Assembly: GCA_028864975.1 (NCBI GenBank)
Contig: JAGWLG010000005.1
Coordinates: forward strand, 32,001-96,000
Direction of reading: 5' to 3'
DNA from: Thermoplasmata archaeon
GTDB lineage: Archaea; Thermoplasmatota; Thermoplasmata; Lutacidiplasmatales; UBA184
Length of the DNA: 64,000 nt
The translations under genes were made by a program, and so were the position numbers. Position 1 is the first letter of the stretch. The number at the start of each line of letters is the position of its first letter. The notes under the pieces are model-generated. The model saw nothing but the letters and a program-made list of their open reading frames with translations, did no database searches and was not told the DNA's origin. Positions 1 to 64,000 of the stretch are shown here, piece by piece.

Positions 1-167
1 TCCTCGTAAGCGCGCTTGCGGACCGCGTGGTAAGTGGAGCGGGGAAGCTGGGTCTGGCGAAGCCGTTCACGCTCGTTCTCCTGCCCTGCCGCGAGGAGCG
101 CACGGAGGACCCGCACCTCGGCATCCGTCAGGTCGCGCACACGAGCTCCGAGCGATGCCGGAGACAC
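1..167 (-). CDS. N-terminal fragment of a probable HTH DNA-binding protein (runs off window start)
   Basis: Manual translation from GTG at 167: VSPASLGARVRDLTDAEVRVLRALLAAGQENERERLRQTQLPRSTYHAVRKRAYEE. LTDAEVRVLRAL and LPRSTYH resemble HTH helices. Not in the ORF track. Confidence 0.45.
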   Translation of the reverse strand, partial: MSPASLGARVRDLTDAEVRVLRALLAAGQENERERLRQTQLPRSTYHAVRKRAYE

Positions 168-274
168 CGTAGCACGGTGTCCAGCCCTTCCGGCGCGGCA
201 TGGGACGGGGCTTCTTGTAAGGGTATCGGAGTTCCAGAATAGGGGAACGGAGGCAAGTTCCCACCGGTGTTCCC

Positions 275-1795
275 ATGCGTTCGCGTTTTGGATCCCTCTC
301 CTGCTCGATCTGGATGGTCGCTGGTCTGCTCGCGCTTTCGATGCTCCTGCCGTTCACGACGGCCGCTCCGACGACGGGTTTCACCTCACCGAGTCCCGGG
401 GCACCCGCGGAATCTTGGGCGTGGGGAGCGACCTTCGCTAAGACCGACCAGGGCACGTTCTCCGGGACCACTCAGAGCGGGGTCCCCTGGTCGCTCTCCT
501 TCAGTATCCATGGTTTCCTTTCCTGGAACACCGTCCTCACCCAGACCAACACGTCCACCACATCCTTCGAACTGGAGGCGCAGCGGGTCATCCTCGGCGC
601 TTACTTCCTTTCGGCCACCGGGACCCAGGGACCCACGACAGGCTCGGTGAATATCACGGTCCTGGCCTGGGAACAGGACCACTCCTTCTCCAATTTCACG
701 ACCACCGGCACGGTGCTGCTGAACGGCACCACCTCCGTCCCCGCGGTCGCGATCGAGTCCGTCCACGCCCTCGTGAACTCCAACCTCACCGCGAGGGTCA
801 ACGCGAGCCTCACCGGGGGCCAGACCGGCGCGATGCAGGGCTACGCGAGCGGGGCGGTCCACGCGGACGCGACGCTCAACTTCGCTCCGGCCCTGGGCCT
901 CGTCCCGGTGACCCCCGTACCCGACAGTTGGTGGAACTCCACGAGCACCTACACTGCCCAGGGGACCTACGCCGACGCCTGCCACTTCCAGTTCTCCGCG
1001 ACGAACCCGATGGGGGCGTCCACCTCCGGAACCGGCACCTGCGGGGGCAGCGGGTCGCTGGATGCGACGAACACGGTCTGGCTCCGGGGAACGGATGCGG
1101 GCGACGACTACCTCGCGGGTTTCGGTCACTACCGCAGCACGCTCTTGGAGCTTGGGGGAAACCTCGACTTCAACATCCATGACGGCCTGATCTTCGTTCC
1201 CGGTCACCTCGACGTCTTTGGAGGAACGGGACTGGGCGGGACCAGTCCCGCGAGTCCCCAGGGCACCGAGGTCATCACGGGCCACGTGGACCTGGACCCC
1301 CACGCGTCGCACTTCGGCATGATCGCCTCGAGCTCACAGTTCTCTCCTCAAGCGACCGCGACCGGCGCCCTCCCGAGCGGGCTCGCCGCGACGTACGACG
1401 GGACGCAGGCTACGGCCTCGTCCTCCCCCGCGGTGAGCGGGCTCCCCTCCTACAATGTGCAGGGCAAGCCAGAAAGCGCGCAATCTGCGCTCACGGCGAA
1501 CGGCTGCCTGCTGAACCCCACCGGCTCGCAGTGCAAGACCTCGGCCCCCGCGCACACGTTCCTCCTGCTCCTCGTAGTCGTGGCAGCGGTCGCGGTCGTA
1601 GTGGCCGTGCTCGTGGCCCGACGTGAACGCGGCCCCAAGGGTGGAGTCGCTTCCCGTCCGGGCGTCTACATCCCCTCCCGCTCTGACGCCGGAGCTGGAT
1701 CCCGGAGTGGGGTCGCGGCGCCCACACCCCCGGGCACTCCTCCAGGATCCCAGCGCCCGACGCCGAGCCAGGACCCGCTGAGCAATCTCTGGTGA
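275..1795 (+). CDS. Secreted, C-terminally membrane-anchored Thr/Ser/Gly-rich surface protein of unknown function
   Basis: Hydrophobic N-terminal signal region, many NxT/S sequons, C-terminal TM (FLLLLVVVAAVAVVVAVLVARR) and Pro-rich tail ending DPLSNLW. Confidence 0.75.
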   Translation: MRSRFGSLSCSIWMVAGLLALSMLLPFTTAAPTTGFTSPSPGAPAESWAWGATFAKTDQGTFSGTTQSGVPWSLSFSIHGFLSWNTVLTQTNTSTTSFELEAQRVILGAYFLSATGTQGPTTGSVNITVLAWEQDHSFSNFTTTGTVLLNGTTSVPAVAIESVHALVNSNLTARVNASLTGGQTGAMQGYASGAVHADATLNFAPALGLVPVTPVPDSWWNSTSTYTAQGTYADACHFQFSATNPMGASTSGTGTCGGSGSLDATNTVWLRGTDAGDDYLAGFGHYRSTLLELGGNLDFNIHDGLIFVPGHLDVFGGTGLGGTSPASPQGTEVITGHVDLDPHASHFGMIASSSQFSPQATATGALPSGLAATYDGTQATASSSPAVSGLPSYNVQGKPESAQSALTANGCLLNPTGSQCKTSAPAHTFLLLLVVVAAVAVVVAVLVARRERGPKGGVASRPGVYIPSRSDAGAGSRSGVAAPTPPGTPPGSQRPTPSQDPLSNLW

Positions 1796-1834
1796 GCTCG
1801 GCTCGCGCCCCTCTCATCGAGGGGGAGCAACGGA

Positions 1835-1954
1835 TCACCCGCCGGCGACGGAGGCGGCCCACATCACGGTGAGCCAGACGATAAGCACGAGGACGAGCGC
1901 CGAGCCGGCCAGCGCGAAGCCAAGCTTCACCCATCGTGCGGGAAACTCGTACAC
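1835..1954 (-). CDS. 39-aa single-TM small membrane protein
   Basis: GTG start, MYEFPARWVKLGFALAGSALVLVLIVWLTVMWAASVAGG*; TTAAG TATA-like box about 25 bp upstream; fills the intergenic gap. Confidence 0.55.
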   Translation of the reverse strand: MYEFPARWVKLGFALAGSALVLVLIVWLTVMWAASVAGG

Positions 1955-2021
1955 GTCCGGAACGACGGACCCGCGCACTTAAGCCTCGCGGGGGGCCGAC
2001 CTTTTCGGGGGGCGACTCGGA

Positions 2022-2900
2022 ATGCCTGCGCACAAGGTCCTCCTGATGGGTGGTGGTGCGGGGGTCGTCGGGAGCGGGGTCCTCGCCGAGATCGCCGGAC
2101 GCTACGAGATCCGGTCCTACCACCGGACCCCGGCGCCCTCCGAGCGAGGGAAGGTCGAGTTCGTTTCCGGGGACGTGGGCGAGGTCGGGCGCTTCCCAGA
2201 GCTGGTCCGCGGCGTCGACTCCATCGTGAACGTCGTATGGTACCGCCAACCGGGGCCTGACCGGCTGTTCGCCAGGACGGAGGCCTCGCTACGAGCCCTC
2301 GTCTCTGCGGCGCAAGCCGCCGGGGTCGAGCGCTTCGTGCAGATCTCGCTCCCCCCCGCGACTTCTCGCCTCGAGTCCCGTACTCCGTATCTCTACCACA
2401 AGCGGGCCTTCGAGAAGGAGATGGGGGCGAGCGGTCTCAAGGTCACCTTGCTCCAACCTTCCGCGATCTTCGCTCCCCAGGACCGGTTGATCCATGTCAT
2501 GTTGGACCTCATGCAGCGCCACCGACGATTCCCGCTGTTCGGGGACGGGGGCTACCATCTCTCTCCCATCTGGCACCAGGACGTCGGATGGCTCGTCGGC
2601 GAGGCGCTCGAGGACCGGCTCTCCGGGACCGTCCTCGCGGGAGGTCCGCAACGCTACACCTACCTTGAGCTTCTCGAGCTCCTCCAGCGATACGTGCCTC
2701 AGAGGGTGAAGCTCGTACGCGTGTCGCTCCCCACCGGCCGTCTCGCGGTCCAGTTCTTCAATGCTCTCGGGTGGCACGTGCTCTACACCTACGAGTACGA
2801 TTGGCTCGTGTCCGATCTGCTCGGGTTCGCAGCTCCGAGCCACCCCGGACGGGAGTTCCGAACGCTCGAGAGCTTCCTCGAGGAAGGTAGGCACGCCTGA
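2022..2900 (+). CDS. NAD-dependent epimerase/dehydratase family (atypical SDR, NDUFA9-like)
   Basis: N-terminal Gly-rich Rossmann motif (LMGGGAGVVGS), GVERFVQIS, YLYHK (YxxxK), PSAIFAP, GDGGYHLSPIWHQDV. Confidence 0.85.
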   Translation: MPAHKVLLMGGGAGVVGSGVLAEIAGRYEIRSYHRTPAPSERGKVEFVSGDVGEVGRFPELVRGVDSIVNVVWYRQPGPDRLFARTEASLRALVSAAQAAGVERFVQISLPPATSRLESRTPYLYHKRAFEKEMGASGLKVTLLQPSAIFAPQDRLIHVMLDLMQRHRRFPLFGDGGYHLSPIWHQDVGWLVGEALEDRLSGTVLAGGPQRYTYLELLELLQRYVPQRVKLVRVSLPTGRLAVQFFNALGWHVLYTYEYDWLVSDLLGFAAPSHPGREFRTLESFLEEGRHA

Positions 2901-2917
2901 CGGCGCGGGAACGGAAC

Positions 2918-3715
2918 TCAGGCGAGGGTCCCGCTCTCGATACGGTGTTCGCACGCCCCGCAGACCCATGCGCGCGTTCGGGTGAGGTTTCCCGGCGACC
3001 AGGACATGCCGCGTGCGCAGCGAGGGCACTCCAGCGAGCTGCGGAAGCTCACGTCCCCGGAGGGGCGAGGAGGGGGCATGGGGGCCGAGGGGGGCGCGTG
3101 GGCCTCCTGGAGCTGAGGTGCCGCCGCGGGGTCCTGAGGCTGACCCGTGGTGGGGATCGCTCGGCAGGTCGCCAGGACCGTGCACTCCTCGGGACCTGGG
3201 GTCCCTCGGACCGGATAGGTCGCGTCCAGCAGGCAGTTGGGGGGAATGTCCCCGCTCCGCATCTCATAGAGCCGGAAACCACCCAGCTTGGAGCGGACGA
3301 CAACGCGGTACTCGAGGGCGAGGGGTGTGGGGGTAGGGTTGTAGGCCACGACCTGCACGGGGATAGGTTCCCCCGGGGGTACGACTGGGAGCGGCACTCT
3401 GGAAGCGAAGTACGCGCCGCCGCCGGTCTCGCCCCAATCCACCTGCAACGACTCGAGCTTGCGTTCCCAAGTCGAGAAGAGCACGCGAGGCGGGGTTTCG
3501 GTCCCGGCGTCGGCAAGAGTGGGGGGCAAGGAGGTAGGACCGTTCGGTGCCGCCGCGCTGGGCACGAGGGGCTTCTCGCGGTAACGGTCCGCGAACGGGG
3601 CGAAGCCGCAGCTCTCGCAGGTCCATCCCAAGGCCTGCTTGCTCATCGCACCCTGCTTGCATCGAGGACATTGTGGGGAGTAGCTCGCTTCGGCCATGGT
3701 GGTGCTGGAGACCAT
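2918..3715 (-). CDS. Double zinc-ribbon protein
   Basis: CPRC..CESC at the N-terminus and CPRC..CGAC at the C-terminus; start moved from 3931 (overlaps moaA) to ATG 3715 or 3697. Confidence 0.65.
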   Translation of the reverse strand: MVSSTTMAEASYSPQCPRCKQGAMSKQALGWTCESCGFAPFADRYREKPLVPSAAAPNGPTSLPPTLADAGTETPPRVLFSTWERKLESLQVDWGETGGGAYFASRVPLPVVPPGEPIPVQVVAYNPTPTPLALEYRVVVRSKLGGFRLYEMRSGDIPPNCLLDATYPVRGTPGPEECTVLATCRAIPTTGQPQDPAAAPQLQEAHAPPSAPMPPPRPSGDVSFRSSLECPRCARGMSWSPGNLTRTRAWVCGACEHRIESGTLA

Positions 3716-3837
3716 GCGGAAACCGGCACGCCACGCATCAATGCGTGGTCGCACCGCGGACAATTCGCCAGATTGCTGCGAAATTCGTCGCCCTTTGTGC
3801 CGGTATTGGAAGGTAGCCTTCGGGGACGACCTTAGGG

Positions 3838-4902
3838 TCATCCCCCGATCGCGTGCATCGCGCGAGGCTTCACCCAGGTCTTCCTCAGGTCGCCCAGGTA
3901 CTGGACCCCGGGGGGTTTGCGGTCGTAGCATGCCCGGACCGTTTCCGCCAGCTCCTCGTCCGTGGCCCCCGCCCGCAAGGGCGCGCGGAGGTCGTGGAGC
4001 GCTCGATCGAACAGACAGGTCAAGAACTGCCCATCCGCCGTCAGGCGGATCCGATCACAGTCATCGCAGAAGGGCTCGGTGATCGGGGTGATGAGTCCCA
4101 CCTCCCCCTTGCCGTCTTCGAACCCCCACCTCTGGGCGGTCTCGCCGTCGCCGCGTCCGCGGGGGAGAAGCTCGTAACGGGAGCCGATCCTGGCCCGAAG
4201 GTCGTGGCCGCTCACGACCTTCTCCGGGTCCCAGGTGCCACGACCGTCGAGCGGCATGAACTCGATGAAGCGCAGGGCGATGTCGCGCTCGCGCGCGAAC
4301 TCGACGAGGTCGAGGACCTCGTCTTCGTTGTACCCTCGAATAGCGACGGAGTTGACCTTGAGCGGGGTGAGCCCTTCGCGGCGGGCGGCCTCGATGCCCT
4401 CCAGGACGCGCGGAAGGGCGTCCATCCCCGCGATCTGGTGGAAGCGGTCGCGACGCAGACTGTGAAGGCTGACCGTGACCCCATGCAGCCCGGCCGCCCT
4501 TAGGGCGGAGGCCTTCTCCGCGAGGAACCACGCGTTGGTCGTCATGTCCACCTCTTCGAGCCCCGGTATCCGGGTGAGGCGCCCCACGAGCTCCTCGACC
4601 TTCGGACGGAGGAGGGGTTCCCCTCCCGTGAGGCGAACCTTGCGGACCCCCATCGAGACCAGGACGCGGGTCAGGCGCTCGACCTCGTCAAACGAGAGGA
4701 GCTCCTGCCGCGGCAGCCAGTGGACCTTTCCTTTCGAGGGCATGCAGAACAGACAGGCGAAATTGCAGCGGTCGGTGAGGGAGATGCGAACCTTCCTAGC
4801 GACCCTTCCTCGGCGGTCGACCAGGGGGGCGCGCAACGCCGCTCCCACAAGAGGCCCTGAGGTCGAGCGGGCATCGCCTCCGCCAAGCGTGGGTGTCTCC
4901 AT
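3838..4902 (-). CDS. moaA: GTP 3',8-cyclase (molybdenum cofactor biosynthesis radical SAM enzyme)
   Basis: RISLTDRCNFACLFCMP (CxxxCxxC), LTGGEPLLR, FCDDCDRIRLTADG second cluster, C-terminal MHAIGG; start placed at ATG 4902. Confidence 0.95.
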   Translation of the reverse strand: METPTLGGGDARSTSGPLVGAALRAPLVDRRGRVARKVRISLTDRCNFACLFCMPSKGKVHWLPRQELLSFDEVERLTRVLVSMGVRKVRLTGGEPLLRPKVEELVGRLTRIPGLEEVDMTTNAWFLAEKASALRAAGLHGVTVSLHSLRRDRFHQIAGMDALPRVLEGIEAARREGLTPLKVNSVAIRGYNEDEVLDLVEFARERDIALRFIEFMPLDGRGTWDPEKVVSGHDLRARIGSRYELLPRGRGDGETAQRWGFEDGKGEVGLITPITEPFCDDCDRIRLTADGQFLTCLFDRALHDLRAPLRAGATDEELAETVRACYDRKPPGVQYLGDLRKTWVKPRAMHAIGG

Positions 4903-4961
4903 GGGGCCCCGAGGTGAGACGAACCGGTTAGGGCGTGAAGAGGCTTGCGGGAGCCCTTTCG

Positions 4962-5414
4962 TTACGGTGAGGGGGGGACGAAAACTGTTCGGAGCTCCTG
5001 GACGAAGGACATCAGGCGTTCCTCGGTGTCGGGGGACCTGGCCCTCGCCCAGAGAAGGATACGAGGGGGACCTGCGCCAAGCTCGAAGCCTTGGAGCTCC
5101 GAGGTGGAGGGGCCCTCGAGGGTCGGCAGCATCTCGCTGTCCGGTCGAAGCATGACCCGTCGGCGGCCATCTCGGAGCGCCACGATCCAGAGATGTCCCC
5201 AGGACTCGGCCCCAGCGCCTGGGAGCCTGCGGAGCACCGAACGTTTCCAAGCTCGAGAGCGACCGGGGTCGGAGGTCTTCTCCTCCCATAGGGGGCTGAC
5301 GTAGACCCCCTCCAGGCCATCAGCCCGCAGCGCCGATGCACAGGCTTCGTCGAAAGCGCGAGCGATGTCCGCGCAGGCCGCCTCGAACGGACGGGGCGCC
5401 TTGCCTTCGACCAT
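4962..5414 (-). CDS. Hypothetical protein
   Basis: 150-aa ORF with protein-like composition, co-oriented between the Cas4-like gene and moaA. Confidence 0.55.
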   Translation of the reverse strand: MVEGKAPRPFEAACADIARAFDEACASALRADGLEGVYVSPLWEEKTSDPGRSRAWKRSVLRRLPGAGAESWGHLWIVALRDGRRRVMLRPDSEMLPTLEGPSTSELQGFELGAGPPRILLWARARSPDTEERLMSFVQELRTVFVPPSP

Positions 5415-5435
5415 CGGGGGTCCATCCCCCGGCCT

Positions 5436-6290
5436 TCAATAGAATCGCCGACGCGAGAACGGCTCCTGCCGTTCGTTACGGTGGAGCTCCTCGAACCCCT
5501 TGCACGCGTAGCGGCACAGCCCGTCGCGGTTGGGCTCGCAGTGCTGACAGTTCCTCTCGGCGGGGACGGGGGCCCGGACCTTGTCGGCTCGGATGAGCGT
5601 CATCGCCTGCTGGAGCCAGTTCCTCTGCAGGTCCCCGTAAGGGACCTCGACGTATCCCTCTCGTTCGCCCCCACCTTGCGCGTCCCCGTAGTAGACCACG
5701 CCGAAACGAGGGGCGCTTCCCCACGTGGCTTCGACGAGCCGACACTCGGCGATGACCTGGAGCACGTCGAAGAAGCGGCCGTGGTGCTCGTGGTACCCTT
5801 CCCAGAGGTGGGTCTCCTTGTACTCCACGGGGAACACCTGTCCGTCGCCGCGCCGAACGACGAGGTCCGGCCGGCCGGAGAGCCCCCACAGCTGGTCGAT
5901 CAGGGTCGAGCCGTGCTGCCGGACAAAGGCATGGGCGTGGCTCTGTTCCGGCGGGAAGAGGATCGGGAGCCCGCTCTCGTCGGGGTCCTGGTAGAGGAGC
6001 AGGTCATGGGGCCCAACGATGAGCCGGCCCGGCTGGGCGTCCGAACTCTCCCCCGGAGGAGGTGGGAGGGGCGAATGCCCGAGGGGGGTCGTCCCGGTGG
6101 GGGTGAGGGGCATGACCTTCTGGCCGGTCCTCCAGGAGAGGTGCTGGGCGCGATGGAGCTCCATCTCGAAGGGGCAACGGAAGTAGGTCACGATGTCGTG
6201 AGGGGAGAGGTGCTCGACGGGTGGCGGCGACGGAACTGACGTTCCCGGCGTGGGAGCGACCCCTGCCACCGAGGGAGTAGCGGCCTCCAT
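5436..6290 (-). CDS. Solo Cas4-like PD-(D/E)XK nuclease with probable Fe-S cluster
   Basis: YFRCP near the N-terminus, GLSGRPDLV..PVEYK catalytic motifs, C-terminal CQHC..LCRYAC; start placed at ATG 6290. Confidence 0.8.
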   Translation of the reverse strand: MEAATPSVAGVAPTPGTSVPSPPPVEHLSPHDIVTYFRCPFEMELHRAQHLSWRTGQKVMPLTPTGTTPLGHSPLPPPPGESSDAQPGRLIVGPHDLLLYQDPDESGLPILFPPEQSHAHAFVRQHGSTLIDQLWGLSGRPDLVVRRGDGQVFPVEYKETHLWEGYHEHHGRFFDVLQVIAECRLVEATWGSAPRFGVVYYGDAQGGGEREGYVEVPYGDLQRNWLQQAMTLIRADKVRAPVPAERNCQHCEPNRDGLCRYACKGFEELHRNERQEPFSRRRFY

Positions 6291-6354
6291 GAGAGAAGTG
6301 GGGCGTGTAGGGGGTAATGAAGACCCCCTTCGAGTCGCGCGTGGGGGCCAAGGC

Positions 6355-9300
6355 TCACGGAAGCACGGAGGCGGGAGGGGGCGGAGGTCTCCGTGCGTCC
6401 CGTTCCATCGCGGAGGCGATGGCACGGCCCTGTTCCTCGAGCCGTGATCGCTGCCTCCGTTGAAGCCGAACGAAGGCCACCGCCAGCGCCATCCCGACCA
6501 AGGCGGCCCCTCCACCCAGGGCGCCGACTTCCAAGGGGGATAGCGTGGTCGATCGCGTCTGCGCAGTGCCGTTGACAGTGATGAGGAGGCTCGACGCGAC
6601 ATTCCTTCCGCCGCCGTCGCTGACCTCTCCGTAGACCGTGTAGACCCCGGGCCTGGCGTAGCTGTGCCCCACCGACGCCGAGGGGCAGCCCTGGCACGAG
6701 GGGGAGGGGAAGGCCTGAGAGAAGCCCGTCGAGCCATCCCCAAAGGAGAGGTTCAGGTGACGCGTCCCTACGCCACCCGACACGTCGTAATAGACCATCG
6801 TGGAGAGAGGCGCGGGTCCCCACCGTGGTGTCGCAGAGAGGTCGAGCACGAGGGCGGGTATCGTGCAGTTGCAGCCAACCTGCACCGACTCGGAGAGCTG
6901 CGCCACTACCTCGTGACCCGCACTGTCGAAGACTTCGACGGTCGCAGTGTACGAGCCCGTAGAGGCGTACGAATGCGATGCGACCATGCCCGTCCCGTTG
7001 GTCCCGTCGCCAAAGGACCAGGAAGCCACGTAGGGGGAGGTCCCTCCCGACGCATTCGCCCAGAAGGTCACCGGGTGGCCAGCAGGCGCAGGGTTGGGCG
7101 AAGATGCCACGGTTGTCGACATCGGACACCCCGTGCAACCTCCACGGACCTGGACGGTGATCGACGCGTTCGACGTCCCTCCCGTCGAATCGGTGAGGAA
7201 GACCGCGGCCGCGAAGGCGCCGGCAAGCGAATAGAGGTGGGTCACGTTGAGCCCGTTCTGACTTCCTCCGTCCCCGAAGTACCACACGGCCGCGTACCCA
7301 CCGGAACCCCCGGTGGGGTTGCTCTGGAAGGCGACGGAAAGGGGGGCGACCCCTGAGCTCGGGTTCGCGGACGGATTCGCGGTGAGCTTGGCACCGCCAC
7401 CGGTCACCGTGATCGTGAGCCCTGCGATCGACCATGCGCCCCGACTGTCGGTGACGTTCAAGGTGACCAGGAACGACCGGACGGCGGTGAAGGTGTGTGT
7501 CGGGTCCTGAACCACGGAGGTGCTTCCGTCCCCAAAGGACCAAGCGTAGGCGACGTACGTGCCGCTCCCACCGGTGGCTCCTCCTGTGAAGGAAACCGCC
7601 AGGGGTGCGGCCCCCGACATCGGTGTGGCCGAAGGGTGGGCGAGCAGGGAGGCGTTACTGTTCGAGACCGTGACCCACACCCAGGAGGACGCAAAGTGCC
7701 CAAGCCGATCCTCCACCACGACCGTCGAATTGTACGTCCCGCTGGCATTGTAGGTGTGCCGAGGGTTCTCGGCGTACGAGTGGGGGGTCAGGTCCCCATA
7801 GCTCCAGTTCCAGGTGTATGGGGGTGCACCGCCGAAGGCGGTCGCATTGAACAGGACCTTGAGTGGAACCGCGCCGGAGCTGGGGGTGGCGGAGGGAGTG
7901 ACCGCGAGCATCGGTGGGGAGAGCGCGGTGATCGTCAGGGACGCGTTGGACGTGGCTCCGCGCGAATCGGTGACCTCCAGCGTCGCGGGGAAGGTCCCCG
8001 GGGTCGTGTAGGCGTGGGCGGGGTTCTGGACGGCGGAGGTCCCCCCGTCGCCGAAGTTCCAGCCCCACGAGTAGGGGGTGCTCCCTCCGCTCGCACCGCC
8101 CGAGAAGGTGACGGTGAGGGGCACCGCACCGGACAAGGGTGTCGCGGAGGCCGAGGCCTGGAGCGTCGAGTTGGAGTTGCGGACGTAGACCCAGACCTCG
8201 GTCGAGCCCAAGCGACCGAGTGCGTCGGTCACCTGAAGCCCTGCAAGATAGGTTCCACTCGCGTTGTACGTGTGCACCGGATCCTGTGCGAGGGACTCCG
8301 CGCTGCCATCCCCATACACCCAGCGCCAGGTGTACGGAGCGCTACCTCCCCGCACCGTGCCGGAGAAGCTCACCGTCAAAGGTACGGCTCCCGAGGGGGG
8401 TGAGGCGACGGCGGAGGCCACCATCCCTGCCGAAACGTTCGACCAAATCCCTGCCCGATAGGTCCACGTGTCGTTGAGCTGGCTCCACAGGTAGTTCGCC
8501 CCTCCAAAGAGCACCACGTACCCGTCGGACCAATCGAACGTGGTCGCCTCCGCCATGCGGTTCAGAGGGTACTCCCAGGCGCAGGGACTGCCGCGCTGAC
8601 ACCAGATCCGGTCATTGTTCTGGGGATTGGTCCAGTTCCCGCTGTGGAAGGTCCACCAGATCTCCGGGTCGCATCCACCCCTCAGGCAGTTGGTCGCGTT
8701 GTCGTCGGCGTTCGTGAAGAAGGGTACGGCATCCGCTGCGTCGTACGTGAATCCATCGTCGTACGGCTCGGGTGGCACGGGCCCGGAGGGATGCAGGAGG
8801 ACCCACGAGCCCCCACGCCAGGCCCACGTGTCCTGTAGCATGTTCACCCAGAACCCGCCGGGCTCCGGATTGACCACCGTGGTGCCGCCGAAGAGCACGA
8901 CTTCATGGTCCGCCGCGTCGTAGGTGAGCCCCGCTCCGGCGCGCGCGGAGGGCGAGGTCGGCGGGAAGAGCTCCGTCCAGGCGCCCCCGACGAACGTCCA
9001 GGTGTCACCGCAGACCGTCCCACAGCCTCCATTCCCCCCTCCGAACAGGAGCATGTAGCCGTCCGCGGAGTCGTTCGTGAAGGCAGCGGCCTCTCTCGAT
9101 GGAGGCGAGACGGGGGGGTGGAGCTGGCTCCAGACCCCGGCTCGGAAGGTCCAGGTCTGTCCTGCCGCAGCGCAGGTCCCTCCGGGGGCGCTCCCTGTCC
9201 CGGCGAAATAGACCACCTCGCTGTCGAAAGGGTCGAACGCCATCGAGGAGGCGACGCAGCTCTCTGGAAAGGACGAGGGGAAGAGCTCGGTCCAGACCCC

Positions 9301-9774
9301 CGCGTGGTACGTCCAGGTCTCGGTCCCGTTCTCCGGCCCTGACCCCGTGGCCCCCAAGAGCAGAACATAGCCGTCCGCGGCGTCGTAGGTCATCGCACTG
9401 TCATAGATCACGAAGCCTGGAGGAGAAGCGCCCCCTGTCGTGGACAGGGCTCGTCCAAGCTCCCCCTCCGGGGGAAGCGGTCCCAACACGCTTTGCGAAC
9501 ACCGAAGGTTGTTCGAGAGTTCAAGGGGGCGCAGGGGGAACATCATCGCGGGATGGGTCTGGTCGCAGGAGCGGCCACCTGCACCGGCCCCGATGGGACC
9601 GAACGAAGCGAGCCCGGTGGGGCCTGGCATCGGGGGGCGGAGAGGGGCTGCCCTCGCACCGACGGGAGGGATGGCCACGAGCACGGCGAGACCGACCGTC
9701 ATGACGAGCAAGAGTGCGCTCGTCGAGGGAAGGGGCGGACGGCCCCTACATGAGCGTGCCGAGCAGGTGTTCAT
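6355..9774 (-). CDS. Kelch-like beta-propeller + multiple PKD domain surface protein with C-terminal TM anchor
   Basis: Repeated AxxYDAADGYxLLFGG..DTWxxxxGxW blades; about seven PKD units (Y.W.FGDG...P.H.Y...G.Y.V.L.V.D); TM GALGGGAALVGMALAVAFV; start at ATG 9774, about 28 bp below a TTTTTG box. Confidence 0.85.
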   Translation of the reverse strand: MNTCSARSCRGRPPLPSTSALLLVMTVGLAVLVAIPPVGARAAPLRPPMPGPTGLASFGPIGAGAGGRSCDQTHPAMMFPLRPLELSNNLRCSQSVLGPLPPEGELGRALSTTGGASPPGFVIYDSAMTYDAADGYVLLLGATGSGPENGTETWTYHAGVWTELFPSSFPESCVASSMAFDPFDSEVVYFAGTGSAPGGTCAAAGQTWTFRAGVWSQLHPPVSPPSREAAAFTNDSADGYMLLFGGGNGGCGTVCGDTWTFVGGAWTELFPPTSPSARAGAGLTYDAADHEVVLFGGTTVVNPEPGGFWVNMLQDTWAWRGGSWVLLHPSGPVPPEPYDDGFTYDAADAVPFFTNADDNATNCLRGGCDPEIWWTFHSGNWTNPQNNDRIWCQRGSPCAWEYPLNRMAEATTFDWSDGYVVLFGGANYLWSQLNDTWTYRAGIWSNVSAGMVASAVASPPSGAVPLTVSFSGTVRGGSAPYTWRWVYGDGSAESLAQDPVHTYNASGTYLAGLQVTDALGRLGSTEVWVYVRNSNSTLQASASATPLSGAVPLTVTFSGGASGGSTPYSWGWNFGDGGTSAVQNPAHAYTTPGTFPATLEVTDSRGATSNASLTITALSPPMLAVTPSATPSSGAVPLKVLFNATAFGGAPPYTWNWSYGDLTPHSYAENPRHTYNASGTYNSTVVVEDRLGHFASSWVWVTVSNSNASLLAHPSATPMSGAAPLAVSFTGGATGGSGTYVAYAWSFGDGSTSVVQDPTHTFTAVRSFLVTLNVTDSRGAWSIAGLTITVTGGGAKLTANPSANPSSGVAPLSVAFQSNPTGGSGGYAAVWYFGDGGSQNGLNVTHLYSLAGAFAAAVFLTDSTGGTSNASITVQVRGGCTGCPMSTTVASSPNPAPAGHPVTFWANASGGTSPYVASWSFGDGTNGTGMVASHSYASTGSYTATVEVFDSAGHEVVAQLSESVQVGCNCTIPALVLDLSATPRWGPAPLSTMVYYDVSGGVGTRHLNLSFGDGSTGFSQAFPSPSCQGCPSASVGHSYARPGVYTVYGEVSDGGGRNVASSLLITVNGTAQTRSTTLSPLEVGALGGGAALVGMALAVAFVRLQRRQRSRLEEQGRAIASAMERDARRPPPPPASVLP

Positions 9775-9800
9775 CGCCCATCCACTCGGTCGTCGAGGGA

Positions 9801-9836
9801 CAAAAAGGCCTCTCGGAGATACGCCCGAGATACGCC
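9801..9836 (-). promoter_or_regulatory. TATA-like box (9801-9807) plus upstream GATACGCC direct repeat (9818-9825, 9829-9836)
   Basis: Two perfect 8-bp copies with 11-bp period; the same arrangement recurs at 15147-15165. Confidence 0.65.
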
Positions 9837-9908
9837 GTTCCGGGGTCGCAACACGGCGCGGGGAGCCTCCCACCCGCGTCGAAGGAGGGAGCCGAACGGT
9901 CCTCGTCC

Positions 9909-11279
9909 TCATTCCTGCGGGGCCGCCTCCTTGGCCGCTCCTCGACCAGGATCGAGGGTCGCACCCTTCCGTCGAAGCTCCTTGGCCAGGGCCTCTCCGC
10001 GGCCGGTCAATCGGTAGACCTTCATGCGACGTGGTCGGCCGCGCACGTGGCGAACGTCGACCAGAAGGATCCCTCCGGCCTCCAGACGTCGTAGGACATT
10101 GGTCAGCGCGTTCTGACGGACCCCGAGGGTCTCGGCCATGCCCTGCTGGGTGAACGCAACCGGTGCGACATCGTCCGCGTGAAGCGCCCCTTGCAAGGCC
10201 AGGTGGACGACGACCCTCTCGGAGACGCGAAGGGCGTCCCGGGACGGAGGTGTCGCCTTCGGACGCGAAGGCCGGGCCGGCCTCGCGGTCACGCCCTGGG
10301 TCGCTCCGGAAACCTCTGGGGGCTTCGGAGGGGATATCGGAACCGTTCCAGGGACGGCCACGGCAACCACGGCCTCGACCGAAGAGCTCGCAGTGGGGGG
10401 GCTCGTGATGGCCGTGGGGGTCGTGGCCACGCTTCCGTCAGTCGTGGCCTGGGTATCAGCGACCTCTCTGCGAGCCTTCGTTTCCCGGCTCTCCTGACCC
10501 GTTCGTATCCCCCCAAGTCGCAGCAGGGCGTAGAGCGCGAGCCCTCCCGAGGCCGCTCCCAGGCCTAGCGCCCAGAACAGAGGCGTGATCTCCAGCGAAG
10601 AGGGAGAAGCCGCCGCGGCGGTGACGTTGACCCACGTCGTGGCTGACGCCGGGGTGCCTTTGGAATCGGTGACCGTGAACGTGACCAGATACGTTCCCGC
10701 ATCTCGGTACGAATGATCGAGCGCGATCCCCGTTCCGCTCGATGCGTCCCCGAAGGTCCAGGAGTAGGAAGCGTACGTGCCGGTGCCTCCCGTCACGCGG
10801 CCCTCGAAGGAGACCGTCAGCGGCGCTTCCCCTCCCAGAGGCGAGGCCACGATCGAGACCTCTAACGCCGAAGGCACGACATGGATGGTGATGTTGGCGC
10901 TCGAGGTCCTGAGGCCCTCGTGCACCGTAACGGTCGTGTCGAAGTACCCCGCGTGGCCGTAGGTGTGGTATCTGGGGTCCCAGGGCGCATGGCTCGAGAC
11001 GTTGACATCGGGAGTTCCGTCGCCGAAGCTCCAGTTGTAGCTTGTCGGTACCCCCGAGATCGCGGTCGCGTTCAACAAGACGACCAGGGGAACCCCGCCG
11101 TAGCTAGGGGTCGCGGAAAGCGCGACGAGGAAGAGGGGCTCCGGGGAAGTCGAGGCCTCCTCCGGCGCCGTCCCCGCCCCAGGGGTCCCTGAGAAGAAGA
11201 GGAGGAGGACCCCGAGGAGCAGGGTGATGACCAGGCGCCGAACGTGGCGTACGTAGCACCTCAAGGCGAATGTCGGCAC
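9909..11279 (-). CDS. Membrane-anchored transcription regulator: signal peptide + 2 PKD + TM + cytoplasmic MarR-like winged helix
   Basis: Two PKD units, TM LFWALGLGAASGGLALYALL, C-terminal FTQQGMAETLGVRQNALTNVLRRLEAGG..KVYRLTGRG wHTH; start uncertain (GTG 11279 chosen). Confidence 0.8.
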   Translation of the reverse strand: MPTFALRCYVRHVRRLVITLLLGVLLLFFSGTPGAGTAPEEASTSPEPLFLVALSATPSYGGVPLVVLLNATAISGVPTSYNWSFGDGTPDVNVSSHAPWDPRYHTYGHAGYFDTTVTVHEGLRTSSANITIHVVPSALEVSIVASPLGGEAPLTVSFEGRVTGGTGTYASYSWTFGDASSGTGIALDHSYRDAGTYLVTFTVTDSKGTPASATTWVNVTAAAASPSSLEITPLFWALGLGAASGGLALYALLRLGGIRTGQESRETKARREVADTQATTDGSVATTPTAITSPPTASSSVEAVVAVAVPGTVPISPPKPPEVSGATQGVTARPARPSRPKATPPSRDALRVSERVVVHLALQGALHADDVAPVAFTQQGMAETLGVRQNALTNVLRRLEAGGILLVDVRHVRGRPRRMKVYRLTGRGEALAKELRRKGATLDPGRGAAKEAAPQE

Positions 11280-11333
11280 CCTGTAGGAGCGATATGGGCA
11301 TTTGCTCCCGGGGCCGGTACCCCACACCGGCGA

Positions 11334-11765
11334 TCAGGCCTTCTCTCTGAGGACGGCCGCCGTCTTGCTGAGCTCATCAGGGCTCGTAGGTTGGACCTTC
11401 ATCTCCCACCATTCCTGGAGTGCGAGGTCGTCCCCCTCCCGCCGGGGGACAACGTGGATGTGGAGGTGCCTCACGCTCTGCTCCGCCGATCTGCCACTCG
11501 AGACGAACAGATTGTTGCCCGTGACCTCGAGGACCTTGCGAAGGCGAAGAGCGGTCCACCGCGCGAGCTCGGCCACCTCCGCCCAATCCTCGGGAGTCAC
11601 CTCTGTGAGGTCCGCCGCATGGGCCTTCGGGATGACCAGCGAGTGTCCCCAGCTTATCGGGTTGACATCGAGGAAGGCGAGGGCGCGGGGCGACTCGCGG
11701 ATCCGGTGGGAAGGGATCTCTCCCTTGGCGATGGCGCAGAAGACGCAGGGGGGTCCGCTACCCAT
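11334..11765 (-). CDS. HIT family nucleotide hydrolase
   Basis: CVFCAIAKGEIP, AFLDVNPISWGHSLVIPKAH, HLHIHVVPR histidine triad. Confidence 0.95.
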   Translation of the reverse strand: MGSGPPCVFCAIAKGEIPSHRIRESPRALAFLDVNPISWGHSLVIPKAHAADLTEVTPEDWAEVAELARWTALRLRKVLEVTGNNLFVSSGRSAEQSVRHLHIHVVPRREGDDLALQEWWEMKVQPTSPDELSKTAAVLREKA

Positions 11766-11828
11766 GCAACCAAGAGCGAGCGGGGTGGCTTTGAACCTAC
11801 CGACATGGGCTCCTAAGCGAAGCTCGGC

Positions 11829-14800
11829 TCACCGCGCGCCAAACGGAGGCATCTCGAGACTCCTCTGACGGAGGGCGATCGCCCCGCTCTGAGGGTCGAA
11901 CTCGATCCTCTCGGAAAGGATCGTGGGGGGGTGTCGGACCTGTGTCGCCCCCCCTGCTGGGGTCGATGGCGACGGTTTCGAAGTGTCGCCCGGAGCCGGA
12001 GACGCGCCGGACGCAACAAGGCCCCCGGACGCTCTCCTTCGAGGGGGGCGAAGGAGGAGGAAACCCGCCAGAGCCGTGATCCCCACCGTACCAAGGACCA
12101 GTCCCGCCACGATGGCCGGGTCCCCAAGGGCCGAGCCCGACCTGGCCCCACCTGGCGCACTGACCTGGACGTACAGCACGCTGCTGATACCCCGTCGCCC
12201 CGATGCATCGGTCACCAGGACGAAGACCGCATACTCGCCCGTCATCGCGAACGTGTGCGTGGTGGAGAGCGAGGTCGAGCTGAACGTGGTCCCATCTCCG
12301 AAGTTCCAGAGAACCTGATACGGCACAGCTCCGCCCTGTACGACCGCCGTGAACTGCGTCGGACTGCCCTCTCGCGGGAAGGACGAGCTCCAGAAGCTGA
12401 CGTTCAGAGGAAGGTCCCCTCCCCCGCAGGATGTCGCGTTGACGATGGCGATCGCGGGAAGGGTCGCCGAGTCCCCCACTTGGTCCTCCACGGTGAGACG
12501 GGGATGATAGGTTCCCGGGACCGAGTAGTTGTACGAGATGGTCGCGGGGCCCTGGACCGTGCCCGCTCCGGTGAAGTTCCAGAGGAAGGTGTACGGGGGG
12601 ACTCCCCCCGTCGCGGAAGCCTGAAAGACGACGTTGACCGGCGCGCAGGCGCTGACGCTGGTCGCCGTGGCCGATCCCACGAGGACGGTGCCGTTCCCTC
12701 CCCCGCCGCTCTCGTTGACCTGGATGCGCAGCGACGCGATGGCGCTGTTCCCCCCGCTGTCGTTGACGAGAACGGTGGCCTCGTAGGTACCGGGGGTCGG
12801 GTAGGTATAGGCCGGGCAGGCCTCGGAAGACGCTCCCCCGTTCCCGAAGGTCCACGCATAGGTGTAGGGCGCGAGCCCTCCCGCGACCTGGGCACAGAAC
12901 TGGACCGCGAGCGGCGCCGTACCGCTCGTAGGCTCGCCCGAGACCTGGATCAGGACCGACGAGGAGCCGTTAGGGTCGACCGTGACCATCAACGCGGCGC
13001 TTGTCGCAGAGTTCCCGCGGGCATCCGTGACGAGAAGCTGGACAGTGAAAGTTCCGGTCGCGTAGATGGTGCAACTGAAGCTCGCGTTCCTGGGAGCGGT
13101 GCAGGGGACCCCCGTCCAAGCGAAGGCATAGGGGGGAGCGCCGCCGGAGGCCGCTCCGGTGAACTGGACGAGCAAAGGCGCGACCCCGGTCGTCGGATCC
13201 GCGGAAGCCGTGGCCGAGAGCGCTGGGGGTGAGGTGACGACGACGGTCACGCTGGTCGATGCGGAAGCGCCCGTCGAGTCGGTGGCCACGACGGTGGCGG
13301 TGAAGGTTCCTGGCGTCGAATAGATGTGACTCACCGTGGCCCCCGTGGCCGTCGAACCGTCGCCGAGGTCCCAGCTCCAAGAGTAGGGGGGCGATCCCCC
13401 CGCCGTGGCGGCGTCCAGGGTGCAGGGAGTTCCAAAGCCGACGGGGTCCGGCGTGGCGCTCGCCGCTACATGGAGCGTGGTCGAACTGGTCACGTTCAGC
13501 GTCCAGGTGTCACCAAAGAGGGTGGTCGACGTGCCGCCCCCGAAGTAGAGGACGTACCCCTCGGCGGGGTCGTAGGCCATGGCGGCGCCGGCACGGCCGT
13601 CGGGCATCGCCGTGAGCAGACTCGTCAAGTTCGTCCAGTTCGCTCCCGACAGGCTCCACAGCTCTACACAGCTGGTCGGGCCGCTGCAGGAATGCCGCGG
13701 CCACGTGTCCGTGAAAGGGAGGAGGACCCCTTGAGCGGCCGGATCGTCGACCATCTGCTCCCACCCCCCGAAGGGCGGCTCTGGGCTCCACGTATCGACC
13801 TTCCATGCCCCGTTCTGGTACAGACAGGTCCCGTAGGTGTCGTTCCCCCCTACGGAGACCAAGTAGGCGTCGGTCGAGTCGAAGGTGAGAGGGTCAAGGA
13901 GGGTGCAAGAGTCGACCGCAGCATCCTGCCACCAGGTCCCCGCGTGGTAGAAATCGAGCGGGCTCGCTGACGGGGTAGGGTTCGGGTAGCGCCCGATCAA
14001 GGCTACCGCAGCCGCGACCGGGTCGTAGGTAAGGTCCGGGGCGTACGACCATGACCCGAGGGACGAGGGAAGGGTCCCTTCCAGCTGCCACTGGTCATTG
14101 GAGAAGACCCAGACATCGTTCAGACCACGGACCGAGCTGTTGGACCCGCCCACGAGGAGGAGGTACCCGTCCGCAGCGTCGTACGTCATCATCGCGCCGT
14201 AGCGCGGTGAGGGGGCGGTCGAGAGTCCCGCCGAGAGGTTGGTCCAGACCCCGTGCTCGAAGGCCCACGTGTCGCCGAGGGGGGCGCTCCTCGCGCCCGC
14301 TCCCCCGAAGAGGAGCACGGCCTGCATGGCCGGGTCGTAGGCGGCCGCCGCCCCCGTCCGAGCCGAAGGGGAGGCAGGGGTGGTGAGGAGGGTCCAGGCA
14401 GCGGATACCGTCGGAGGCGTCACCGTGATGGTGAGATTGACGAACGCATGCCAAGGCTGGGCCTGGGTATCGATCGCCTCGAAGGTCACGAGATAGGTCC
14501 CTGGGGCTGTGAACGTGTGGGCACCGAAGGTCCAGGTGCCGGTCCGGGCGTAGCAGTAACTGTTGCTCGGCCCCGCCCTCGCCCCATCGCCGTAGTCGAA
14601 GCTGCAGTCATAGTAGTAGTAACCGGCGGGGTCCCCCCTCACGGAGGTCTCAAACCCGACGGTGAGCGGCGCGGGACCCGCCGTCCTCGAGGCGTTCGCC
14701 CAGGCTTGCAGAACGAAGGAGGGCGACACTCCCGCCGGAGCGCCGTCGGTTTGAGGACCCGATGGGCCCTCTACCACGCTGCCGCGCGCGAGCGTTTCTG

Positions 14801-15095
14801 CCCAAGGGGGTGCGAGCTGCGGTCCGAGCCGTTGACCCGGGAGCTGCCAGTGGTCGACCGGCTCCCACAGGTGGGCCATGGCGTCCGATCGGACCTCCGT
14901 GGGGGTCGGCGAGTGGGCAGCCAACGACAGCGCCCCCGACACCGGGTCCGATAGCGGGCGTCCTGCATGGACAGCAAGCCCCGCTGGGAGGATGCTCAGA
15001 AGGAGCATCATGACCAAGAGGAGCACCATCGCCGTATCGGTCGAGCTCCTGGAGGGTCTGGGGCAGCAGCCCATTGACGGGCGCGATGCATTCAT
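11829..15095 (-). CDS. PKD + Kelch-like beta-propeller + PKD array surface protein with C-terminal TM anchor
   Basis: Signal region MVLLLVMMLLLSIL, PSARxGAxxxYDxxxxxxLLFGG blades, about five further PKD units, TM AIVAGLVLGTVGITALAGFLLL; paralog of 6355-9774. Confidence 0.85.
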   Translation of the reverse strand: MNASRPSMGCCPRPSRSSTDTAMVLLLVMMLLLSILPAGLAVHAGRPLSDPVSGALSLAAHSPTPTEVRSDAMAHLWEPVDHWQLPGQRLGPQLAPPWAETLARGSVVEGPSGPQTDGAPAGVSPSFVLQAWANASRTAGPAPLTVGFETSVRGDPAGYYYYDCSFDYGDGARAGPSNSYCYARTGTWTFGAHTFTAPGTYLVTFEAIDTQAQPWHAFVNLTITVTPPTVSAAWTLLTTPASPSARTGAAAAYDPAMQAVLLFGGAGARSAPLGDTWAFEHGVWTNLSAGLSTAPSPRYGAMMTYDAADGYLLLVGGSNSSVRGLNDVWVFSNDQWQLEGTLPSSLGSWSYAPDLTYDPVAAAVALIGRYPNPTPSASPLDFYHAGTWWQDAAVDSCTLLDPLTFDSTDAYLVSVGGNDTYGTCLYQNGAWKVDTWSPEPPFGGWEQMVDDPAAQGVLLPFTDTWPRHSCSGPTSCVELWSLSGANWTNLTSLLTAMPDGRAGAAMAYDPAEGYVLYFGGGTSTTLFGDTWTLNVTSSTTLHVAASATPDPVGFGTPCTLDAATAGGSPPYSWSWDLGDGSTATGATVSHIYSTPGTFTATVVATDSTGASASTSVTVVVTSPPALSATASADPTTGVAPLLVQFTGAASGGAPPYAFAWTGVPCTAPRNASFSCTIYATGTFTVQLLVTDARGNSATSAALMVTVDPNGSSSVLIQVSGEPTSGTAPLAVQFCAQVAGGLAPYTYAWTFGNGGASSEACPAYTYPTPGTYEATVLVNDSGGNSAIASLRIQVNESGGGGNGTVLVGSATATSVSACAPVNVVFQASATGGVPPYTFLWNFTGAGTVQGPATISYNYSVPGTYHPRLTVEDQVGDSATLPAIAIVNATSCGGGDLPLNVSFWSSSFPREGSPTQFTAVVQGGAVPYQVLWNFGDGTTFSSTSLSTTHTFAMTGEYAVFVLVTDASGRRGISSVLYVQVSAPGGARSGSALGDPAIVAGLVLGTVGITALAGFLLLRPPRRRASGGLVASGASPAPGDTSKPSPSTPAGGATQVRHPPTILSERIEFDPQSGAIALRQRSLEMPPFGAR

Positions 15096-15129
15096 GGTGG
15101 CACCGCGATGAATCTGTGTTCTCTCCGTT

Positions 15130-15190
15130 CAAATATCGAACTCAAAGATACGCTGAGGATACGCCACGAACAGGACGCCCGTAGCGTATC
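15130..15190 (-). promoter_or_regulatory. TATA-like box (15130-15137) plus GATACGC direct repeat (15147-15153, 15158-15165) and an inverted copy GCGTATC (15184-15190)
   Basis: Same motif, period and position relative to the AT-rich box as at 9818-9836. Confidence 0.65.
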
Positions 15191-15282
15191 CGGGTCGTAG
15201 CTCGCTACGGATCCTTGGCGACCTCCCCACTCATCATCGGCGCGGGAGGAGATGTTTTAGGCGCCACCTATTCGCGCCCCCC

Positions 15283-15522
15283 ATGACCCTCACTCGGCGT
15301 TCGGCCATGGCTCCGAAAGGGGCCTACTGCTTCGGATGCAACCAGGCCATCGACGGCGGGGCACCTTCGGTCCGCTTCGAGAGCGACCTTGTCCCCGCCC
15401 CGGACCGCCCCGAGCTGGCAAACCTCTACTTCCACCCTGGCCATCTCCTTCGCTATGCTCGTCGCCGGAACTGGACCGAGCTTGCCTCTTTCCTTGAAGC
15501 TAATACTCCGTCGAGCTGGTGA
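15283..15522 (+). CDS. Small putative zinc-binding protein
   Basis: CFGC...FHPGH (C2H2-type ligand set), 79 aa. Confidence 0.55.
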   Translation: MTLTRRSAMAPKGAYCFGCNQAIDGGAPSVRFESDLVPAPDRPELANLYFHPGHLLRYARRRNWTELASFLEANTPSSW

Positions 15523-15764
15523 TCCTGTTCCGGGCTCTCGGGCACCGAGGGTCCGTGGTCTGCGATGACGAGGAGGGCCCCGGGACCCTGAGTCGTTGTG
15601 TCGTCCTCCACGGGGACGGGAGAGGTGGAGCACCCGAACCCCACTCGAAGAGATGCTGCTCCTCGGTCGGGCCCTTCTTCGGGGAGCATCTCCTCCCGTG
15701 AACACCTAATGCCCCTCAAGATTCTCCTACGAACGTGGGGCATTCCCCGTCAAGTTCCCGAGCG

Positions 15765-18700
15765 ATGAAGACCGGGACCCCGAGCTCGGACATCCCAGGA
15801 CTCTCGAGGTCTGCCCAGCTCGTGGGCCGGCGAGAGGTCATGGCCGAGCTCCGACGGATCCTTCTGGCCGCGAAGGAGGGGACCGGCTCCACGGTCGCGC
15901 TCACAGGCCCCGGTGGGATCGGGAAGACGAGCCTCCTCCGGTGGCTGGACGAGGAAGCGCGGGGCGAGGGCTTTGCAGTGCGGATGGGTTTCTGCTTGCA
16001 GGGGATCGACGCGCCTTTCTTTGCCTTCGAGCAGGTCTGGGGAGCATCGTCAGCCATACGTGACCCACCGGAGAGCCCGGCCGGGTCTAGTGCCGCGGCC
16101 GCGGCGGACGACGACGGGGCCCGGCTCGCGGCCGGGCCTGCGCAGCACGCCTCCATGGAACTCCGGCCGCAAGAGACGGGAGCCCTCCCGGGACGTCCTC
16201 TCCCTTTCCTCGGGCAGGCCGATGACGAGATCCCCCCGTCGGTCACGCTCCTACGATACCGGGAAGAGCTCGCGCAGGCCTCGAGCCAACGCCCGTTCCT
16301 CCTCCTGCTTGACGACCTGCAGTGGGCGGATCCCCAGTCCCTTCAGGCGCTGCAGTTCCTCGCTCGAAACCTGAGCGAGCTCCGCGCGTTCGTGGTCGTC
16401 GCCTTACGCGACGACCCGCACTCCCTCCAGGGGACCGACCCGGCCGAGGGACCGACGGTCGGGGAGACCATCGACCAACTGGTACGGGAGCGGACCCTTC
16501 GCCGCTTCTCCCTCTCCCCCTTCACTCGCGGAGAGGTCCGCCGTCTGGTCGCCAACGCGCTCGGGGGGGGCGTAGTCTCCGGAGAAAGCGAAGCGATGCT
16601 CCAGATCCTGACCGAACGAAGCGGAGGGATCCCCTACTACGTCGAGGAGCTCCTCCAGCAGCTGCGTTCGGAGGGCTACGTCGAGCGCGTCCGTGGAGGT
16701 TGGAAGCTCCGGCCCCCGGAGTCCTGGAAGGGTGCGCGTCGCTCGGGGGAAGGGCCCCGAGCGCCCATCCCCCTCTCGCTCCAGCGCCTGCTCAGGGCCA
16801 AGGTCTCGCCGCTCTCCCCGTCGGAGCGACGCGTTCTCGAGGTCGGGGCGGTGGTGGGGCTCCGCTTCGACCTTGAAGCCGTTGCCGCCGTCACGGGGCT
16901 CGGGGGTGCCGAGACCGAGTCGGTCTCCCGAAAGCTCTCGGAGGGGAGCCCGCTCCTGGTCCCCCCGGGAGGGGGTGGGGCTTCCTGGTCGTTCGTCCAC
17001 CCTCTGCTGTGGGAATACCTCCTCCACGAGCTGGCCCCGGGGTCCTTGCGGCGCATCTCTCAGGACCTCGCGACGTGGTGGGAGGTCCATCGCCCTCAGG
17101 AGATCGGGCGGATCGCGGGGTTCTACCATGCCGCTGGCGATGCGCGACGGGGACCGCCATCGATCCGTCGGGCGCTCGAGCATGCCCGACGGTCCCTCGC
17201 CTTGGACCAGGTCGAGACCTACCTGGGGTGGCTGCGGGAGCTGCTCCTGGAGCAGGGAACTTCGACGGCCCTCGTCGTCGAGGAGCAGTTGTTCATCGTC
17301 GACGCCCTGCGCTCGCTGGGAGGCTTCGAACATGGTCGTCGGGTCCTCGAGGGCCTCACCGACCTTCCGATCCCTCCCCCCCTGCGAGGCGAGGTCCTGG
17401 TCCGTCTGGCGGATCTGGTCAAGAACTACGATCCAGAGCGGAGCCAGCGACTCCTGACCGACCTCGAGCAGGGGACTTCGGTCGCCGGGCTGGTGCCCTA
17501 CGGGACCCTGCTGGGACGGATCCGCGTCGCCCAGGCCTATCTCCGAAACGAACAGATGGACTACTCCAAGAGCCTGGAGCTCGGCAGCGAGGCGCTCTCC
17601 CTCCTCGGGCCGAAGGGCGACCCGTACGAACGATCTCGTGTGCTCTCGTACCGCGCGTCCGCCCTGGCCAATCTCGGCCGGTTCGAGGAGGCGGCCGCCG
17701 CCTCAGGGGGGGCCCAGGAGATCGCCGAGAACGCGGGGTTGATGGGGATCCTCGAGCAGGCCAAGGTGGGCGCCGCCTATGCTCAGCTCGCCCGGGGCCA
17801 CGTTCGAGAGGCCCACGAGGACTTCCTTGCCGCCACCTCGCTCGCCCGACGGTCCGGCCACATCCCCCTCGTAGTGCACGGGCTGCTCTGCGACTGTCTT
17901 TCCCTCCTCGAGTTGGGTCGGTCCGACGAAGCGCGAAGCTTCGCGGAAGAGGCGAAGCTCCTCGCACGGCAGTTCGGCATGCAACGGTACGTGGCCGAGG
18001 CGGAGGGCACTTTGGCCGCTATCGCCCTTCGTCGTGGTGACACCATCAACGCGGTCCGGCACGGGAAGATCGCGCTGGGCTTGTCCAGTGGCATGGGGGA
18101 GGGCCAGCGGGTCAGCTTCCGTCTGACCCTGATCCGCGCTTACGCCGCCAGGGGGGAGGGGGCGGCGGCGCTGCGGGAGCTCTCCGAGGTCCTTCCCCCC
18201 GGGACGGACCCGAAAAGCGCCAGCTATCCGGACATCGCGCTCACGGGCGCTGAGGCCCTTGAGGCCAACGGACGGTCGGAGGAGGCCCGGGCGTTCCTGG
18301 AGGCCTCCCTCTCAAGGTCGCGCGAGATGCGGCTGCCCCTCATCGAAGCGGACTCGCTCCTCGCGCTCGCGGTCTGGGAGGAGCGCCACGGGGGGGCGGC
18401 GGCCTCGAGTCGACGCCGAAAGGAGGCTGAAGCTATGCTGGCACCGCTCTCGCTCTCCCTCCATGGGCGCCCACCGCCCCTCCTCTCCACCCTGCATGCC
18501 TCCCGCCGCCCTCGCCCCTCCCGGAGCGAGCGAAGGACCCCCGGCCTCTCCACGGGAGACCTCGTCCTCCTGCATCTCCAGCGCAACCTCCGCCACAGCG
18601 CCCTCCTGAGCGACGGAGGGGCCGCACCGGTGGCCCTCACGCAGGAAGGGATCGGAGAGGAACTCGGGCTGTCTCAGGGACGTTTGGCCGCCCCGCTCCA

Positions 18701-18830
18701 ACGGCTCGTGCAACGAGGGCTCGTGAAGTGCGCGGTGTGCCACGTGCAAGGGTTCGAAAGGCGCCGAAAGGCCTACGCGCTCACTCGCAAAGGACTTCTT
18801 GTGGCGAAGGGGCTCCAACCCCGCCGTTGA
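15765..18830 (+). CDS. STAND-class (AAA_16-like) ATPase + helical TPR-like region + C-terminal winged helix transcription regulator
   Basis: LVGRREVM, Walker A GPGGIGKTS, Walker B LLLLDDLQWAD, SGGIPYYVEEL, FVHPLL, helical repeats, C-terminal LTQEGIGEELG..KAYALTRKG. Confidence 0.85.
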   Translation: MKTGTPSSDIPGLSRSAQLVGRREVMAELRRILLAAKEGTGSTVALTGPGGIGKTSLLRWLDEEARGEGFAVRMGFCLQGIDAPFFAFEQVWGASSAIRDPPESPAGSSAAAAADDDGARLAAGPAQHASMELRPQETGALPGRPLPFLGQADDEIPPSVTLLRYREELAQASSQRPFLLLLDDLQWADPQSLQALQFLARNLSELRAFVVVALRDDPHSLQGTDPAEGPTVGETIDQLVRERTLRRFSLSPFTRGEVRRLVANALGGGVVSGESEAMLQILTERSGGIPYYVEELLQQLRSEGYVERVRGGWKLRPPESWKGARRSGEGPRAPIPLSLQRLLRAKVSPLSPSERRVLEVGAVVGLRFDLEAVAAVTGLGGAETESVSRKLSEGSPLLVPPGGGGASWSFVHPLLWEYLLHELAPGSLRRISQDLATWWEVHRPQEIGRIAGFYHAAGDARRGPPSIRRALEHARRSLALDQVETYLGWLRELLLEQGTSTALVVEEQLFIVDALRSLGGFEHGRRVLEGLTDLPIPPPLRGEVLVRLADLVKNYDPERSQRLLTDLEQGTSVAGLVPYGTLLGRIRVAQAYLRNEQMDYSKSLELGSEALSLLGPKGDPYERSRVLSYRASALANLGRFEEAAAASGGAQEIAENAGLMGILEQAKVGAAYAQLARGHVREAHEDFLAATSLARRSGHIPLVVHGLLCDCLSLLELGRSDEARSFAEEAKLLARQFGMQRYVAEAEGTLAAIALRRGDTINAVRHGKIALGLSSGMGEGQRVSFRLTLIRAYAARGEGAAALRELSEVLPPGTDPKSASYPDIALTGAEALEANGRSEEARAFLEASLSRSREMRLPLIEADSLLALAVWEERHGGAAASSRRRKEAEAMLAPLSLSLHGRPPPLLSTLHASRRPRPSRSERRTPGLSTGDLVLLHLQRNLRHSALLSDGGAAPVALTQEGIGEELGLSQGRLAAPLQRLVQRGLVKCAVCHVQGFERRRKAYALTRKGLLVAKGLQPRR

Positions 18831-18948
18831 GCGGTCCCCATTCCCCAAAACGGGGCCTGGGGCCGGACCTCCCCGGTCCGTGTCGGCTCGCCGATTCCGC
18901 GTATGTATACAGTCAGGAATAATCCCCCGCCAAGGCGCCTTGAGGAGC

Positions 18949-21900
18949 ATGCGCTTCTCGACGGAACTCCGGTCGAACTCCCTGCCCGCGATCTCGCTCT
19001 TGCTCTTGATCATCGGGCTCCTTCTGGTCAGCGGGGCGCTGGTCGGCGGAACTTCCTCCCTCTTCAGCTCCCGGGAAAGCGCGGCGGTCCTCCCCACCGC
19101 GCTCCATCCCTCGACCGCGGCGGGGGCCTCGTCCCTCGCCGCGACCCCTTCCTACAGCAACGGCGCGACCTACCACTTCGACGGGAGCAACGGGAACGAT
19201 GGGCGGTCGGTCTGGGGGGTCAGCCCCTCGAGCTGCCAGTCCGTGGCGGGGTCGCGCCTGTGCATCCCCACCTCGGAAGGCTTCCTGGCCTACGATAACG
19301 GGGCTAAGGACCCCAACGGAGTCTCCGTCAACGCCCCGTGGTACATGGGCTCCTGCCGATGGAGCTGGGGAGGGAACGACTACGGGAGCGCCCCACCCTG
19401 TCTGGACATCTCGGGCACTTCCGGGCTGCCTCACGTCTGCATCCTCGCCAGCAATGGTCGCTCGGTCTCGGCCTACATCGATGACTCCGGCCCGGCCCCC
19501 TTCACGGGTCGCTACGGGGCCGGCGCGGCGACGATGAGCCATCTCGGGCTCTGGAACAATGCGGACCCCGACCCCGGTTACATCTATGCCGGGAGCTCCA
19601 AGGCCTTGGACGTCCACGATGGGAACGGCGCTTTCTGGGTCGATTTTCTAGGCTTCACAACGGCCGGTACGGGCCACTCCTGCACTGGGGGCGGCGGTAG
19701 CGGGGGAGGGAGTGGAGGAGGGAGCGGCGGGGGTGGAGGAAGCGGGGGACACTGCAACCTCTACGGCCCCCGGGTGTGCCATCCGCTAGATTCCAACCCG
19801 ACCCCAGGCGCGTGGTACCACATCCGGAGCGGCGACACGCTCTCGGGGATCGCATCCCGAGCGTACGGCCGTGCCAGCCTCTACACCATGATCGCGCACG
19901 TCGACCACATCGCCAATCCCGGTCTCATCTCGTCGGGATACTACCTCTGCATCCCTCATTCCAACGGCGGGGTCTGCCGGGCCGCGGGGAGCGGGGGTGG
20001 AGGTGGAGGCTCCGTCGCGTGCAACCTCTACGGCCCGCACAAGTGCACGCCCCTCTCCACCGCACCTTACCCGGGTGACTGGTACCGGGTCCACCGCGGA
20101 GACACACTCGGTTCGATCTCGCAGCATGCGTACGGGAACTCGAACAAGGCGTCGTTCATCGCCAACAAGGACCGGATCACCCACCCGAAAGTCCTGACCT
20201 CGGGCTGGTACCTCTGCATCCCCAAGACCAGTGGTGCCCTGTGCAAGGGTGGGCCGTCGGGCGGGGGCGGCGGGGGCGGGCACGGCGGTGGCGCGCACCC
20301 CACGTTCATGCCGTGGGTCTGCCAGTTCTGTTCCTGGTCGGGTTCGCGGCCCGCCTTCGCGAAGGAGTACGCGACCCTCGCCGGGGACATCCCGTCCATT
20401 TCCCAGGAGGGCTACTACCTCACGAGCTCTGGGGGGTTCGGCTCTCGCGGATACGCGGGGACGCTCAACGACCTGACGCCTTGGGCGAAGCAGCATCGCT
20501 CGGCGATGTTCCCGATGATCACCTCGTGCAACATATACGACCTGAACGCGTTCCTGACCTCCCCGTCGCTCTGGACCCCCTTCATCCACCTGGCGGTCGG
20601 CACGGCGAGCGCCAACGGCTACGCCGGCTACAACGTCGATTTCGAACCCGACCCCGGCTGCAACGGGGGGTCCGTCAACGGCAGGGATGCGGCCGCCTAT
20701 TCACAGTTCATGAGCTCGTTCGCGAGCGCCCTCCACGCCAAGGGGCTCAAGCTCCAGGGCGACTTCGCCCTCTGGAGCCCCAACTTCTGGTCCCTATCGA
20801 ACATGGGCCGCACCGGCGTGGACGACTGGGTCCTGATGGATTACACGTGCTCCGTGAGCTCGTTCCGAACGGCCGCGTCGACCGCCTTGCACTCGATCCA
20901 CGTCTCCCACTTGGGGCTGGGGCTGGACCCCGAGTACTGCGCCGGGTCTCCGCACGAGCTCTCCGACCTTCAGCAGGAGGTTCGTGCGGCCCAGCAGGAC
21001 AAGGTCAACTTCCTCGCCTACTGGGCGCTGGATGACGGCCCTGCCGCCATGCCCAGCGGGCTCTGGCCGACGATCCACGCCTTCCTCCTCGGCGGAAGCT
21101 CTGGGGGAGGGGGCGGTGGTGGCACGGGCGGCGGCCAGTGCGGAGGAAAGACGTACTGCCGCAGCGCGGTCGTAGCCTACGCCGACAAGTACTGGGACCG
21201 CGCGGTTTCGGACGGCTACTTCTTCTGGGACAGCTTGTGCCCGACGGGTCCCGGCTACCCGGCCCACCTAGGGAACGCGCACTACCTCTCCGGGTGCTTG
21301 CAGTACCACGGGGTCGACTGCGCCCACTTCGTCTCCAGCGCGATCGCGGCAGGTGGCATCTCCTTCTCGCGTGACTCGCACCGCTATGGAGGCTCGATCA
21401 CCGGTGACGTCAACGCCCAGGACCTGGTGAACTACCTCGTCTTCTCCGGCCTGGCCTACGTGGTCTCAAGCCCCTCCCATCTCCAGGTCGGCGATGTCGT
21501 CGGCTACTACGAGGGTTCGGGGGGCGGCTGGGGCATCGGTGGGACCGTGAACCACGTCGCGGTCGTGGACGCCACCGGTAGTGGCGGCCCGTGGGTGGAC
21601 GCCCACACGGGCTCCCAGCACCATGTCTACTGGAGCATGGGCGGCGGGATGGGTCCGTGGGTCCTGGTCCACATCAAGAGCCAGCGACCGTTCGTGAGCA
21701 GCGCGAGCTCGACCCCCACTTCGTCGGCCGCAGGGTCGGTCGCGACGAAGTCGGGTTCCGCACCGACCCATCTTTGGGCGATGGTCGAGGGCGGGGTCCT
21801 GACGACGCCGGTCAGCGTCCGTCTATCCTCCCCTTCCGAGGTCGTGAAGGTCGAGCAAGGGCCAAAGGGAGCTCCCACCGCTGTTCCTCTCCTGTGGGCG

Positions 21901-22080
21901 GAGCTCGCCGTGCTGGTCGGGTCTCCTTTCGGAGCGTTCCTGCTCAGCGTCGAGGTCGCAGCTCTCGCAGCCCTCGGGATGCTCGTGGTCATCTCTGGGA
22001 GAAAGAGTGGGACCACTTTGTCCTGTGCGCCTCGCGAGCTCGAGCCCAGGTCCGGGCGAAGTGCTCCCGGCGGGATTTGA
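18949..22080 (+). CDS. Secreted, membrane-anchored multi-domain putative peptidoglycan/chitin hydrolase (DPBB-like + 2 LysM + GH18 + Amidase_6-like)
   Basis: GAGGAG RBS and ATG 18949; signal peptide; LysM GDTLSGIA and GDTLGSIS; GH18 GYNVDFE and VLMDY; amidase GVDCAHFVS and NHVAVV; Gly linkers; C-terminal hydrophobic segment. Confidence 0.85.
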   Translation: MRFSTELRSNSLPAISLLLLIIGLLLVSGALVGGTSSLFSSRESAAVLPTALHPSTAAGASSLAATPSYSNGATYHFDGSNGNDGRSVWGVSPSSCQSVAGSRLCIPTSEGFLAYDNGAKDPNGVSVNAPWYMGSCRWSWGGNDYGSAPPCLDISGTSGLPHVCILASNGRSVSAYIDDSGPAPFTGRYGAGAATMSHLGLWNNADPDPGYIYAGSSKALDVHDGNGAFWVDFLGFTTAGTGHSCTGGGGSGGGSGGGSGGGGGSGGHCNLYGPRVCHPLDSNPTPGAWYHIRSGDTLSGIASRAYGRASLYTMIAHVDHIANPGLISSGYYLCIPHSNGGVCRAAGSGGGGGGSVACNLYGPHKCTPLSTAPYPGDWYRVHRGDTLGSISQHAYGNSNKASFIANKDRITHPKVLTSGWYLCIPKTSGALCKGGPSGGGGGGGHGGGAHPTFMPWVCQFCSWSGSRPAFAKEYATLAGDIPSISQEGYYLTSSGGFGSRGYAGTLNDLTPWAKQHRSAMFPMITSCNIYDLNAFLTSPSLWTPFIHLAVGTASANGYAGYNVDFEPDPGCNGGSVNGRDAAAYSQFMSSFASALHAKGLKLQGDFALWSPNFWSLSNMGRTGVDDWVLMDYTCSVSSFRTAASTALHSIHVSHLGLGLDPEYCAGSPHELSDLQQEVRAAQQDKVNFLAYWALDDGPAAMPSGLWPTIHAFLLGGSSGGGGGGGTGGGQCGGKTYCRSAVVAYADKYWDRAVSDGYFFWDSLCPTGPGYPAHLGNAHYLSGCLQYHGVDCAHFVSSAIAAGGISFSRDSHRYGGSITGDVNAQDLVNYLVFSGLAYVVSSPSHLQVGDVVGYYEGSGGGWGIGGTVNHVAVVDATGSGGPWVDAHTGSQHHVYWSMGGGMGPWVLVHIKSQRPFVSSASSTPTSSAAGSVATKSGSAPTHLWAMVEGGVLTTPVSVRLSSPSEVVKVEQGPKGAPTAVPLLWAELAVLVGSPFGAFLLSVEVAALAALGMLVVISGRKSGTTLSCAPRELEPRSGRSAPGGI

Positions 22081-22164
22081 ACCCACGTTGGAGGGTTTCC
22101 TCGGCGGAGTACGTCGCTTCGCCTCGAAGGCCCTCTATCCTTGACCGGACTAGACTACGGGAGC
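22062..22164 (-). tRNA. tRNA-Glu (TTC) with 28-nt intron at 37/38 (BHB motif); C at position 33
   Basis: Acceptor GCTCCCG/CGGGAGC + A73, D arm GTCT/GGAT, anticodon stem GAGGG/CCCTC, T arm GTGGG-TTCAAAT-CCCGC, BHB central helix CCTT/GAGG; TTAAG box about 28 bp upstream. Confidence 0.85.
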
Positions 22165-22256
22165 TTCGGGAGCGCGAACGGCGTCTCGGCCTTAAGGGCG
22201 ACGCAGCCTCGGCCCTCGACCGAAGGCCTTAGAGCGGGCTTACGCTCGGCTGGTCG

Positions 22257-22901
22257 ATGACCTCCAAGAAAAGGCCCAACGTGCCCCACAAGGATGCCCC
22301 CGCCGCAGATCCCCTGGCGGGATCGATGAACGCCGGGCTCGGGGACCTGGTGGGGGGCTTGGTCGGGGGGATCCTCGAGCAGGTGAAGCAGCTGGCAGGA
22401 TGGGTCGGCCATCCTCTGGCCCAGCCGCTCGACACGGCCGAGGCCCAACTCACGAAGGGGGCCACCGGCGGCTCGGTCTCTTCCGCCGAGATGGCGAAAG
22501 GCCTCGAGGTCCAGACCCGGGGATTGACGGGGGCCACGGTCCATGTGGTCGGGAGCGACACCTCCTCGGGGGTCAACGTGGGTCAGGGTGCGGACTGTGT
22601 CTGGGTCGTTCTCGTGGGGGATGAGGAAAGGTTGGACCACGCGTTCCAAGCTCTTAGGACCGAGATCTCTGAAGAGAACACGAAGTACCCGGCTTGCCAT
22701 GATGTGGTCTTCTGGACCCGCAAGTGGGACGCCACCGAGTGGTCGAAGGCCTTCGGGGCCGGCCTGGGCCCGCTCGCCGCCAAGCCGCTCTGGGCCAAGC
22801 TCTGGGATGCGAACGGCACCCTCGTGGGTCCGGTGGCGAGAGCACCCCCGGCGCTCGTGCCGATGGGAGACCTGAAGCTCGATCTCAGTGGCGGGGCCTA
22901 A
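22257..22901 (+). CDS. Hypothetical protein
   Basis: 214-aa ORF with normal composition, convergent with the HPS gene (4-bp overlap of stops). Confidence 0.6.
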   Translation: MTSKKRPNVPHKDAPAADPLAGSMNAGLGDLVGGLVGGILEQVKQLAGWVGHPLAQPLDTAEAQLTKGATGGSVSSAEMAKGLEVQTRGLTGATVHVVGSDTSSGVNVGQGADCVWVVLVGDEERLDHAFQALRTEISEENTKYPACHDVVFWTRKWDATEWSKAFGAGLGPLAAKPLWAKLWDANGTLVGPVARAPPALVPMGDLKLDLSGGA

Positions 22902-24202
22902 CCCACCTTCTCCCATCGCTCGAGCTTCTGGACCGAGGAGAGGGTCGATCCTCGCTTGATCTCCTCTCTCACGCGGTTCTCGTGCTCGAGCACGTCGAGC
23001 GCACGGTTCGCGATCTCCTGGGCCCGTTCTCGGGGCACCACGACCACGCCGCTCGCGTCCCCGACGACCCAGTCGCCGGGTCGGACCTTCTGGCCCCCGC
23101 AGACGATCTCGACACCGATCTCCCCGTGCCCCTTCGCCTCCCCCGCATCTGGGGCGATGTTCCGTGAGAAAAGGGGGAACCCCAGGTCCATGATCGAGTC
23201 GATGTCCCGGGCGGCCCCGTCGATGACCACCCCCGCCAACCCGCGTCCGTGGGCCGACCAGCTCGCAAGCTCGCCCCACATCCCCGTGTGACCCCCTCCG
23301 GCGTCGACGACGATCACGTCACCCGGCTGGGCACGGTCGATGGCCTCCACGGGTTTCGCCCAGTCTCCGTCCATCGTCCGCACGGTGAGGGCGGGCCCCA
23401 CCATCTTCGTGCGGAAGTCCTTGAGGTGCGGAAGGATCCCATGCATCGCGCCCTTCCGCTGGAGGGCGTCGGTGACGTTCGGGGCCGAGACCTTGAGAAA
23501 GGCCTCGCGGATCTCGGTGGCCCCATACTTTCGGAAGAGCTCGGTCTTGACCGGGGTCAACGTGTCGAGGGCCTTCCGAACGTTCCGCGTCGCCTCGGTG
23601 ATCTTCTCGGCCTTCGTGATCGCCCCTCCCACGATCACCACGCGAGCCCCCGCTTCGGCGGCCTTCGCCGCGGTCTCCGAGTTCAGCCCCCCCGCGACGG
23701 CGACGGGGAGTGGGGAGGCCTTGCAAAGCTCACGCAGCGCTTCGAAGGGGTCGACCCCACGCATCTGCTGGTCGATGCCGATGTGGAGGCAGACATAGGC
23801 GGCCCCAAGCTCGTGGGCCCTCTTGGCGCGCGCGATGGGGTCGGCGACCGCCAGAAGGTCGACCACGACCTGGGCCCCGTACTTCTCCCCGCCGCGGACC
23901 GCGTCCGCGATGGTGTCGTCATCGCTGGCCCCCAGGACCGTCACCAGGTCGGCCCCCGCCTTGGCCGCGATCTCCACCTCGAAGGAGCCGGTGTCCATGA
24001 TCTTCATGTCGGCCACGACGCGCTTGTCTCGGAACGCCTTCTTGAGCTCTCGGACCGCGTTCAGGCCCTCGCTCTTGATGAGCGGAGTGCCGGCCTCCAC
24101 CCAGTCGGCGCCTCCCTCCACGGCCTCCTTCGCGGCCTGAAGGGCGCGGTGGAGGTTCTCGAAGTCCAGGGCCACTTGGAGGACCGGTCGATCGGCGGGC
24201 AT
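22898..24202 (-). CDS. hxlA: Bifunctional 3-hexulose-6-phosphate synthase / RraA-like domain protein
   Basis: LQVALD, WVEAGTPLIKSEG, VADMKIMDTG, VAVAGGLN (HPS TIM barrel) fused to GPALTVRT..GDVIVVD..WGELAS..GVVIDGAARD..GDWVVGDASGVVVVP (RraA/HMG aldolase). Confidence 0.9.
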   Translation of the reverse strand: MPADRPVLQVALDFENLHRALQAAKEAVEGGADWVEAGTPLIKSEGLNAVRELKKAFRDKRVVADMKIMDTGSFEVEIAAKAGADLVTVLGASDDDTIADAVRGGEKYGAQVVVDLLAVADPIARAKRAHELGAAYVCLHIGIDQQMRGVDPFEALRELCKASPLPVAVAGGLNSETAAKAAEAGARVVIVGGAITKAEKITEATRNVRKALDTLTPVKTELFRKYGATEIREAFLKVSAPNVTDALQRKGAMHGILPHLKDFRTKMVGPALTVRTMDGDWAKPVEAIDRAQPGDVIVVDAGGGHTGMWGELASWSAHGRGLAGVVIDGAARDIDSIMDLGFPLFSRNIAPDAGEAKGHGEIGVEIVCGGQKVRPGDWVVGDASGVVVVPRERAQEIANRALDVLEHENRVREEIKRGSTLSSVQKLERWEKVG

Positions 24203-24227
24203 GAGGAGCTTCTCACACCCCCTTGCC

Positions 24228-24333
24228 CAAAGACCTTTCCCGTGGCCCCGCCGCTGGCACCCCTTCGACGCTCGAAAGGTCTAAGCCTGGCCAGGAGCCG
24301 TACCGGGACGGCTCGCAAAGAGCCTGGCCAGGC
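24228..24333. promoter_or_regulatory. Divergent promoter region with symmetric BRE/TATA-like elements, two CCTGGCCAGG palindromes and a hairpin
   Basis: AGACCTTTC (24231-24239) and GAAAGGTCT (24274-24282) are inverted; palindromes at 24286-24295 and 24323-24332; GAGCCGT/ACGGCTC stem at 24295-24314. Confidence 0.55.
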
Positions 24334-24334
24334 C

Positions 24335-25063
24335 ATGGACAGACCGATCATCCTCGACGAACCCTCGCGGCTTCCTGTGGGTGGCCACGCGCTGTCGATG
24401 TTCGCGTCGGACCAGGAAGGAGCCGATCACGCGGCGTCGTTCCTCTCTGGCGGCAAGGAGCCCGCGTCCTCTTCGTTCTGGGTAGGAGAGGCGTCAGCGT
24501 TTGAGGTGTACCAGAGGGCGGTGGAACGTTCGGCGCCACGCTTTGTGGAGAGCCTCCACGCACTGAAGGGGGCTCACGTGGAGTGGGTGGGGACCGACCG
24601 CCGTGCGCTTCGTCCCATCCCCGAGGTGCTCCAGTTCCTGCAGGAGCATCCGCAAGGACTGAGCGCGGGGGCCAACACGCTCAGTCACTTCTGGAGTCCC
24701 ACCGACATGCCCGCCTTCCTCGAGTACGAGAACTGGATCCAACAGCTTCCCCACGCCGAGGCCCGGCTGCTCTGTCCCTACGACCTGCGTCGTATCCCTG
24801 TGGCCTCCGCTCCGACCGTTGTCTCGACCCTCGCACGTCGGCACGACCACCTCGTCCTTTCTCGTACCCAGGATCCTTTGCTGACGATGCTCGAGCTCTT
24901 CCTCTTTCGAAAGGAGGCGGAGGTGCCCCCCTCCCTTCGACCGGCCCTCGAACGTGGGCTCGAGGACCGTTGGGTCCAGAGCGCCCCCGAGGGAGGGTTC
25001 GAGTGGACCGCCCGAGGAGAGCACTTCGTCGAAGCACTGGCCCGTTCCAAGAGATGGAGATAG
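24335..25063 (+). CDS. MEDS-like sensory domain protein with possible short C-terminal wing
   Basis: GGHALSMFAS..FLSGG start, LLCPYDLRRI motif typical of MEDS domains, C-terminal GFEWTARGEHF; start at ATG 24335. Confidence 0.6.
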   Translation: MDRPIILDEPSRLPVGGHALSMFASDQEGADHAASFLSGGKEPASSSFWVGEASAFEVYQRAVERSAPRFVESLHALKGAHVEWVGTDRRALRPIPEVLQFLQEHPQGLSAGANTLSHFWSPTDMPAFLEYENWIQQLPHAEARLLCPYDLRRIPVASAPTVVSTLARRHDHLVLSRTQDPLLTMLELFLFRKEAEVPPSLRPALERGLEDRWVQSAPEGGFEWTARGEHFVEALARSKRWR

Positions 25064-25181
25064 GCTCGCGATCGTGCTCGTGGGCCGTCCCTCGCGCGCC
25101 AGGGTTCAAGTTTAAGCCGACAAGGTGAGTATCTTCTACTCCGGCAGAGCACGACCATCGCATTTCAGGAGCTGACCCCCC

Positions 25182-25688
25182 TTGTTCAATCGGGACTATT
25201 CGGGATCTCCCTACGTGATGGAGACCGTCCGGCCGATCGAGATCCCGGTGATCGCCCAGGTCAAGCGACGGCTGGCCGAGGGGCAGTTCGCCGAGGCGGT
25301 GACCCTCGCCTACCACACCGCGGTCCTGGACCTTCAACGGGCCTACCGGACCCAGTTCCCCGCACACTGGACCCACCTCGACGTGGTCCAGTGGACCCGT
25401 CGCAACAACCTCGGCATCGTCGCGGATTGCATCTCGAAGCTCTATCAGTCCTACGAGCCCGTCCGATACGGTCGCGCATCGGACGTGCAGAGGGCGGACA
25501 TCGTGAGCCCGCTCACCAGCCTGTACGCCCAGAGCCCCCTCTGGAGGCTCTACGCTCCGAGCAGCGTCGCCGGTTACGGGTACGGGAACGGCTACGGGAA
25601 CGGGGGGGGCGGTGCCTATGCGAACGCCCTAGGCTACTCCGGCTATGGTCGGTACGGGGAGGAGCGGTCGCTTCCGCCACCACCATGA
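25182..25688 (+). CDS. DUF4129-like protein (MoxR operon member)
   Basis: AVTLAYHTAVLDL..KLYQSYEPVRYG; stop overlaps the next ATG; start uncertain. Confidence 0.6.
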   Translation: MFNRDYSGSPYVMETVRPIEIPVIAQVKRRLAEGQFAEAVTLAYHTAVLDLQRAYRTQFPAHWTHLDVVQWTRRNNLGIVADCISKLYQSYEPVRYGRASDVQRADIVSPLTSLYAQSPLWRLYAPSSVAGYGYGNGYGNGGGGAYANALGYSGYGRYGEERSLPPPP

Positions 25689-26209
25689 GCGCCGACCTGG
25701 GTTCGTTCCTCACCGCGCTCTTCACCGACCCGGTCTACGGGCTGCCGCTCTTGATCTGGGCGATCGTGGGGATCGTCTGGCTCCTGTGGGGCCACGGCTC
25801 GCTCCCCCCCGCGCTCCTGCCGTATCGGGCCCACCGCGTCCGGTCCGTCGACCCGGTCTCGTCCATGTACTGGGCGCTCGCCGAGAAGCGATATTCCGAG
25901 ACCCTGCTCTTCGCCTACCAACGCCTCGACGCCGCCTTCCAGCGGCGCTACGGGATCAGCATCCGGTTCATCCCATGGCGACGCAAGCACCAGCTCCGCT
26001 ACGGCATCGAGGACCCCAAACCGTTCGAACGCGCGGTCCGCCTCATGGTCAAAACGCTCGATGGCGCGACGACGCTGGAGGGCAAGCCCGCCATCCGCGC
26101 GGTCGCGCACATGCTCCGACCCTACCGCGAGAGGAAGATGTTGGATCGCTTCCACCGGGTCATGAGCGACCTGGATTGGATGTTGCCCTTCCTGGAGGGT
26201 TCGGCATGA
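25685..26209 (+). CDS. Membrane protein (N-terminal TM, DUF4129-like helical domain)
   Basis: ATG 25685 overlapping the upstream stop; TM YGLPLLIWAIVGIVWLLWG; stop overlaps the MoxR ATG. Confidence 0.7.
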   Translation: MSADLGSFLTALFTDPVYGLPLLIWAIVGIVWLLWGHGSLPPALLPYRAHRVRSVDPVSSMYWALAEKRYSETLLFAYQRLDAAFQRRYGISIRFIPWRRKHQLRYGIEDPKPFERAVRLMVKTLDGATTLEGKPAIRAVAHMLRPYRERKMLDRFHRVMSDLDWMLPFLEGSA

Positions 26210-27846
26210 GCCCAAAGCCCGCCGCGCGGCCTCCGGACCCCCCTGCGAAGACGCAGCCCGCTCCCGACACTGCGAAAGCCCCTCCACCTCAGGCCCCCGC
26301 GCCGGTCTCTACCCCAACCCCTCCGACCGACCCCACGAACGAGGCGAAGTCCCCGTCCGCGAACCCTCCTAACGACGAGGAGGAGGAAGAGGCGGGGGAG
26401 GGCGATGCCTCCGAGGAGGCCGAGGAGGTGGAAGTGGAAGCTGAACCGTCGCCGACCGAGCGGCCGGGGTCCGCAGCGGCGGCCCCGACACACCAGGCTC
26501 GTGTGCCGATCCGCTCGGCCCACTGGGAGCTCCATCCGGTGGCCCCGCCCACCGTGTTCGTCGCGAAGCGCATCACCCCCCCAGGAAGCGCCGGTGCACC
26601 CGCATCCGAGGCTCCCCAGACCCCCTCTCCGGCGGTCGCCGCAACGGCCACTTCCCCACCGTCGTCCCCCGCTTCATCTCCCGCCCCCCCCTCCGCGTCC
26701 TCAGCGCGACCTCCCCCACCGCCTCCGGTCGCGCCGCCATCCTCGACGAGCGCGAGGCCCCCTGCGCAGTCCGCCTCCGCTGCCACCATATCGGCCGAAC
26801 TCGCGGTTCCGGCCGCCCCGTCGCGGGCCGGTGCGGCCACGCCGGGTCCCCGCGCGGCCCCTGCCTCTCCCTCGTCCGAGGCCGCGTCGGACGCCCAAGC
26901 CGTCCTCAAGCGGGTCCAGACGAACATCGGGAACGTCGTGATCGGCTACGAGGGGATCGTGCGCGCGATGCTCGTGGCCATCGCCGCCAACGGCCACATC
27001 CTCCTCGAAGGCGTTCCCGGTCTCGCGAAGACCTACCTGGTCCGAGCCTTCTCCCGGTCGCTGACCCTCACCTTCCGTCGCATCCAGTTCACCCCGGATA
27101 TGCTCCCCGCCGACATCCTGGGGACCGTCGTGCTGGACCCCCGGACGCAGATGTTCGAGTTCCGTCCCGGTCCCATCTTTGCGAACGTCATCCTGGCTGA
27201 CGAGATCAATCGGGCCCCGCCCAAGGTCCAATCCGCTCTGCTCGAGGCGATGCAAGAGCGGCAGGTGACGGTGGAAGGGGTGAGCTATCCGCTGCCGAGC
27301 CCGTTCGTCGTGATCGCGACGGAGAACCCCGTCGAGCTCGAAGGGACCTATCCCCTCCCGGAGGCCGAGCTCGACCGCTTCCTCTTCCGGATCCTTCTAG
27401 GTTATCCGAGCGCCGAGAACGAGCTGCGACTCCTCAAGCAGCGCACGGTGACCAACGACCCCACCTTGACCGAGGGGATCCTCGGGGCCCCCGCGCTCAT
27501 CGCGCTCCGGGACCAGGCCCAGGCGATCCATGTGCATGACGACATCTTGAGGTACATCGCCGCGCTCCTGCGAGAGACGAGGACCGACCCCCGGGTGCTA
27601 TCGGGTGCGTCGCCCCGCGCCGGGGTCCAACTGTTGCTGGCCGTGAAGGCCTCGGCGCTCTTCGCGGGCCGCCCGTTCGTCATCCCGGACGATGTGAAGG
27701 ATCTCGCCTTCGATGTCCTCAACCACCGGCTCGTTCTGCGACCCGAGGTCCTCGCTCTGCACTCCGGTGGAGGGAAGGACGATGGGGGTCGCACGCTCCA
27801 GGAAGTGGTCTTTTCCCTCATCAACAAGGTCGCCGTGCCCTGGTGA
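26206..27846 (+). CDS. MoxR family AAA+ ATPase with long Pro/Ala-rich N-terminal extension
   Basis: HILLEGVPGLAKT, RIQFTPDMLPADILG, LADEINRAPPKVQSALLEAMQERQVT, ATENPVELEGTYPLPEAELDRF; start ATG 26206. Confidence 0.95.
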   Translation: MSPKPAARPPDPPAKTQPAPDTAKAPPPQAPAPVSTPTPPTDPTNEAKSPSANPPNDEEEEEAGEGDASEEAEEVEVEAEPSPTERPGSAAAAPTHQARVPIRSAHWELHPVAPPTVFVAKRITPPGSAGAPASEAPQTPSPAVAATATSPPSSPASSPAPPSASSARPPPPPPVAPPSSTSARPPAQSASAATISAELAVPAAPSRAGAATPGPRAAPASPSSEAASDAQAVLKRVQTNIGNVVIGYEGIVRAMLVAIAANGHILLEGVPGLAKTYLVRAFSRSLTLTFRRIQFTPDMLPADILGTVVLDPRTQMFEFRPGPIFANVILADEINRAPPKVQSALLEAMQERQVTVEGVSYPLPSPFVVIATENPVELEGTYPLPEAELDRFLFRILLGYPSAENELRLLKQRTVTNDPTLTEGILGAPALIALRDQAQAIHVHDDILRYIAALLRETRTDPRVLSGASPRAGVQLLLAVKASALFAGRPFVIPDDVKDLAFDVLNHRLVLRPEVLALHSGGGKDDGGRTLQEVVFSLINKVAVPW

Positions 27847-27861
27847 GGAGAGGGCGCGCGC

Positions 27862-29226
27862 ATGGCGTTCTCTCCCGAGTCGCTCACGTTCTACCGCGCG
27901 CGCTCTCGTAGCCACCTATCCACCCAGGGCGCGGGGATCGTCGGCGGAGGGCTCGCTATCCTCGGGCTCGCGCTCTACGCCCTCAACGTCCTGCTCTTCG
28001 TGGTCGCGCTGCTCGCGATCACCTTTGTCGCGGCGGAGTACCTCCTGTTCGTCTGGTCCACACGCGACTTCAGCCCGGAGTGGTTCGCCGCCCGGCGCGA
28101 TGGCACCTCCTCCCGGGTCGACGTGCATGGGACGGGGTCGGTCGGGGTCACGCTTGCGAACCAGGGCCCGCGCGGGTTCTATGCCGAGGTCTTCGACGGG
28201 TATCCCGAGGAGTTCGAGATGCTGGCGGGGTCCCCCCGGCTCCGGACCTTCTTCGCCCCGGGAGCGCAGCTCTCGCTGTTCTACGTCTTCCGACCCTCGA
28301 ACCGCGGGCTCTTCACGGTCGGTCCCACCACCGTGGTCGCCCACGACGCGCTCGGGCTGGCCTTTCGCACGCTGGAGCTGGACACCCGGACCAACCTGTT
28401 CGTAACGCCTCCCCGTCCCCCCCTGGGACTCGGGGCCTCCTTCGCCCGGCTCCGGACCCGCTTCCTGGGGACGCAGGCGCTGCGTCGGAGAGGGTATGGG
28501 ACAGAGTTCCGCTCGCTGAGGGAGTACCTCCCCACCGACGACTACCGAACGATCGCGTGGAAGCGCTCAGGGAAGGGGAAGCTCTACATCCGGGAGTTCG
28601 AGCAGGAGAACCGACAGGATTTCCTGGTCCTCCTGGACGCGAGCTCCCAGATGGCGGCGGGGATCCCGGGGAGCACCGCCCTCGACAAGGCGGTCGAAGC
28701 GACGCAGGTCCTTTCGGCCTACGTGGCACGGCGCGAGGACCGCTTGGGCCTTCTGGCCTGGGCGAACGGGCCGACGAGCTTCGTGCCCCTGGGACGTGGT
28801 CCGAACCACGTCTCCACGCTCGTCCGGGCCCTCGCGGCGGTCCAGCCGGAGAACCGACCCTTCCGTGGCGAGGCCGCGCTCGACTTCCTTCGGGAGAAGC
28901 TCAAGAGCCGGACCCATGTGTTCCTCTTCACGGGGCTCACCGACCCCACCGAACCGTTCCGGACCGCCTACGCACGGTTCACGGCGAAAGGGCACCACAT
29001 CTACGCGTTCACGCCCTCCGTCTCCAGCTTCTACCCTCCGCTCCCAGGGGAGCTTGACCAGCGCCTGCTCTTCCTGGCGCAGCAGCTCGATTCCCGGAGG
29101 ATGGCCCTCTCGACCACGGCGATCCGCAGCATGGGGATCCCCCTCTTCCCCTACGAACGACGAGGGGCGGTCGACCCGGTCGTGGAGCTCTACGCCGCGG
29201 TCCGCTCTTGGGGGTACGCTCGGTGA
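27862..29226 (+). CDS. DUF58 domain protein (MoxR partner, vWA-like C-terminus)
   Basis: GYGTEFRSLREYLPTDDYRTIAWKRSG..LYIREFEQE..LVLLDASSQM; N-terminal TMs. Confidence 0.9.
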   Translation: MAFSPESLTFYRARSRSHLSTQGAGIVGGGLAILGLALYALNVLLFVVALLAITFVAAEYLLFVWSTRDFSPEWFAARRDGTSSRVDVHGTGSVGVTLANQGPRGFYAEVFDGYPEEFEMLAGSPRLRTFFAPGAQLSLFYVFRPSNRGLFTVGPTTVVAHDALGLAFRTLELDTRTNLFVTPPRPPLGLGASFARLRTRFLGTQALRRRGYGTEFRSLREYLPTDDYRTIAWKRSGKGKLYIREFEQENRQDFLVLLDASSQMAAGIPGSTALDKAVEATQVLSAYVARREDRLGLLAWANGPTSFVPLGRGPNHVSTLVRALAAVQPENRPFRGEAALDFLREKLKSRTHVFLFTGLTDPTEPFRTAYARFTAKGHHIYAFTPSVSSFYPPLPGELDQRLLFLAQQLDSRRMALSTTAIRSMGIPLFPYERRGAVDPVVELYAAVRSWGYAR

Positions 29227-30284
29227 CGCTCTCGGCACGGGAGGAGCAAGCGCTCTCCCTGACCCTGGTCGCCCCCGCCTTCGCCTATCTGCTCATCCTT
29301 CTCCTCTCCGGCTACACGGGTTGGACCGGGGCCACCGTCGCAGGGTTCGTCCTCATTCCCCTCCTGATCCTCGTCGGATTGATCCCCCTCTGGGGCCCGT
29401 TCATCGAGCTGCTGGGGTTCACGGCTCTCACGTTGGGGATCCTCGACGTGGGGCTCTCGACCCCCGGCGCAGGTCCGCTGATCGACTTCGTCGCGGGCGT
29501 TCTTCTCGGCTCACCCTTCCTGCTCGGGACGTGGGCCTGGACCCCGCGGCGCTCGGCTCCCGCCCGCCTGCTGGGGCTCGGCGTGGCGTTGATGGAGGGC
29601 ATCATCCTCCTCGCGGCGCTCCGGCTCATCCAGGCCAACAACCTCGCGGAGACCTCCGCCTCGCTCTTCTACAACTACACCCTCGCGAACCTCTACCAGG
29701 CCTGCGGCATCGCGGGATTCCTGAACGTCGTCCCGAACGGGTGCCCTCTGGACCTGACCCACCTGCCCCTGCGCGACCTGGTCGACCCCGTCTTCGTGGT
29801 CCTCTCCGGCATTGCCCTGCTCGGGGTCCTGATGCCCGTGCTCTCGCCGAGGACCGGGCGCGGGGCCCCGGGGGAGACGGAGAGCTTCGACGAGTTCGAA
29901 TCCTCCTCCCGGGTCCGGGCGGCCCTCGCCCTCTCCCCCGAGATGATGCGTGGGCTCGCCCAGAGGACCCCCCCACGCCCTTCCCCCGGTCTCGCGCCAC
30001 CGGGCTCGGCGGCCCTTCTGCTCTCGGCGGTGATCGTCCTGCTCTTCGTGGCCTACGCGATCAGCGCGCCGAGCTCTCTGCTCCTCCCCACCATGCTCTC
30101 GCTCTTCTTCGCGCTCCTAGCGGTGCTCTACCTGGGGCGGGCGGCGCGCGCCCCTGCACGGCTGCCGCGCGAGGTCCTCGTCGCCGCACCCCAGGGGCCC
30201 CCGACGCCCCCCATCGTGCACGAGCGACCGCCGCCCTCGGTACCTTCGGGAGGATTCACGCCGGGTCCGGTCACGCTTCCGTGA
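29223..30284 (+). CDS. Polytopic membrane protein
   Basis: About eight hydrophobic segments; GTGA overlap with the DUF58 stop. Confidence 0.75.
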   Translation: MTLSAREEQALSLTLVAPAFAYLLILLLSGYTGWTGATVAGFVLIPLLILVGLIPLWGPFIELLGFTALTLGILDVGLSTPGAGPLIDFVAGVLLGSPFLLGTWAWTPRRSAPARLLGLGVALMEGIILLAALRLIQANNLAETSASLFYNYTLANLYQACGIAGFLNVVPNGCPLDLTHLPLRDLVDPVFVVLSGIALLGVLMPVLSPRTGRGAPGETESFDEFESSSRVRAALALSPEMMRGLAQRTPPRPSPGLAPPGSAALLLSAVIVLLFVAYAISAPSSLLLPTMLSLFFALLAVLYLGRAARAPARLPREVLVAAPQGPPTPPIVHERPPPSVPSGGFTPGPVTLP

Positions 30285-33200
30285 GATGGCCCGAAGGACG
30301 GTCCTTCGGTCCGCTCAAGGCGGGAGGTCCTGTCCGAGATCCCCCGTCGGGGACCCATCGTCGGAGGGGCCGAGGGGAGCAGAACGACCCCCGGGGGTCG
30401 CCGCCCCTCCTCCCTCTTCCGTGTCACGACAAAGTAGGCCAAGGCCCCGAGCAGGAAGAGCGGGGGGAGTAGCAGGAAGGGCCACCACGGACCGGCAGCG
30501 AAGGGCAGGAGCGAGAAGTTCCCCTTGGTGTAGGTGCCGTTGTGGTCGATGATACACCCAGGTTCGGAGGGGGAGGTGCAGTTCCTCTTGGGCGCGGGGA
30601 GCAGCCAGATCGTGAGGTCGGTGTGGTGCCCTCCCGGGAAGTCCATCGCGCCGTTGGAATACCAGTCATAGTAGCCTCTCGCCGAGGCGATGACCTCGTA
30701 GAACCCCCCGGGGACGTCGGGGAGAGGGAAGGTGGCGTTGCCGGCGCTGTTGCTCAGGGACGAGTACGCGTCCCCGATGAGGACCAGGGCACCGCTGATC
30801 GGTGCCGAGGTATTCCGATCTCGGACCTCGGCGTAGATGGTCGCGTAGGGGAACGGCCAGAGCGAGACGTTCTCCCATGCCACTTGTCCCCACGTGAAGT
30901 TCCTCAGCACGATGGTGGGGGAGAGGTGGTAGCCGCTGTGGTAGGCGGTGAGCGTGTAGTTCCCCAGGCCCACGTCGGTGAAGTTCGCCCACCCGGAGCT
31001 CGGGGTGGGGAGGCTGCCCCCGGCGGTGGTCGGCGTGGGGTCGAAGTTCGTGAGGTTCACGGCCGCGGCCGGGACCGAGAGCCCGGTGTAGAGGTCCCGG
31101 AGGTGGACCCGCACCTGGCCGAACGTCTTCTCGAGAAGGAAGAAGCTCACGTTGAGCTGCCCGGTGTAGTTCAGCGCTTCGACCTTGGTCTCGGAGAAGT
31201 AGAGCAACGCGGAGGCCCGGATCACGCGGACCCCCCCGGAGAAAGAGCTCACATTGAGCCAACCATGCGCGTTGGTGAAGCCGACGAAGGTCCCGTTGAA
31301 CTGGACCTGGGCCCCGGAGAGGAGGTAGAGGCCCGAGGTCAGGTTGTACCCGTAGACCTTGATGTGGACCACGGGGAAGGGCACGAGGAAGAGCCGCAGC
31401 AGGACGCTGCGGTACTGGAGCAGCGTCGCGGTCCCCAGCGCCGGGTAGTAGTCGGGGACGTTCGCCGACGCGGAGGCCTTTCCGACGACGTCGGTCATGT
31501 TCCCGAACCCGTGGGCGTTCGCGCTCGTGCTGTTCGTCGTGCCATCGGGCATGTTGGCGAGGAGCAGGGCCCCCGCCAGCGGTCGGTCGTTGGAGCGGTC
31601 CAGCGCCTGCACGGTGAGGATGGCCCAGGGAAGGTGGACCAGGGTCAGGTTCGCCCACTGGTGGCCCGTGGCGTTCACCGTGAGGTTGAGCCAGCCCGGC
31701 CGGTAGTCCGGAAGGACCGCGTAGAACTGGACGGACCCGGCCCGGGCCGGGGTGAAGTTGAGGTAACCGTGGAGGTTCGTCAATCCGGAATAGGCCGCGT
31801 TCCAGAAGATGGTGACCCCGGAGAGGACAACGGTCCGGTTGTGGACGTCGAGCCCGTAGGTCCGCAGGGTAAGGCTGGGGAGGGGGACGAGCGAGACGTT
31901 CAGGAAGAGCGTCGGTCCAGGATAGAGGAAGACCCGGTAGTCCTTCTCGTAGTACCCCGGGGTCCAGACCGCGATCAGGTTGGGCCCCGCCCGGATCGCC
32001 GAGGAGTTGGAGTCGCCCAGGCCATCGGTCGGGACCTGGATCCTTTGGAGCCCGTTCGAATAGGTGTCGTTCACGTCCGCGCCGGCGATCGGGTTCTTCG
32101 TCAGGTTCGAAACCACGTGGACGTGCACCCCGGTCAGCGCCCACGGCCGCAGGGTGTCGTTGGCCCAGACCACGCCGGTGTAGGGGAGCGTCACGTTGTC
32201 GTACCCGTTGGCACAGTTCGAGAACATCGCCAGGGTCCGGAAGGTTCCGGTCTGGTTGAGCGACAGGTTCATCCAGCCCCCGGGACCGCTGGCCCCAGCG
32301 GCGGAACCGTTCAACGCGACCAGCGCCCCGGGGAACGGATAGGCCCCCAGAAGCGAGCTCGTGTCGTTCCCCCACGTGCGGAGGACGAGCTCCGGGAGCT
32401 CGTAGAGCGTGTAGTTCACGGAACGGTTCTGATCAGGATTGAGGACGAGGACACTACGGTTCTCATGGTAGCCCTGTTGCCACGCGGTGAGCAGGAAGGG
32501 GACCCCTGCGGGGATCCCGCTGTAGTAGACGTACCCGAACGAGTTGGTCTGTAGCGGGGGGTTCCTCCACAGATTGCCGTTGACGGTCACGTTGACGTCG
32601 ATCCCACCGAGCGGGAGGTGTCCCGTCGAGTTGACGTGCACCGTCAGGTTGGCGTGGGGATTGGGCGTGAGGTTGAGATAGACGAGACGTGGGGTGATCC
32701 CTGGTCGGATCCAGAGGCTGCCGTTCGCGGGGTGGTATCCCACCTTGGACCCGGTGACGAGCGTCCCTCCGGAAGGGACCTGCGTCTGGTTCCCGTAGCC
32801 GTGGGCGTTGGTGTTGGACTGCGTCGTGCCGTCGACGGTGACGAGGCCGGAGACGATCGGCAGGTGGGTCGACGCGTCGAGCATCTGCACGTTCAGGTCG
32901 GAGGTGGGAGCGAACCTCCACATGTCGTTCACCGACCCCATTCCGTTGTTCCCCCCCGCCACGAGGAGGGTCTCGTTGGACGGGTTGTCGATCCAGGTCG
33001 CTGCGGAAGCGTACCGAGCGCTCGGGCCGGGCTGGTAGGGGTCGTTCGACCACTGGACGAGGGTGGCGTTGTACGTCCACGCATCGAGCAAGGGCCCGGT
33101 GCTGGAGTCCCCTCCGAACAGGACGTCAAGCCTCTGGACCGGGTCGTAGACCCAGACGGCTCCATCGCGTGGCGAGGGTACCGACCCCGTCGCTACGAGG

Positions 33201-34054
33201 GTCCACGTGGTGTTCCACGGGTCGTAGCTCCACACCGAGTTGGAGCAAGGGTCGCACCCTCCAAAGAGCTCGAAACGGTGTGTGGTCGGGTCCCAGAGCA
33301 TCGACGCCCCGTGCAGACTGGGCGGTCCCACGCCTCCGCTGGGACTGACCGGGGTCCACGCCCCGCTGCTCAGGTTGAGCGACCAGGTGTCGCGGTAGGT
33401 GTAGGTCCCCGACCCGTAGCTCTGGTTCCACCCTCCGAACAGGAGCCCCGTGCCCAGATACGGGGCCACCGCGAAGGCCGGGTCCTGTCGCGGGGCCGGC
33501 GCGGAGGTCTCGTTGACCTGCCGCCAAACGTGGGTCGATGTGTTGAACGTCCAGGTCTGATTGTCGGTGAACTGTCGCGAGAGGTCGGTCTCCCCTCCAA
33601 AGAGGAAGTCCTCCCGGGGCAAGGGGTCCGCGGCGAAGGCGAAGTGGGCCCGGGGCGAAGGGGGCCATCCGACGGTCGTAATGGGCCCGCTCCAGGAGTT
33701 CGTCGTCTCGTCATAGATTGAAGTCGAGTTGGACAAGGAGGAGGTGATGCCCCCGAACAGGACCGCATACACTCGATTCGCCGTCGTCGCGAGCCCCGCC
33801 CCTTCTCCGATGAGGTAGAAGGGGGGTGCCGGGCTCCACGCCAGCGGCTGGGAAGACAAGGCCGACGCACGGGGTGCCAGGTCTGACGCCATCGGGCGAA
33901 GGCGGGGTGGTCGGTGAAAGGCCCCCCGGTCTGCATAGGAGGAGAAGGCGAAGGAGCTCGTCAGTAGCAGGAGCACCAGCGTGAAGGCGCCTATCGCGAG
34001 CCCGAGTCGCGAGGCGCCGGCTCGGCGTACGAACTCACGGAAGGAGCTCCGCAT
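30128..34054 (-). CDS. Kelch-like propeller + tandem beta-sandwich (carboxypeptidase-regulatory/PEGA-like) repeat surface protein with TM anchor
   Basis: PSPRxxxAFA..LFGG..DTW blades, repeats of PxxGAxVxxNG..G.TNxxG, very many sequons, TM WWPFLLLPPLFLLGALAYFVV. Confidence 0.85.
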   Translation of the reverse strand: MRSSFREFVRRAGASRLGLAIGAFTLVLLLLTSSFAFSSYADRGAFHRPPRLRPMASDLAPRASALSSQPLAWSPAPPFYLIGEGAGLATTANRVYAVLFGGITSSLSNSTSIYDETTNSWSGPITTVGWPPSPRAHFAFAADPLPREDFLFGGETDLSRQFTDNQTWTFNTSTHVWRQVNETSAPAPRQDPAFAVAPYLGTGLLFGGWNQSYGSGTYTYRDTWSLNLSSGAWTPVSPSGGVGPPSLHGASMLWDPTTHRFELFGGCDPCSNSVWSYDPWNTTWTLVATGSVPSPRDGAVWVYDPVQRLDVLFGGDSSTGPLLDAWTYNATLVQWSNDPYQPGPSARYASAATWIDNPSNETLLVAGGNNGMGSVNDMWRFAPTSDLNVQMLDASTHLPIVSGLVTVDGTTQSNTNAHGYGNQTQVPSGGTLVTGSKVGYHPANGSLWIRPGITPRLVYLNLTPNPHANLTVHVNSTGHLPLGGIDVNVTVNGNLWRNPPLQTNSFGYVYYSGIPAGVPFLLTAWQQGYHENRSVLVLNPDQNRSVNYTLYELPELVLRTWGNDTSSLLGAYPFPGALVALNGSAAGASGPGGWMNLSLNQTGTFRTLAMFSNCANGYDNVTLPYTGVVWANDTLRPWALTGVHVHVVSNLTKNPIAGADVNDTYSNGLQRIQVPTDGLGDSNSSAIRAGPNLIAVWTPGYYEKDYRVFLYPGPTLFLNVSLVPLPSLTLRTYGLDVHNRTVVLSGVTIFWNAAYSGLTNLHGYLNFTPARAGSVQFYAVLPDYRPGWLNLTVNATGHQWANLTLVHLPWAILTVQALDRSNDRPLAGALLLANMPDGTTNSTSANAHGFGNMTDVVGKASASANVPDYYPALGTATLLQYRSVLLRLFLVPFPVVHIKVYGYNLTSGLYLLSGAQVQFNGTFVGFTNAHGWLNVSSFSGGVRVIRASALLYFSETKVEALNYTGQLNVSFFLLEKTFGQVRVHLRDLYTGLSVPAAAVNLTNFDPTPTTAGGSLPTPSSGWANFTDVGLGNYTLTAYHSGYHLSPTIVLRNFTWGQVAWENVSLWPFPYATIYAEVRDRNTSAPISGALVLIGDAYSSLSNSAGNATFPLPDVPGGFYEVIASARGYYDWYSNGAMDFPGGHHTDLTIWLLPAPKRNCTSPSEPGCIIDHNGTYTKGNFSLLPFAAGPWWPFLLLPPLFLLGALAYFVVTRKREEGRRPPGVVLLPSAPPTMGPRRGISDRTSRLERTEGPSFGPSHGSVTGPGVNPPEGTEGGGRSCTMGGVGGPWGAATRTSRGSRAGARAARPR

Positions 34055-34201
34055 CCGACCTCCGAACCTGCCCGCAATGGAGCGTCATAGTCAGGTGCCT
34101 CGGCCTTCATCTGGGTATGGTGGAGCCTCGGGGGGGACCGTTCGGGGCGGCTGGGTCGCTGTCACCGAAGGTTTGATAGTCGCTCGAAGGAGGCGACGCG
34201 C

Positions 34202-34699
34202 GTGGCGCGCGAGGAGCAGATCCCTCCGGACGACATCCTGTTGCAGGTCACTCCCGCGCTCCCGATCGCCGATGTCTGGGAGGGCCTCGTTCGCCCCGAA
34301 CACCTCCAGAAGTGGCTCGCACCGCGGGTCAACATCGCCCCCTACGAGGGCGGGGCCTTCGAACTGTTCTGGGACGAGAAGGATCCGACGAAGAACTCCA
34401 CCCTCGGTTGCAAGATCCTCCGCCTGCGAGAGCAGGACGAGATCGCGTTCACCTGGAAGGGCCCTCCGCAGTTCGACCACCTGATGAACCAAGGGGAGCC
34501 GCCCGCGACCACGGTGCAGATCCGCGTGTCGCCCTGCCCGGAAGGGATCGATGTGACCTTGGAGCACCAGGGTTGGAAGGCCGGTGAGGCTTGGGAAGAG
34601 GCTCGCTCCTGGCACTTTCGCTGGTGGGACGATGTCCTGCACCGGTTCAAGGACTACGTCATGACCGGAGAGGTCGACTCCCCCCCGACACGGGAGTGA
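34202..34699 (+). CDS. SRPBCC (START/AHSA1-like) domain protein
   Basis: VWEGLVRPEHLQKWL, GGAFELFW, IAFTW, TVQIRV..DVTLEHQGW, W..VLHRFKDYV. Confidence 0.85.
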   Translation: MAREEQIPPDDILLQVTPALPIADVWEGLVRPEHLQKWLAPRVNIAPYEGGAFELFWDEKDPTKNSTLGCKILRLREQDEIAFTWKGPPQFDHLMNQGEPPATTVQIRVSPCPEGIDVTLEHQGWKAGEAWEEARSWHFRWWDDVLHRFKDYVMTGEVDSPPTRE

Positions 34700-34790
34700 G
34701 CTCGGAGACGTTCCGTCGCCTCCTACGAAAATCGGTGCTGCCTCGCGGTTGGGCGAAGGCCTATCATTCCCACGCCGGGTCGCGCCGCCG

Positions 34791-37700
34791 ATGCCTACGC
34801 ACACTCATGCGTTCGCGGGTTGCGGCACGACGATCGCCCTGGGTCTGCTCCTCGTGCTCTTGATGCCGGCGCCAGGGGTGCCGGCCTCGAAGGTCGTGGC
34901 GCCGGAGGGCGCTACCGGGATGTCGACGGCCTCTGGAGCGATGGCCATTCCCTCGATTGTTCCGATGCCGGTCGTCCCCCACACTCTCGCGGGTCACTCC
35001 TCCCCCGCCACGGCGGCGCTCGACTGGTTCAACCTGACCCCGAGGCTGGTCGGCAGCGCAGAAGGGCCCTCACCCCGGCTCGAGCCGCAGTTCGCCTGGG
35101 ACGAGGCCAGCGGCTACGGGCTCTTCTTCGGAGGATGGGACGGGGGTGCGGTCGATTCCGATACCTGGACCTTCACGCCCGGGAGCGGATGGGCGCTCTC
35201 CGCGGCAAGCGGCCCTACCGGCCGTGTCGACGGTCAGACGGCTTGGGACAGCACGGACCAGGAGGTCGTCCTCTTCGGAGGATGTACCACCTCGGTCGGT
35301 TGCCCGAACGCGGGGACATGGACGTACACCAATGTCGGAGGCTGGGTGTATGACACCGGAGCCACCGCGCCCGGGCGGACGAACGGGGGGATCGCCGATG
35401 ACGCTGTCGATCACTACGACGTCATGTTCGGAGGATGTACCGCCTGGAACTTCGCGAACAACCCTCCGGTCTGCACCGCCGTTGCCTCGGATACCCAGAC
35501 CTTCGCAGGAGGCTCCTGGACCGCTCCGACCCCGACGACGCACCCTTCCGCGCGCTTCGCGCCGTACATGGCATGGGACCCCGACGCTCAGGCGGTGGTC
35601 CTCTTCGGAGGCATCGCGCTCGGGAGCGGTGGAAGCTACGTCCCGCTCAACGATACCTGGAGCTTCTCGGGAGGCCAATGGACCGACATCACCTCGACGG
35701 CAGGGCACGCTCCCTCCCCACGAGGGATGGGGGGCCTGGCCTATCAGACCGGGCCGAAGCGGCTCCTTCTCTTTGGCGGTGCGGGCGCCAGTGGCAACCT
35801 GGCCGACACCTGGCAGTTCGCCTCGGGGACGTGGACGCCGCTCTACCCCACGAACACCCCCTCCCCCAGGTTCGGATTTGCGATGGCGTCGAACTCCAGT
35901 TCGGAGCCGTTCGTCCTCTGGGGCGGCCAAGGGAACTCGAGTCTCCAGAACGATACCTGGGTCCCGACCTATCCCTTGCGGGCCAGCGCGAGTGCCACAC
36001 CGACCACAAGCGACGTGGGGGTGACCATCGCCTTCACCGGCAAGGCCGGGGGAGGCGTACCCGGCTACACCTACGCCTGGAGGTTCGGCGACGGCAATAC
36101 CAGCACGGCCCAGAACCCTACCTACGCCTACGGCACCCCGGGAGCGCCGTACACCGTGACCTTGAACGTAACCGACTCGACCGGGGCCGTTGTCAGCGCC
36201 CCTGCTTTGCGTCTCACGATCAATCCTGACCCGAGCGCGACCCTCGCGGCCAACCCCCCCGCTCCCTACGTTTCGGAATCGGTGATGTTCACTGACACGC
36301 TTACGGGCGGAACGTCGTGCTGCGGCCAGGTCACCTGGAGTTTCGGCGATGGCTCGCCTCCGACCACGACGGTCGGCACTACGGTGACCTACTCGTACGG
36401 TCGCCCGGGGACCTTCGTGGCGAACTCTACGACCCAAGATGCCGCCGGCCTCTACGCCAACGCTACGACGACCGTGACCGTGTCGCCCCTCGCGATCACG
36501 CTCGCGGCTTCCCGTTCCCCCATCGCTGGCACGTTCCCGCTCTCGGTCTCCTTCCACGCCACGGCGAGCGGTGGCGCCGGCCCGCTCACCTACGACTGGA
36601 GCTTCGGCGACGGCACCGTCGGCACGGGCGCGACCCCCTCCCACACATACACCAACGCTGGCTCGTTCCAGGCGACGGTCTGGGCGAACGACTCATCGCT
36701 TCACAGCGCCAGTTTTACACTTCCTATCTGGGCGTACGCGCCCCTCTCGGCCACGGTCTCGGTGACCGCGGGGAATCTCTCCTATCCTGGCACGCCCGCG
36801 ACGATCTCGGCCACGGCCACCGGGGGTAACGGTACGCTCAGCTACGCTTGGCAATTGAACGGGAGCGCCTACAGTGCGACCACCGCGTCGTTCCCGTTCA
36901 CCTCCACGGGGGCCGGAAACTACACCTTCCAGGTCCGGGTGTCGGACAACGCAGGTCAGACCTCCACCCGAGGGACGGTCCTGACCGTCCTGCGACCGGG
37001 CACGACCCCGCCGGTATTGGGGGTTTCGCTTGCCCTCTCCCGGTCGAGCGCTCAGGGTGGCACGAACGTGACGGCCACCGCCACACCGGTGGACGCCAAC
37101 GGGGTGGTTAGCTACCTATGGACACTGAACGGCACTCAGCCCTTCCCGCACGCCGGGGGATCGACCTCGGTGGTCCAATTCTCCCTCGCCCATGGCGCGA
37201 CTTATCAGATCAACGTGAGCGCGACCAACGGGGCACGTGTGGCTTGGGCGCAGAGCCCCCTCGTCGTCTGGACGGGAGCCGCTCCCACCCCGCTCTCGGT
37301 CACGATCTCGCCCAGCGCGACCTCGCTACAGACCGGCTCGTCGGTCGTGTTCACGGCCTCCGTGGGAGGAGGAGTGCCCCCCTACGTCATCCTTTGGAGC
37401 GAGAACGGTACGAACCTCACCAACACGGGAGCTTCGCTGACCCAGGCGTTCTCACATGGAGGAGCGTACGCCTTCCGTGCCTGGGTCCGTGATTCCAGCG
37501 GTGTGGTCGCGGAGAGTTCGGTCGTCGTCGTCACGGTCACCATGCCCACTTCTCCCTCGTCGGGTTCCCCGTCCCCGACCTCGCTCTCCGACCTCTTCTC
37601 GCTGAGCAGCCCATGGCTCTTCCTTCTTCTAGCGCTGGTCGTCGCCGCGCTGCTGCTCGCGGCCCTCTACGTCCGCCGACGACGGCATCCGTCGGCCGCC

Positions 37701-38273
37701 GTCGGGGCGTCAGCTTCGGCTACGGGTCCGAGCTGGGCCGCTTCTCCTGCGACCGAGCCTTCGCCCCAAGCGGAGCCCCCCGAGGCCACGGTCGCTGAGC
37801 CCGGATTCTCCGGGACCGCCGGTTCAGAGTTCGCGCCAGCAACCGCGACATCTGAGGTCCCCGGGGAAAGCGAGTCCGATGGAGCCGAGGAGGTCATGCT
37901 CGAGGAGCCTCCTCCGTCCCCCGTTCCCGACACGCCCGAAACCCCAGCGACACCGACGGATGGCCCGGGACCGGACTCTGCCACAGACGCGGCGCCTCTA
38001 TCCTCTGGCGGGACCGAAGACGGACCTGGGGGGGCTAGTGAGGCCCCCGCGGAGCCCCTGGGGCACGGGCCGTCGATCACGACCGAACCCGCGAAGGATG
38101 GAGGGGAGGGCGACGCCCGGTCGCCCGCGGTCGCGGTCCCCTCTGCGGAGCCGGGACCCACCAGCGCCCCCCCAGGCGCCGACGCGGGCAGCGGGACGCA
38201 GGCTTCTGTGCCGGCACCATCGAAGAAGCGGATGAAGCTCCGGCGGAAGAAGGACCAGGACGGAGAATCCTAG
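34791..38273 (+). CDS. Kelch-like propeller + PKD array surface protein with TM and acidic Pro-rich cytoplasmic tail
   Basis: PSPR/PSAR..WD..LFGG..DTW blades, PKD units, TM WLFLLLALVVAALLLAALYV, acidic tail ending KKRMKLRRKK; ATG 34791 about 27 bp below CTATCATT. Confidence 0.85.
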   Translation: MPTHTHAFAGCGTTIALGLLLVLLMPAPGVPASKVVAPEGATGMSTASGAMAIPSIVPMPVVPHTLAGHSSPATAALDWFNLTPRLVGSAEGPSPRLEPQFAWDEASGYGLFFGGWDGGAVDSDTWTFTPGSGWALSAASGPTGRVDGQTAWDSTDQEVVLFGGCTTSVGCPNAGTWTYTNVGGWVYDTGATAPGRTNGGIADDAVDHYDVMFGGCTAWNFANNPPVCTAVASDTQTFAGGSWTAPTPTTHPSARFAPYMAWDPDAQAVVLFGGIALGSGGSYVPLNDTWSFSGGQWTDITSTAGHAPSPRGMGGLAYQTGPKRLLLFGGAGASGNLADTWQFASGTWTPLYPTNTPSPRFGFAMASNSSSEPFVLWGGQGNSSLQNDTWVPTYPLRASASATPTTSDVGVTIAFTGKAGGGVPGYTYAWRFGDGNTSTAQNPTYAYGTPGAPYTVTLNVTDSTGAVVSAPALRLTINPDPSATLAANPPAPYVSESVMFTDTLTGGTSCCGQVTWSFGDGSPPTTTVGTTVTYSYGRPGTFVANSTTQDAAGLYANATTTVTVSPLAITLAASRSPIAGTFPLSVSFHATASGGAGPLTYDWSFGDGTVGTGATPSHTYTNAGSFQATVWANDSSLHSASFTLPIWAYAPLSATVSVTAGNLSYPGTPATISATATGGNGTLSYAWQLNGSAYSATTASFPFTSTGAGNYTFQVRVSDNAGQTSTRGTVLTVLRPGTTPPVLGVSLALSRSSAQGGTNVTATATPVDANGVVSYLWTLNGTQPFPHAGGSTSVVQFSLAHGATYQINVSATNGARVAWAQSPLVVWTGAAPTPLSVTISPSATSLQTGSSVVFTASVGGGVPPYVILWSENGTNLTNTGASLTQAFSHGGAYAFRAWVRDSSGVVAESSVVVVTVTMPTSPSSGSPSPTSLSDLFSLSSPWLFLLLALVVAALLLAALYVRRRRHPSAAVGASASATGPSWAASPATEPSPQAEPPEATVAEPGFSGTAGSEFAPATATSEVPGESESDGAEEVMLEEPPPSPVPDTPETPATPTDGPGPDSATDAAPLSSGGTEDGPGGASEAPAEPLGHGPSITTEPAKDGGEGDARSPAVAVPSAEPGPTSAPPGADAGSGTQASVPAPSKKRMKLRRKKDQDGES

Positions 38274-38287
38274 CGGACGGATGCGAC

Positions 38288-39193
38288 TCAGCGCCCCGCA
38301 CTGGGCGGGACCAGTCGGAACCACAGCGTGCCTCGCGTGCCTCCTTCCGGGGAAGGCAGGCCTCGACCAAGGTAGCGCACGTGCTGCCCATACCGGGCCC
38401 CCTTCGGGACAGCGACCTCGATCGTCTCGAGCGGGGTCTGGTAGGAGAGGTGGGTTCCGTGCGACAGGCTCCTGGACGGGACCGGGAGGTCCAGGACCAG
38501 GTCGGACCCCCTTCTCGCCCAAGTCCCTCGACGAAGGGAGATCCGGAGGAACAGGTCCCCCTGCCCCCCTTGGAGCAGCGGCTGGCCCTGTCCGGGGACG
38601 CAGAGGCGTTGACCGTCCTCGAGCCCCGGGGGAAGCCGCACTTCGGTCCAGGAGGCGAGTAACAGATAGCCGAGGCCGCGACAAGGTAGGCAGGGGCTGG
38701 GGGCGAACCCTGTCTCGAGCAGCCCTCGCCCGCCGCAACGCAGGCAGCTCTCCCGCGTGCGGACCCCGAGGAAGACCTCCTCCGGCCCGAAGCCGCTCCC
38801 CCCGCACGAAGTGCATCCCACCGCACCCCTCCGAGAGGCCACGCCCTCCCCCCCGCAGGCCGGGCAGGGGGCCGCGCGCGGGACCCGGAGGCGGACACGG
38901 CAGCCGGTGAAGAGCTCGCGTAGCCCGAGCACGACCGTGGTCTCGAGGTCCGCGTGACCGGCGTCCTTGGTGGTGAGGGACGCATCGTAGGCCCGTCGCT
39001 CGTCTTCGTTCGAAAGCGTGTGGTAGGCCTCGTTCACGGCTTTGAACCGCTCGGCGGCCGAGTCGTCCCCCGGGTGGAGGTCGGGATGGCACTCGTGCGC
39101 CCGATGCCGGAACGCCTCGTGGATCTCCTCAGAGGTAGCGTCGTGCTCCACGCCGAGGATCCCATAGTAGTCGGGGGATGCGACCTCGGGCAT
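38288..39193 (-). CDS. dnaJ: DnaJ-family chaperone paralog (J domain + four CxxCxGxG + C-terminal domain)
   Basis: DYYGILGV..HPDLHPGD..RFKAVNEAYHTLS; CPACGGEG, CTSCGGSG, CLRCGGRG, CLPCRGLG; GDLFLRI. Confidence 0.85.
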   Translation of the reverse strand: MPEVASPDYYGILGVEHDATSEEIHEAFRHRAHECHPDLHPGDDSAAERFKAVNEAYHTLSNEDERRAYDASLTTKDAGHADLETTVVLGLRELFTGCRVRLRVPRAAPCPACGGEGVASRRGAVGCTSCGGSGFGPEEVFLGVRTRESCLRCGGRGLLETGFAPSPCLPCRGLGYLLLASWTEVRLPPGLEDGQRLCVPGQGQPLLQGGQGDLFLRISLRRGTWARRGSDLVLDLPVPSRSLSHGTHLSYQTPLETIEVAVPKGARYGQHVRYLGRGLPSPEGGTRGTLWFRLVPPSAGR

Positions 39194-39397
39194 GTGGCCT
39201 CGCAACTAGTCCCGTTTGCGGGGATGTGCCTCATAAAGCCCGGGGGTCGAGTGGAAGCTCCGGGGCAGGCCAAGCCCTCCGTGGGCCGCGAGCCCACGTG
39301 GCCGGCTCAGGAGGCGTGGGCACGGGGCTTTGTGCGGTAAGGATGGGCTCCGGGGGCCAGGGACAGGGATAGATACGCGTAGGGCCATGCAGTCCTC

Positions 39398-42300
39398 ATG
39401 GCCGACGCCACTCGCCCGCTCCTGCATCGAACCCGGACCGATCTCCTGCGATGGACCGCGTTGCTCCTCGTCGGGGTCTCGCTCGCATCTTCGGCCGGGG
39501 CCGTCGGGGCCGGGACCGCCCCCCATCCCGAGACTCCTGCGCAAGTCCCACAGGCGGTTCCTCTCCCCGGAGAGCCGAGCGCCCAGCCTCTCTGCATCTC
39601 CTGCTCGCTCGAGAGTGGCGCAGGAGAACACCCCCTCCTCGCGACGCCCCTCAGCTCCGTTTCTCCCCTTGCCCTCCTCGCTGACCCCCCGGTCTCCCCG
39701 GGTCCCGGCCCAGTCATCACGTCGGGGCCTGGAAGGCCGCTCTTCGTGACCTCGAGTTCCGGGTGGAACGGTATCGATGGCTCGACGGGGGGCGGATGGA
39801 CCCCCCCCGATACCGTCGGGGCCGCGAGCTCGAGCCAGTTCGCCGAGTTCGTCAATCTTTACTGGGAGGTGTACAGCCGGAGCGGGGCGGTCCTTCAGTC
39901 CGAGAGCGCAGCCACGTTCTTTGGCACCACGGACAGCCTGTCCGATCCTCAGGTCTTGTATGACCCGGCGAGCGGCCACTGGTTCGTCTCGCTCATCGAC
40001 ATCAGCTCGAAGACCATCACCATCCAAGTCTCCCAGACCAGCGATGCTACGGGGTCGTGGTGGCAGTACGCGGGCTACAGCCCTGGAGGCTCGCTCTTCC
40101 CCGACCAGCCCGTGATGGGGTTCAACTCGAACACGTTCATCATCTCCTCGAACATCTTCCAGGGGAACACTTTCAAGCACTCCGAGGCGTGGGTCCTCAA
40201 CAAGACCCAGATGATGTCGGGGACCACCCCGGCATCGACCACGTTCAACAACGGCCTCGGCTCCGCCCACCCCATCACCGACTACGGTCCGCTGAACACC
40301 ATGTACCTGGTCAGCGACGGCTTCGGGAGGGCCGGCAGCTTGGGCCTCATTGCGGTGACGGGGACCCCGCCCGGAGGGGTCTCCACTTCGCAGCAGAACC
40401 CGGGGATTGCCCCCGCCGAGAAGGCCGTGGCGAACCCTGCGGATGCGGGCGGCGGGAGCGTCAATGTCGACGATGGTCGTATCGGGTCCGCGGCGTACCA
40501 GAACGGGGTCATCTGGGCCACGGCCAACGACGGATGCGCGGTCGCCACGTGCGCGAGGCTCTTCCAGATCACCGCTGCGACCCATACGATCACCCAGGAC
40601 TTCGACTGGTACCCCTCCGCGGGGGTCTCCGCGTTCTACCCGGCGGCCTCGTTCGACAGCTTGGGCGACCTCGGGATCCTGGTCTCGGTCGTGAGCTCCA
40701 CCACCTACGCCAGCATGGACATCACGGGACAACTCTTGAGCGATCCCTCGGGGACCCTGGAGACCCCTGTGATGGTCGCCACGGGAACTTCCGCCCAGAC
40801 GTCCACGCGATTCGGGGATTACTCAGGCCTCCAGCCGGACCCCGGTACGGTGAGCGGATTCTGCGGGTCCGGGGAGTGGGACGGTCCGGCTGGCGCCGGC
40901 TCTTGGAACACCTGGAACGATTGCTTCAACGTCACCGCCACTGCCCCCACGCCGAAGGTCTCGTTCGTGCTGAGCCCCACGAGCGGAGCCGGATCGGTGC
41001 AGTTCAACGGGAACACCTACTACAACGGCCAGACGGTCACCATCGCGGCCGGGACCTATTCCCTGGGGCAGACCACCAACGCCGGGTGGCACTTCTCGTC
41101 CTGGACGACCTCGGGAGGTCTCACCGTAGGGGCCGGTACCCTGGCCGTCACCTCCTCCGGGACCCTCACCGCGACCTACGTCCAGTATCCCCAGGTCTCC
41201 TTCACGGTGAGTCCGGTCGGGTGCCAACCGATCACGTTCAACACGACGACGTGGAACAGCGGGACCTCGGGGAGCTTCTACACCTCCGGGAGCCCCTTCA
41301 CGGCCTCCATCGCGGCCTGTGCTGGCTACACCTTCAGTACCTGGAGCTCGACCGGCGGGATCGCGCTCGGAACACCCGGTGCCCTGAGCACCTCCGTCAC
41401 CCTGACGGACAACGGGACGCTCACCGCGACGTTCACGCGGACCACCTACGCTGTGAGCGTCGTGATCTCCCCCGGACCAGGCAGCGGCTACGCCAAGATC
41501 GGAGGGACCCCGTACTTCAACGGGAACACGGCGAACCTGGCTGCCGGGAGCTACGCGCTCGCCTTCGTCGCATCACCGGGATGGGCCTTCTCCACCTGGT
41601 CGGCGACCGGGGGCGCTGCGATCGGGGCTGGAACCCTCACGGTGAGCGGGGCGGGAACCCTCACCGAGACCTTCGCCCAGCACCCCCTGGTCTCCTTTAC
41701 GGTCAGCCCCGCGGCCTGCCAGCCGATCACGTTCAATACGACGACGTGGAACAGCGGGACCTCGGGGAACTTCTACACCTCCGGAAGTCCCTTCACGGCC
41801 TCCGTCGCGGCCTGCGGCGGCTACACTTTCAGCACTTGGAGCTCCACTGGTGGGGTCGCACTAGGGACCCCCGGAGCCCTGAGCACTTCCGTGACCCTGA
41901 CCAACAATGGGACGCTCACCGCAACGTTCACCGGGACCATCTATGCCGTCGGTGTCGTGATTTCCCCGGGAGTGGGTAGCGGCTACGCCAAGATCGGCGG
42001 GACCTCGTACTTCAACGGGAACACGGCGAACCTGGCGGCGGGGAGCTACGCGCTCGCCTTCGTCGCCTCCCCGGGATGGGCCTTCTCCACCTGGTCGGCG
42101 ACCGGGGGCGCTGCCATCGGAGCGGGGACGCTGACCGTAAGCGGCGCAGGGACCCTCACCGAGACCTTCGCCCAGTTCCCCCTGGTCTCCTTCACGGTCA
42201 GCCCCTCCGGCTGTCAACCGATCACGTTCAATGCGACGACCTGGAACAGCGGGACCTCCGGGAGCTTCTACACCTCCGGGAGCCCCTTCACGGCGTCCAT

Positions 42301-45109
42301 CGCGGCTTGCGCGGGCTACACCTTCAGTACCTGGAGCTCGACGGGCGGGATCGCGCTGGGCACGCCGGGTTCCCTGAGCACCTCCGTCGCTTTGACCGAC
42401 AACGGTACGCTGACCGCGACGTTCGCCGCCGCGACCCCGACCGTCTCGTTCACGATCTCCCCGGGCGCCGGCGCCGGGATCATCACGGTGGGAGGGACGA
42501 ACTACTACAACGGCAACTCGGCCTCGCTGGCCTCCGGGACTTACACCCTCGCCATGACGGCGACCGCGGGATGGCACTTCTCCGCCTGGTCGACGACCGG
42601 TGGAGTCTCGGTGGGTCCCTCGGGCCTTTCCGTCACCGCCTCGGGCACCCTCACGGCCACGTTCGTCGGCTACCCGTGGGTGAGCTTCTCCGCGGTCGGT
42701 TACACCGGGTGCGGACCGGTGGTCTTCAATGGAACGTCGCAGATCACCGGCGGCGGGAACTTCTACACCTCTCTGAGCCCCTACACGGCGAGCGTCGCGC
42801 ACTGCGCCGGCGCGGTCTTCTCCACCTGGGCCCCCACCGGCGGGGTCAGCGTGGCGACGCCCGGCGCGCAGAGCACTTCGGTCACCCTCACGGACAACGG
42901 CACCCTCACCGCGAGCTTCGTCCCGGAGAGCTACAACGTGAACCTCCACATCACGCCAGCCGCGTCGCCGACGGGAGGGACGATCAGCCTGAACGGGGCG
43001 ACCTACTACGATGGACAGGTCGCCTCGCTGACGGCGGGGTTCTACCCCATCTCTTACACTGCGTCGCCGAACTTCCTCTTCGCCAACTGGTCGACCGCGG
43101 GGTCCGTCTCCTTTGCGGGGGCGGACCTGAACGTCCTAGGCAACGGGTCCGTCTACATCACCTTCGTTCAGGCCTACACCACGACCTTCTACCTCACCCC
43201 CTCCGCCTGCGCTGCGATCGCCTCGATCAACTTCATGGGCATCGCCTTCACCAGCGGGGGGGGCCGCATGTTCCAGTCGCTGACGAGCTCGGCGACCGCC
43301 TCGGGCTGCACGGGCTACGCCTTCAGTACCTGGTCGACGACCGGCGGGGCCTCGGTCTCCAGCGCCACGCTGAACCCGACGATGCTCACCGCCGCGGGCA
43401 ACGGGACCTTGACCGCCAGCTACTCGCAGAACTCGACGACGACCTACGCCATCACGCTGGACGCGACCCCTGCGTCCTGCGGTCCGGTCACCTTCAACGG
43501 GGCTTCCTACGCTAGCGGGAGCACGGTCAACGTCGCGGCCTCGAGCTACAGCATCTCCGTGTCCGCTTGCTCCGGGTACACCTTCGCCGGGTGGACGTCC
43601 TCGACTTCCTCGAACACCGTGCTGTCTCCCGGGGCGCTCTCGACCACGGCGACGGTGGGGGCAGCGGGGACGCTCACGGCCACGTTCACCCCGGTGGGGA
43701 CCACCTATTCGATCACTCTGGCAGCCTCCCCTGCGTCCTGCGGTCCGATCGTCTTCAACGGCACGTCGTACGCGAGCGGCAGCGTCGCCACCGTCTCTGG
43801 TGGGACCTGGCCGCTGGTCGCGAACGCCTGCTCAGGGTACACTTTCGCTGGATGGACCGCCACCTCCCCGAACGTCGTCACGTCCCCGGGCTCCTCCAGC
43901 ACCACCGCCACGATCTCTGGCACGGGTACCATCACCGCCCTCTACACCGCCGTGGTGACCACCTACTCCGTCACCATCTCGACCGCGCCCTCGACCTGCG
44001 GGTCCGTCACCCTCGGTACGACGACGTACACCAATGGCCAGACCGCCAACCTGAGGGCGGGAAACTATGCCGTGGCGGTCGCTTCCTGCACCGGCTATCT
44101 CCCTGCCCCTTCGTTCCAGGTGGGTGGAGGCGTGAGCTTGAACGCGCTCGACACGCAGCTCACCGTGAGCGGCGACGGCTCGCTCTCCCTCAACTTCGTG
44201 GAGCTCCTATCGGTCAAGCTCACCGCGGGGGCCACGAACACCACGACGGGAACGGTGGACCCCTTCACGGTGAGCCTCACCGGAGGTCGGGCTCCCTACA
44301 CCGTGATCTGGGACTTCGCGGATGGGACCCCCTGGGTGCACGCGAACCTCACCTCAACCTCGGGGGTACAGCCCCACGCGTTCTCGAGCGCGAGCGTCTA
44401 CCCGGTCGCCGTCCTGGTCGCGGACAGCTCGGGCCAGGTCGTGCTCGCCATGGTCCAAGTGACCGTCGCGTCGAGCGGACCCGCGCCCTCGAGCTCGCCT
44501 CTGGGGAGCCTGGGAGGGCTTCTCCTTCTGCTCATCATCCTCGCGCTCGTGGCGGTCATCTTCGGTGTGGGCATGGCCCAGCGGCGGCGGCACCGCACCG
44601 AGGCGCAGACCGCAGAAGCGGGGGCCGGTGCGCTCGCGGCCTCGGGGCTCTCCGAGCCCGCTCCCCCCCCATCCCCCAGCGAGGCCCCCCCACCTCCGCC
44701 CCCCAGCTCGGATGAGGTCCCGCCTCCGCCTCCCGCCGACGAGATCCCACCTCCGCCCCCTGACGACACGCCACCCCCGCCACCGTCGGAGACCGGTGAG
44801 GGCGACAGTTCTGAACCCGCCTCCGAGGCTCCGGAAGAGGCGTCGACGGGCGAGGGGGAAGCGACCGACGCGCCGAGCGAGCCCGACCCTGCCGAGGACA
44901 CCGGCGATGGCGCACCCTCGTCCTCCAATCCCGACGCCTCGGCCCCTAGTTCGGAGGAGGGCCCGACGGATGCCTCGCTTCCCTCCGCCCCATCACCGGA
45001 CGCCGGCGACGAGGGCCCTTCTTCGTCCCCGAGCGCGGAGCCTTCCTCCTCCCCCCCCGAGGATGCTTCCGACGAGGTTCACGTCGAGACCGACGCTCCC
45101 GAAATCTGA
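39398..45109 (+). CDS. Giant (1903 aa) surface protein: N-terminal globular domain + tandem Ig-like/B-repeat stalk + PKD + TM + acidic tail
   Basis: Signal peptide, alternating repeat units with F..WS.TGG and GTLTATF motifs, W.FADG PKD unit, TM LLLLLIILALVAVIFGVGMA, Pro/Glu/Asp tail. Confidence 0.85.
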   Translation: MADATRPLLHRTRTDLLRWTALLLVGVSLASSAGAVGAGTAPHPETPAQVPQAVPLPGEPSAQPLCISCSLESGAGEHPLLATPLSSVSPLALLADPPVSPGPGPVITSGPGRPLFVTSSSGWNGIDGSTGGGWTPPDTVGAASSSQFAEFVNLYWEVYSRSGAVLQSESAATFFGTTDSLSDPQVLYDPASGHWFVSLIDISSKTITIQVSQTSDATGSWWQYAGYSPGGSLFPDQPVMGFNSNTFIISSNIFQGNTFKHSEAWVLNKTQMMSGTTPASTTFNNGLGSAHPITDYGPLNTMYLVSDGFGRAGSLGLIAVTGTPPGGVSTSQQNPGIAPAEKAVANPADAGGGSVNVDDGRIGSAAYQNGVIWATANDGCAVATCARLFQITAATHTITQDFDWYPSAGVSAFYPAASFDSLGDLGILVSVVSSTTYASMDITGQLLSDPSGTLETPVMVATGTSAQTSTRFGDYSGLQPDPGTVSGFCGSGEWDGPAGAGSWNTWNDCFNVTATAPTPKVSFVLSPTSGAGSVQFNGNTYYNGQTVTIAAGTYSLGQTTNAGWHFSSWTTSGGLTVGAGTLAVTSSGTLTATYVQYPQVSFTVSPVGCQPITFNTTTWNSGTSGSFYTSGSPFTASIAACAGYTFSTWSSTGGIALGTPGALSTSVTLTDNGTLTATFTRTTYAVSVVISPGPGSGYAKIGGTPYFNGNTANLAAGSYALAFVASPGWAFSTWSATGGAAIGAGTLTVSGAGTLTETFAQHPLVSFTVSPAACQPITFNTTTWNSGTSGNFYTSGSPFTASVAACGGYTFSTWSSTGGVALGTPGALSTSVTLTNNGTLTATFTGTIYAVGVVISPGVGSGYAKIGGTSYFNGNTANLAAGSYALAFVASPGWAFSTWSATGGAAIGAGTLTVSGAGTLTETFAQFPLVSFTVSPSGCQPITFNATTWNSGTSGSFYTSGSPFTASIAACAGYTFSTWSSTGGIALGTPGSLSTSVALTDNGTLTATFAAATPTVSFTISPGAGAGIITVGGTNYYNGNSASLASGTYTLAMTATAGWHFSAWSTTGGVSVGPSGLSVTASGTLTATFVGYPWVSFSAVGYTGCGPVVFNGTSQITGGGNFYTSLSPYTASVAHCAGAVFSTWAPTGGVSVATPGAQSTSVTLTDNGTLTASFVPESYNVNLHITPAASPTGGTISLNGATYYDGQVASLTAGFYPISYTASPNFLFANWSTAGSVSFAGADLNVLGNGSVYITFVQAYTTTFYLTPSACAAIASINFMGIAFTSGGGRMFQSLTSSATASGCTGYAFSTWSTTGGASVSSATLNPTMLTAAGNGTLTASYSQNSTTTYAITLDATPASCGPVTFNGASYASGSTVNVAASSYSISVSACSGYTFAGWTSSTSSNTVLSPGALSTTATVGAAGTLTATFTPVGTTYSITLAASPASCGPIVFNGTSYASGSVATVSGGTWPLVANACSGYTFAGWTATSPNVVTSPGSSSTTATISGTGTITALYTAVVTTYSVTISTAPSTCGSVTLGTTTYTNGQTANLRAGNYAVAVASCTGYLPAPSFQVGGGVSLNALDTQLTVSGDGSLSLNFVELLSVKLTAGATNTTTGTVDPFTVSLTGGRAPYTVIWDFADGTPWVHANLTSTSGVQPHAFSSASVYPVAVLVADSSGQVVLAMVQVTVASSGPAPSSSPLGSLGGLLLLLIILALVAVIFGVGMAQRRRHRTEAQTAEAGAGALAASGLSEPAPPPSPSEAPPPPPPSSDEVPPPPPADEIPPPPPDDTPPPPPSETGEGDSSEPASEAPEEASTGEGEATDAPSEPDPAEDTGDGAPSSSNPDASAPSSEEGPTDASLPSAPSPDAGDEGPSSSPSAEPSSSPPEDASDEVHVETDAPEI
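41190..42430 (+). repeat. Intragenic tandem repeat, 495-bp period, about 2.5 high-identity copies
   Basis: GTCTCC anchor at 41195, 41690 and 42185; long near-identical stretches such as TGGAACAGCGGGACCTC and GGCTACGCCAAGATCGG. Confidence 0.85.
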
Positions 45110-45180
45110 ACAGGGGGTCTTAGCCGGCCCCCGAGCCCCCGCCGACGCCTTGATGTCCCGGTCGAAGTTCTGAGCTCGGG

Positions 45181-45552
45181 ATGAGCACTCCTCCTCCGCC
45201 CCGGCACCGCGAGGAACCCCCCTGGGCGAAGTACTTCGTCGTCGGGGTCTCCGTCACGGTCCTGGACCTCCTGCTCTACCCCTATCTCAAGCAGCAGATG
45301 ACCGGGTCGGGTTCCCTGGTCCCCTACATCTCCTGGGCCTCGCTGCTCTTCTTCCTCCTCGTCGGGACGGCGATCGGCTACCTCATCGCGTGGAAGCGGG
45401 CGAGCGGCTACGCGACGCTCGTGCCGACCGGGGCGGTCCTGGGCATCGTCGTGGGGTACGAGCTCGCCCAGAGGGACCCCACCCTGATGGTGGCATTGAT
45501 GGTGGGGGTGGCGGCTTCCGGGCTCTCGATCCTCATCGGGTCGCTCTTCTAG
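45181..45552 (+). CDS. Small multi-TM membrane protein
   Basis: About four hydrophobic segments in 123 aa. Confidence 0.7.
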   Translation: MSTPPPPRHREEPPWAKYFVVGVSVTVLDLLLYPYLKQQMTGSGSLVPYISWASLLFFLLVGTAIGYLIAWKRASGYATLVPTGAVLGIVVGYELAQRDPTLMVALMVGVAASGLSILIGSLF

Positions 45553-46300
45553 GCCTTCGCTCACCGGCCCGCTCAGTTCCGTGTCGAGCACCTTACAGGC
45601 GAGCGTCGCATCCCCTTCCTCTTCAAATGCCATGACGGGCGGTACCGAGCGAAAGAAGAACCATCTCGGACCGGCCCCGACGTCGGAACGTCCTGGACCC
45701 TTCCGCTCGCAAGAGCGGTCGGTCCCAAGGACCTCCTCCGCCGCGCCGACCTGAGGTGAACCCGCCCGTCGCCGCCCACGGCCCGCACTCGCCTCCCTTC
45801 CGGGACTCGCCTGTGCACGACCGAGGTCCCCGGCGCGAACGCCCCTCGCCGACGCCTCCGCCCAGGGTGCGGGACCCTGAGAGGAACGCGGAGCTGCGCA
45901 CGACCGGAGTAGCGCGAGCCCGGCTTGGACACCGGACCCGCCCGCCCGGACGCCGCACGCCTCACGAGCGTCGCCGCGAGGGACCCCTTCCGGCCCGAGA
46001 GGGCTGTCCGCCACCGCCACCCGCCGACCCCGGAAGTACGGGACGCGGGAGAGCTCGTCACGGAGAGGGCACGTCCGCCCTCGCTACGCGTCCGTGACCT
46101 GCGCAGGCGCCCGACCAGGGCGTCGGCGCCTCTTCCGCGCCCCTCCGTGAGGAGGGACGCACGTCGTCCCCCGTCCGGACCCTTGGGGTCGCGGGCGGGC
46201 GGTCGACGCTCCGCGTTCCGTTCTCCCAGGGGATCGAGCCCCGGCCCCACGCGCGGTGGGCCGACGGGCTCGGAGAACGACGATGTGTTCAAACCCTACG

Positions 46301-46681
46301 ATGAGCCGACAGGCTCGAACCGCGGACCGCCCACCCAGGCCGAACTTGCCCGCCTCTCTGCCGCCGCCCCCCGAACCCTTGGCGACGGGTCCCACCACCC
46401 TGCTTCCGGAGCTGCCTCAGGGCGCTCGGTGCGTGGGATGGGTCAGGATCCCCCTGACCCTGACCTCCGCCCCCCGGGCGTACCTCTACGCGGTCCCTGG
46501 GGGCGTCCCCCTCTGGCTCGTGCGCCTTCCGAGCCAGGACGGCGCCCCCCGATGGTGCCGGTTGAGCCGGACCGAGCCGGTCCGGTGGGCCCTCGCCTCC
46601 GGCCTCCCGAAGGTCGCCCGGGCCGCGCTCGCCCTGCTCGCGAGGGCGGGGCACGCCACCTCCCCCCCGGAGGGCGCGTAG
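46301..46681 (+). CDS. Hypothetical protein
   Basis: ATG 46301; stop directly abuts the next ATG at 46682. Confidence 0.5.
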   Translation: MSRQARTADRPPRPNLPASLPPPPEPLATGPTTLLPELPQGARCVGWVRIPLTLTSAPRAYLYAVPGGVPLWLVRLPSQDGAPRWCRLSRTEPVRWALASGLPKVARAALALLARAGHATSPPEGA

Positions 46682-46873
46682 ATGGCGCCGACGACGAAGC
46701 GCTCGAACGCCGTCGAGCGCGACCTCTGCGGGGCGGTGCAGATCGCCCCGGGCCTCGCCGTGGCCATTGTGCCTCGCGGCGGGCTCACGCTCTTCGCGGT
46801 CGGGAGGGACCGCGTCGTGCGACGCTTCCGCCTATCGCCACCCCCCGCCGTTCGCCCCCGGGAGGGACCGTGA
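46682..46873 (+). CDS. Small hypothetical protein
   Basis: 63 aa; coupled on both sides (TAGATG and GTGA overlaps). Confidence 0.5.
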   Translation: MAPTTKRSNAVERDLCGAVQIAPGLAVAIVPRGGLTLFAVGRDRVVRRFRLSPPPAVRPREGP

Positions 46874-49704
46874 GCCTCGTTCCCTCCCCCCCGCTCCCCC
46901 CATGGACCGAGGTCTGGGCCCTCGAGGAGGAACGGAGCGCCTCGCCCCTCCTCCTCGGTTGGGTCCGGGCCCTCCGAGCCGCCCCGGGGGAGCTCCTCGT
47001 GGTGGAGCAGGAGCGCGGACCCGAGGGCGCCTTCCTCCGGGTCCGGCTCCGGAGGGAACTGCGGGACACGGTCGCGCGGACGCCCCACCTGCAGAACTTC
47101 CGGCTGACCGAGCACCACCCCGCGATCGTGCCCTTCCCTCCAGGACTTCGTGGCGCCGCCGCCTTCGGCATGGTCGCGTGGTCGCCGGAGGAGCGCCTCG
47201 CCCCCATGCCAGGGAACCCGCGGGGCCCTGCGCCCTCCGACGCCGCCCGGGCGATGGGCTCGCTGGGGAGCTGCGGGCAGAGGCCTGCGGCACGTTGGGT
47301 CGTCCAGGGGCTGTTCTGGTACGACCCTCGTCTCGACCTCCAGGCGACGGTGCGCCTCTACGCCGAGGCCCCGAGCCCGCGGGTGGCGGAATCGGTCCGG
47401 GACGAGGTTGGGCTCGCCCTGGCGGCGGAGCTCGGAGGCAGCTTCGTTCCCTGGGCCCCCGGCTCCCCCGCCCACCAGTGTGCCCAGCAGGAGTGGGAGG
47501 ACCACGCGGCGCTCCGGTTCTGCAGCGGGCCGGTCGCGCCTCCCCGCGCCGAGGAGCTCTCGCGCCCTTGGCGGGTGCCCTGTCCGCAGGGAGAGCCGCT
47601 CGGGCCCTCCCTCCCCGACTCCAGGCGGGGGGTGGTCCTGGGCACCGGGTGGGGGACGGGGGAGCCGGCGCGGATCGACCCCGTTTCGCTTCTGCGTCAC
47701 GTCGCGGTGGTGGGAGCGACCGGGAGCGGAAAGACCCAGCTCCTGGCCCACCTTTCGGTGGAGAGCCTTCTTCGCGCGGGGGTCCCGTTCGTCGTCTTCG
47801 ACCTTCACGGAGACCTGGGGCCTTCGGTCCTGGCTCGCCTGGGACCCGGCTTCGCCTCACGAGTGGTCGTCATGGACGCCACCCGCGACCCGTCGCGCGG
47901 GATCGTGGGGATGGACGTCCTCGGATGGGAGGACGGACCGGGACCGGGGGGAGGCGGACTATCCGAAGTCCAGGAGGACCTCCTTGCGGGGGAAGTGCTC
48001 TCGGCGCTACGACCCCTTGGAGGAGGACGGGAGGAGTACTGGGGACCTCGGATGGAACGCTATCTGGAGGCGGGGGTGCGCGCCGAGCTCGAGACGCACG
48101 GCACGCTGCTGGACGTCGCGAAGCTCCTTCACCACCCTCTGGACGTGGCCCCCGTGCTCGCGTCGTCCGTACGGAACCCCGAGCTCGCCCTAGCCCTCCG
48201 GGAACTGCCCCAGCTGCTCCGACGCCAGCCCGACCTGCTCTCTTCGAGCCAGAACCGGGTGTCGAAGTTGCTGCTCTCCCCTCGCGTCGCGGCGCTGGTC
48301 GCCGCTCACGAGCCCGCGCTACGGCCCGAGGAGGTCCTGGGAGGGAGGCGGAGCCTCATCCTCCACCTTCCCCGCGGTGCACTGGGCGAAGGGGTCACGA
48401 CGTTCGTCGCGAACCTCCTCCTGGCGCGGACGTTCCTGGGACTTCTGCGGGCCCCACCGCGAAGCGACCGGGCCGCGCCACGGGCGCTCCTCGTGCTGGA
48501 CGAAGCGCAGGCCTACTCGCCCCGGTTGCTCCGCACGATCGTCGAGGAGGGCCGCAAGTTCGGGGTCGCCTGTGTCTTTGCGACCCAGGCGCCTGGGAGG
48601 ATGACCGAGCTCCTGGGACGCGCTCCGGTCGACGCGGCGGGGACCCTCGTCGCGCTCCACCTGCCTCCAGCCGAAGCAGGAGGGGTGGCCATGGCGCTCG
48701 CCCCATCTTCGGGGCACTTGGGAAACGAGACGCGGGAGCTCGGGTCGAGCCTGGCGACGCTGCCTCCCCATGCCGCCTGGGTCTGCCGGTACGGTTCCTC
48801 GACGCCGGAGCTGCTCCGACTTCCGGGGAGCTTGCCGTCGAACGTCGAGCTCTGGACGTGGGCAAGCGACCGGTCCGCGGAGGAGCATGGAACGCGGACC
48901 CAACCGCTGGACGTACAGGGGGAGCGACGGAGCGCTTCGGAGGAGGAGGCGCTCCGGGAGGTCCTCCTCCGGGTCCTGCGAGACGAGTGCCGCGGATGCC
49001 CCCTGGACCTCGGTGGTGAGTCCGCGGACCGAACGCGGTTCGTCGCCGCGCCCACTCGCGGGCAGATGGAGGACGCTCTGCGATGGGCGGAGAAGCGAGG
49101 CTGGGTGAGGCGTCTCGCTCCCCAGGTCGGAGGAGGGGGCACCTACGAGCTCACGGAGAGCGGCTGGATGCGCCTTGGCTACCGTGAGGAGGCCGGTGCT
49201 CCGCGGGAGAGCGCCGAGCACCGTCGGCTGCTGAAGGCGGCCTTCCGCCATTTCTCCCGGCGGGGATACCTCCTGCAGATCCCCCGACAGGGCGAATTGG
49301 ACCACGCCACGGCCGACGCGGTGCTGCGCGTGCTTCCCCAAGGAGAGCTGGGGCGCCCCATGGCGCCCTTCGAGCTCCTGGAGCGTCTCGAGGCGGCGCG
49401 AGCGCGTTGGCCCTGGACCCTGACGGGGGGGAGGGACCTCTACGTGGAGGCCGAGGTCAGCAGCGTCCGAAACGATGAGCGGCTGGGCCGGTCCCTCTCG
49501 AAAGCGCTCCGCGCACGGGCGAGCGTGCTCTTCCTCGTCGGGACCGACGAGGACGCGCTTCGGGTCGAGAAGTTCCTGGACTCCCGGGAGGTCTCCCCGG
49601 AACGGGCCCTGATCTGGGTCTTCCGGGAGTCCGCCCGGGGAGACTGCGAGGAATATAGACCTCGGACAGATGGTGAGGTGCGGAGCGGAGGGGAGGTCAA
49701 GTGA
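46870..49704 (+). CDS. VirD4/TraD/HerA-like (DUF87-type) ATPase with C-terminal winged-helix and nuclease-like region
   Basis: RHVAVVGATGSGKT, VVFDLHGDL, YWGPRMERYL, LLVLDEAQAY, EEGRKFGVACVFATQ; C-terminal TYELTESGW, ESAEHRRLL, ADAV..LYVEAEVS; start GTG 46870. Confidence 0.8.
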   Translation: MSLVPSPPLPPWTEVWALEEERSASPLLLGWVRALRAAPGELLVVEQERGPEGAFLRVRLRRELRDTVARTPHLQNFRLTEHHPAIVPFPPGLRGAAAFGMVAWSPEERLAPMPGNPRGPAPSDAARAMGSLGSCGQRPAARWVVQGLFWYDPRLDLQATVRLYAEAPSPRVAESVRDEVGLALAAELGGSFVPWAPGSPAHQCAQQEWEDHAALRFCSGPVAPPRAEELSRPWRVPCPQGEPLGPSLPDSRRGVVLGTGWGTGEPARIDPVSLLRHVAVVGATGSGKTQLLAHLSVESLLRAGVPFVVFDLHGDLGPSVLARLGPGFASRVVVMDATRDPSRGIVGMDVLGWEDGPGPGGGGLSEVQEDLLAGEVLSALRPLGGGREEYWGPRMERYLEAGVRAELETHGTLLDVAKLLHHPLDVAPVLASSVRNPELALALRELPQLLRRQPDLLSSSQNRVSKLLLSPRVAALVAAHEPALRPEEVLGGRRSLILHLPRGALGEGVTTFVANLLLARTFLGLLRAPPRSDRAAPRALLVLDEAQAYSPRLLRTIVEEGRKFGVACVFATQAPGRMTELLGRAPVDAAGTLVALHLPPAEAGGVAMALAPSSGHLGNETRELGSSLATLPPHAAWVCRYGSSTPELLRLPGSLPSNVELWTWASDRSAEEHGTRTQPLDVQGERRSASEEEALREVLLRVLRDECRGCPLDLGGESADRTRFVAAPTRGQMEDALRWAEKRGWVRRLAPQVGGGGTYELTESGWMRLGYREEAGAPRESAEHRRLLKAAFRHFSRRGYLLQIPRQGELDHATADAVLRVLPQGELGRPMAPFELLERLEAARARWPWTLTGGRDLYVEAEVSSVRNDERLGRSLSKALRARASVLFLVGTDEDALRVEKFLDSREVSPERALIWVFRESARGDCEEYRPRTDGEVRSGGEVK

Positions 49705-50819
49705 CCGGGTCGGAGGTCCTGGAGGCGCCCTCCGCGGGCGACCGGGGGGTGAGGAGGGGCCGGGCCCGCCCCCTGCCCGCTTCGGGACCACGGTCCCCTC
49801 CTCCCGCCCTCGGGGGCAGCAACCTGTTGCTGGAAGGCGACAACCTTCTCTGGCTCCGAGCGCTCGCGCACGACCCGACGATCGCCGGAAAGGTCGCGCT
49901 CGTCTACATCGACCCTCCTTTCTCCACGGGCCATAGCTTCCCCGCCTCTCGCACGGCCGACGAGATCGCGTTCGATGACCGGCTGACCGGGGGGCCGTTC
50001 CTCACCTTCCTTCGCGAGAGGTTGGAAGGGCTTCGGCAGCTCCTCTCCGACCGTGGTTCGATCTATCTGCACATCGACAACAAGGTCGGCCACAAGGTCC
50101 GGCTCCTCCTCGACGAGGTGTTCGGCGAAGAACGGTTCATCAACGAGATCGCGCGGATCAAGTGCAATCCCAAGAACTTCTCCCGCGCGGCGTTCGGGAA
50201 CGTCAAGGATGTGCTCTTCTTCTACAGCAAGACCCCCCATCGGGTCTGGAACGAGTCGCGGGAACCGGTGCCCGTGGAGGACATCGCGCGACTCTTCCCC
50301 AAGACCGACGCGCAAGGGCGGCGGTACACGACCAACCCGCTCCATGCCCCCGGGGTCACCCAGGACGGTCCGACCGGCCGACCCTGGAAGGGGATCCCTC
50401 CGCCGGTGGGGCGCCACTGGAGGTACGCTCCCGCCGTGCTGACGCGGCTCGACGAACAAGGACGGATCGAGTGGTCGGAGCGAGGGAACCCTCGCGTGCG
50501 GATCTACGCGGACGAGAAGGTCCCTCGGGGAAAGAAGCGCCAGGACATCTGGGAGTTCAAGGACCCCCCGTACCCCTCCTACCCGACCGAGAAGAGCCTG
50601 GACCTCCTGCGGACCATCGTGGCCGCTTCCTCCTCCCCGGGGGACCTGGTGTTGGACGCCTTCTGCGGGAGCGGGACGACCCTCGTCGCCGCGCAGGAGC
50701 TTGACCGACGATGGGTCGGTATCGATGCTTCCTCCCAAGCCATCCGTGTGGCGCGCAAGCGCCTGGAAGAGGTCGGGTCGGTCTTCGAGCTCCGCCGCTC
50801 TCCCCCTGGGGCGAGGTGA
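49701..50819 (+). CDS. Site-specific amino (N6-A/N4-C) DNA methyltransferase, beta class / Mod-like
   Basis: LLEGDNL, VYIDPPF, YPTEKS..LL..IV..SS.PGDLVLDAFCGSGTTLVAAQELDRRWVGID. Confidence 0.9.
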   Translation: MTGSEVLEAPSAGDRGVRRGRARPLPASGPRSPPPALGGSNLLLEGDNLLWLRALAHDPTIAGKVALVYIDPPFSTGHSFPASRTADEIAFDDRLTGGPFLTFLRERLEGLRQLLSDRGSIYLHIDNKVGHKVRLLLDEVFGEERFINEIARIKCNPKNFSRAAFGNVKDVLFFYSKTPHRVWNESREPVPVEDIARLFPKTDAQGRRYTTNPLHAPGVTQDGPTGRPWKGIPPPVGRHWRYAPAVLTRLDEQGRIEWSERGNPRVRIYADEKVPRGKKRQDIWEFKDPPYPSYPTEKSLDLLRTIVAASSSPGDLVLDAFCGSGTTLVAAQELDRRWVGIDASSQAIRVARKRLEEVGSVFELRRSPPGAR

Positions 50820-50822
50820 CGG

Positions 50823-51359
50823 GTGCGCCTTTTCGTCGCGGTGGACACTCCCGCGTTCCACCTCCCCGGTCTGGGGCCCTCCTCCCACGACGGCTCGGCC
50901 CCCGCTCATCTCACGCTCAAGTTCTTGGGCGAGGTGCCGGAAGAGCGCCTAGGGGAGATCGGCCACGCGCTCGAGCGGGGGCTTCAGGGTGCCTCCGCCT
51001 TTCCCATCACCTTGCGGGGCATGGGGGTGTTTCCCTCGCGTTCGCGCCCCCGCGTGCTCTGGGTCGGCGTCTCGCAGGGAGCGAAGGAGCTCTCCGATCT
51101 CGCCCGACGTACCGAGGGGGCGCTCCAGGGGTTGGGGTTCGCTCCCGAGGAGCACCCGTTCTCCCCTCACGTCACCGTGCGTCGGTTCCGACCGGGCGCC
51201 TCCACCAGCTCCGTCCCCGCCCTCCTCGAGCGGCACGCGGAGACCATCTTCGCCTCCGGCTGGGTGCGATCGGTCGAGCTCAAGGCGAGCCAGCTTTCGT
51301 CGGAGGGGGCACGGCACACGACGCTGCTGCGCGTCCCCTTGGGCTCCCCCCCATCGTAG
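50823..51359 (+). CDS. thpR: RNA 2',3'-cyclic phosphodiesterase (2'-5' RNA ligase family)
   Basis: MRLFVAV, HLTLKFLG and FSPHVTV (two HxT motifs), PRVLWVG. Confidence 0.9.
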   Translation: MRLFVAVDTPAFHLPGLGPSSHDGSAPAHLTLKFLGEVPEERLGEIGHALERGLQGASAFPITLRGMGVFPSRSRPRVLWVGVSQGAKELSDLARRTEGALQGLGFAPEEHPFSPHVTVRRFRPGASTSSVPALLERHAETIFASGWVRSVELKASQLSSEGARHTTLLRVPLGSPPS

Positions 51360-51482
51360 TTCGGCATCGGATGCGTATTGTAGGGCTCCTCGAGGAGAAC
51401 TCGAAGGGTCCGGCTTCCGATTTGCGCATCGTTGGGGAATCTTCGGGGGGTCAAGTCTAATTTAGAGGCACTTTTCTCCACC

Positions 51483-51629
51483 ATGACCCAACATGCCGAT
51501 GGTCATGATGGTCCTCTCGCCGAAGGACCACCGAACGCTCTCGCAGGCCTGGCGGACGGCGAGAAGTGGGCTCAACTCGGGTACACGTCGAAGGATGGGC
51601 CTGCGCGGACGCTCCTCCTTGATGCGTGA
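51483..51629 (+). CDS. Small hypothetical protein (48 aa)
   Basis: ATG about 25 bp below TCTAATTTAG; stop overlaps the next ATG. Confidence 0.35.
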   Translation: MTQHADGHDGPLAEGPPNALAGLADGEKWAQLGYTSKDGPARTLLLDA

Positions 51630-51834
51630 GCTCATCCTCTGGGGGTTCGAGGAGGCCTCTCGGGACCCCGAGGCCTTCCTGCGCTTCGTGCGTGACTCTC
51701 GCGACCCCTTCTTCGGGAAGACGGACGGCAGGAGCGACCCCGCGGGGGCGCGCCGTGAGGAACTCCTCATCTCCTGGTCGCGCGCCTTCGGGCCGATGGA
51801 CGGTGGGGCATCCCGCCGTCGTCGGGGTCCTTGA
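51622..51834 (+). CDS. Small hypothetical protein (70 aa)
   Basis: MRELILWGFEEASRDPEAFLRFVRD..., overlapping the previous stop. Confidence 0.4.
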   Translation: MRELILWGFEEASRDPEAFLRFVRDSRDPFFGKTDGRSDPAGARREELLISWSRAFGPMDGGASRRRRGP

Positions 51835-51855
51835 GCGGCCGCCGCCCTAACCTCG

Positions 51856-53028
51856 CTAGCCCAGCTGGATCCCTTCCACGGCCCGTCCTCCGGCCTGACG
51901 CAGGAAGCGCTCCGGAGCGAACATCGCAGGGTCGAGGTCCGTTGTCCTCCCCAGCACCATTTGCGCCACCCGTGGCCCGGCGGCGGGGGCGAGCATGAAC
52001 CCGTGTCCGCCGAAGCCATTCGCCTGGAAGAACCCGAGGAGCCGGGGGTCCTCTCCGAGAACGGGGAGCCCGTCCGGGGTGTCGTCGTAGAACCCGGCCC
52101 AAGAACGGAGCACACGGACCTGGGCGAGCCTCGGGACGAGGGCGACCAGCTCCTTCGCGAACTCCCGAAGGAACTCGAGCGAGGAGGGCATCCCTCCGGC
52201 CGGACCCGAGGGATGGGCGAGGGAGAGTCCGCCGATCACCTCCCCTCGCATGGACTGCGAGAAGTAGACCCCCCGACGTAGCGTCACGATCATGGGATCG
52301 AGGAACGGCTTCAGCGGCTCCGTGGCGAGGATCTCATGGCGGGTGGGGGTGTTGGGCATCGAGAGGCCTGCAAGAGCCCCCACGTCCCTCGACCAGCCTC
52401 CCGCCGCGTTCACGACCTTCGAGGTGCGGACGCTCCCGGCGGAGGTCTTGACCGCCCGCACCGCGCCATCGCCTTGCTCGAAGCCGAGGACCTCCGTCCG
52501 CATCGCCACCTCGACCCCCGCGCGCTGGAGGGTGCGATAGAGGCCCCAGAGGACCGGGAAGGGGAAGATCACCCCGTCGGAGCGGAGGTAGGAGCCTCCC
52601 ACGATCCGCTCCGGGTCGAGCGCGGGGACCCGGCGCAGGATCTCGGGGGTGGAGAGCCACTCGAGACGCAGCCCCTCGGACCGGACCGCCGCGTCCACGC
52701 GGCGCAGTCGCTCCTCTTCTTCGGCCGAGAACGCCAGGAAGAGGTACCCCCCTTGGCGGAACCACGGGTTGTAGCCGAACTCCAGAGGGAACCGACGGTA
52801 GGCCTCCACGGCCTCCTTCGCCAGCCTCACGGTCGGGACGGTCTCCCACTGCTGTCGGACGCCTCCACCGTTCCGCCCGGAGGCTCCCGACGAGAGGAAC
52901 CCGCGGTCGACGACGAGGATACGCTCCGGGTCGAGATGGCGCGAAAGATGGTAGGCGGTGAAGAGCCCCATGACGCCGCCGCCGACGACGACGACCTCGT
53001 AGTCCTGGCGCCGGAACTTGGGCGTCAT
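51856..53028 (-). CDS. FAD-dependent oxidoreductase, proline dehydrogenase/sarcosine oxidase beta-subunit-like
   Basis: VVVVGGGVMG, SGASGRNGGGVR, VVNAAGGWS, WAGFYDDTPDGLPVLG, GFGGHGFMLAP; start ATG 53028. Confidence 0.9.
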   Translation of the reverse strand: MTPKFRRQDYEVVVVGGGVMGLFTAYHLSRHLDPERILVVDRGFLSSGASGRNGGGVRQQWETVPTVRLAKEAVEAYRRFPLEFGYNPWFRQGGYLFLAFSAEEEERLRRVDAAVRSEGLRLEWLSTPEILRRVPALDPERIVGGSYLRSDGVIFPFPVLWGLYRTLQRAGVEVAMRTEVLGFEQGDGAVRAVKTSAGSVRTSKVVNAAGGWSRDVGALAGLSMPNTPTRHEILATEPLKPFLDPMIVTLRRGVYFSQSMRGEVIGGLSLAHPSGPAGGMPSSLEFLREFAKELVALVPRLAQVRVLRSWAGFYDDTPDGLPVLGEDPRLLGFFQANGFGGHGFMLAPAAGPRVAQMVLGRTTDLDPAMFAPERFLRQAGGRAVEGIQLG

Positions 53029-54782
53029 GCTCCTCCGGAGGCGGGTGACCGCGTCGCAGGAGGAGCCCCGAGCTCTTCCAGGGCGGGTGGAACCCCGCCC
53101 GCAGGAAGGCGCGCAAGGTCCCCGAGGGGGACGGGCCAGACCGGAGGGCGCTGGGTGATGAACCCGACCTCGCTGGGGGGTCGTCCCTCGAGGATCGAGA
53201 GCAGCAGCAGCACGTCCGGCAGGCAGTAACGGCCCTGGCAGATCCCCGTCCCAGCCCCCGTGAAACGCTTGACCACCTCCGTGCCGGTGAACCCCTCGTG
53301 GACGGCCTCGTCCAGCTCCTCCAGGACGACATCCTCGCACGGGCAGAGCACGCGCTTCCCCAACCACGGTTGCTCGAGCAGTTCCCGGTAGTAGGCGAGG
53401 AGCACGTTCGGGCCCTCCGCCCGGACCCGTCCCGGAAGCTCCACATCGGGTCGCCGAAACGATGCCCCCTCGAGCATGCCCTGGACCGCACGGTCCACGG
53501 AAGCCTCGAGGGCAAGGGTCTCCACGAAGCCCGCCCCCTCTCCCGCGGCGTAGATGCGCGGCACCGAGGTACAGCCGGACGCGTCAAGGTCGGGGTAGAA
53601 CGCCCCGGTGCCTTCCCTCCAGTGCATCTTCGCTCCGACCTGAAAGTAGAGGGGGACGTTCGGGACACGTCGGTGCGCGAGGACGATCGCGTCGACCTTC
53701 ATCGAGGTCCGCTGTCCGGTCTTCCGGTCGCGGAGGAGGGCCCCGTGCACCCGACGCCGGCCCTTCGAGGCCACGAGAAGATGTCCCGGGTACGTCGGGA
53801 CGGAAAGCGCCTTGGCGGTCGACCCTGTCGCGGCCTCGAGCGGCCCCGGGGCGGCGACCGCGGCGACGCGCCCTTTGAGAAGCTTGATGAGCGTTTCCGC
53901 GCGGCGGCCGCCTCCGAAGATGAGCGCCCGCCGGAAGGGGACCCTCCCTCCTTGGCGCAAGGCGAGAGCCCCGTCCGCGGTGAGGACCCCAGGACGGTCG
54001 TTACCGGTGAAGAGGAGGAACGCATCGTACCCCCCCGGGGCCAGGAGGACCTTCGAGGCCCAGACCTCCACCGCGCCGCCGCCCTCCCTCGCGGCGATCC
54101 CGACGAACGGCGCTGCGCTCGTCGCCGGCGGGGGGAGGAAGAGCAGCGACGTCCGTCGCTCGACGTGCAGGTTCGGGGGAAGCGGACCTTTCCCGAGCGC
54201 GGACGCCCCCCCGCGGTCGAGCAGGCGTACTGAACGGTGCCCGGGCGCATCGGCAAGAGCACGTGCGGCACGGGACCCGGACGCGCCTCCGCCGACCACT
54301 AGGTAGGTGCTGAGCAAGGGACCCGCCCGAGGGTCGGGTCCGAGCGATCCCTCGGTCGGAGAGGTGGGGAGCTTTCCGGTACCGGCAAGCCGACGGACCA
54401 CGGCATGATACGCGGGCCGAAGGAAGAGCGGTCGACGGAACCCATGCAGGGTGTCCAGATGTCGTGGGAAGATCAGGTCGAACGCTCCGAAGAGGTCGAG
54501 CCTCACGGAGGGCCACGCGTTCTCCGTTCGGATCCGGTCCCCTTCCTGGGGGAACGTCCGACAGGCACGCTGGTTCGGGGCTCCGTTGACGCGAACGAGG
54601 CAGCTCGCACACTGCCCCGTGCCACAAAGAGGACCCCGGGGGCGGTGGTACTTGATCGACCGGGAGAGGATCGGCACCCTTCTCCGGGAGAGCGCCTGCA
54701 GGAGCGTCTCCCCCGGGATGGCCGAGGAGTAGAGCCCGTCGAAGGTGAAACGCACTGGGGGGGTGAGCTTCCGACGCGCCAA
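53025..54782 (-). CDS. Proline dehydrogenase/sarcosine oxidase alpha-subunit-like (2Fe-2S + FAD/NAD-binding + BFD-like Cys domain)
   Basis: SRSIKYHRPRGPLCGTGQCASCLVRVNG, VVGGGASG, GNDRPGV, LCPCEDV..KRFTGAGTGICQGRYC; TTG start 54782 chosen. Confidence 0.85.
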   Translation of the reverse strand: MARRKLTPPVRFTFDGLYSSAIPGETLLQALSRRRVPILSRSIKYHRPRGPLCGTGQCASCLVRVNGAPNQRACRTFPQEGDRIRTENAWPSVRLDLFGAFDLIFPRHLDTLHGFRRPLFLRPAYHAVVRRLAGTGKLPTSPTEGSLGPDPRAGPLLSTYLVVGGGASGSRAARALADAPGHRSVRLLDRGGASALGKGPLPPNLHVERRTSLLFLPPPATSAAPFVGIAAREGGGAVEVWASKVLLAPGGYDAFLLFTGNDRPGVLTADGALALRQGGRVPFRRALIFGGGRRAETLIKLLKGRVAAVAAPGPLEAATGSTAKALSVPTYPGHLLVASKGRRRVHGALLRDRKTGQRTSMKVDAIVLAHRRVPNVPLYFQVGAKMHWREGTGAFYPDLDASGCTSVPRIYAAGEGAGFVETLALEASVDRAVQGMLEGASFRRPDVELPGRVRAEGPNVLLAYYRELLEQPWLGKRVLCPCEDVVLEELDEAVHEGFTGTEVVKRFTGAGTGICQGRYCLPDVLLLLSILEGRPPSEVGFITQRPPVWPVPLGDLARLPAGGVPPALEELGAPPATRSPASGGA

Positions 54783-54865
54783 GGACCACCAGGGTCCCCC
54801 TTTCCTGACAGGGCGAAAAGACCTTCGGCGCCTCCGCGGAGCGCTTCGACTGAAAGCCAAGGGCT

Positions 54866-57800
54866 TTGAAGGGTCGCTTTCCTCGAAGCAGCGTGCGGTG
54901 GTTGTCGAGATGCCCGGGCGGGCCCTTCCGATCCCTTGGCGGGGAGGCTTGGAGCGGAACCCTTGCATCGACGCCCCGGGGCTCCGAGCTCCGCATCGGC
55001 GTGCTCGCGGTGATGCTGGTGCTCCTCTCCTCCTCGCTTCCCCTCGCCTTCTCCGCGGCCGACCACCCCGCGGTTCTGTCCCCGTCCTCCATCGGGAGCG
55101 CGGTCGGCTCGCCCCGAGGGAACGAGATCCAGGTTCCCGCGGTTCCCGAAGGGCTGCCCACCCCCTCCGCCCCGCCCGCGCCGCCCTCCCTTCCGCCTCC
55201 GCCCGTAGTGGGGTGGCCGACCCCGCGTGGACCGGCGACCGAGAACGGGAGCTCGACGGGATTCGCCCCTGAGGTCCCTTCCGCGGGCTCGCCCCCCAGC
55301 CTCCTGGGCGTTGCCGCGCTCGGCCGGGCGGCTAGCAATCTCACCGGCATGGCGGTCTCGCCCGGGGGCCCCCTCCTCCTCGCCCTGCGGAACGGCACCG
55401 TCGGGGCGTTCGGAGCGCAGGACCTGGCGCCGCTCTGGACCGCGAAGGCCCACGAACCCCTCGTCGCCGGCCCCACGACCGTCGGTGGCCTCGTCTACGC
55501 CATGGGAAGTTCCGGTCGGCTCTTCGCCTGGGACGTGGGGAGCGGAGTCCAGGTCTGGAACACCTCCCTCGGCGCCCCCGACCTTGGCGCCGCGCCCGTG
55601 CCCTACCAGGGGGACCTCTTCGTCCTCACCCAGAAGAACCTCTCGGTGGTCAACGGCACGACCGGCGCGCTCCTCTTCGTCGGAGGGAACTCCTCCGCGG
55701 ACCCCACGCACGCCCTCGCCGTCTCGGGAGGACTCCTCTACGCCCAAGCCGTAGGGGGTCTCGATGCCTTCACCGCCTTCGGTCGCCTCTGGAACTTCAC
55801 CCCTCAGTTCTTCACCCACGAAGGGGCACCTCTCTTCTCCGACGGCCTTGTGGCTGTCGCCGGTCCCTCGGGGAACCTCTCCGGAGGGCTCAACGGTCCC
55901 CACGTCTGGAAGGTCCGGCTCAACAGCGGGCACGCCCCCCTGCTTGAGGCCGCGGCCTCGAACGGTCGGATCTACGCTACGGACGGGGTCGGACCGCTCC
56001 ACGCCCTGGAGGCTTCGTCGGGCAACTCCCTTTGGGAGACCTCCTTCTACACGGAGGGCCCCCCGACCGCGGTGGGGCAGCAGGTCTTCGTCGGCGCGAA
56101 CCTGACGGCCCTGGGTGACGGCGTCGCCGCGGTCAACGCCACCACGGGGGCGCTGCTCTGGTTCTTCGAGACGGCGAAGCCGGTCAATTCGACCGTCGTG
56201 GTCGCGGACGGGGACCTCTACGCCATGGACGAGAGCGGGAACTTGACGGCCCTCGGCTCCCCTCCCCTCCAGGTCTTCGCCTCCTCCAGCCCGACGGCCG
56301 ACGCGGGCGTGGGGACGCCCTTCACCTTCACCGCTTGGACGTCGGGCGGTGCAGGTTCTCCCCTCCAGTTCTCCTGGATGTTCTCGGACGGGGCCAAGAA
56401 CGTGGGCAGCTCGGTCCAGCATGCGTTCAGTGTCGCGGGTCCGGCGTGGGCCCAGGTGATCGCCAGCGACCAGGAAGGTGCCTGGGCGGGTCCCTTCGTG
56501 GTCAACGTGACCGTGGACCCGGCGCTCACGGCGAAGCTCCAACTGAGCCCTTCGAGCGGGCCGGCCCCCTTCTGGACGAATGCCACCGTTACCGTCGCCG
56601 GAGGGCACGCGCCCTATTCGCTCTCTCTCCAGGTCCAAGGTACCCAGCCCGAGTGGTTGCACCCGGCCTCGCTCAACTCCGCGCTCAACTTCACGCTCCC
56701 CGGGACCGACTGGGTGACCGCGTCGGTCAACGACACCGTCGGGGACAGGACCCTCTTCGGCCCCGTCCAGGTCGTCGTGACCCCGGCGGCGTTCGCTCCG
56801 CCCTCCGTCCAGTTGGTCGCTCCCACTCCCGGCGCCCTCTGGGTGCTGTGGAACGCTCCGCCCGAACCGGGCTTCGAGGCGTGGGTCGTCAATGTTTCGA
56901 TCGACCACGGCGCGGCCATGCAGAGCGTGCGCCTGGCGGCCACCAACGCTTCCTCCTACCTCTTCGGAGGCCTTTCGATGGACAGCCAGCTCTCCGTCCA
57001 GGTCGCGCGGGAGACGAGCTTCGGCTGGTTCGCTTCCACCCCGATCAACACCACGACCGCCCTGGTGGCCCCCACGATCTCCGCCGCCGCGACCCCAGGG
57101 TTCCCGGGGCAGGCCACGCTCTCCTGGTCGCTCGCGGTCCCGATCGACCTTCACCAGGGCAACGCCACCTGGACGGTGAACATGAGCCTCCCCGGCAGCT
57201 CGGCGCCCACCTCCCTACCCGCGTCGGCCCCCGTCGACGGGATCGGCGAGTTCGTCGCTCCCGTCGTGCCCGACCTCGCCTCCACCGAGTTCCAACTGTA
57301 TGTCCATACCTTCGACGCCCATGCTCTGAGCCCTGCGGTCTCCTTCGCCCCTCTCCTCTCCCCGCCTACGCTCCAGGTCGTCGGCGGACCCCTCGGGCTC
57401 CACGTCTCGTGGAACGCGGCATCCCTGCCGGAGTTCTCTTCCGTCCGGGTCTGCTATAGCACGGACCTCACCACGTGGTCCTGCCCGTTCAACGACCCCT
57501 CTCCCGTCAACACCTCGTGGGTCGTCGTCCCGAGGGCCGGCACCTACGATGTGAACGTGACCGCGGTCGCCGGCAACGGATTTGCGGCCTCCTCCACGGT
57601 CGTGGTCGCGACCGTCCTGCCGGGAACGACCGGGGCGATCTGGTATGCGACCCCCTTGGTGGGGGTCCCCTTCTGGTTCTGGGCCTTCTTCGTGCTCCTC
57701 GTGGTCGCCCTCTTCTGGGTCGGCTCGAGGCTGCTCCGCGAGCGTCGGGGCATCCCCCCCTATCTCGGGGAGGTCATGCCCTGGGACCCTCTCGCCCCCG

Positions 57801-58408
57801 ACCTGGAACCCAAGGCGCGCCCGAAGGACCCGGAGACGCTGCGGGTCGCTCCCAAGATCCACCGCCATCGCGACTCTCACTCCCACCGGCATCCCTCGAC
57901 GTCCGAGGAGGACGCTGAGAGCTCCTCGGGCCAGGTCGCTGTCGTGCGCCTGAAGAAGCCCTCGGGGGCTGCTCCGACCACGGCTTCGCGGCCAAGCCGC
58001 GCCACCGCGGCACCGGACGAAGAGGAAGGGTCGGAGGAGCAGGAGGCCGAAGAGGGGCCGGCGTCACCTCCCACCAAGCGGAGCGGGACCAAGGGCGCGG
58101 AACGTCCCGTCAAGATCGAGCAGGTGGGGGAGGAGACCTCTTCTGCGGACGAGGAAGAGGATGAAGAGGAGCCCGGTCCTGACGAGCTCAAGAAGCTCCC
58201 CGTGGTGCTCCGACACCCGGAACCTCCGACGGAGGAGGTTGAGGGGGCCCATGGCCCCCGAAGCCCACCTTCCTCCCGCCACGTCGCGCCTTCCTCGGAC
58301 AGGGAGACGGAGGACGAAGAGGGGCCTCGGGCTCCCACCCCGAAGTCCGTCCCGCCCAAGCGTCCCGCACCCCGCCCGAAGTCCGAGGACGAGGAACCGA
58401 CGCTCTGA
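54866..58408 (+). CDS. PQQ-like beta-propeller + PKD + FnIII-like surface protein with TM and acidic tail
   Basis: Repeats of A.D..TG..LW, PTTVGGLVY, W.FSDG PKD, FnIII-like LWVLWNAP units, TM FWFWAFFVLLVVALFWV; true start probably near 55001. Confidence 0.8.
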   Translation: MKGRFPRSSVRWLSRCPGGPFRSLGGEAWSGTLASTPRGSELRIGVLAVMLVLLSSSLPLAFSAADHPAVLSPSSIGSAVGSPRGNEIQVPAVPEGLPTPSAPPAPPSLPPPPVVGWPTPRGPATENGSSTGFAPEVPSAGSPPSLLGVAALGRAASNLTGMAVSPGGPLLLALRNGTVGAFGAQDLAPLWTAKAHEPLVAGPTTVGGLVYAMGSSGRLFAWDVGSGVQVWNTSLGAPDLGAAPVPYQGDLFVLTQKNLSVVNGTTGALLFVGGNSSADPTHALAVSGGLLYAQAVGGLDAFTAFGRLWNFTPQFFTHEGAPLFSDGLVAVAGPSGNLSGGLNGPHVWKVRLNSGHAPLLEAAASNGRIYATDGVGPLHALEASSGNSLWETSFYTEGPPTAVGQQVFVGANLTALGDGVAAVNATTGALLWFFETAKPVNSTVVVADGDLYAMDESGNLTALGSPPLQVFASSSPTADAGVGTPFTFTAWTSGGAGSPLQFSWMFSDGAKNVGSSVQHAFSVAGPAWAQVIASDQEGAWAGPFVVNVTVDPALTAKLQLSPSSGPAPFWTNATVTVAGGHAPYSLSLQVQGTQPEWLHPASLNSALNFTLPGTDWVTASVNDTVGDRTLFGPVQVVVTPAAFAPPSVQLVAPTPGALWVLWNAPPEPGFEAWVVNVSIDHGAAMQSVRLAATNASSYLFGGLSMDSQLSVQVARETSFGWFASTPINTTTALVAPTISAAATPGFPGQATLSWSLAVPIDLHQGNATWTVNMSLPGSSAPTSLPASAPVDGIGEFVAPVVPDLASTEFQLYVHTFDAHALSPAVSFAPLLSPPTLQVVGGPLGLHVSWNAASLPEFSSVRVCYSTDLTTWSCPFNDPSPVNTSWVVVPRAGTYDVNVTAVAGNGFAASSTVVVATVLPGTTGAIWYATPLVGVPFWFWAFFVLLVVALFWVGSRLLRERRGIPPYLGEVMPWDPLAPDLEPKARPKDPETLRVAPKIHRHRDSHSHRHPSTSEEDAESSSGQVAVVRLKKPSGAAPTTASRPSRATAAPDEEEGSEEQEAEEGPASPPTKRSGTKGAERPVKIEQVGEETSSADEEEDEEEPGPDELKKLPVVLRHPEPPTEEVEGAHGPRSPPSSRHVAPSSDRETEDEEGPRAPTPKSVPPKRPAPRPKSEDEEPTL

Positions 58409-58455
58409 AGGGTCGGTCGTGCTCCGTTTCGGTAGTCGGGCCAGCATCCCTGTAG

Positions 58456-58468
58456 CGCTATATAGAAC
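58456..58468 (+). promoter_or_regulatory. TATA box of phoU
   Basis: CTATATAGA about 23-31 bp upstream of ATG 58489. Confidence 0.6.
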
Positions 58469-58488
58469 ACGTCGGTCGAACGGGGTCG

Positions 58489-59604
58489 ATGCGGACCCCC
58501 GGGGGGTACGAGGGACGGCGGATCCAGCGGACGGGCGGTAGCACCTTCATCGTGTCGCTCCCGAAGACCTGGGTGACGTCCCGGGGCCTCGTCGCGGGGG
58601 ACGTGCTGCTCTTCGCGCCCCGTCCCGACGGGTCGCTCACCCTCTACACGCCCGAAGGCAGCACGAGCGAACCGGCCCGTCGTTCGATCACGGTCTCGAA
58701 CGACATGGACCGGGACCATCTTTTCCGTCTCCTCGTCGCCGAGTACATCGCCGGGGCGACGCTCCTCGAGGTGAGGACCCCCGGGAGGATGAGCGCCGAG
58801 ACGCGAGAGGTGGTCCGGGACTTCGCCCAGCACATGATCGGTCCCGAGATCCTAGAGGAGTCCGCGGAAGCGGTCGTTCTCCAAGATGTCGTGGGCGCGA
58901 ACCCGCTCCCGCTCCCTTCCGTCATCCGCCGTATGCATCACATGGTCCGTGCGATGCACGCGGATGCCATGACCGCCTTCTCCACCCACGACACCGCGAT
59001 CGCCCAAGACGTCCAGGCCCGCGACTGGGAAGTGGACCGTCTCCATTGGTTCGTCCAGAAACAGGTCGCGGTCGCCCTTCGCGACCAGCGGCACCTGGCG
59101 TCCCTCGGCCTCACGCTCCCCGAATGCTCGACCCTGCTCCAGGCCTCGCGCGTCTTGGAGAGGATCGCGGACCACGCCGTCCGTGTGGCCGAAGTGACGG
59201 ACCTGGTCGGCGCGACCCCGGTGCCCCGGCCTCAGGTCGAGGAGCTGGTCCGTCTGTCGGAGACCGCGCGGCGTTTGCTCGACACGGCCGTCGAAACGCT
59301 CTTCTCCGGTGATGCCCGAGGGGCGAACAGCATCCTCGACGACTCCGAACGGCTCGTCCAGCACCGAAGGAAGCTCCTGGACAACTTCTTCTCACGGCCC
59401 GGACGCGTGGCGGTCGCCCTCGCCTACGTCCTGGAGAGCCTCGAGCGCACCTCGCTCTATGCGAGCGACCTCGCCGAGATCGCGATCAACCACGCCGTGG
59501 AGCGGCAGCTCCTCGAGTCGACTTCCAAGCCCGTCGCTCCCCGCTCCGTCGCCCGGACCGCGGCATCTGCGAAGGACTCCGCCGTCGCGCCTCCGCGGGC
59601 GTGA
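58489..59604 (+). CDS. phoU: Archaeal phosphate uptake regulator (AbrB-like N-terminus + two PhoU domains)
   Basis: RRIQRTGGSTFIVSLPKTWV, DWEVDRLHWF, LERIADHAVRVAE, SLERTSLYASDLAEIAIN. Confidence 0.9.
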   Translation: MRTPGGYEGRRIQRTGGSTFIVSLPKTWVTSRGLVAGDVLLFAPRPDGSLTLYTPEGSTSEPARRSITVSNDMDRDHLFRLLVAEYIAGATLLEVRTPGRMSAETREVVRDFAQHMIGPEILEESAEAVVLQDVVGANPLPLPSVIRRMHHMVRAMHADAMTAFSTHDTAIAQDVQARDWEVDRLHWFVQKQVAVALRDQRHLASLGLTLPECSTLLQASRVLERIADHAVRVAEVTDLVGATPVPRPQVEELVRLSETARRLLDTAVETLFSGDARGANSILDDSERLVQHRRKLLDNFFSRPGRVAVALAYVLESLERTSLYASDLAEIAINHAVERQLLESTSKPVAPRSVARTAASAKDSAVAPPRA

Positions 59605-59675
59605 GAGGCCACGAGGCGATCCTCGGCCCTACGGGCGGTGCCCGCAAAGCTTTGTGGAGGAGCTCTTCCGGTCCT

Positions 59676-61622
59676 ATGATGCGAACGGCGGCGATCGGTT
59701 CAGCGGGGGCCGTCCGCCTCGTCGCCGCCGCCTTGGTGGTCTCCTCCCTTCTCCTCACTCCCTCGTATTCCTCCGTCCCGCAAGGAACCGGGCCGATGGC
59801 GACCCACGCCTCGGTCGCACCGAGCTTGGCTAGGATGCCCGGTACTCCCACGGCCCAGGTGCCGAACGCCCCCCATCTTCCGTCTCAGGCCTGCCCCGTT
59901 TCCTTGCCGTTACGGAGCGCGCTGGGGCTCGGCGCAGATCACCTGTCCGGACCCGGTTCGGTCCCCTTCGGGGGAGCCGGGGGCCTCTCGGCTCACAGCG
60001 TGGACCCCCTGGCCGTCCCGAACAACGGTTTCGAGTACAACGTGACGGCGTACAGGATGCCCACGACCGGGATGGGCACCCTCCTGCTCTCTGAACAGGA
60101 GGAGATCGCCGGGGTCGGGGGACTCGCCTCGCAGGACCTTCTGATGGGGTACATCTCGAACAGCTCGTTCACGGGACCCGGGGAGGTGCCGTTCTGGGCG
60201 GTGGTGGACAATGCTACCGGGCACATCGTGAACTGCGGGTACACCGTCAGCACGCCCAACGCCGGCGCGACCTACCCGTTCCAAGCCCTCTACGTGGCCA
60301 ACCGGACCTGGGAGGTCCTGTACCATGGGAACGCCTTCGCGGGATCGGACAATATCACGCTCAACGGCACGGAGGCGACCTGGACCGGGAGCCTGGGGGT
60401 CGTGACGTATGCGGCGTGGAACGGCACGTCCCCGTGGGTACCCTCTCTCATCTCGGTGCCGAGCAGCATGCACGTGCGTCAAGGGAACCGCTGGTACCTT
60501 CCCCATCCCGTCGCGGCCAGCTGGAATGGCACCGCGCTCCCCTCCTGGGGAGAAGCGGGGACCGTCCAACGCGGGTACCTCGCCCCCGGGGCCTTGGATG
60601 TGGGGACCTCCGTCGCGACCGTGACCAACGGGACCGAGCTCTGGACCAGCGCGTCGCCGACCCCCCTCACCGTCTCCGTGAGCGCCAACGCCACCCACGT
60701 CGTGGGGGGCTCGACGGTGGCCCTCACGGTGACCGCCCTCGCTTCGAACGTGGCGATCCCTGGGCTCAATGTCTCGATGACGAGCAACGCGGTGGGGGGA
60801 GCCTTCTCACCCGCCCTTCCCTGGAGGTTGAACGCGACCGGCGTGGCCCGGGGGAACTACACCTCCCCGCTGGTCTCCTCCTCGACCTCCGTGACGCTCA
60901 CGGCCTACGTGGGGAACGGTCAGTTCCAGGGGTCGGGGAGCGCCCCTACCCTCACCGTCTCCCCCACCTCGCTCACCGTGTCGGTCCTCCTCTCCTCGTT
61001 CTCGGTCGCTCCGGGGGGTAGCGTGAACGTGACGGTCGTCGTCGACCACGCGGGGCAAGGGGTCGAGGGGGTCAACCTCAGCTTCTCGGCCAGCGTGGGC
61101 GGCGGGGTCTTCACGCCCGCCGCACCGTGGATGACCGCTCGGGGAGGGTTCGCGAACGGTTCGTACCTGGCCCCCGCGGCCCCGGGACCGGTCGCCCTGA
61201 CGTTCACGGTGGAGTTCCTGGGGTTCAGCGGAAGCACCACCGCCCACCTCAACGTGACGGGATCCTCCTCGCCCACCCCCTCGGCCTGGTCGGAGACCTC
61301 GGTCATCGTGATCGACGCCGTTCTCGCCGTGGTCCTCTTGGGGTTGGCCCTCGCCTATCTTAGGGCCCGGACCCCCCGTACCCCCGAGAGCGAAGAGGAG
61401 ATCGACGAGGACTGGGACGACGATATCAGCGCTACGAAGAGTGCCGAGGAGCCTCCCCTGCTCCCCGACGACACCCCGTCGGCATCCGAGGTCGAGCCCG
61501 CCCCGGTGGGGGGCCCGACCTGCCCCGCGTGCGACGCGCCGCTGGGGTCCGAAGCGAGGCGCTTCTGCCCGAAGTGCGGCACGCCCCTATCGACCGCCGA
61601 GCGCGGCGGCCCCAAGACGTAG
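59676..61622 (+). CDS. Secreted surface protein with Ig-like domains, TM and cytoplasmic zinc ribbon
   Basis: Signal region, two similar Ig-like units (GG.F.PA.PW...G.A.G.Y..P), TM VIVIDAVLAVVLLGLALAYL, CPAC..FCPKCG. Confidence 0.8.
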   Translation: MMRTAAIGSAGAVRLVAAALVVSSLLLTPSYSSVPQGTGPMATHASVAPSLARMPGTPTAQVPNAPHLPSQACPVSLPLRSALGLGADHLSGPGSVPFGGAGGLSAHSVDPLAVPNNGFEYNVTAYRMPTTGMGTLLLSEQEEIAGVGGLASQDLLMGYISNSSFTGPGEVPFWAVVDNATGHIVNCGYTVSTPNAGATYPFQALYVANRTWEVLYHGNAFAGSDNITLNGTEATWTGSLGVVTYAAWNGTSPWVPSLISVPSSMHVRQGNRWYLPHPVAASWNGTALPSWGEAGTVQRGYLAPGALDVGTSVATVTNGTELWTSASPTPLTVSVSANATHVVGGSTVALTVTALASNVAIPGLNVSMTSNAVGGAFSPALPWRLNATGVARGNYTSPLVSSSTSVTLTAYVGNGQFQGSGSAPTLTVSPTSLTVSVLLSSFSVAPGGSVNVTVVVDHAGQGVEGVNLSFSASVGGGVFTPAAPWMTARGGFANGSYLAPAAPGPVALTFTVEFLGFSGSTTAHLNVTGSSSPTPSAWSETSVIVIDAVLAVVLLGLALAYLRARTPRTPESEEEIDEDWDDDISATKSAEEPPLLPDDTPSASEVEPAPVGGPTCPACDAPLGSEARRFCPKCGTPLSTAERGGPKT

Positions 61623-61644
61623 GGCACTTGTGGGTGTGAGGCGC

Positions 61645-62082
61645 TCAGCGCCCCGCTGAGGAACGGCGGCAGGCAGGGCAGTACCCCGTGAAGCTCACGG
61701 CGAGGGCCCGGACCTCCCAGCCCTCGGGAGACGTGATCGCGACCTCGGCGAGTTCCTTGCGGGGCCCTTCGGGAATGGTCCACCGGACGATCCGTCCGCA
61801 CCCTTCGCAAACCAGGTGACCGGTGGGAACGAATGATGACACCGAGACGACTCGCACCTCGGGTGGCTTTTCGGGGGTCTCCGGCCGGACCGGCCCTTCG
61901 ACCAGGTCGGAAGGATCGCTCGCCTCTACCTGCGGGATCCCGAGCGAAGCACGCAGGACCTGACCCAAATTCGTCTCGTTGGGGGTGGCCGGGACCGGCA
62001 AGTGCGAACGGGACACGCCTGACCGGGAGGACGCGCGCTTGCGACCGGGGGAGCGCGAGGTTCCTCGGGCCTTTTTCGGCAT
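61645..62082 (-). CDS. Fur/PerR-like C-terminal zinc-binding domain protein
   Basis: GHLVCEGCGRIV..SFTGYCPACR; CTATAAC box about 25 bp upstream of ATG 62082. Confidence 0.65.
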   Translation of the reverse strand: MPKKARGTSRSPGRKRASSRSGVSRSHLPVPATPNETNLGQVLRASLGIPQVEASDPSDLVEGPVRPETPEKPPEVRVVSVSSFVPTGHLVCEGCGRIVRWTIPEGPRKELAEVAITSPEGWEVRALAVSFTGYCPACRRSSAGR

Positions 62083-62193
62083 GACCGACCATCGGATGTG
62101 GTGGGTTATAGACCTGTCAGGGGCGGGAACGCGACCCCATAGGCCCGTCGGGGAACTCGCGTTCGCGCCTGGCCCTCTCCCGGTCTTCTCTCC

Positions 62194-62982
62194 TTACTCA
62201 GAGGCAGGGATGAGGGGTACGTGGAGGATGGCCATCACGGCGAGACCGAAGCAGCTCAACCCAACGAACAGCGGGACCACGATCGCGTCGACCAGCGTGA
62301 GCGAGGTGGCGTAGTTCGCGAGGGGGCCGTACGAGACCCAGAAGGAAGGGATCGAGAGCAAGTAGTGCATCACCGTCAGGTCGGGAACCACTCCGGGGAG
62401 GTTCCCCAGCAGGAACTCCCAGAAGAACGCGTAGACCAGTCCCACCAGCAGGGCCCTTCGGGTCAGAAGTCCTAGGAGGAGGTAGAACGCGCCGTAGGCG
62501 ATCAGACCGAGCGTCGTGGAGACGAGCAGGGAAGGGAGGACCCCCGCGAGGTCCGTCGAGCTCTGGGGCGCGCCCAAAGCCACGATGCCGTAGGTGACCA
62601 GCACGGAAGGGAGCAGGAACACCGTCCCCAGGAGCAGATAGCCCACGTACTTCCCCAGGACCACCGCGGGCTTGCCGAGGGTCCGCGTCACGAGGTAACC
62701 CATGCTCTGCTCGTCGATCTCCTCCCGGAGGAGCGGCACGGCGAGCAGGAGCGCGACCAGGAGAAGGACCAGAGGGAGGAAGAGCTGAACGACAAGGACC
62801 TCGTAGACCGAGACCAGCGCGCTCCCTTGCGTTCCGTCCGCCAGAAGACCTCCCACGAGGACCGACGGGAAGAAGGCGAGCAGCAGGAGCCCGAGCGCCC
62901 TCCAGCTCTTCGCCGTGGCGAGGAACGTGGTCCGAGCGAGGACCCAGGTGGGCCAGAGAGGAAAGATCGTCCCCGCCTTCAT
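62194..62982 (-). CDS. ABC-2 type exporter permease
   Basis: About six TMs, LREEIDEQSMGYLVTRTLGKPAVVLGKY. Confidence 0.85.
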   Translation of the reverse strand: MKAGTIFPLWPTWVLARTTFLATAKSWRALGLLLLAFFPSVLVGGLLADGTQGSALVSVYEVLVVQLFLPLVLLLVALLLAVPLLREEIDEQSMGYLVTRTLGKPAVVLGKYVGYLLLGTVFLLPSVLVTYGIVALGAPQSSTDLAGVLPSLLVSTTLGLIAYGAFYLLLGLLTRRALLVGLVYAFFWEFLLGNLPGVVPDLTVMHYLLSIPSFWVSYGPLANYATSLTLVDAIVVPLFVGLSCFGLAVMAILHVPLIPASE

Positions 62983-63911
62983 GGGGTCCCCTTCGACAAG
63001 TAGCGGAAGACGGCCTCCAGGCTGTCGTCCAGGCTGCGGACGCCCGTGATCGAGATCCCGTCCTGGAGCGCCAGGCCCGGGAGGTCGTCGAAGAAGCTGT
63101 TCGGGGAAGAGGTGAGGACCGTGACCCGGTCCGGCCCACTGAACTGGAGGCTGAAGACGTCCGGGCGCTCAGCGAGGACCCGCGCGAGCGGTCGGGGCGT
63201 GGAGGTCTCGAGCTCGATCGCGTGGGGGTGCTGGTCCAAGAGCTCCCGGATCCGATGAAGGTCACCCTGCGCGAGCGCCTGCCCGTTCGCGATCATCACG
63301 ATGTTGTCCGTGAGCCGCTCGACCTCGTGGAGCACGTGCGAACTGATGATCAGGTGATGTCCCGAGGTCGCGAGCTCCCGAAAGAGCTGGAGGAGGCGTG
63401 CCCGCCCGACGGGGTCCGTGCCGTTGAGCGGCTCGTCCAGAAGCAGGACCTTCGGGTCGTGGGCGATCGCCTGGGCCATCTTCACGCGCTGTCGCATCCC
63501 CTTGCTGAACGTGCGGATCTGTCGGTCCTTGACCGAGAGAAGTTCCACGGTCGCGAGGGCGGCCAGGGTCTTCTCCTGCGCTTCCACCGGCGTGAAACCG
63601 TCGAACTCGAGGAGGGTACGAACGAACTCCTGGGGGGTCATCCAGCCGTAGAGCCCCCCATGGTCCGGGCAGTACCCCAGGTCGCGGTTCCGCTCCGGAT
63701 GGTTCCACACCGGCCCGCCCAGCAGCGTCATGCTGCCCGCATCGAGCGGAAGAAGGCCGGCGAGAACTCGGAAGAAGGTGGACTTTCCTGCGCCGTTCGG
63801 TCCGACGAGCCCGGTGATCCCCGGGGGGAAGCTGGCCGTGAAGCGGTTGAGCCCGAGGACCTCCTTGTAGCGACGGGTCGCTTCGTGCGCTTCCACGACC
63901 GCGGGGCACAT
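62979..63911 (-). CDS. ABC transporter ATP-binding protein
   Basis: GPNGAGKST, FSKGMRQRV, LLLDEPLNGTD, ISSHVLHEVE. Confidence 0.95.
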   Translation of the reverse strand: MCPAVVEAHEATRRYKEVLGLNRFTASFPPGITGLVGPNGAGKSTFFRVLAGLLPLDAGSMTLLGGPVWNHPERNRDLGYCPDHGGLYGWMTPQEFVRTLLEFDGFTPVEAQEKTLAALATVELLSVKDRQIRTFSKGMRQRVKMAQAIAHDPKVLLLDEPLNGTDPVGRARLLQLFRELATSGHHLIISSHVLHEVERLTDNIVMIANGQALAQGDLHRIRELLDQHPHAIELETSTPRPLARVLAERPDVFSLQFSGPDRVTVLTSSPNSFFDDLPGLALQDGISITGVRSLDDSLEAVFRYLSKGTP

Positions 63912-64000
63912 CAGTCCGTGACCACCTCCAGGCGACTCAGACGGAGATAGGCGAGCACGAACAGCACCGGGATGAGCACTAGCAGGACCGTGAGGGCCAC
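63911..64000 (-). CDS. C-terminal fragment of a probable second ABC permease (runs off window end)
   Basis: VALTVLLVLIPVLFVLAYLRLSRLEVVTD*; TGATG overlap with the ATP-binding gene. Confidence 0.65.
   Translation of the reverse strand: MALTVLLVLIPVLFVLAYLRLSRLEVVTD

Follow-up and report, generated by a model that had tools for sequence, protein, structure and literature searches.

Does a wall-less archaeon of the Thermoplasmata carry, as a gene of its own, an enzyme that takes apart the walls of bacteria? The question is raised by an open reading frame in a window of 64,000 nucleotides (the whole stretch of DNA that was analysed, to which all coordinates refer), whose 1043-aa product (P0001) a sequence-only reading had taken for a putative wall hydrolase with several binding and catalytic domains. 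The features that bear on the answer are as follows.

18949..22080, + strand: whole coding sequence, 1043 aa; open frame and translation without stops, with an RBS-like GGAG and an AT-rich box upstream.
18967..19068, + strand: N-terminal hydrophobic segment, residues 7-40 (Kyte-Doolittle peak 2.82), a probable Sec signal or signal-anchor.
19111..19683, + strand: Cys-rich N-terminal domain, residues 55-245, with a DPBB-like fold as a lead.
19816..19956, + strand: LysM domain 1, residues 290-336, flanked by Cys pairs (PF01476, E 4e-7, 2 stretches; Cys positions).
20077..20229, + strand: LysM domain 2, residues about 377-427 (LysM stretch of NCBIfam PRK11198, E 2e-14; second Pfam stretch).
20302..21093, + strand: predicted GH18-type (beta/alpha)8 barrel, residues about 452-715 (profile A1 against the PDB, PF00704 in relatives, AlphaFold2, Foldseek).
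20632..20646, + strand: N562-V-D564-F-E566, the predicted catalytic D-x-E at the end of strand beta4 (conservation and model).
21154..21645, + strand: Amidase_6 / NlpC-P60-superfamily cysteine peptidase domain, residues 736-899 (PF12671; profile A3).
21319..21321, + strand: catalytic Cys791 in DCAHFVS, with partners His869 (nt 21553-21555) and His886 (nt 21604-21606).
21664..21903, + strand: Ser/Thr/Ala/Pro-rich stalk, residues about 906-985, read from the sequence.
21904..22002, + strand: C-terminal transmembrane anchor, residues 986-1018 (hydropathy peak 2.5), then a basic cytoplasmic tail.

The gene and its surface-protein layout

The open reading frame is a genuine gene, native to a Thermoplasmata genome of the order UBA184 (Lutacidiplasmatales), whose habitat is soil and mine drainage. 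GC content is uniform, an intron-bearing archaeal tRNA abuts the gene, and close relatives were present in all three congeners searched. Contigs from other runs join the gene to its neighbours on both sides, which makes misassembly unlikely; the contigs from runs X3 and X4 have the same lengths, so that these runs, which may be a single data set deposited twice, were not counted as two independent studies. On these combined grounds we rejected bacterial contamination and misassembly, the two artefacts of which the sequence-only reading had warned. Its assignment of the host to the Thermoplasmata was likewise upheld by the adjoining tRNA and by the S2 table of Strock et al. (2025, PLoS Biol; PMC12352652), in which the contig of a close homologue is classed as UBA184. 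The upstream neighbour gene encodes a STAND-TPR-wHTH protein and the downstream one an HPS-RraA protein; neither gene stands beside the homologues in the loci examined, and a conserved regulator-hydrolase unit was rejected.

The hydrophobic segments at residues 7-40 and 986-1018, together with four Gly-rich linkers (residues 247-267, 349-354, 438-448 and 719-729), agree with the N-terminal signal, poly-Gly linkers and C-terminal membrane anchor that had been read from the sequence, and the close homologue in the S2 table is labelled 'Sec' (PMC12352652). A basic tail ('SGRKSG...') directly follows the second segment, and this arrangement of transmembrane segment plus basic tail is common to six related proteins (paralogs C64, C15, C59 and C94 and the relatives in G002/G003). 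With its single transmembrane helix, basic tail and Ser/Thr-rich stalk, the protein has the layout of a C-terminally anchored archaeal surface protein; an archaeosortase-type sorting signal gave no NCBIfam match in the 1043 aa. The genome encodes an expanded group of PKD-rich, anchored surface proteins, to which P0001 belongs.

Binding and catalytic modules

The two LysM domains proposed earlier were recovered by PF01476 as two stretches starting at nt 19816 and nt 20077 (30.2 bits against a cut-off of 20.9), and in this genome LysM is limited to P0001 and its paralog C64.

The region between the LysM and Amidase_6 domains gave no match to PF00704, either in the whole protein or as an excised barrel, even at E 10, and the gathering threshold was not reached. 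A search found 222 relatives, and of the 41 relatives in the alignment A1, 20 matched PF00704 (E up to 1; best 2.8e-8). The family profile from this alignment matched solved GH18 chains (4q6t, 5e-14; YdhD, 1.5e-10; YaaH, 3e-9; SleL, 3e-8), and the AlphaFold2 model of the barrel (pLDDT 91.9) has eight strand-helix units. Foldseek searches with this model returned 4q6t, SleL and 5jh8 as leading hits (TM about 0.75; TMq up to 0.75), the best 50 matches being all GH18 chains or chitinase-like proteins, with SleL at ranks 2 and 4-6; 4q6t and 5jh8 are annotated as chitinases. By profile and modelled fold, the middle domain missed by Pfam is a GH18 barrel of the SleL/YaaH/YdhD type, about 265 aa long and devoid of the alpha+beta insertion. 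Both the barrel with NVDFE and its likeness to SleL/YaaH cortex-lytic enzymes, proposed from the sequence, were thus indirectly substantiated, Pfam remaining silent.

Model strand E116-121 terminates at the NVDFE motif, which aligns with the DFE of 4q6t, 5jh8, YdhD and YaaH. Across the 41 aligned relatives D564 is invariant and E566 at least 90% conserved, and M630/Y632 and the beta8 tryptophan W692 are conserved as well. The two upstream Asp of DxxDxDxE are replaced in P0001 (A559 and N562), as they are in 4q6t, 5jh8, YdhD and YaaH. Cluster look-ups yielded hardly any names; one member bore the name 'spore germination protein YaaH'.

The Amidase_6 domain, with DCAHFVS at nt 21316 and NHVAVV at nt 21550, was confirmed by PF12671 (E 2e-11 to 5e-13; 44.4-50 bits against a cut-off of 23.2), and a word search with it gave one match. 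All 11 Amidase_6 domains compared, archaeal and metagenomic, have Cys791, His869 and His886, and the profile A3 matched Spr, CwlO, MepS and RipA with Cys and His motifs aligned, at a weak E of about 7e-4. The literature places Amidase_6 together with Tae3, a peptidoglycan amidase effector of the T6SS (PMC10318531), and it is on the catalytic-domain list of Strock et al. (PMC12352652). The searches made found no characterised member of the family; the Bacillus subtilis Amidase_6-type proteins YhbB and YjcM are themselves uncharacterised.

The Cys-rich N-terminal domain (residues 55-245) matched no Pfam or PHROG family. A single homologue (47% identity, in G005) was found among 186 genomes of the order, a word search with the domain returned nothing, and a metagenome scan with the alignment returned no relatives; a word search with the whole protein was empty too, probably since poly-Gly words swamped the query. 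The DPBB-like fold proposed from the sequence was not confirmed. Language-model (Atlas) features place the domain nearest RlpA-like DPBB clusters (score 0.92), and hhalign aligned its proposed motif 'NGRSVSAYIDDSGP...' with 'G.S..V.I.NECP...DLS' of Streptomyces DPBB_1 domains, at a non-significant E of 0.16; AlphaFold2 from the two sequences gave a pLDDT of 31. A role as a third catalytic domain was not supported.

In same-genus relatives and in paralog C64, a different head stands in place of this domain. Its sole Pfam matches are to lysozyme-clan families, all sub-threshold, and they cover a 'YQESSF...GILQ' motif; PHROGs gave nothing for the relatives' head, and in a PDB profile search its sole match was rejected as a poly-Gly artefact. 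The N-terminal head is, by sequence comparison, swappable between same-genus relatives.

Relatives, target and rival readings

The same-genus relative at locus L011 is 58-61% identical to P0001. The sister family (G025 and G029) joins the same Amidase_6 domain to a GH73 glucosaminidase and SH3_3 (SH3b), G028 combines SH3_3 with a GH18-like domain, and WP_008084055.1 of Aciduliprofundum boonei consists of SH3_3, Amidase_6 and Glyco_hydro_25 (GH25). The genome itself holds four GH18-like paralogs, two of which carry PKD domains alone and no wall-binding module, so it does not follow that the barrel is specific for murein. All 150 genomes of the family's dominant genus lack the genes, as do most genera of the order.

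From these features we infer what the protein acts on, which bonds it would cut and what it is for; it is probably a cell-surface peptidoglycan hydrolase aimed at bacterial murein. The N-terminal signal would export the chain, the C-terminal helix and Ser/Thr-rich stalk would keep it on the archaeal membrane, and the flexible poly-Gly linkers would allow the modules to reach a nearby wall or wall fragment. The two LysM domains may dock on GlcNAc-containing glycan strands, upon which the GH18 barrel, an endo-N-acetylglucosaminidase in the manner of SleL, would use substrate-assisted catalysis (D564/E566) to cleave after GlcNAc, and Amidase_6 (Cys791-His869-His886, NlpC/P60 superfamily) would cleave either the stem peptide or the bond that joins it to the glycan. 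The head at the N-terminus may add a third module directed at glycan. This reading of a putative wall hydrolase, first made from the sequence, gains support from the conserved catalytic residues in both domains, and peptidoglycan is favoured over chitin because of the lysozyme-like heads (sub-threshold), the Amidase_6-GH73-SH3b fusion and the Aciduliprofundum Amidase_6-GH25 fusion. LysM and GH18 would suit chitin equally well.

The chitin alternative has the protein degrade chitin or fungal walls at the cell surface, with LysM binding chitin, GH18 acting as an endo-chitinase and the cysteine peptidase trimming wall glycoproteins, the products nourishing the archaeon in acid soil or mine drainage rich in fungi. 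The habitat fits; GH18 is the classical chitinase family, and Foldseek matches past the first few are mostly chitinases. The best solved match of the LysM is the chitin-binding effector Ecp6, and framing by Cys pairs (disulfides), as seen here, is typical of fungal and plant chitin-binding LysM; the paralogs that combine PKD and GH18-like domains resemble chitinase architectures. We nevertheless consider this reading unlikely, given that the Amidase_6 partner belongs to a peptidoglycan-peptidase superfamily, that related archaea fuse it to murein-specific GH73, GH25 and SH3b, that same-genus relatives carry a lysozyme-like head (sub-threshold scores), and that the barrel has neither the insertion domain of chitinases nor, like SleL/YaaH, the first two Asp of DxxDxDxE. 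GH20, GH3 and NagA, which would serve chitobiose and GlcNAc use, were not found in the 89.6%-complete genome, and neither was MurQ, so that feeding via the usual amino-sugar routes gets no support.

That the enzyme remodels the envelope or matrix of the archaeon itself (GlcNAc-containing N-glycans, glycoproteins or exopolymers) instead of attacking others seems quite unlikely to us. Such a role would agree with a protein that is anchored, not released, and that sits among the expanded PKD-rich surface proteins; two relatives in the alignment A1 weakly match GH85, and GH18 includes endo-beta-N-acetylglucosaminidases that cut N-glycan cores. The absence of the genes from 150 of 150 genomes and most genera is a poor fit with a core envelope function, the partner modules seen in related archaea (LysM, SH3b, GH73 and GH25) are directed at murein, and murein-type synthesis genes were not found in the genome. 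A single Mur-ligase-like match and no SEDS gene in the 89.6%-complete genome make a wall of its own an unlikely target, and own murein or pseudomurein was rejected. Very improbable is a non-catalytic adhesin or lectin whose enzyme-like domains would serve just to bind glycans and to hold the cell on the surface of bacteria or fungi: GH18 has many inactive lectin-like members, chitinase-like proteins are among the Foldseek matches and the first two Asp of the motif are replaced, but the D-x-E, Met/Tyr and beta8 Trp are conserved in the 41 relatives and the Cys-His-His triad is invariant in 11 domains, residues of a kind that inactive relatives usually lose.

The murein hydrolase could serve to lyse neighbouring bacteria at contact range or to harvest wall debris, and we lean towards lysis or peptide harvesting over amino-sugar catabolism. 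A membrane-tethered enzyme would have limited reach into a bacterial wall. A wider proposal, which we put forward tentatively and think rather unlikely, is that JAKAAX01 and a few neighbouring UBA184 lineages possess a battery of anchored, multi-headed 'surface lysins' for contact lysis, in which a GH18 and Amidase_6 core would be combined with interchangeable binding modules (LysM, PKD, SH3b) and glycan-cleaving heads (lysozyme-like in relatives, DPBB-like here). If so, P0001 would be a three-enzyme protein (DPBB-like head, GH18 and Amidase_6), and these archaea would live as bacteriolytic or predatory organisms, a way of life that has yet to be described for Thermoplasmata.

If active, the protein would be a bifunctional, perhaps trifunctional, lysin of an acid-adapted uncultivated archaeon of soil and mine drainage, would bear on archaeal-bacterial antagonism and the turnover of bacterial necromass, and could supply acid-stable lytic enzymes. 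The enzymes with which archaea breach bacterial walls are a class documented only in 2025, with few members characterised. Surveys based on domains describe them incompletely: in P0001 an entire GH18 barrel escapes Pfam, and the N-terminal heads of P0001 and its relatives match no family above threshold.

Comparison with known systems

The LysM-LysM-GH18 order is common to P0001 and SleL/YaaH (PDB 4s3j, 4s3k), which together with YdhD (3cz8) are among the nearest solved relatives of the barrel by profile and fold; YaaH likewise keeps the D-x-E and has the upstream Asp replaced ('HFDFE' against 'NVDFE'). Identity to SleL, YaaH and YdhD is about 12-19% only, however, and the insertion of SleL and 4q6t is missing from the archaeal barrel (a gapped C-terminal half in the alignments). 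P0001 adds Amidase_6, the N-terminal head and the membrane anchor, and its host, in contrast to Bacillus, is not a spore former. With Spr/MepS, CwlO and RipA it has in common the papain-like Cys-His core and the aligned 'DCxxFV' and 'HVxxxx' motifs, although it matches solved NlpC/P60 chains weakly (E about 7e-4); the literature groups Amidase_6-type proteins (Tae3; B. subtilis YhbB and YjcM) with NlpC/P60 peptidases. For RlpA-type DPBB lytic transglycosylases the aligned motif and the language-model features are leads; the head has no significant sequence or profile match to them.

Within the Thermoplasmatota, A. boonei WP_008084055.1 similarly joins Amidase_6, a glycan-cleaving domain and a wall-binding module, with a GH25 muramidase and SH3b where P0001 has GH18 and LysM; it belongs to a different archaeal order, and a membrane anchor is not listed for it. 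A GH25 lysozyme of A. boonei reportedly has antibacterial activity. It is the archaeal case in the account of antibacterial gene transfer by Metcalf et al. (2014, eLife; PMC4241558).

Modular peptidoglycan hydrolases of archaea are already a published class that includes a close homologue of P0001. The S2 table of Strock et al. (PMC12352652) lists JAKAAX010000014.1_5, of the UBA184 genus JAKAAX01 and encoded on the contig that holds locus L011, as an archaeal peptidoglycan hydrolase with 'LysM+Amidase_6, Sec'. By the terms of that survey P0001 belongs to the same class, having a listed catalytic domain (Amidase_6) and LysM in an archaeal genome. The two proteins share a catalytic and a wall-binding Pfam domain, a signal peptide and the same inferred target, bacterial murein. 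The homologue is recorded there as LysM and Amidase_6 alone because Pfam misses the GH18 barrel; PF00704 was not found in the supplementary files examined, nor did term searches of the paper find a membrane anchor, an N-terminal head or head replacement. Woldo and Danwoldo of Halogranum, characterised in the same work, are secreted M23 and GH73 enzymes, whereas P0001 is anchored and would act at contact range. Since a close homologue is listed, P0001 adds detail and not a new kind, and what is new here, as read from sequence and model, comprises the GH18 domain that Pfam misses, the anchor in the membrane and an N-terminal head that is swapped between relatives.

Domain architecture of the putative hydrolase

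The hydrolase gene is an open frame with GGAG and an AT-rich box immediately upstream.

18949-22080, plus strand, hydrolase coding sequence (P0001), translating to 1043 aa

The domain series proposed by the sequence-only reading was largely confirmed with respect to the 2 LysM domains, the GH18 barrel, Amidase_6, the linkers, and the anchor, while the N-terminal DPBB domain was not. LysM matches exceeded the Pfam threshold, with the best stretch at residues 290-336 and the second at 377-427 (NCBIfam), and so did Amidase_6 at 736-899 (E = 2e-11 with the whole protein; 5e-13 with the excised domain). Scripted inspection located a hydrophobic N-terminal segment (7-40) agreeing with the proposed signal peptide, 4 Gly-rich stretches (247-267, 349-354, 438-448, and 719-729) corresponding to the poly-Gly linkers, and a hydrophobic segment at 986-1018 followed by a basic tail, as expected of the C-terminal membrane anchor. 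The motifs NVDFE (20632-20646), DCAHFVS (21316), and NHVAVV (21550) were found where they had been read.

The middle domain (residues 445-720) gave no Pfam matches, even at E 10. An exhaustive HMMER search recovered 222 relatives. Alignment A1 comprises 41 relatives, 20 of which match PF00704; G560 and D564 are invariant in it, and conservation reaches 90% or more at E566, M630, Y632, and W692. The A1 profile matched the solved GH18 chains 4q6t (E = 5e-14), 5jh8 (E = 2.7e-12), and those of the Bacillus proteins YdhD (3cz8; E = 1.5e-10), YaaH (4s3k; E = 3e-9), and SleL (4s3j; E = 3e-8), placing the GYNVDFE of P0001 against their G.N.DFE or HFDFE. An AlphaFold2 model built from A1 (pLDDT 91.9) is an eight-fold strand-helix barrel in which strand 4 terminates at D564-x-E566, and its top Foldseek matches were 4q6t, SleL of B. 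megaterium and B. cereus, 5jh8, and YdhD. Since profile, conserved residues, model, and Foldseek matches agree, the assignment to a SleL/YaaH-like GH18 domain with a degenerate first Asp is correct. The P0001 barrel is short (approximately 265 aa) and lacks the insertion of 4q6t and SleL, as the gaps over the C-terminal half of the alignments show. From what is known of GH18 enzymes, D564/E566, M630/Y632, and W692 would fit a substrate-assisted cut after GlcNAc, that is, a glucosaminidase.

Across 11 Amidase_6 domains (alignment A3), Cys791, His869, and His886 are invariant. The A3 profile matched the NlpC/P60-superfamily peptidoglycan endopeptidases Spr, CwlO, and MepS at about 7e-4 to 1e-3, and RipA more weakly (E = 0.035), with the Cys and His motifs of A3 and the NlpC/P60 endopeptidases in register. 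The type VI secretion peptidoglycan amidase effector Tae3 has been classed together with Amidase_6 (PMC10318531), and B. subtilis YhbB and YjcM are uncharacterised members (PMC10653849).

No Pfam or PHROG family matched residues 55-245, and the AlphaFold2 model of this region had a pLDDT of 31. Using hhalign with 5 Streptomyces DPBB_1 domains, exactly the motif indicated in the sequence-only reading was aligned, but weakly (E = 0.16). In language-model features, RlpA-like DPBB clusters made up 26 of the 30 best named matches, with a score of 0.92, which by calibration counts as a lead only. A DPBB fold is thus possible but unproven. The single homologue found among 186 genomes of the order and 301 genomes sampled from the class (47% identity) is P0152 (L029:2052-5594, plus strand), in which the domain is fused to Amidase_6 and a C-terminal anchor; P0152 also carries about 8 GYWLVGxDGGVFSFGxAxFYGS repeats, beta-propeller-like in appearance. 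Contigs of several sequencing runs end at 19142-19193 and 19306-19325, inside the coding region of the N-terminal domain, and in each case a contig from a different run spans the gap.

The 3 same-genus relatives (G001-G003) and a paralog on contig C64 of the source genome begin instead with another Cys-rich domain, about 180 aa long, that contains the motif AYQESSF...GILQ:

L018:7887-8444 (contig C64), minus strand, alternative N-terminal domain
L011:2585-3145, plus strand, alternative N-terminal domain
L009:2885-3460, plus strand, alternative N-terminal domain

Its sole Pfam matches, all sub-threshold, were Phage_lysozyme2, SLT_3, and SLT of the lysozyme clan; it may be an undescribed lysozyme-like family.

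Gene neighbourhood and archaeal origin

Directly upstream on the same strand (15735-18830) lies a gene encoding an AAA_16/STAND NTPase with MalT-like TPR and a MarR-type wHTH. In the loci examined, this gene did not adjoin the genes for homologous hydrolases, and the pair is therefore not put forward as a conserved unit of sensor and hydrolase. The products of three neighbouring minus-strand genes (6355-15095) are surface proteins rich in Kelch and PKD domains, with lengths of 1185, 472, and 1088 aa. Homologues in other genomes likewise have PKD-rich genes beside them, with a likeness at the domain level only. Downstream, a minus-strand gene for an HPS (OMPdecase family)-RraA-like fusion (22898-24202) lies beside a long plus-strand ORF with a MEDS domain (23249-25063), whose true start is probably much later since it overlaps the HPS gene. 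A MoxR AAA+ ATPase with an N-terminal extension of about 420 aa and then a DUF58/VWA protein follow at 25645-29226 (plus strand).

Bacterial contamination or misassembly, which would have undone the sequence-only reading, was rejected on several grounds. The contigs of the relatives are titled "Thermoplasmata archaeon" and "Candidatus Sysuiplasma", GC around the gene is even (0.66-0.70), and close relatives occur in all 3 congeners searched (58-69% identity). A tRNA gene at the 3′ end overlaps the final 19 nt of the hydrolase ORF:

22062-22164, minus strand, tRNA gene (Rfam, 46 bits)

Its anticodon loop has 34 nt instead of the 6 of the Rfam model, a 28-nt excess at the archaeal intron position, indicating an intron of the archaeal type; this tRNA escaped detection by ARAGORN in bacterial mode. 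The C64 paralog has the LysM/GH18/Amidase_6 core in common with P0001, and the source genome holds further paralogs, surface proteins in which these catalytic modules recur with PKD repeats:

C15:1545-4754, minus strand, large anchored GH18-like + PKD protein
C59:145691-148561, minus strand, large anchored GH18-like + PKD protein
C94:19329-21860, plus strand, large anchored Amidase_6 + PKD protein

Finally, contigs of other runs from mine-drainage and soil metagenomes, differing from the window at 0-2 positions, jointly span all junctions from the upstream regulator through the hydrolase to the HPS-RraA gene. The 68% GC of the present DNA agrees with the value of about 69% for Lutacidiplasmatales, the order containing UBA184 (PMC9287336).

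Substrate and distribution

LysM and GH18 by themselves cannot decide between peptidoglycan and chitin. Two genomes of genus g8, in the sister family, have this Amidase_6 domain joined to a GH73 Glucosaminidase and wall-binding SH3_3 repeats:

L036:1848-3998 (G025), minus strand, apparently secreted GH73 Glucosaminidase + Amidase_6 + 2-3 SH3_3
L038:1424-3349 (G029), plus strand, apparently secreted GH73 Glucosaminidase + Amidase_6 + 2-3 SH3_3

Amidase_6 occurs in all 4 genomes of g8, and G028, also of the sister family, combines SH3_3 with a GH18-like barrel. The lysozyme-clan matches of the alternative N-terminal domain are suggestive of murein, although not significant. Amidase_6 is also fused to a GH25 lysozyme and SH3_3 in Aciduliprofundum, in a genus of the order PWKY01 (Natronoplasma), and in a Lokiarchaeia MAG. 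A GH25 lysozyme of A. boonei reportedly has antibacterial activity. This lysozyme is the archaeal case in a 2014 eLife study of the transfer of antibacterial genes (PMC4241558). The overall pattern, in which a single peptidase core is paired with exchangeable partners that cut glycan or bind the wall, is the hallmark of modular murein hydrolases. Because of these GH73/SH3_3 fusions, lysozyme-like heads, and GH25 fusions in related archaea, murein is favoured over chitin as the target of P0001, and comparative evidence supports the proposal of a putative bacterial-wall hydrolase. The archaeon's own wall is an unlikely target, as a search of its genome found one Mur-ligase-like match, no SEDS, and no GH73. 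LysM in this genome is confined to P0001 and the C64 protein.

The Amidase_6 and GH18-like profiles were found in 15 and 13 of 186 order genomes, respectively, both being present in genera g1, g3, g8, and g10. All 150 genomes of the dominant genus gave matches to neither profile; these proteins are an accessory trait of a few lineages. The source genome (89.6% complete) yielded no MurQ, NagA, GH20, or GH3, so amino-sugar feeding through the usual routes has no support. The g1 proteins carry a C-terminal TM helix anchor, which would imply that they act within contact range or on debris, for killing or for scavenging. The g3 and g8 forms have no TM helix and look secreted.

Relation to published archaeal hydrolases

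In the survey of archaeal genomes by Strock et al. 2025 (PMC12352652), modular peptidoglycan hydrolases occur in about 5% of archaea, prominently Thermoplasmatota. The S2 table entry JAKAAX010000014.1_5 is described there as "LysM+Amidase_6, Sec", and its contig, classed as Thermoplasmata; UBA184; UBA184; JAKAAX01, is that of L011, the locus of a close same-genus homologue of P0001. P0001 is therefore a further member of an already published class of archaeal peptidoglycan hydrolases. The GH73 + Amidase_6 + SH3_3 architecture was not among the Thermoplasmatota entries examined in the S2 table (PMC12352652). What is new relative to this class is the GH18 barrel that Pfam-based surveys overlook, the C-terminal anchor, the exchangeable N-terminal head, and the sister-family forms that combine GH73, Amidase_6, and SH3b.
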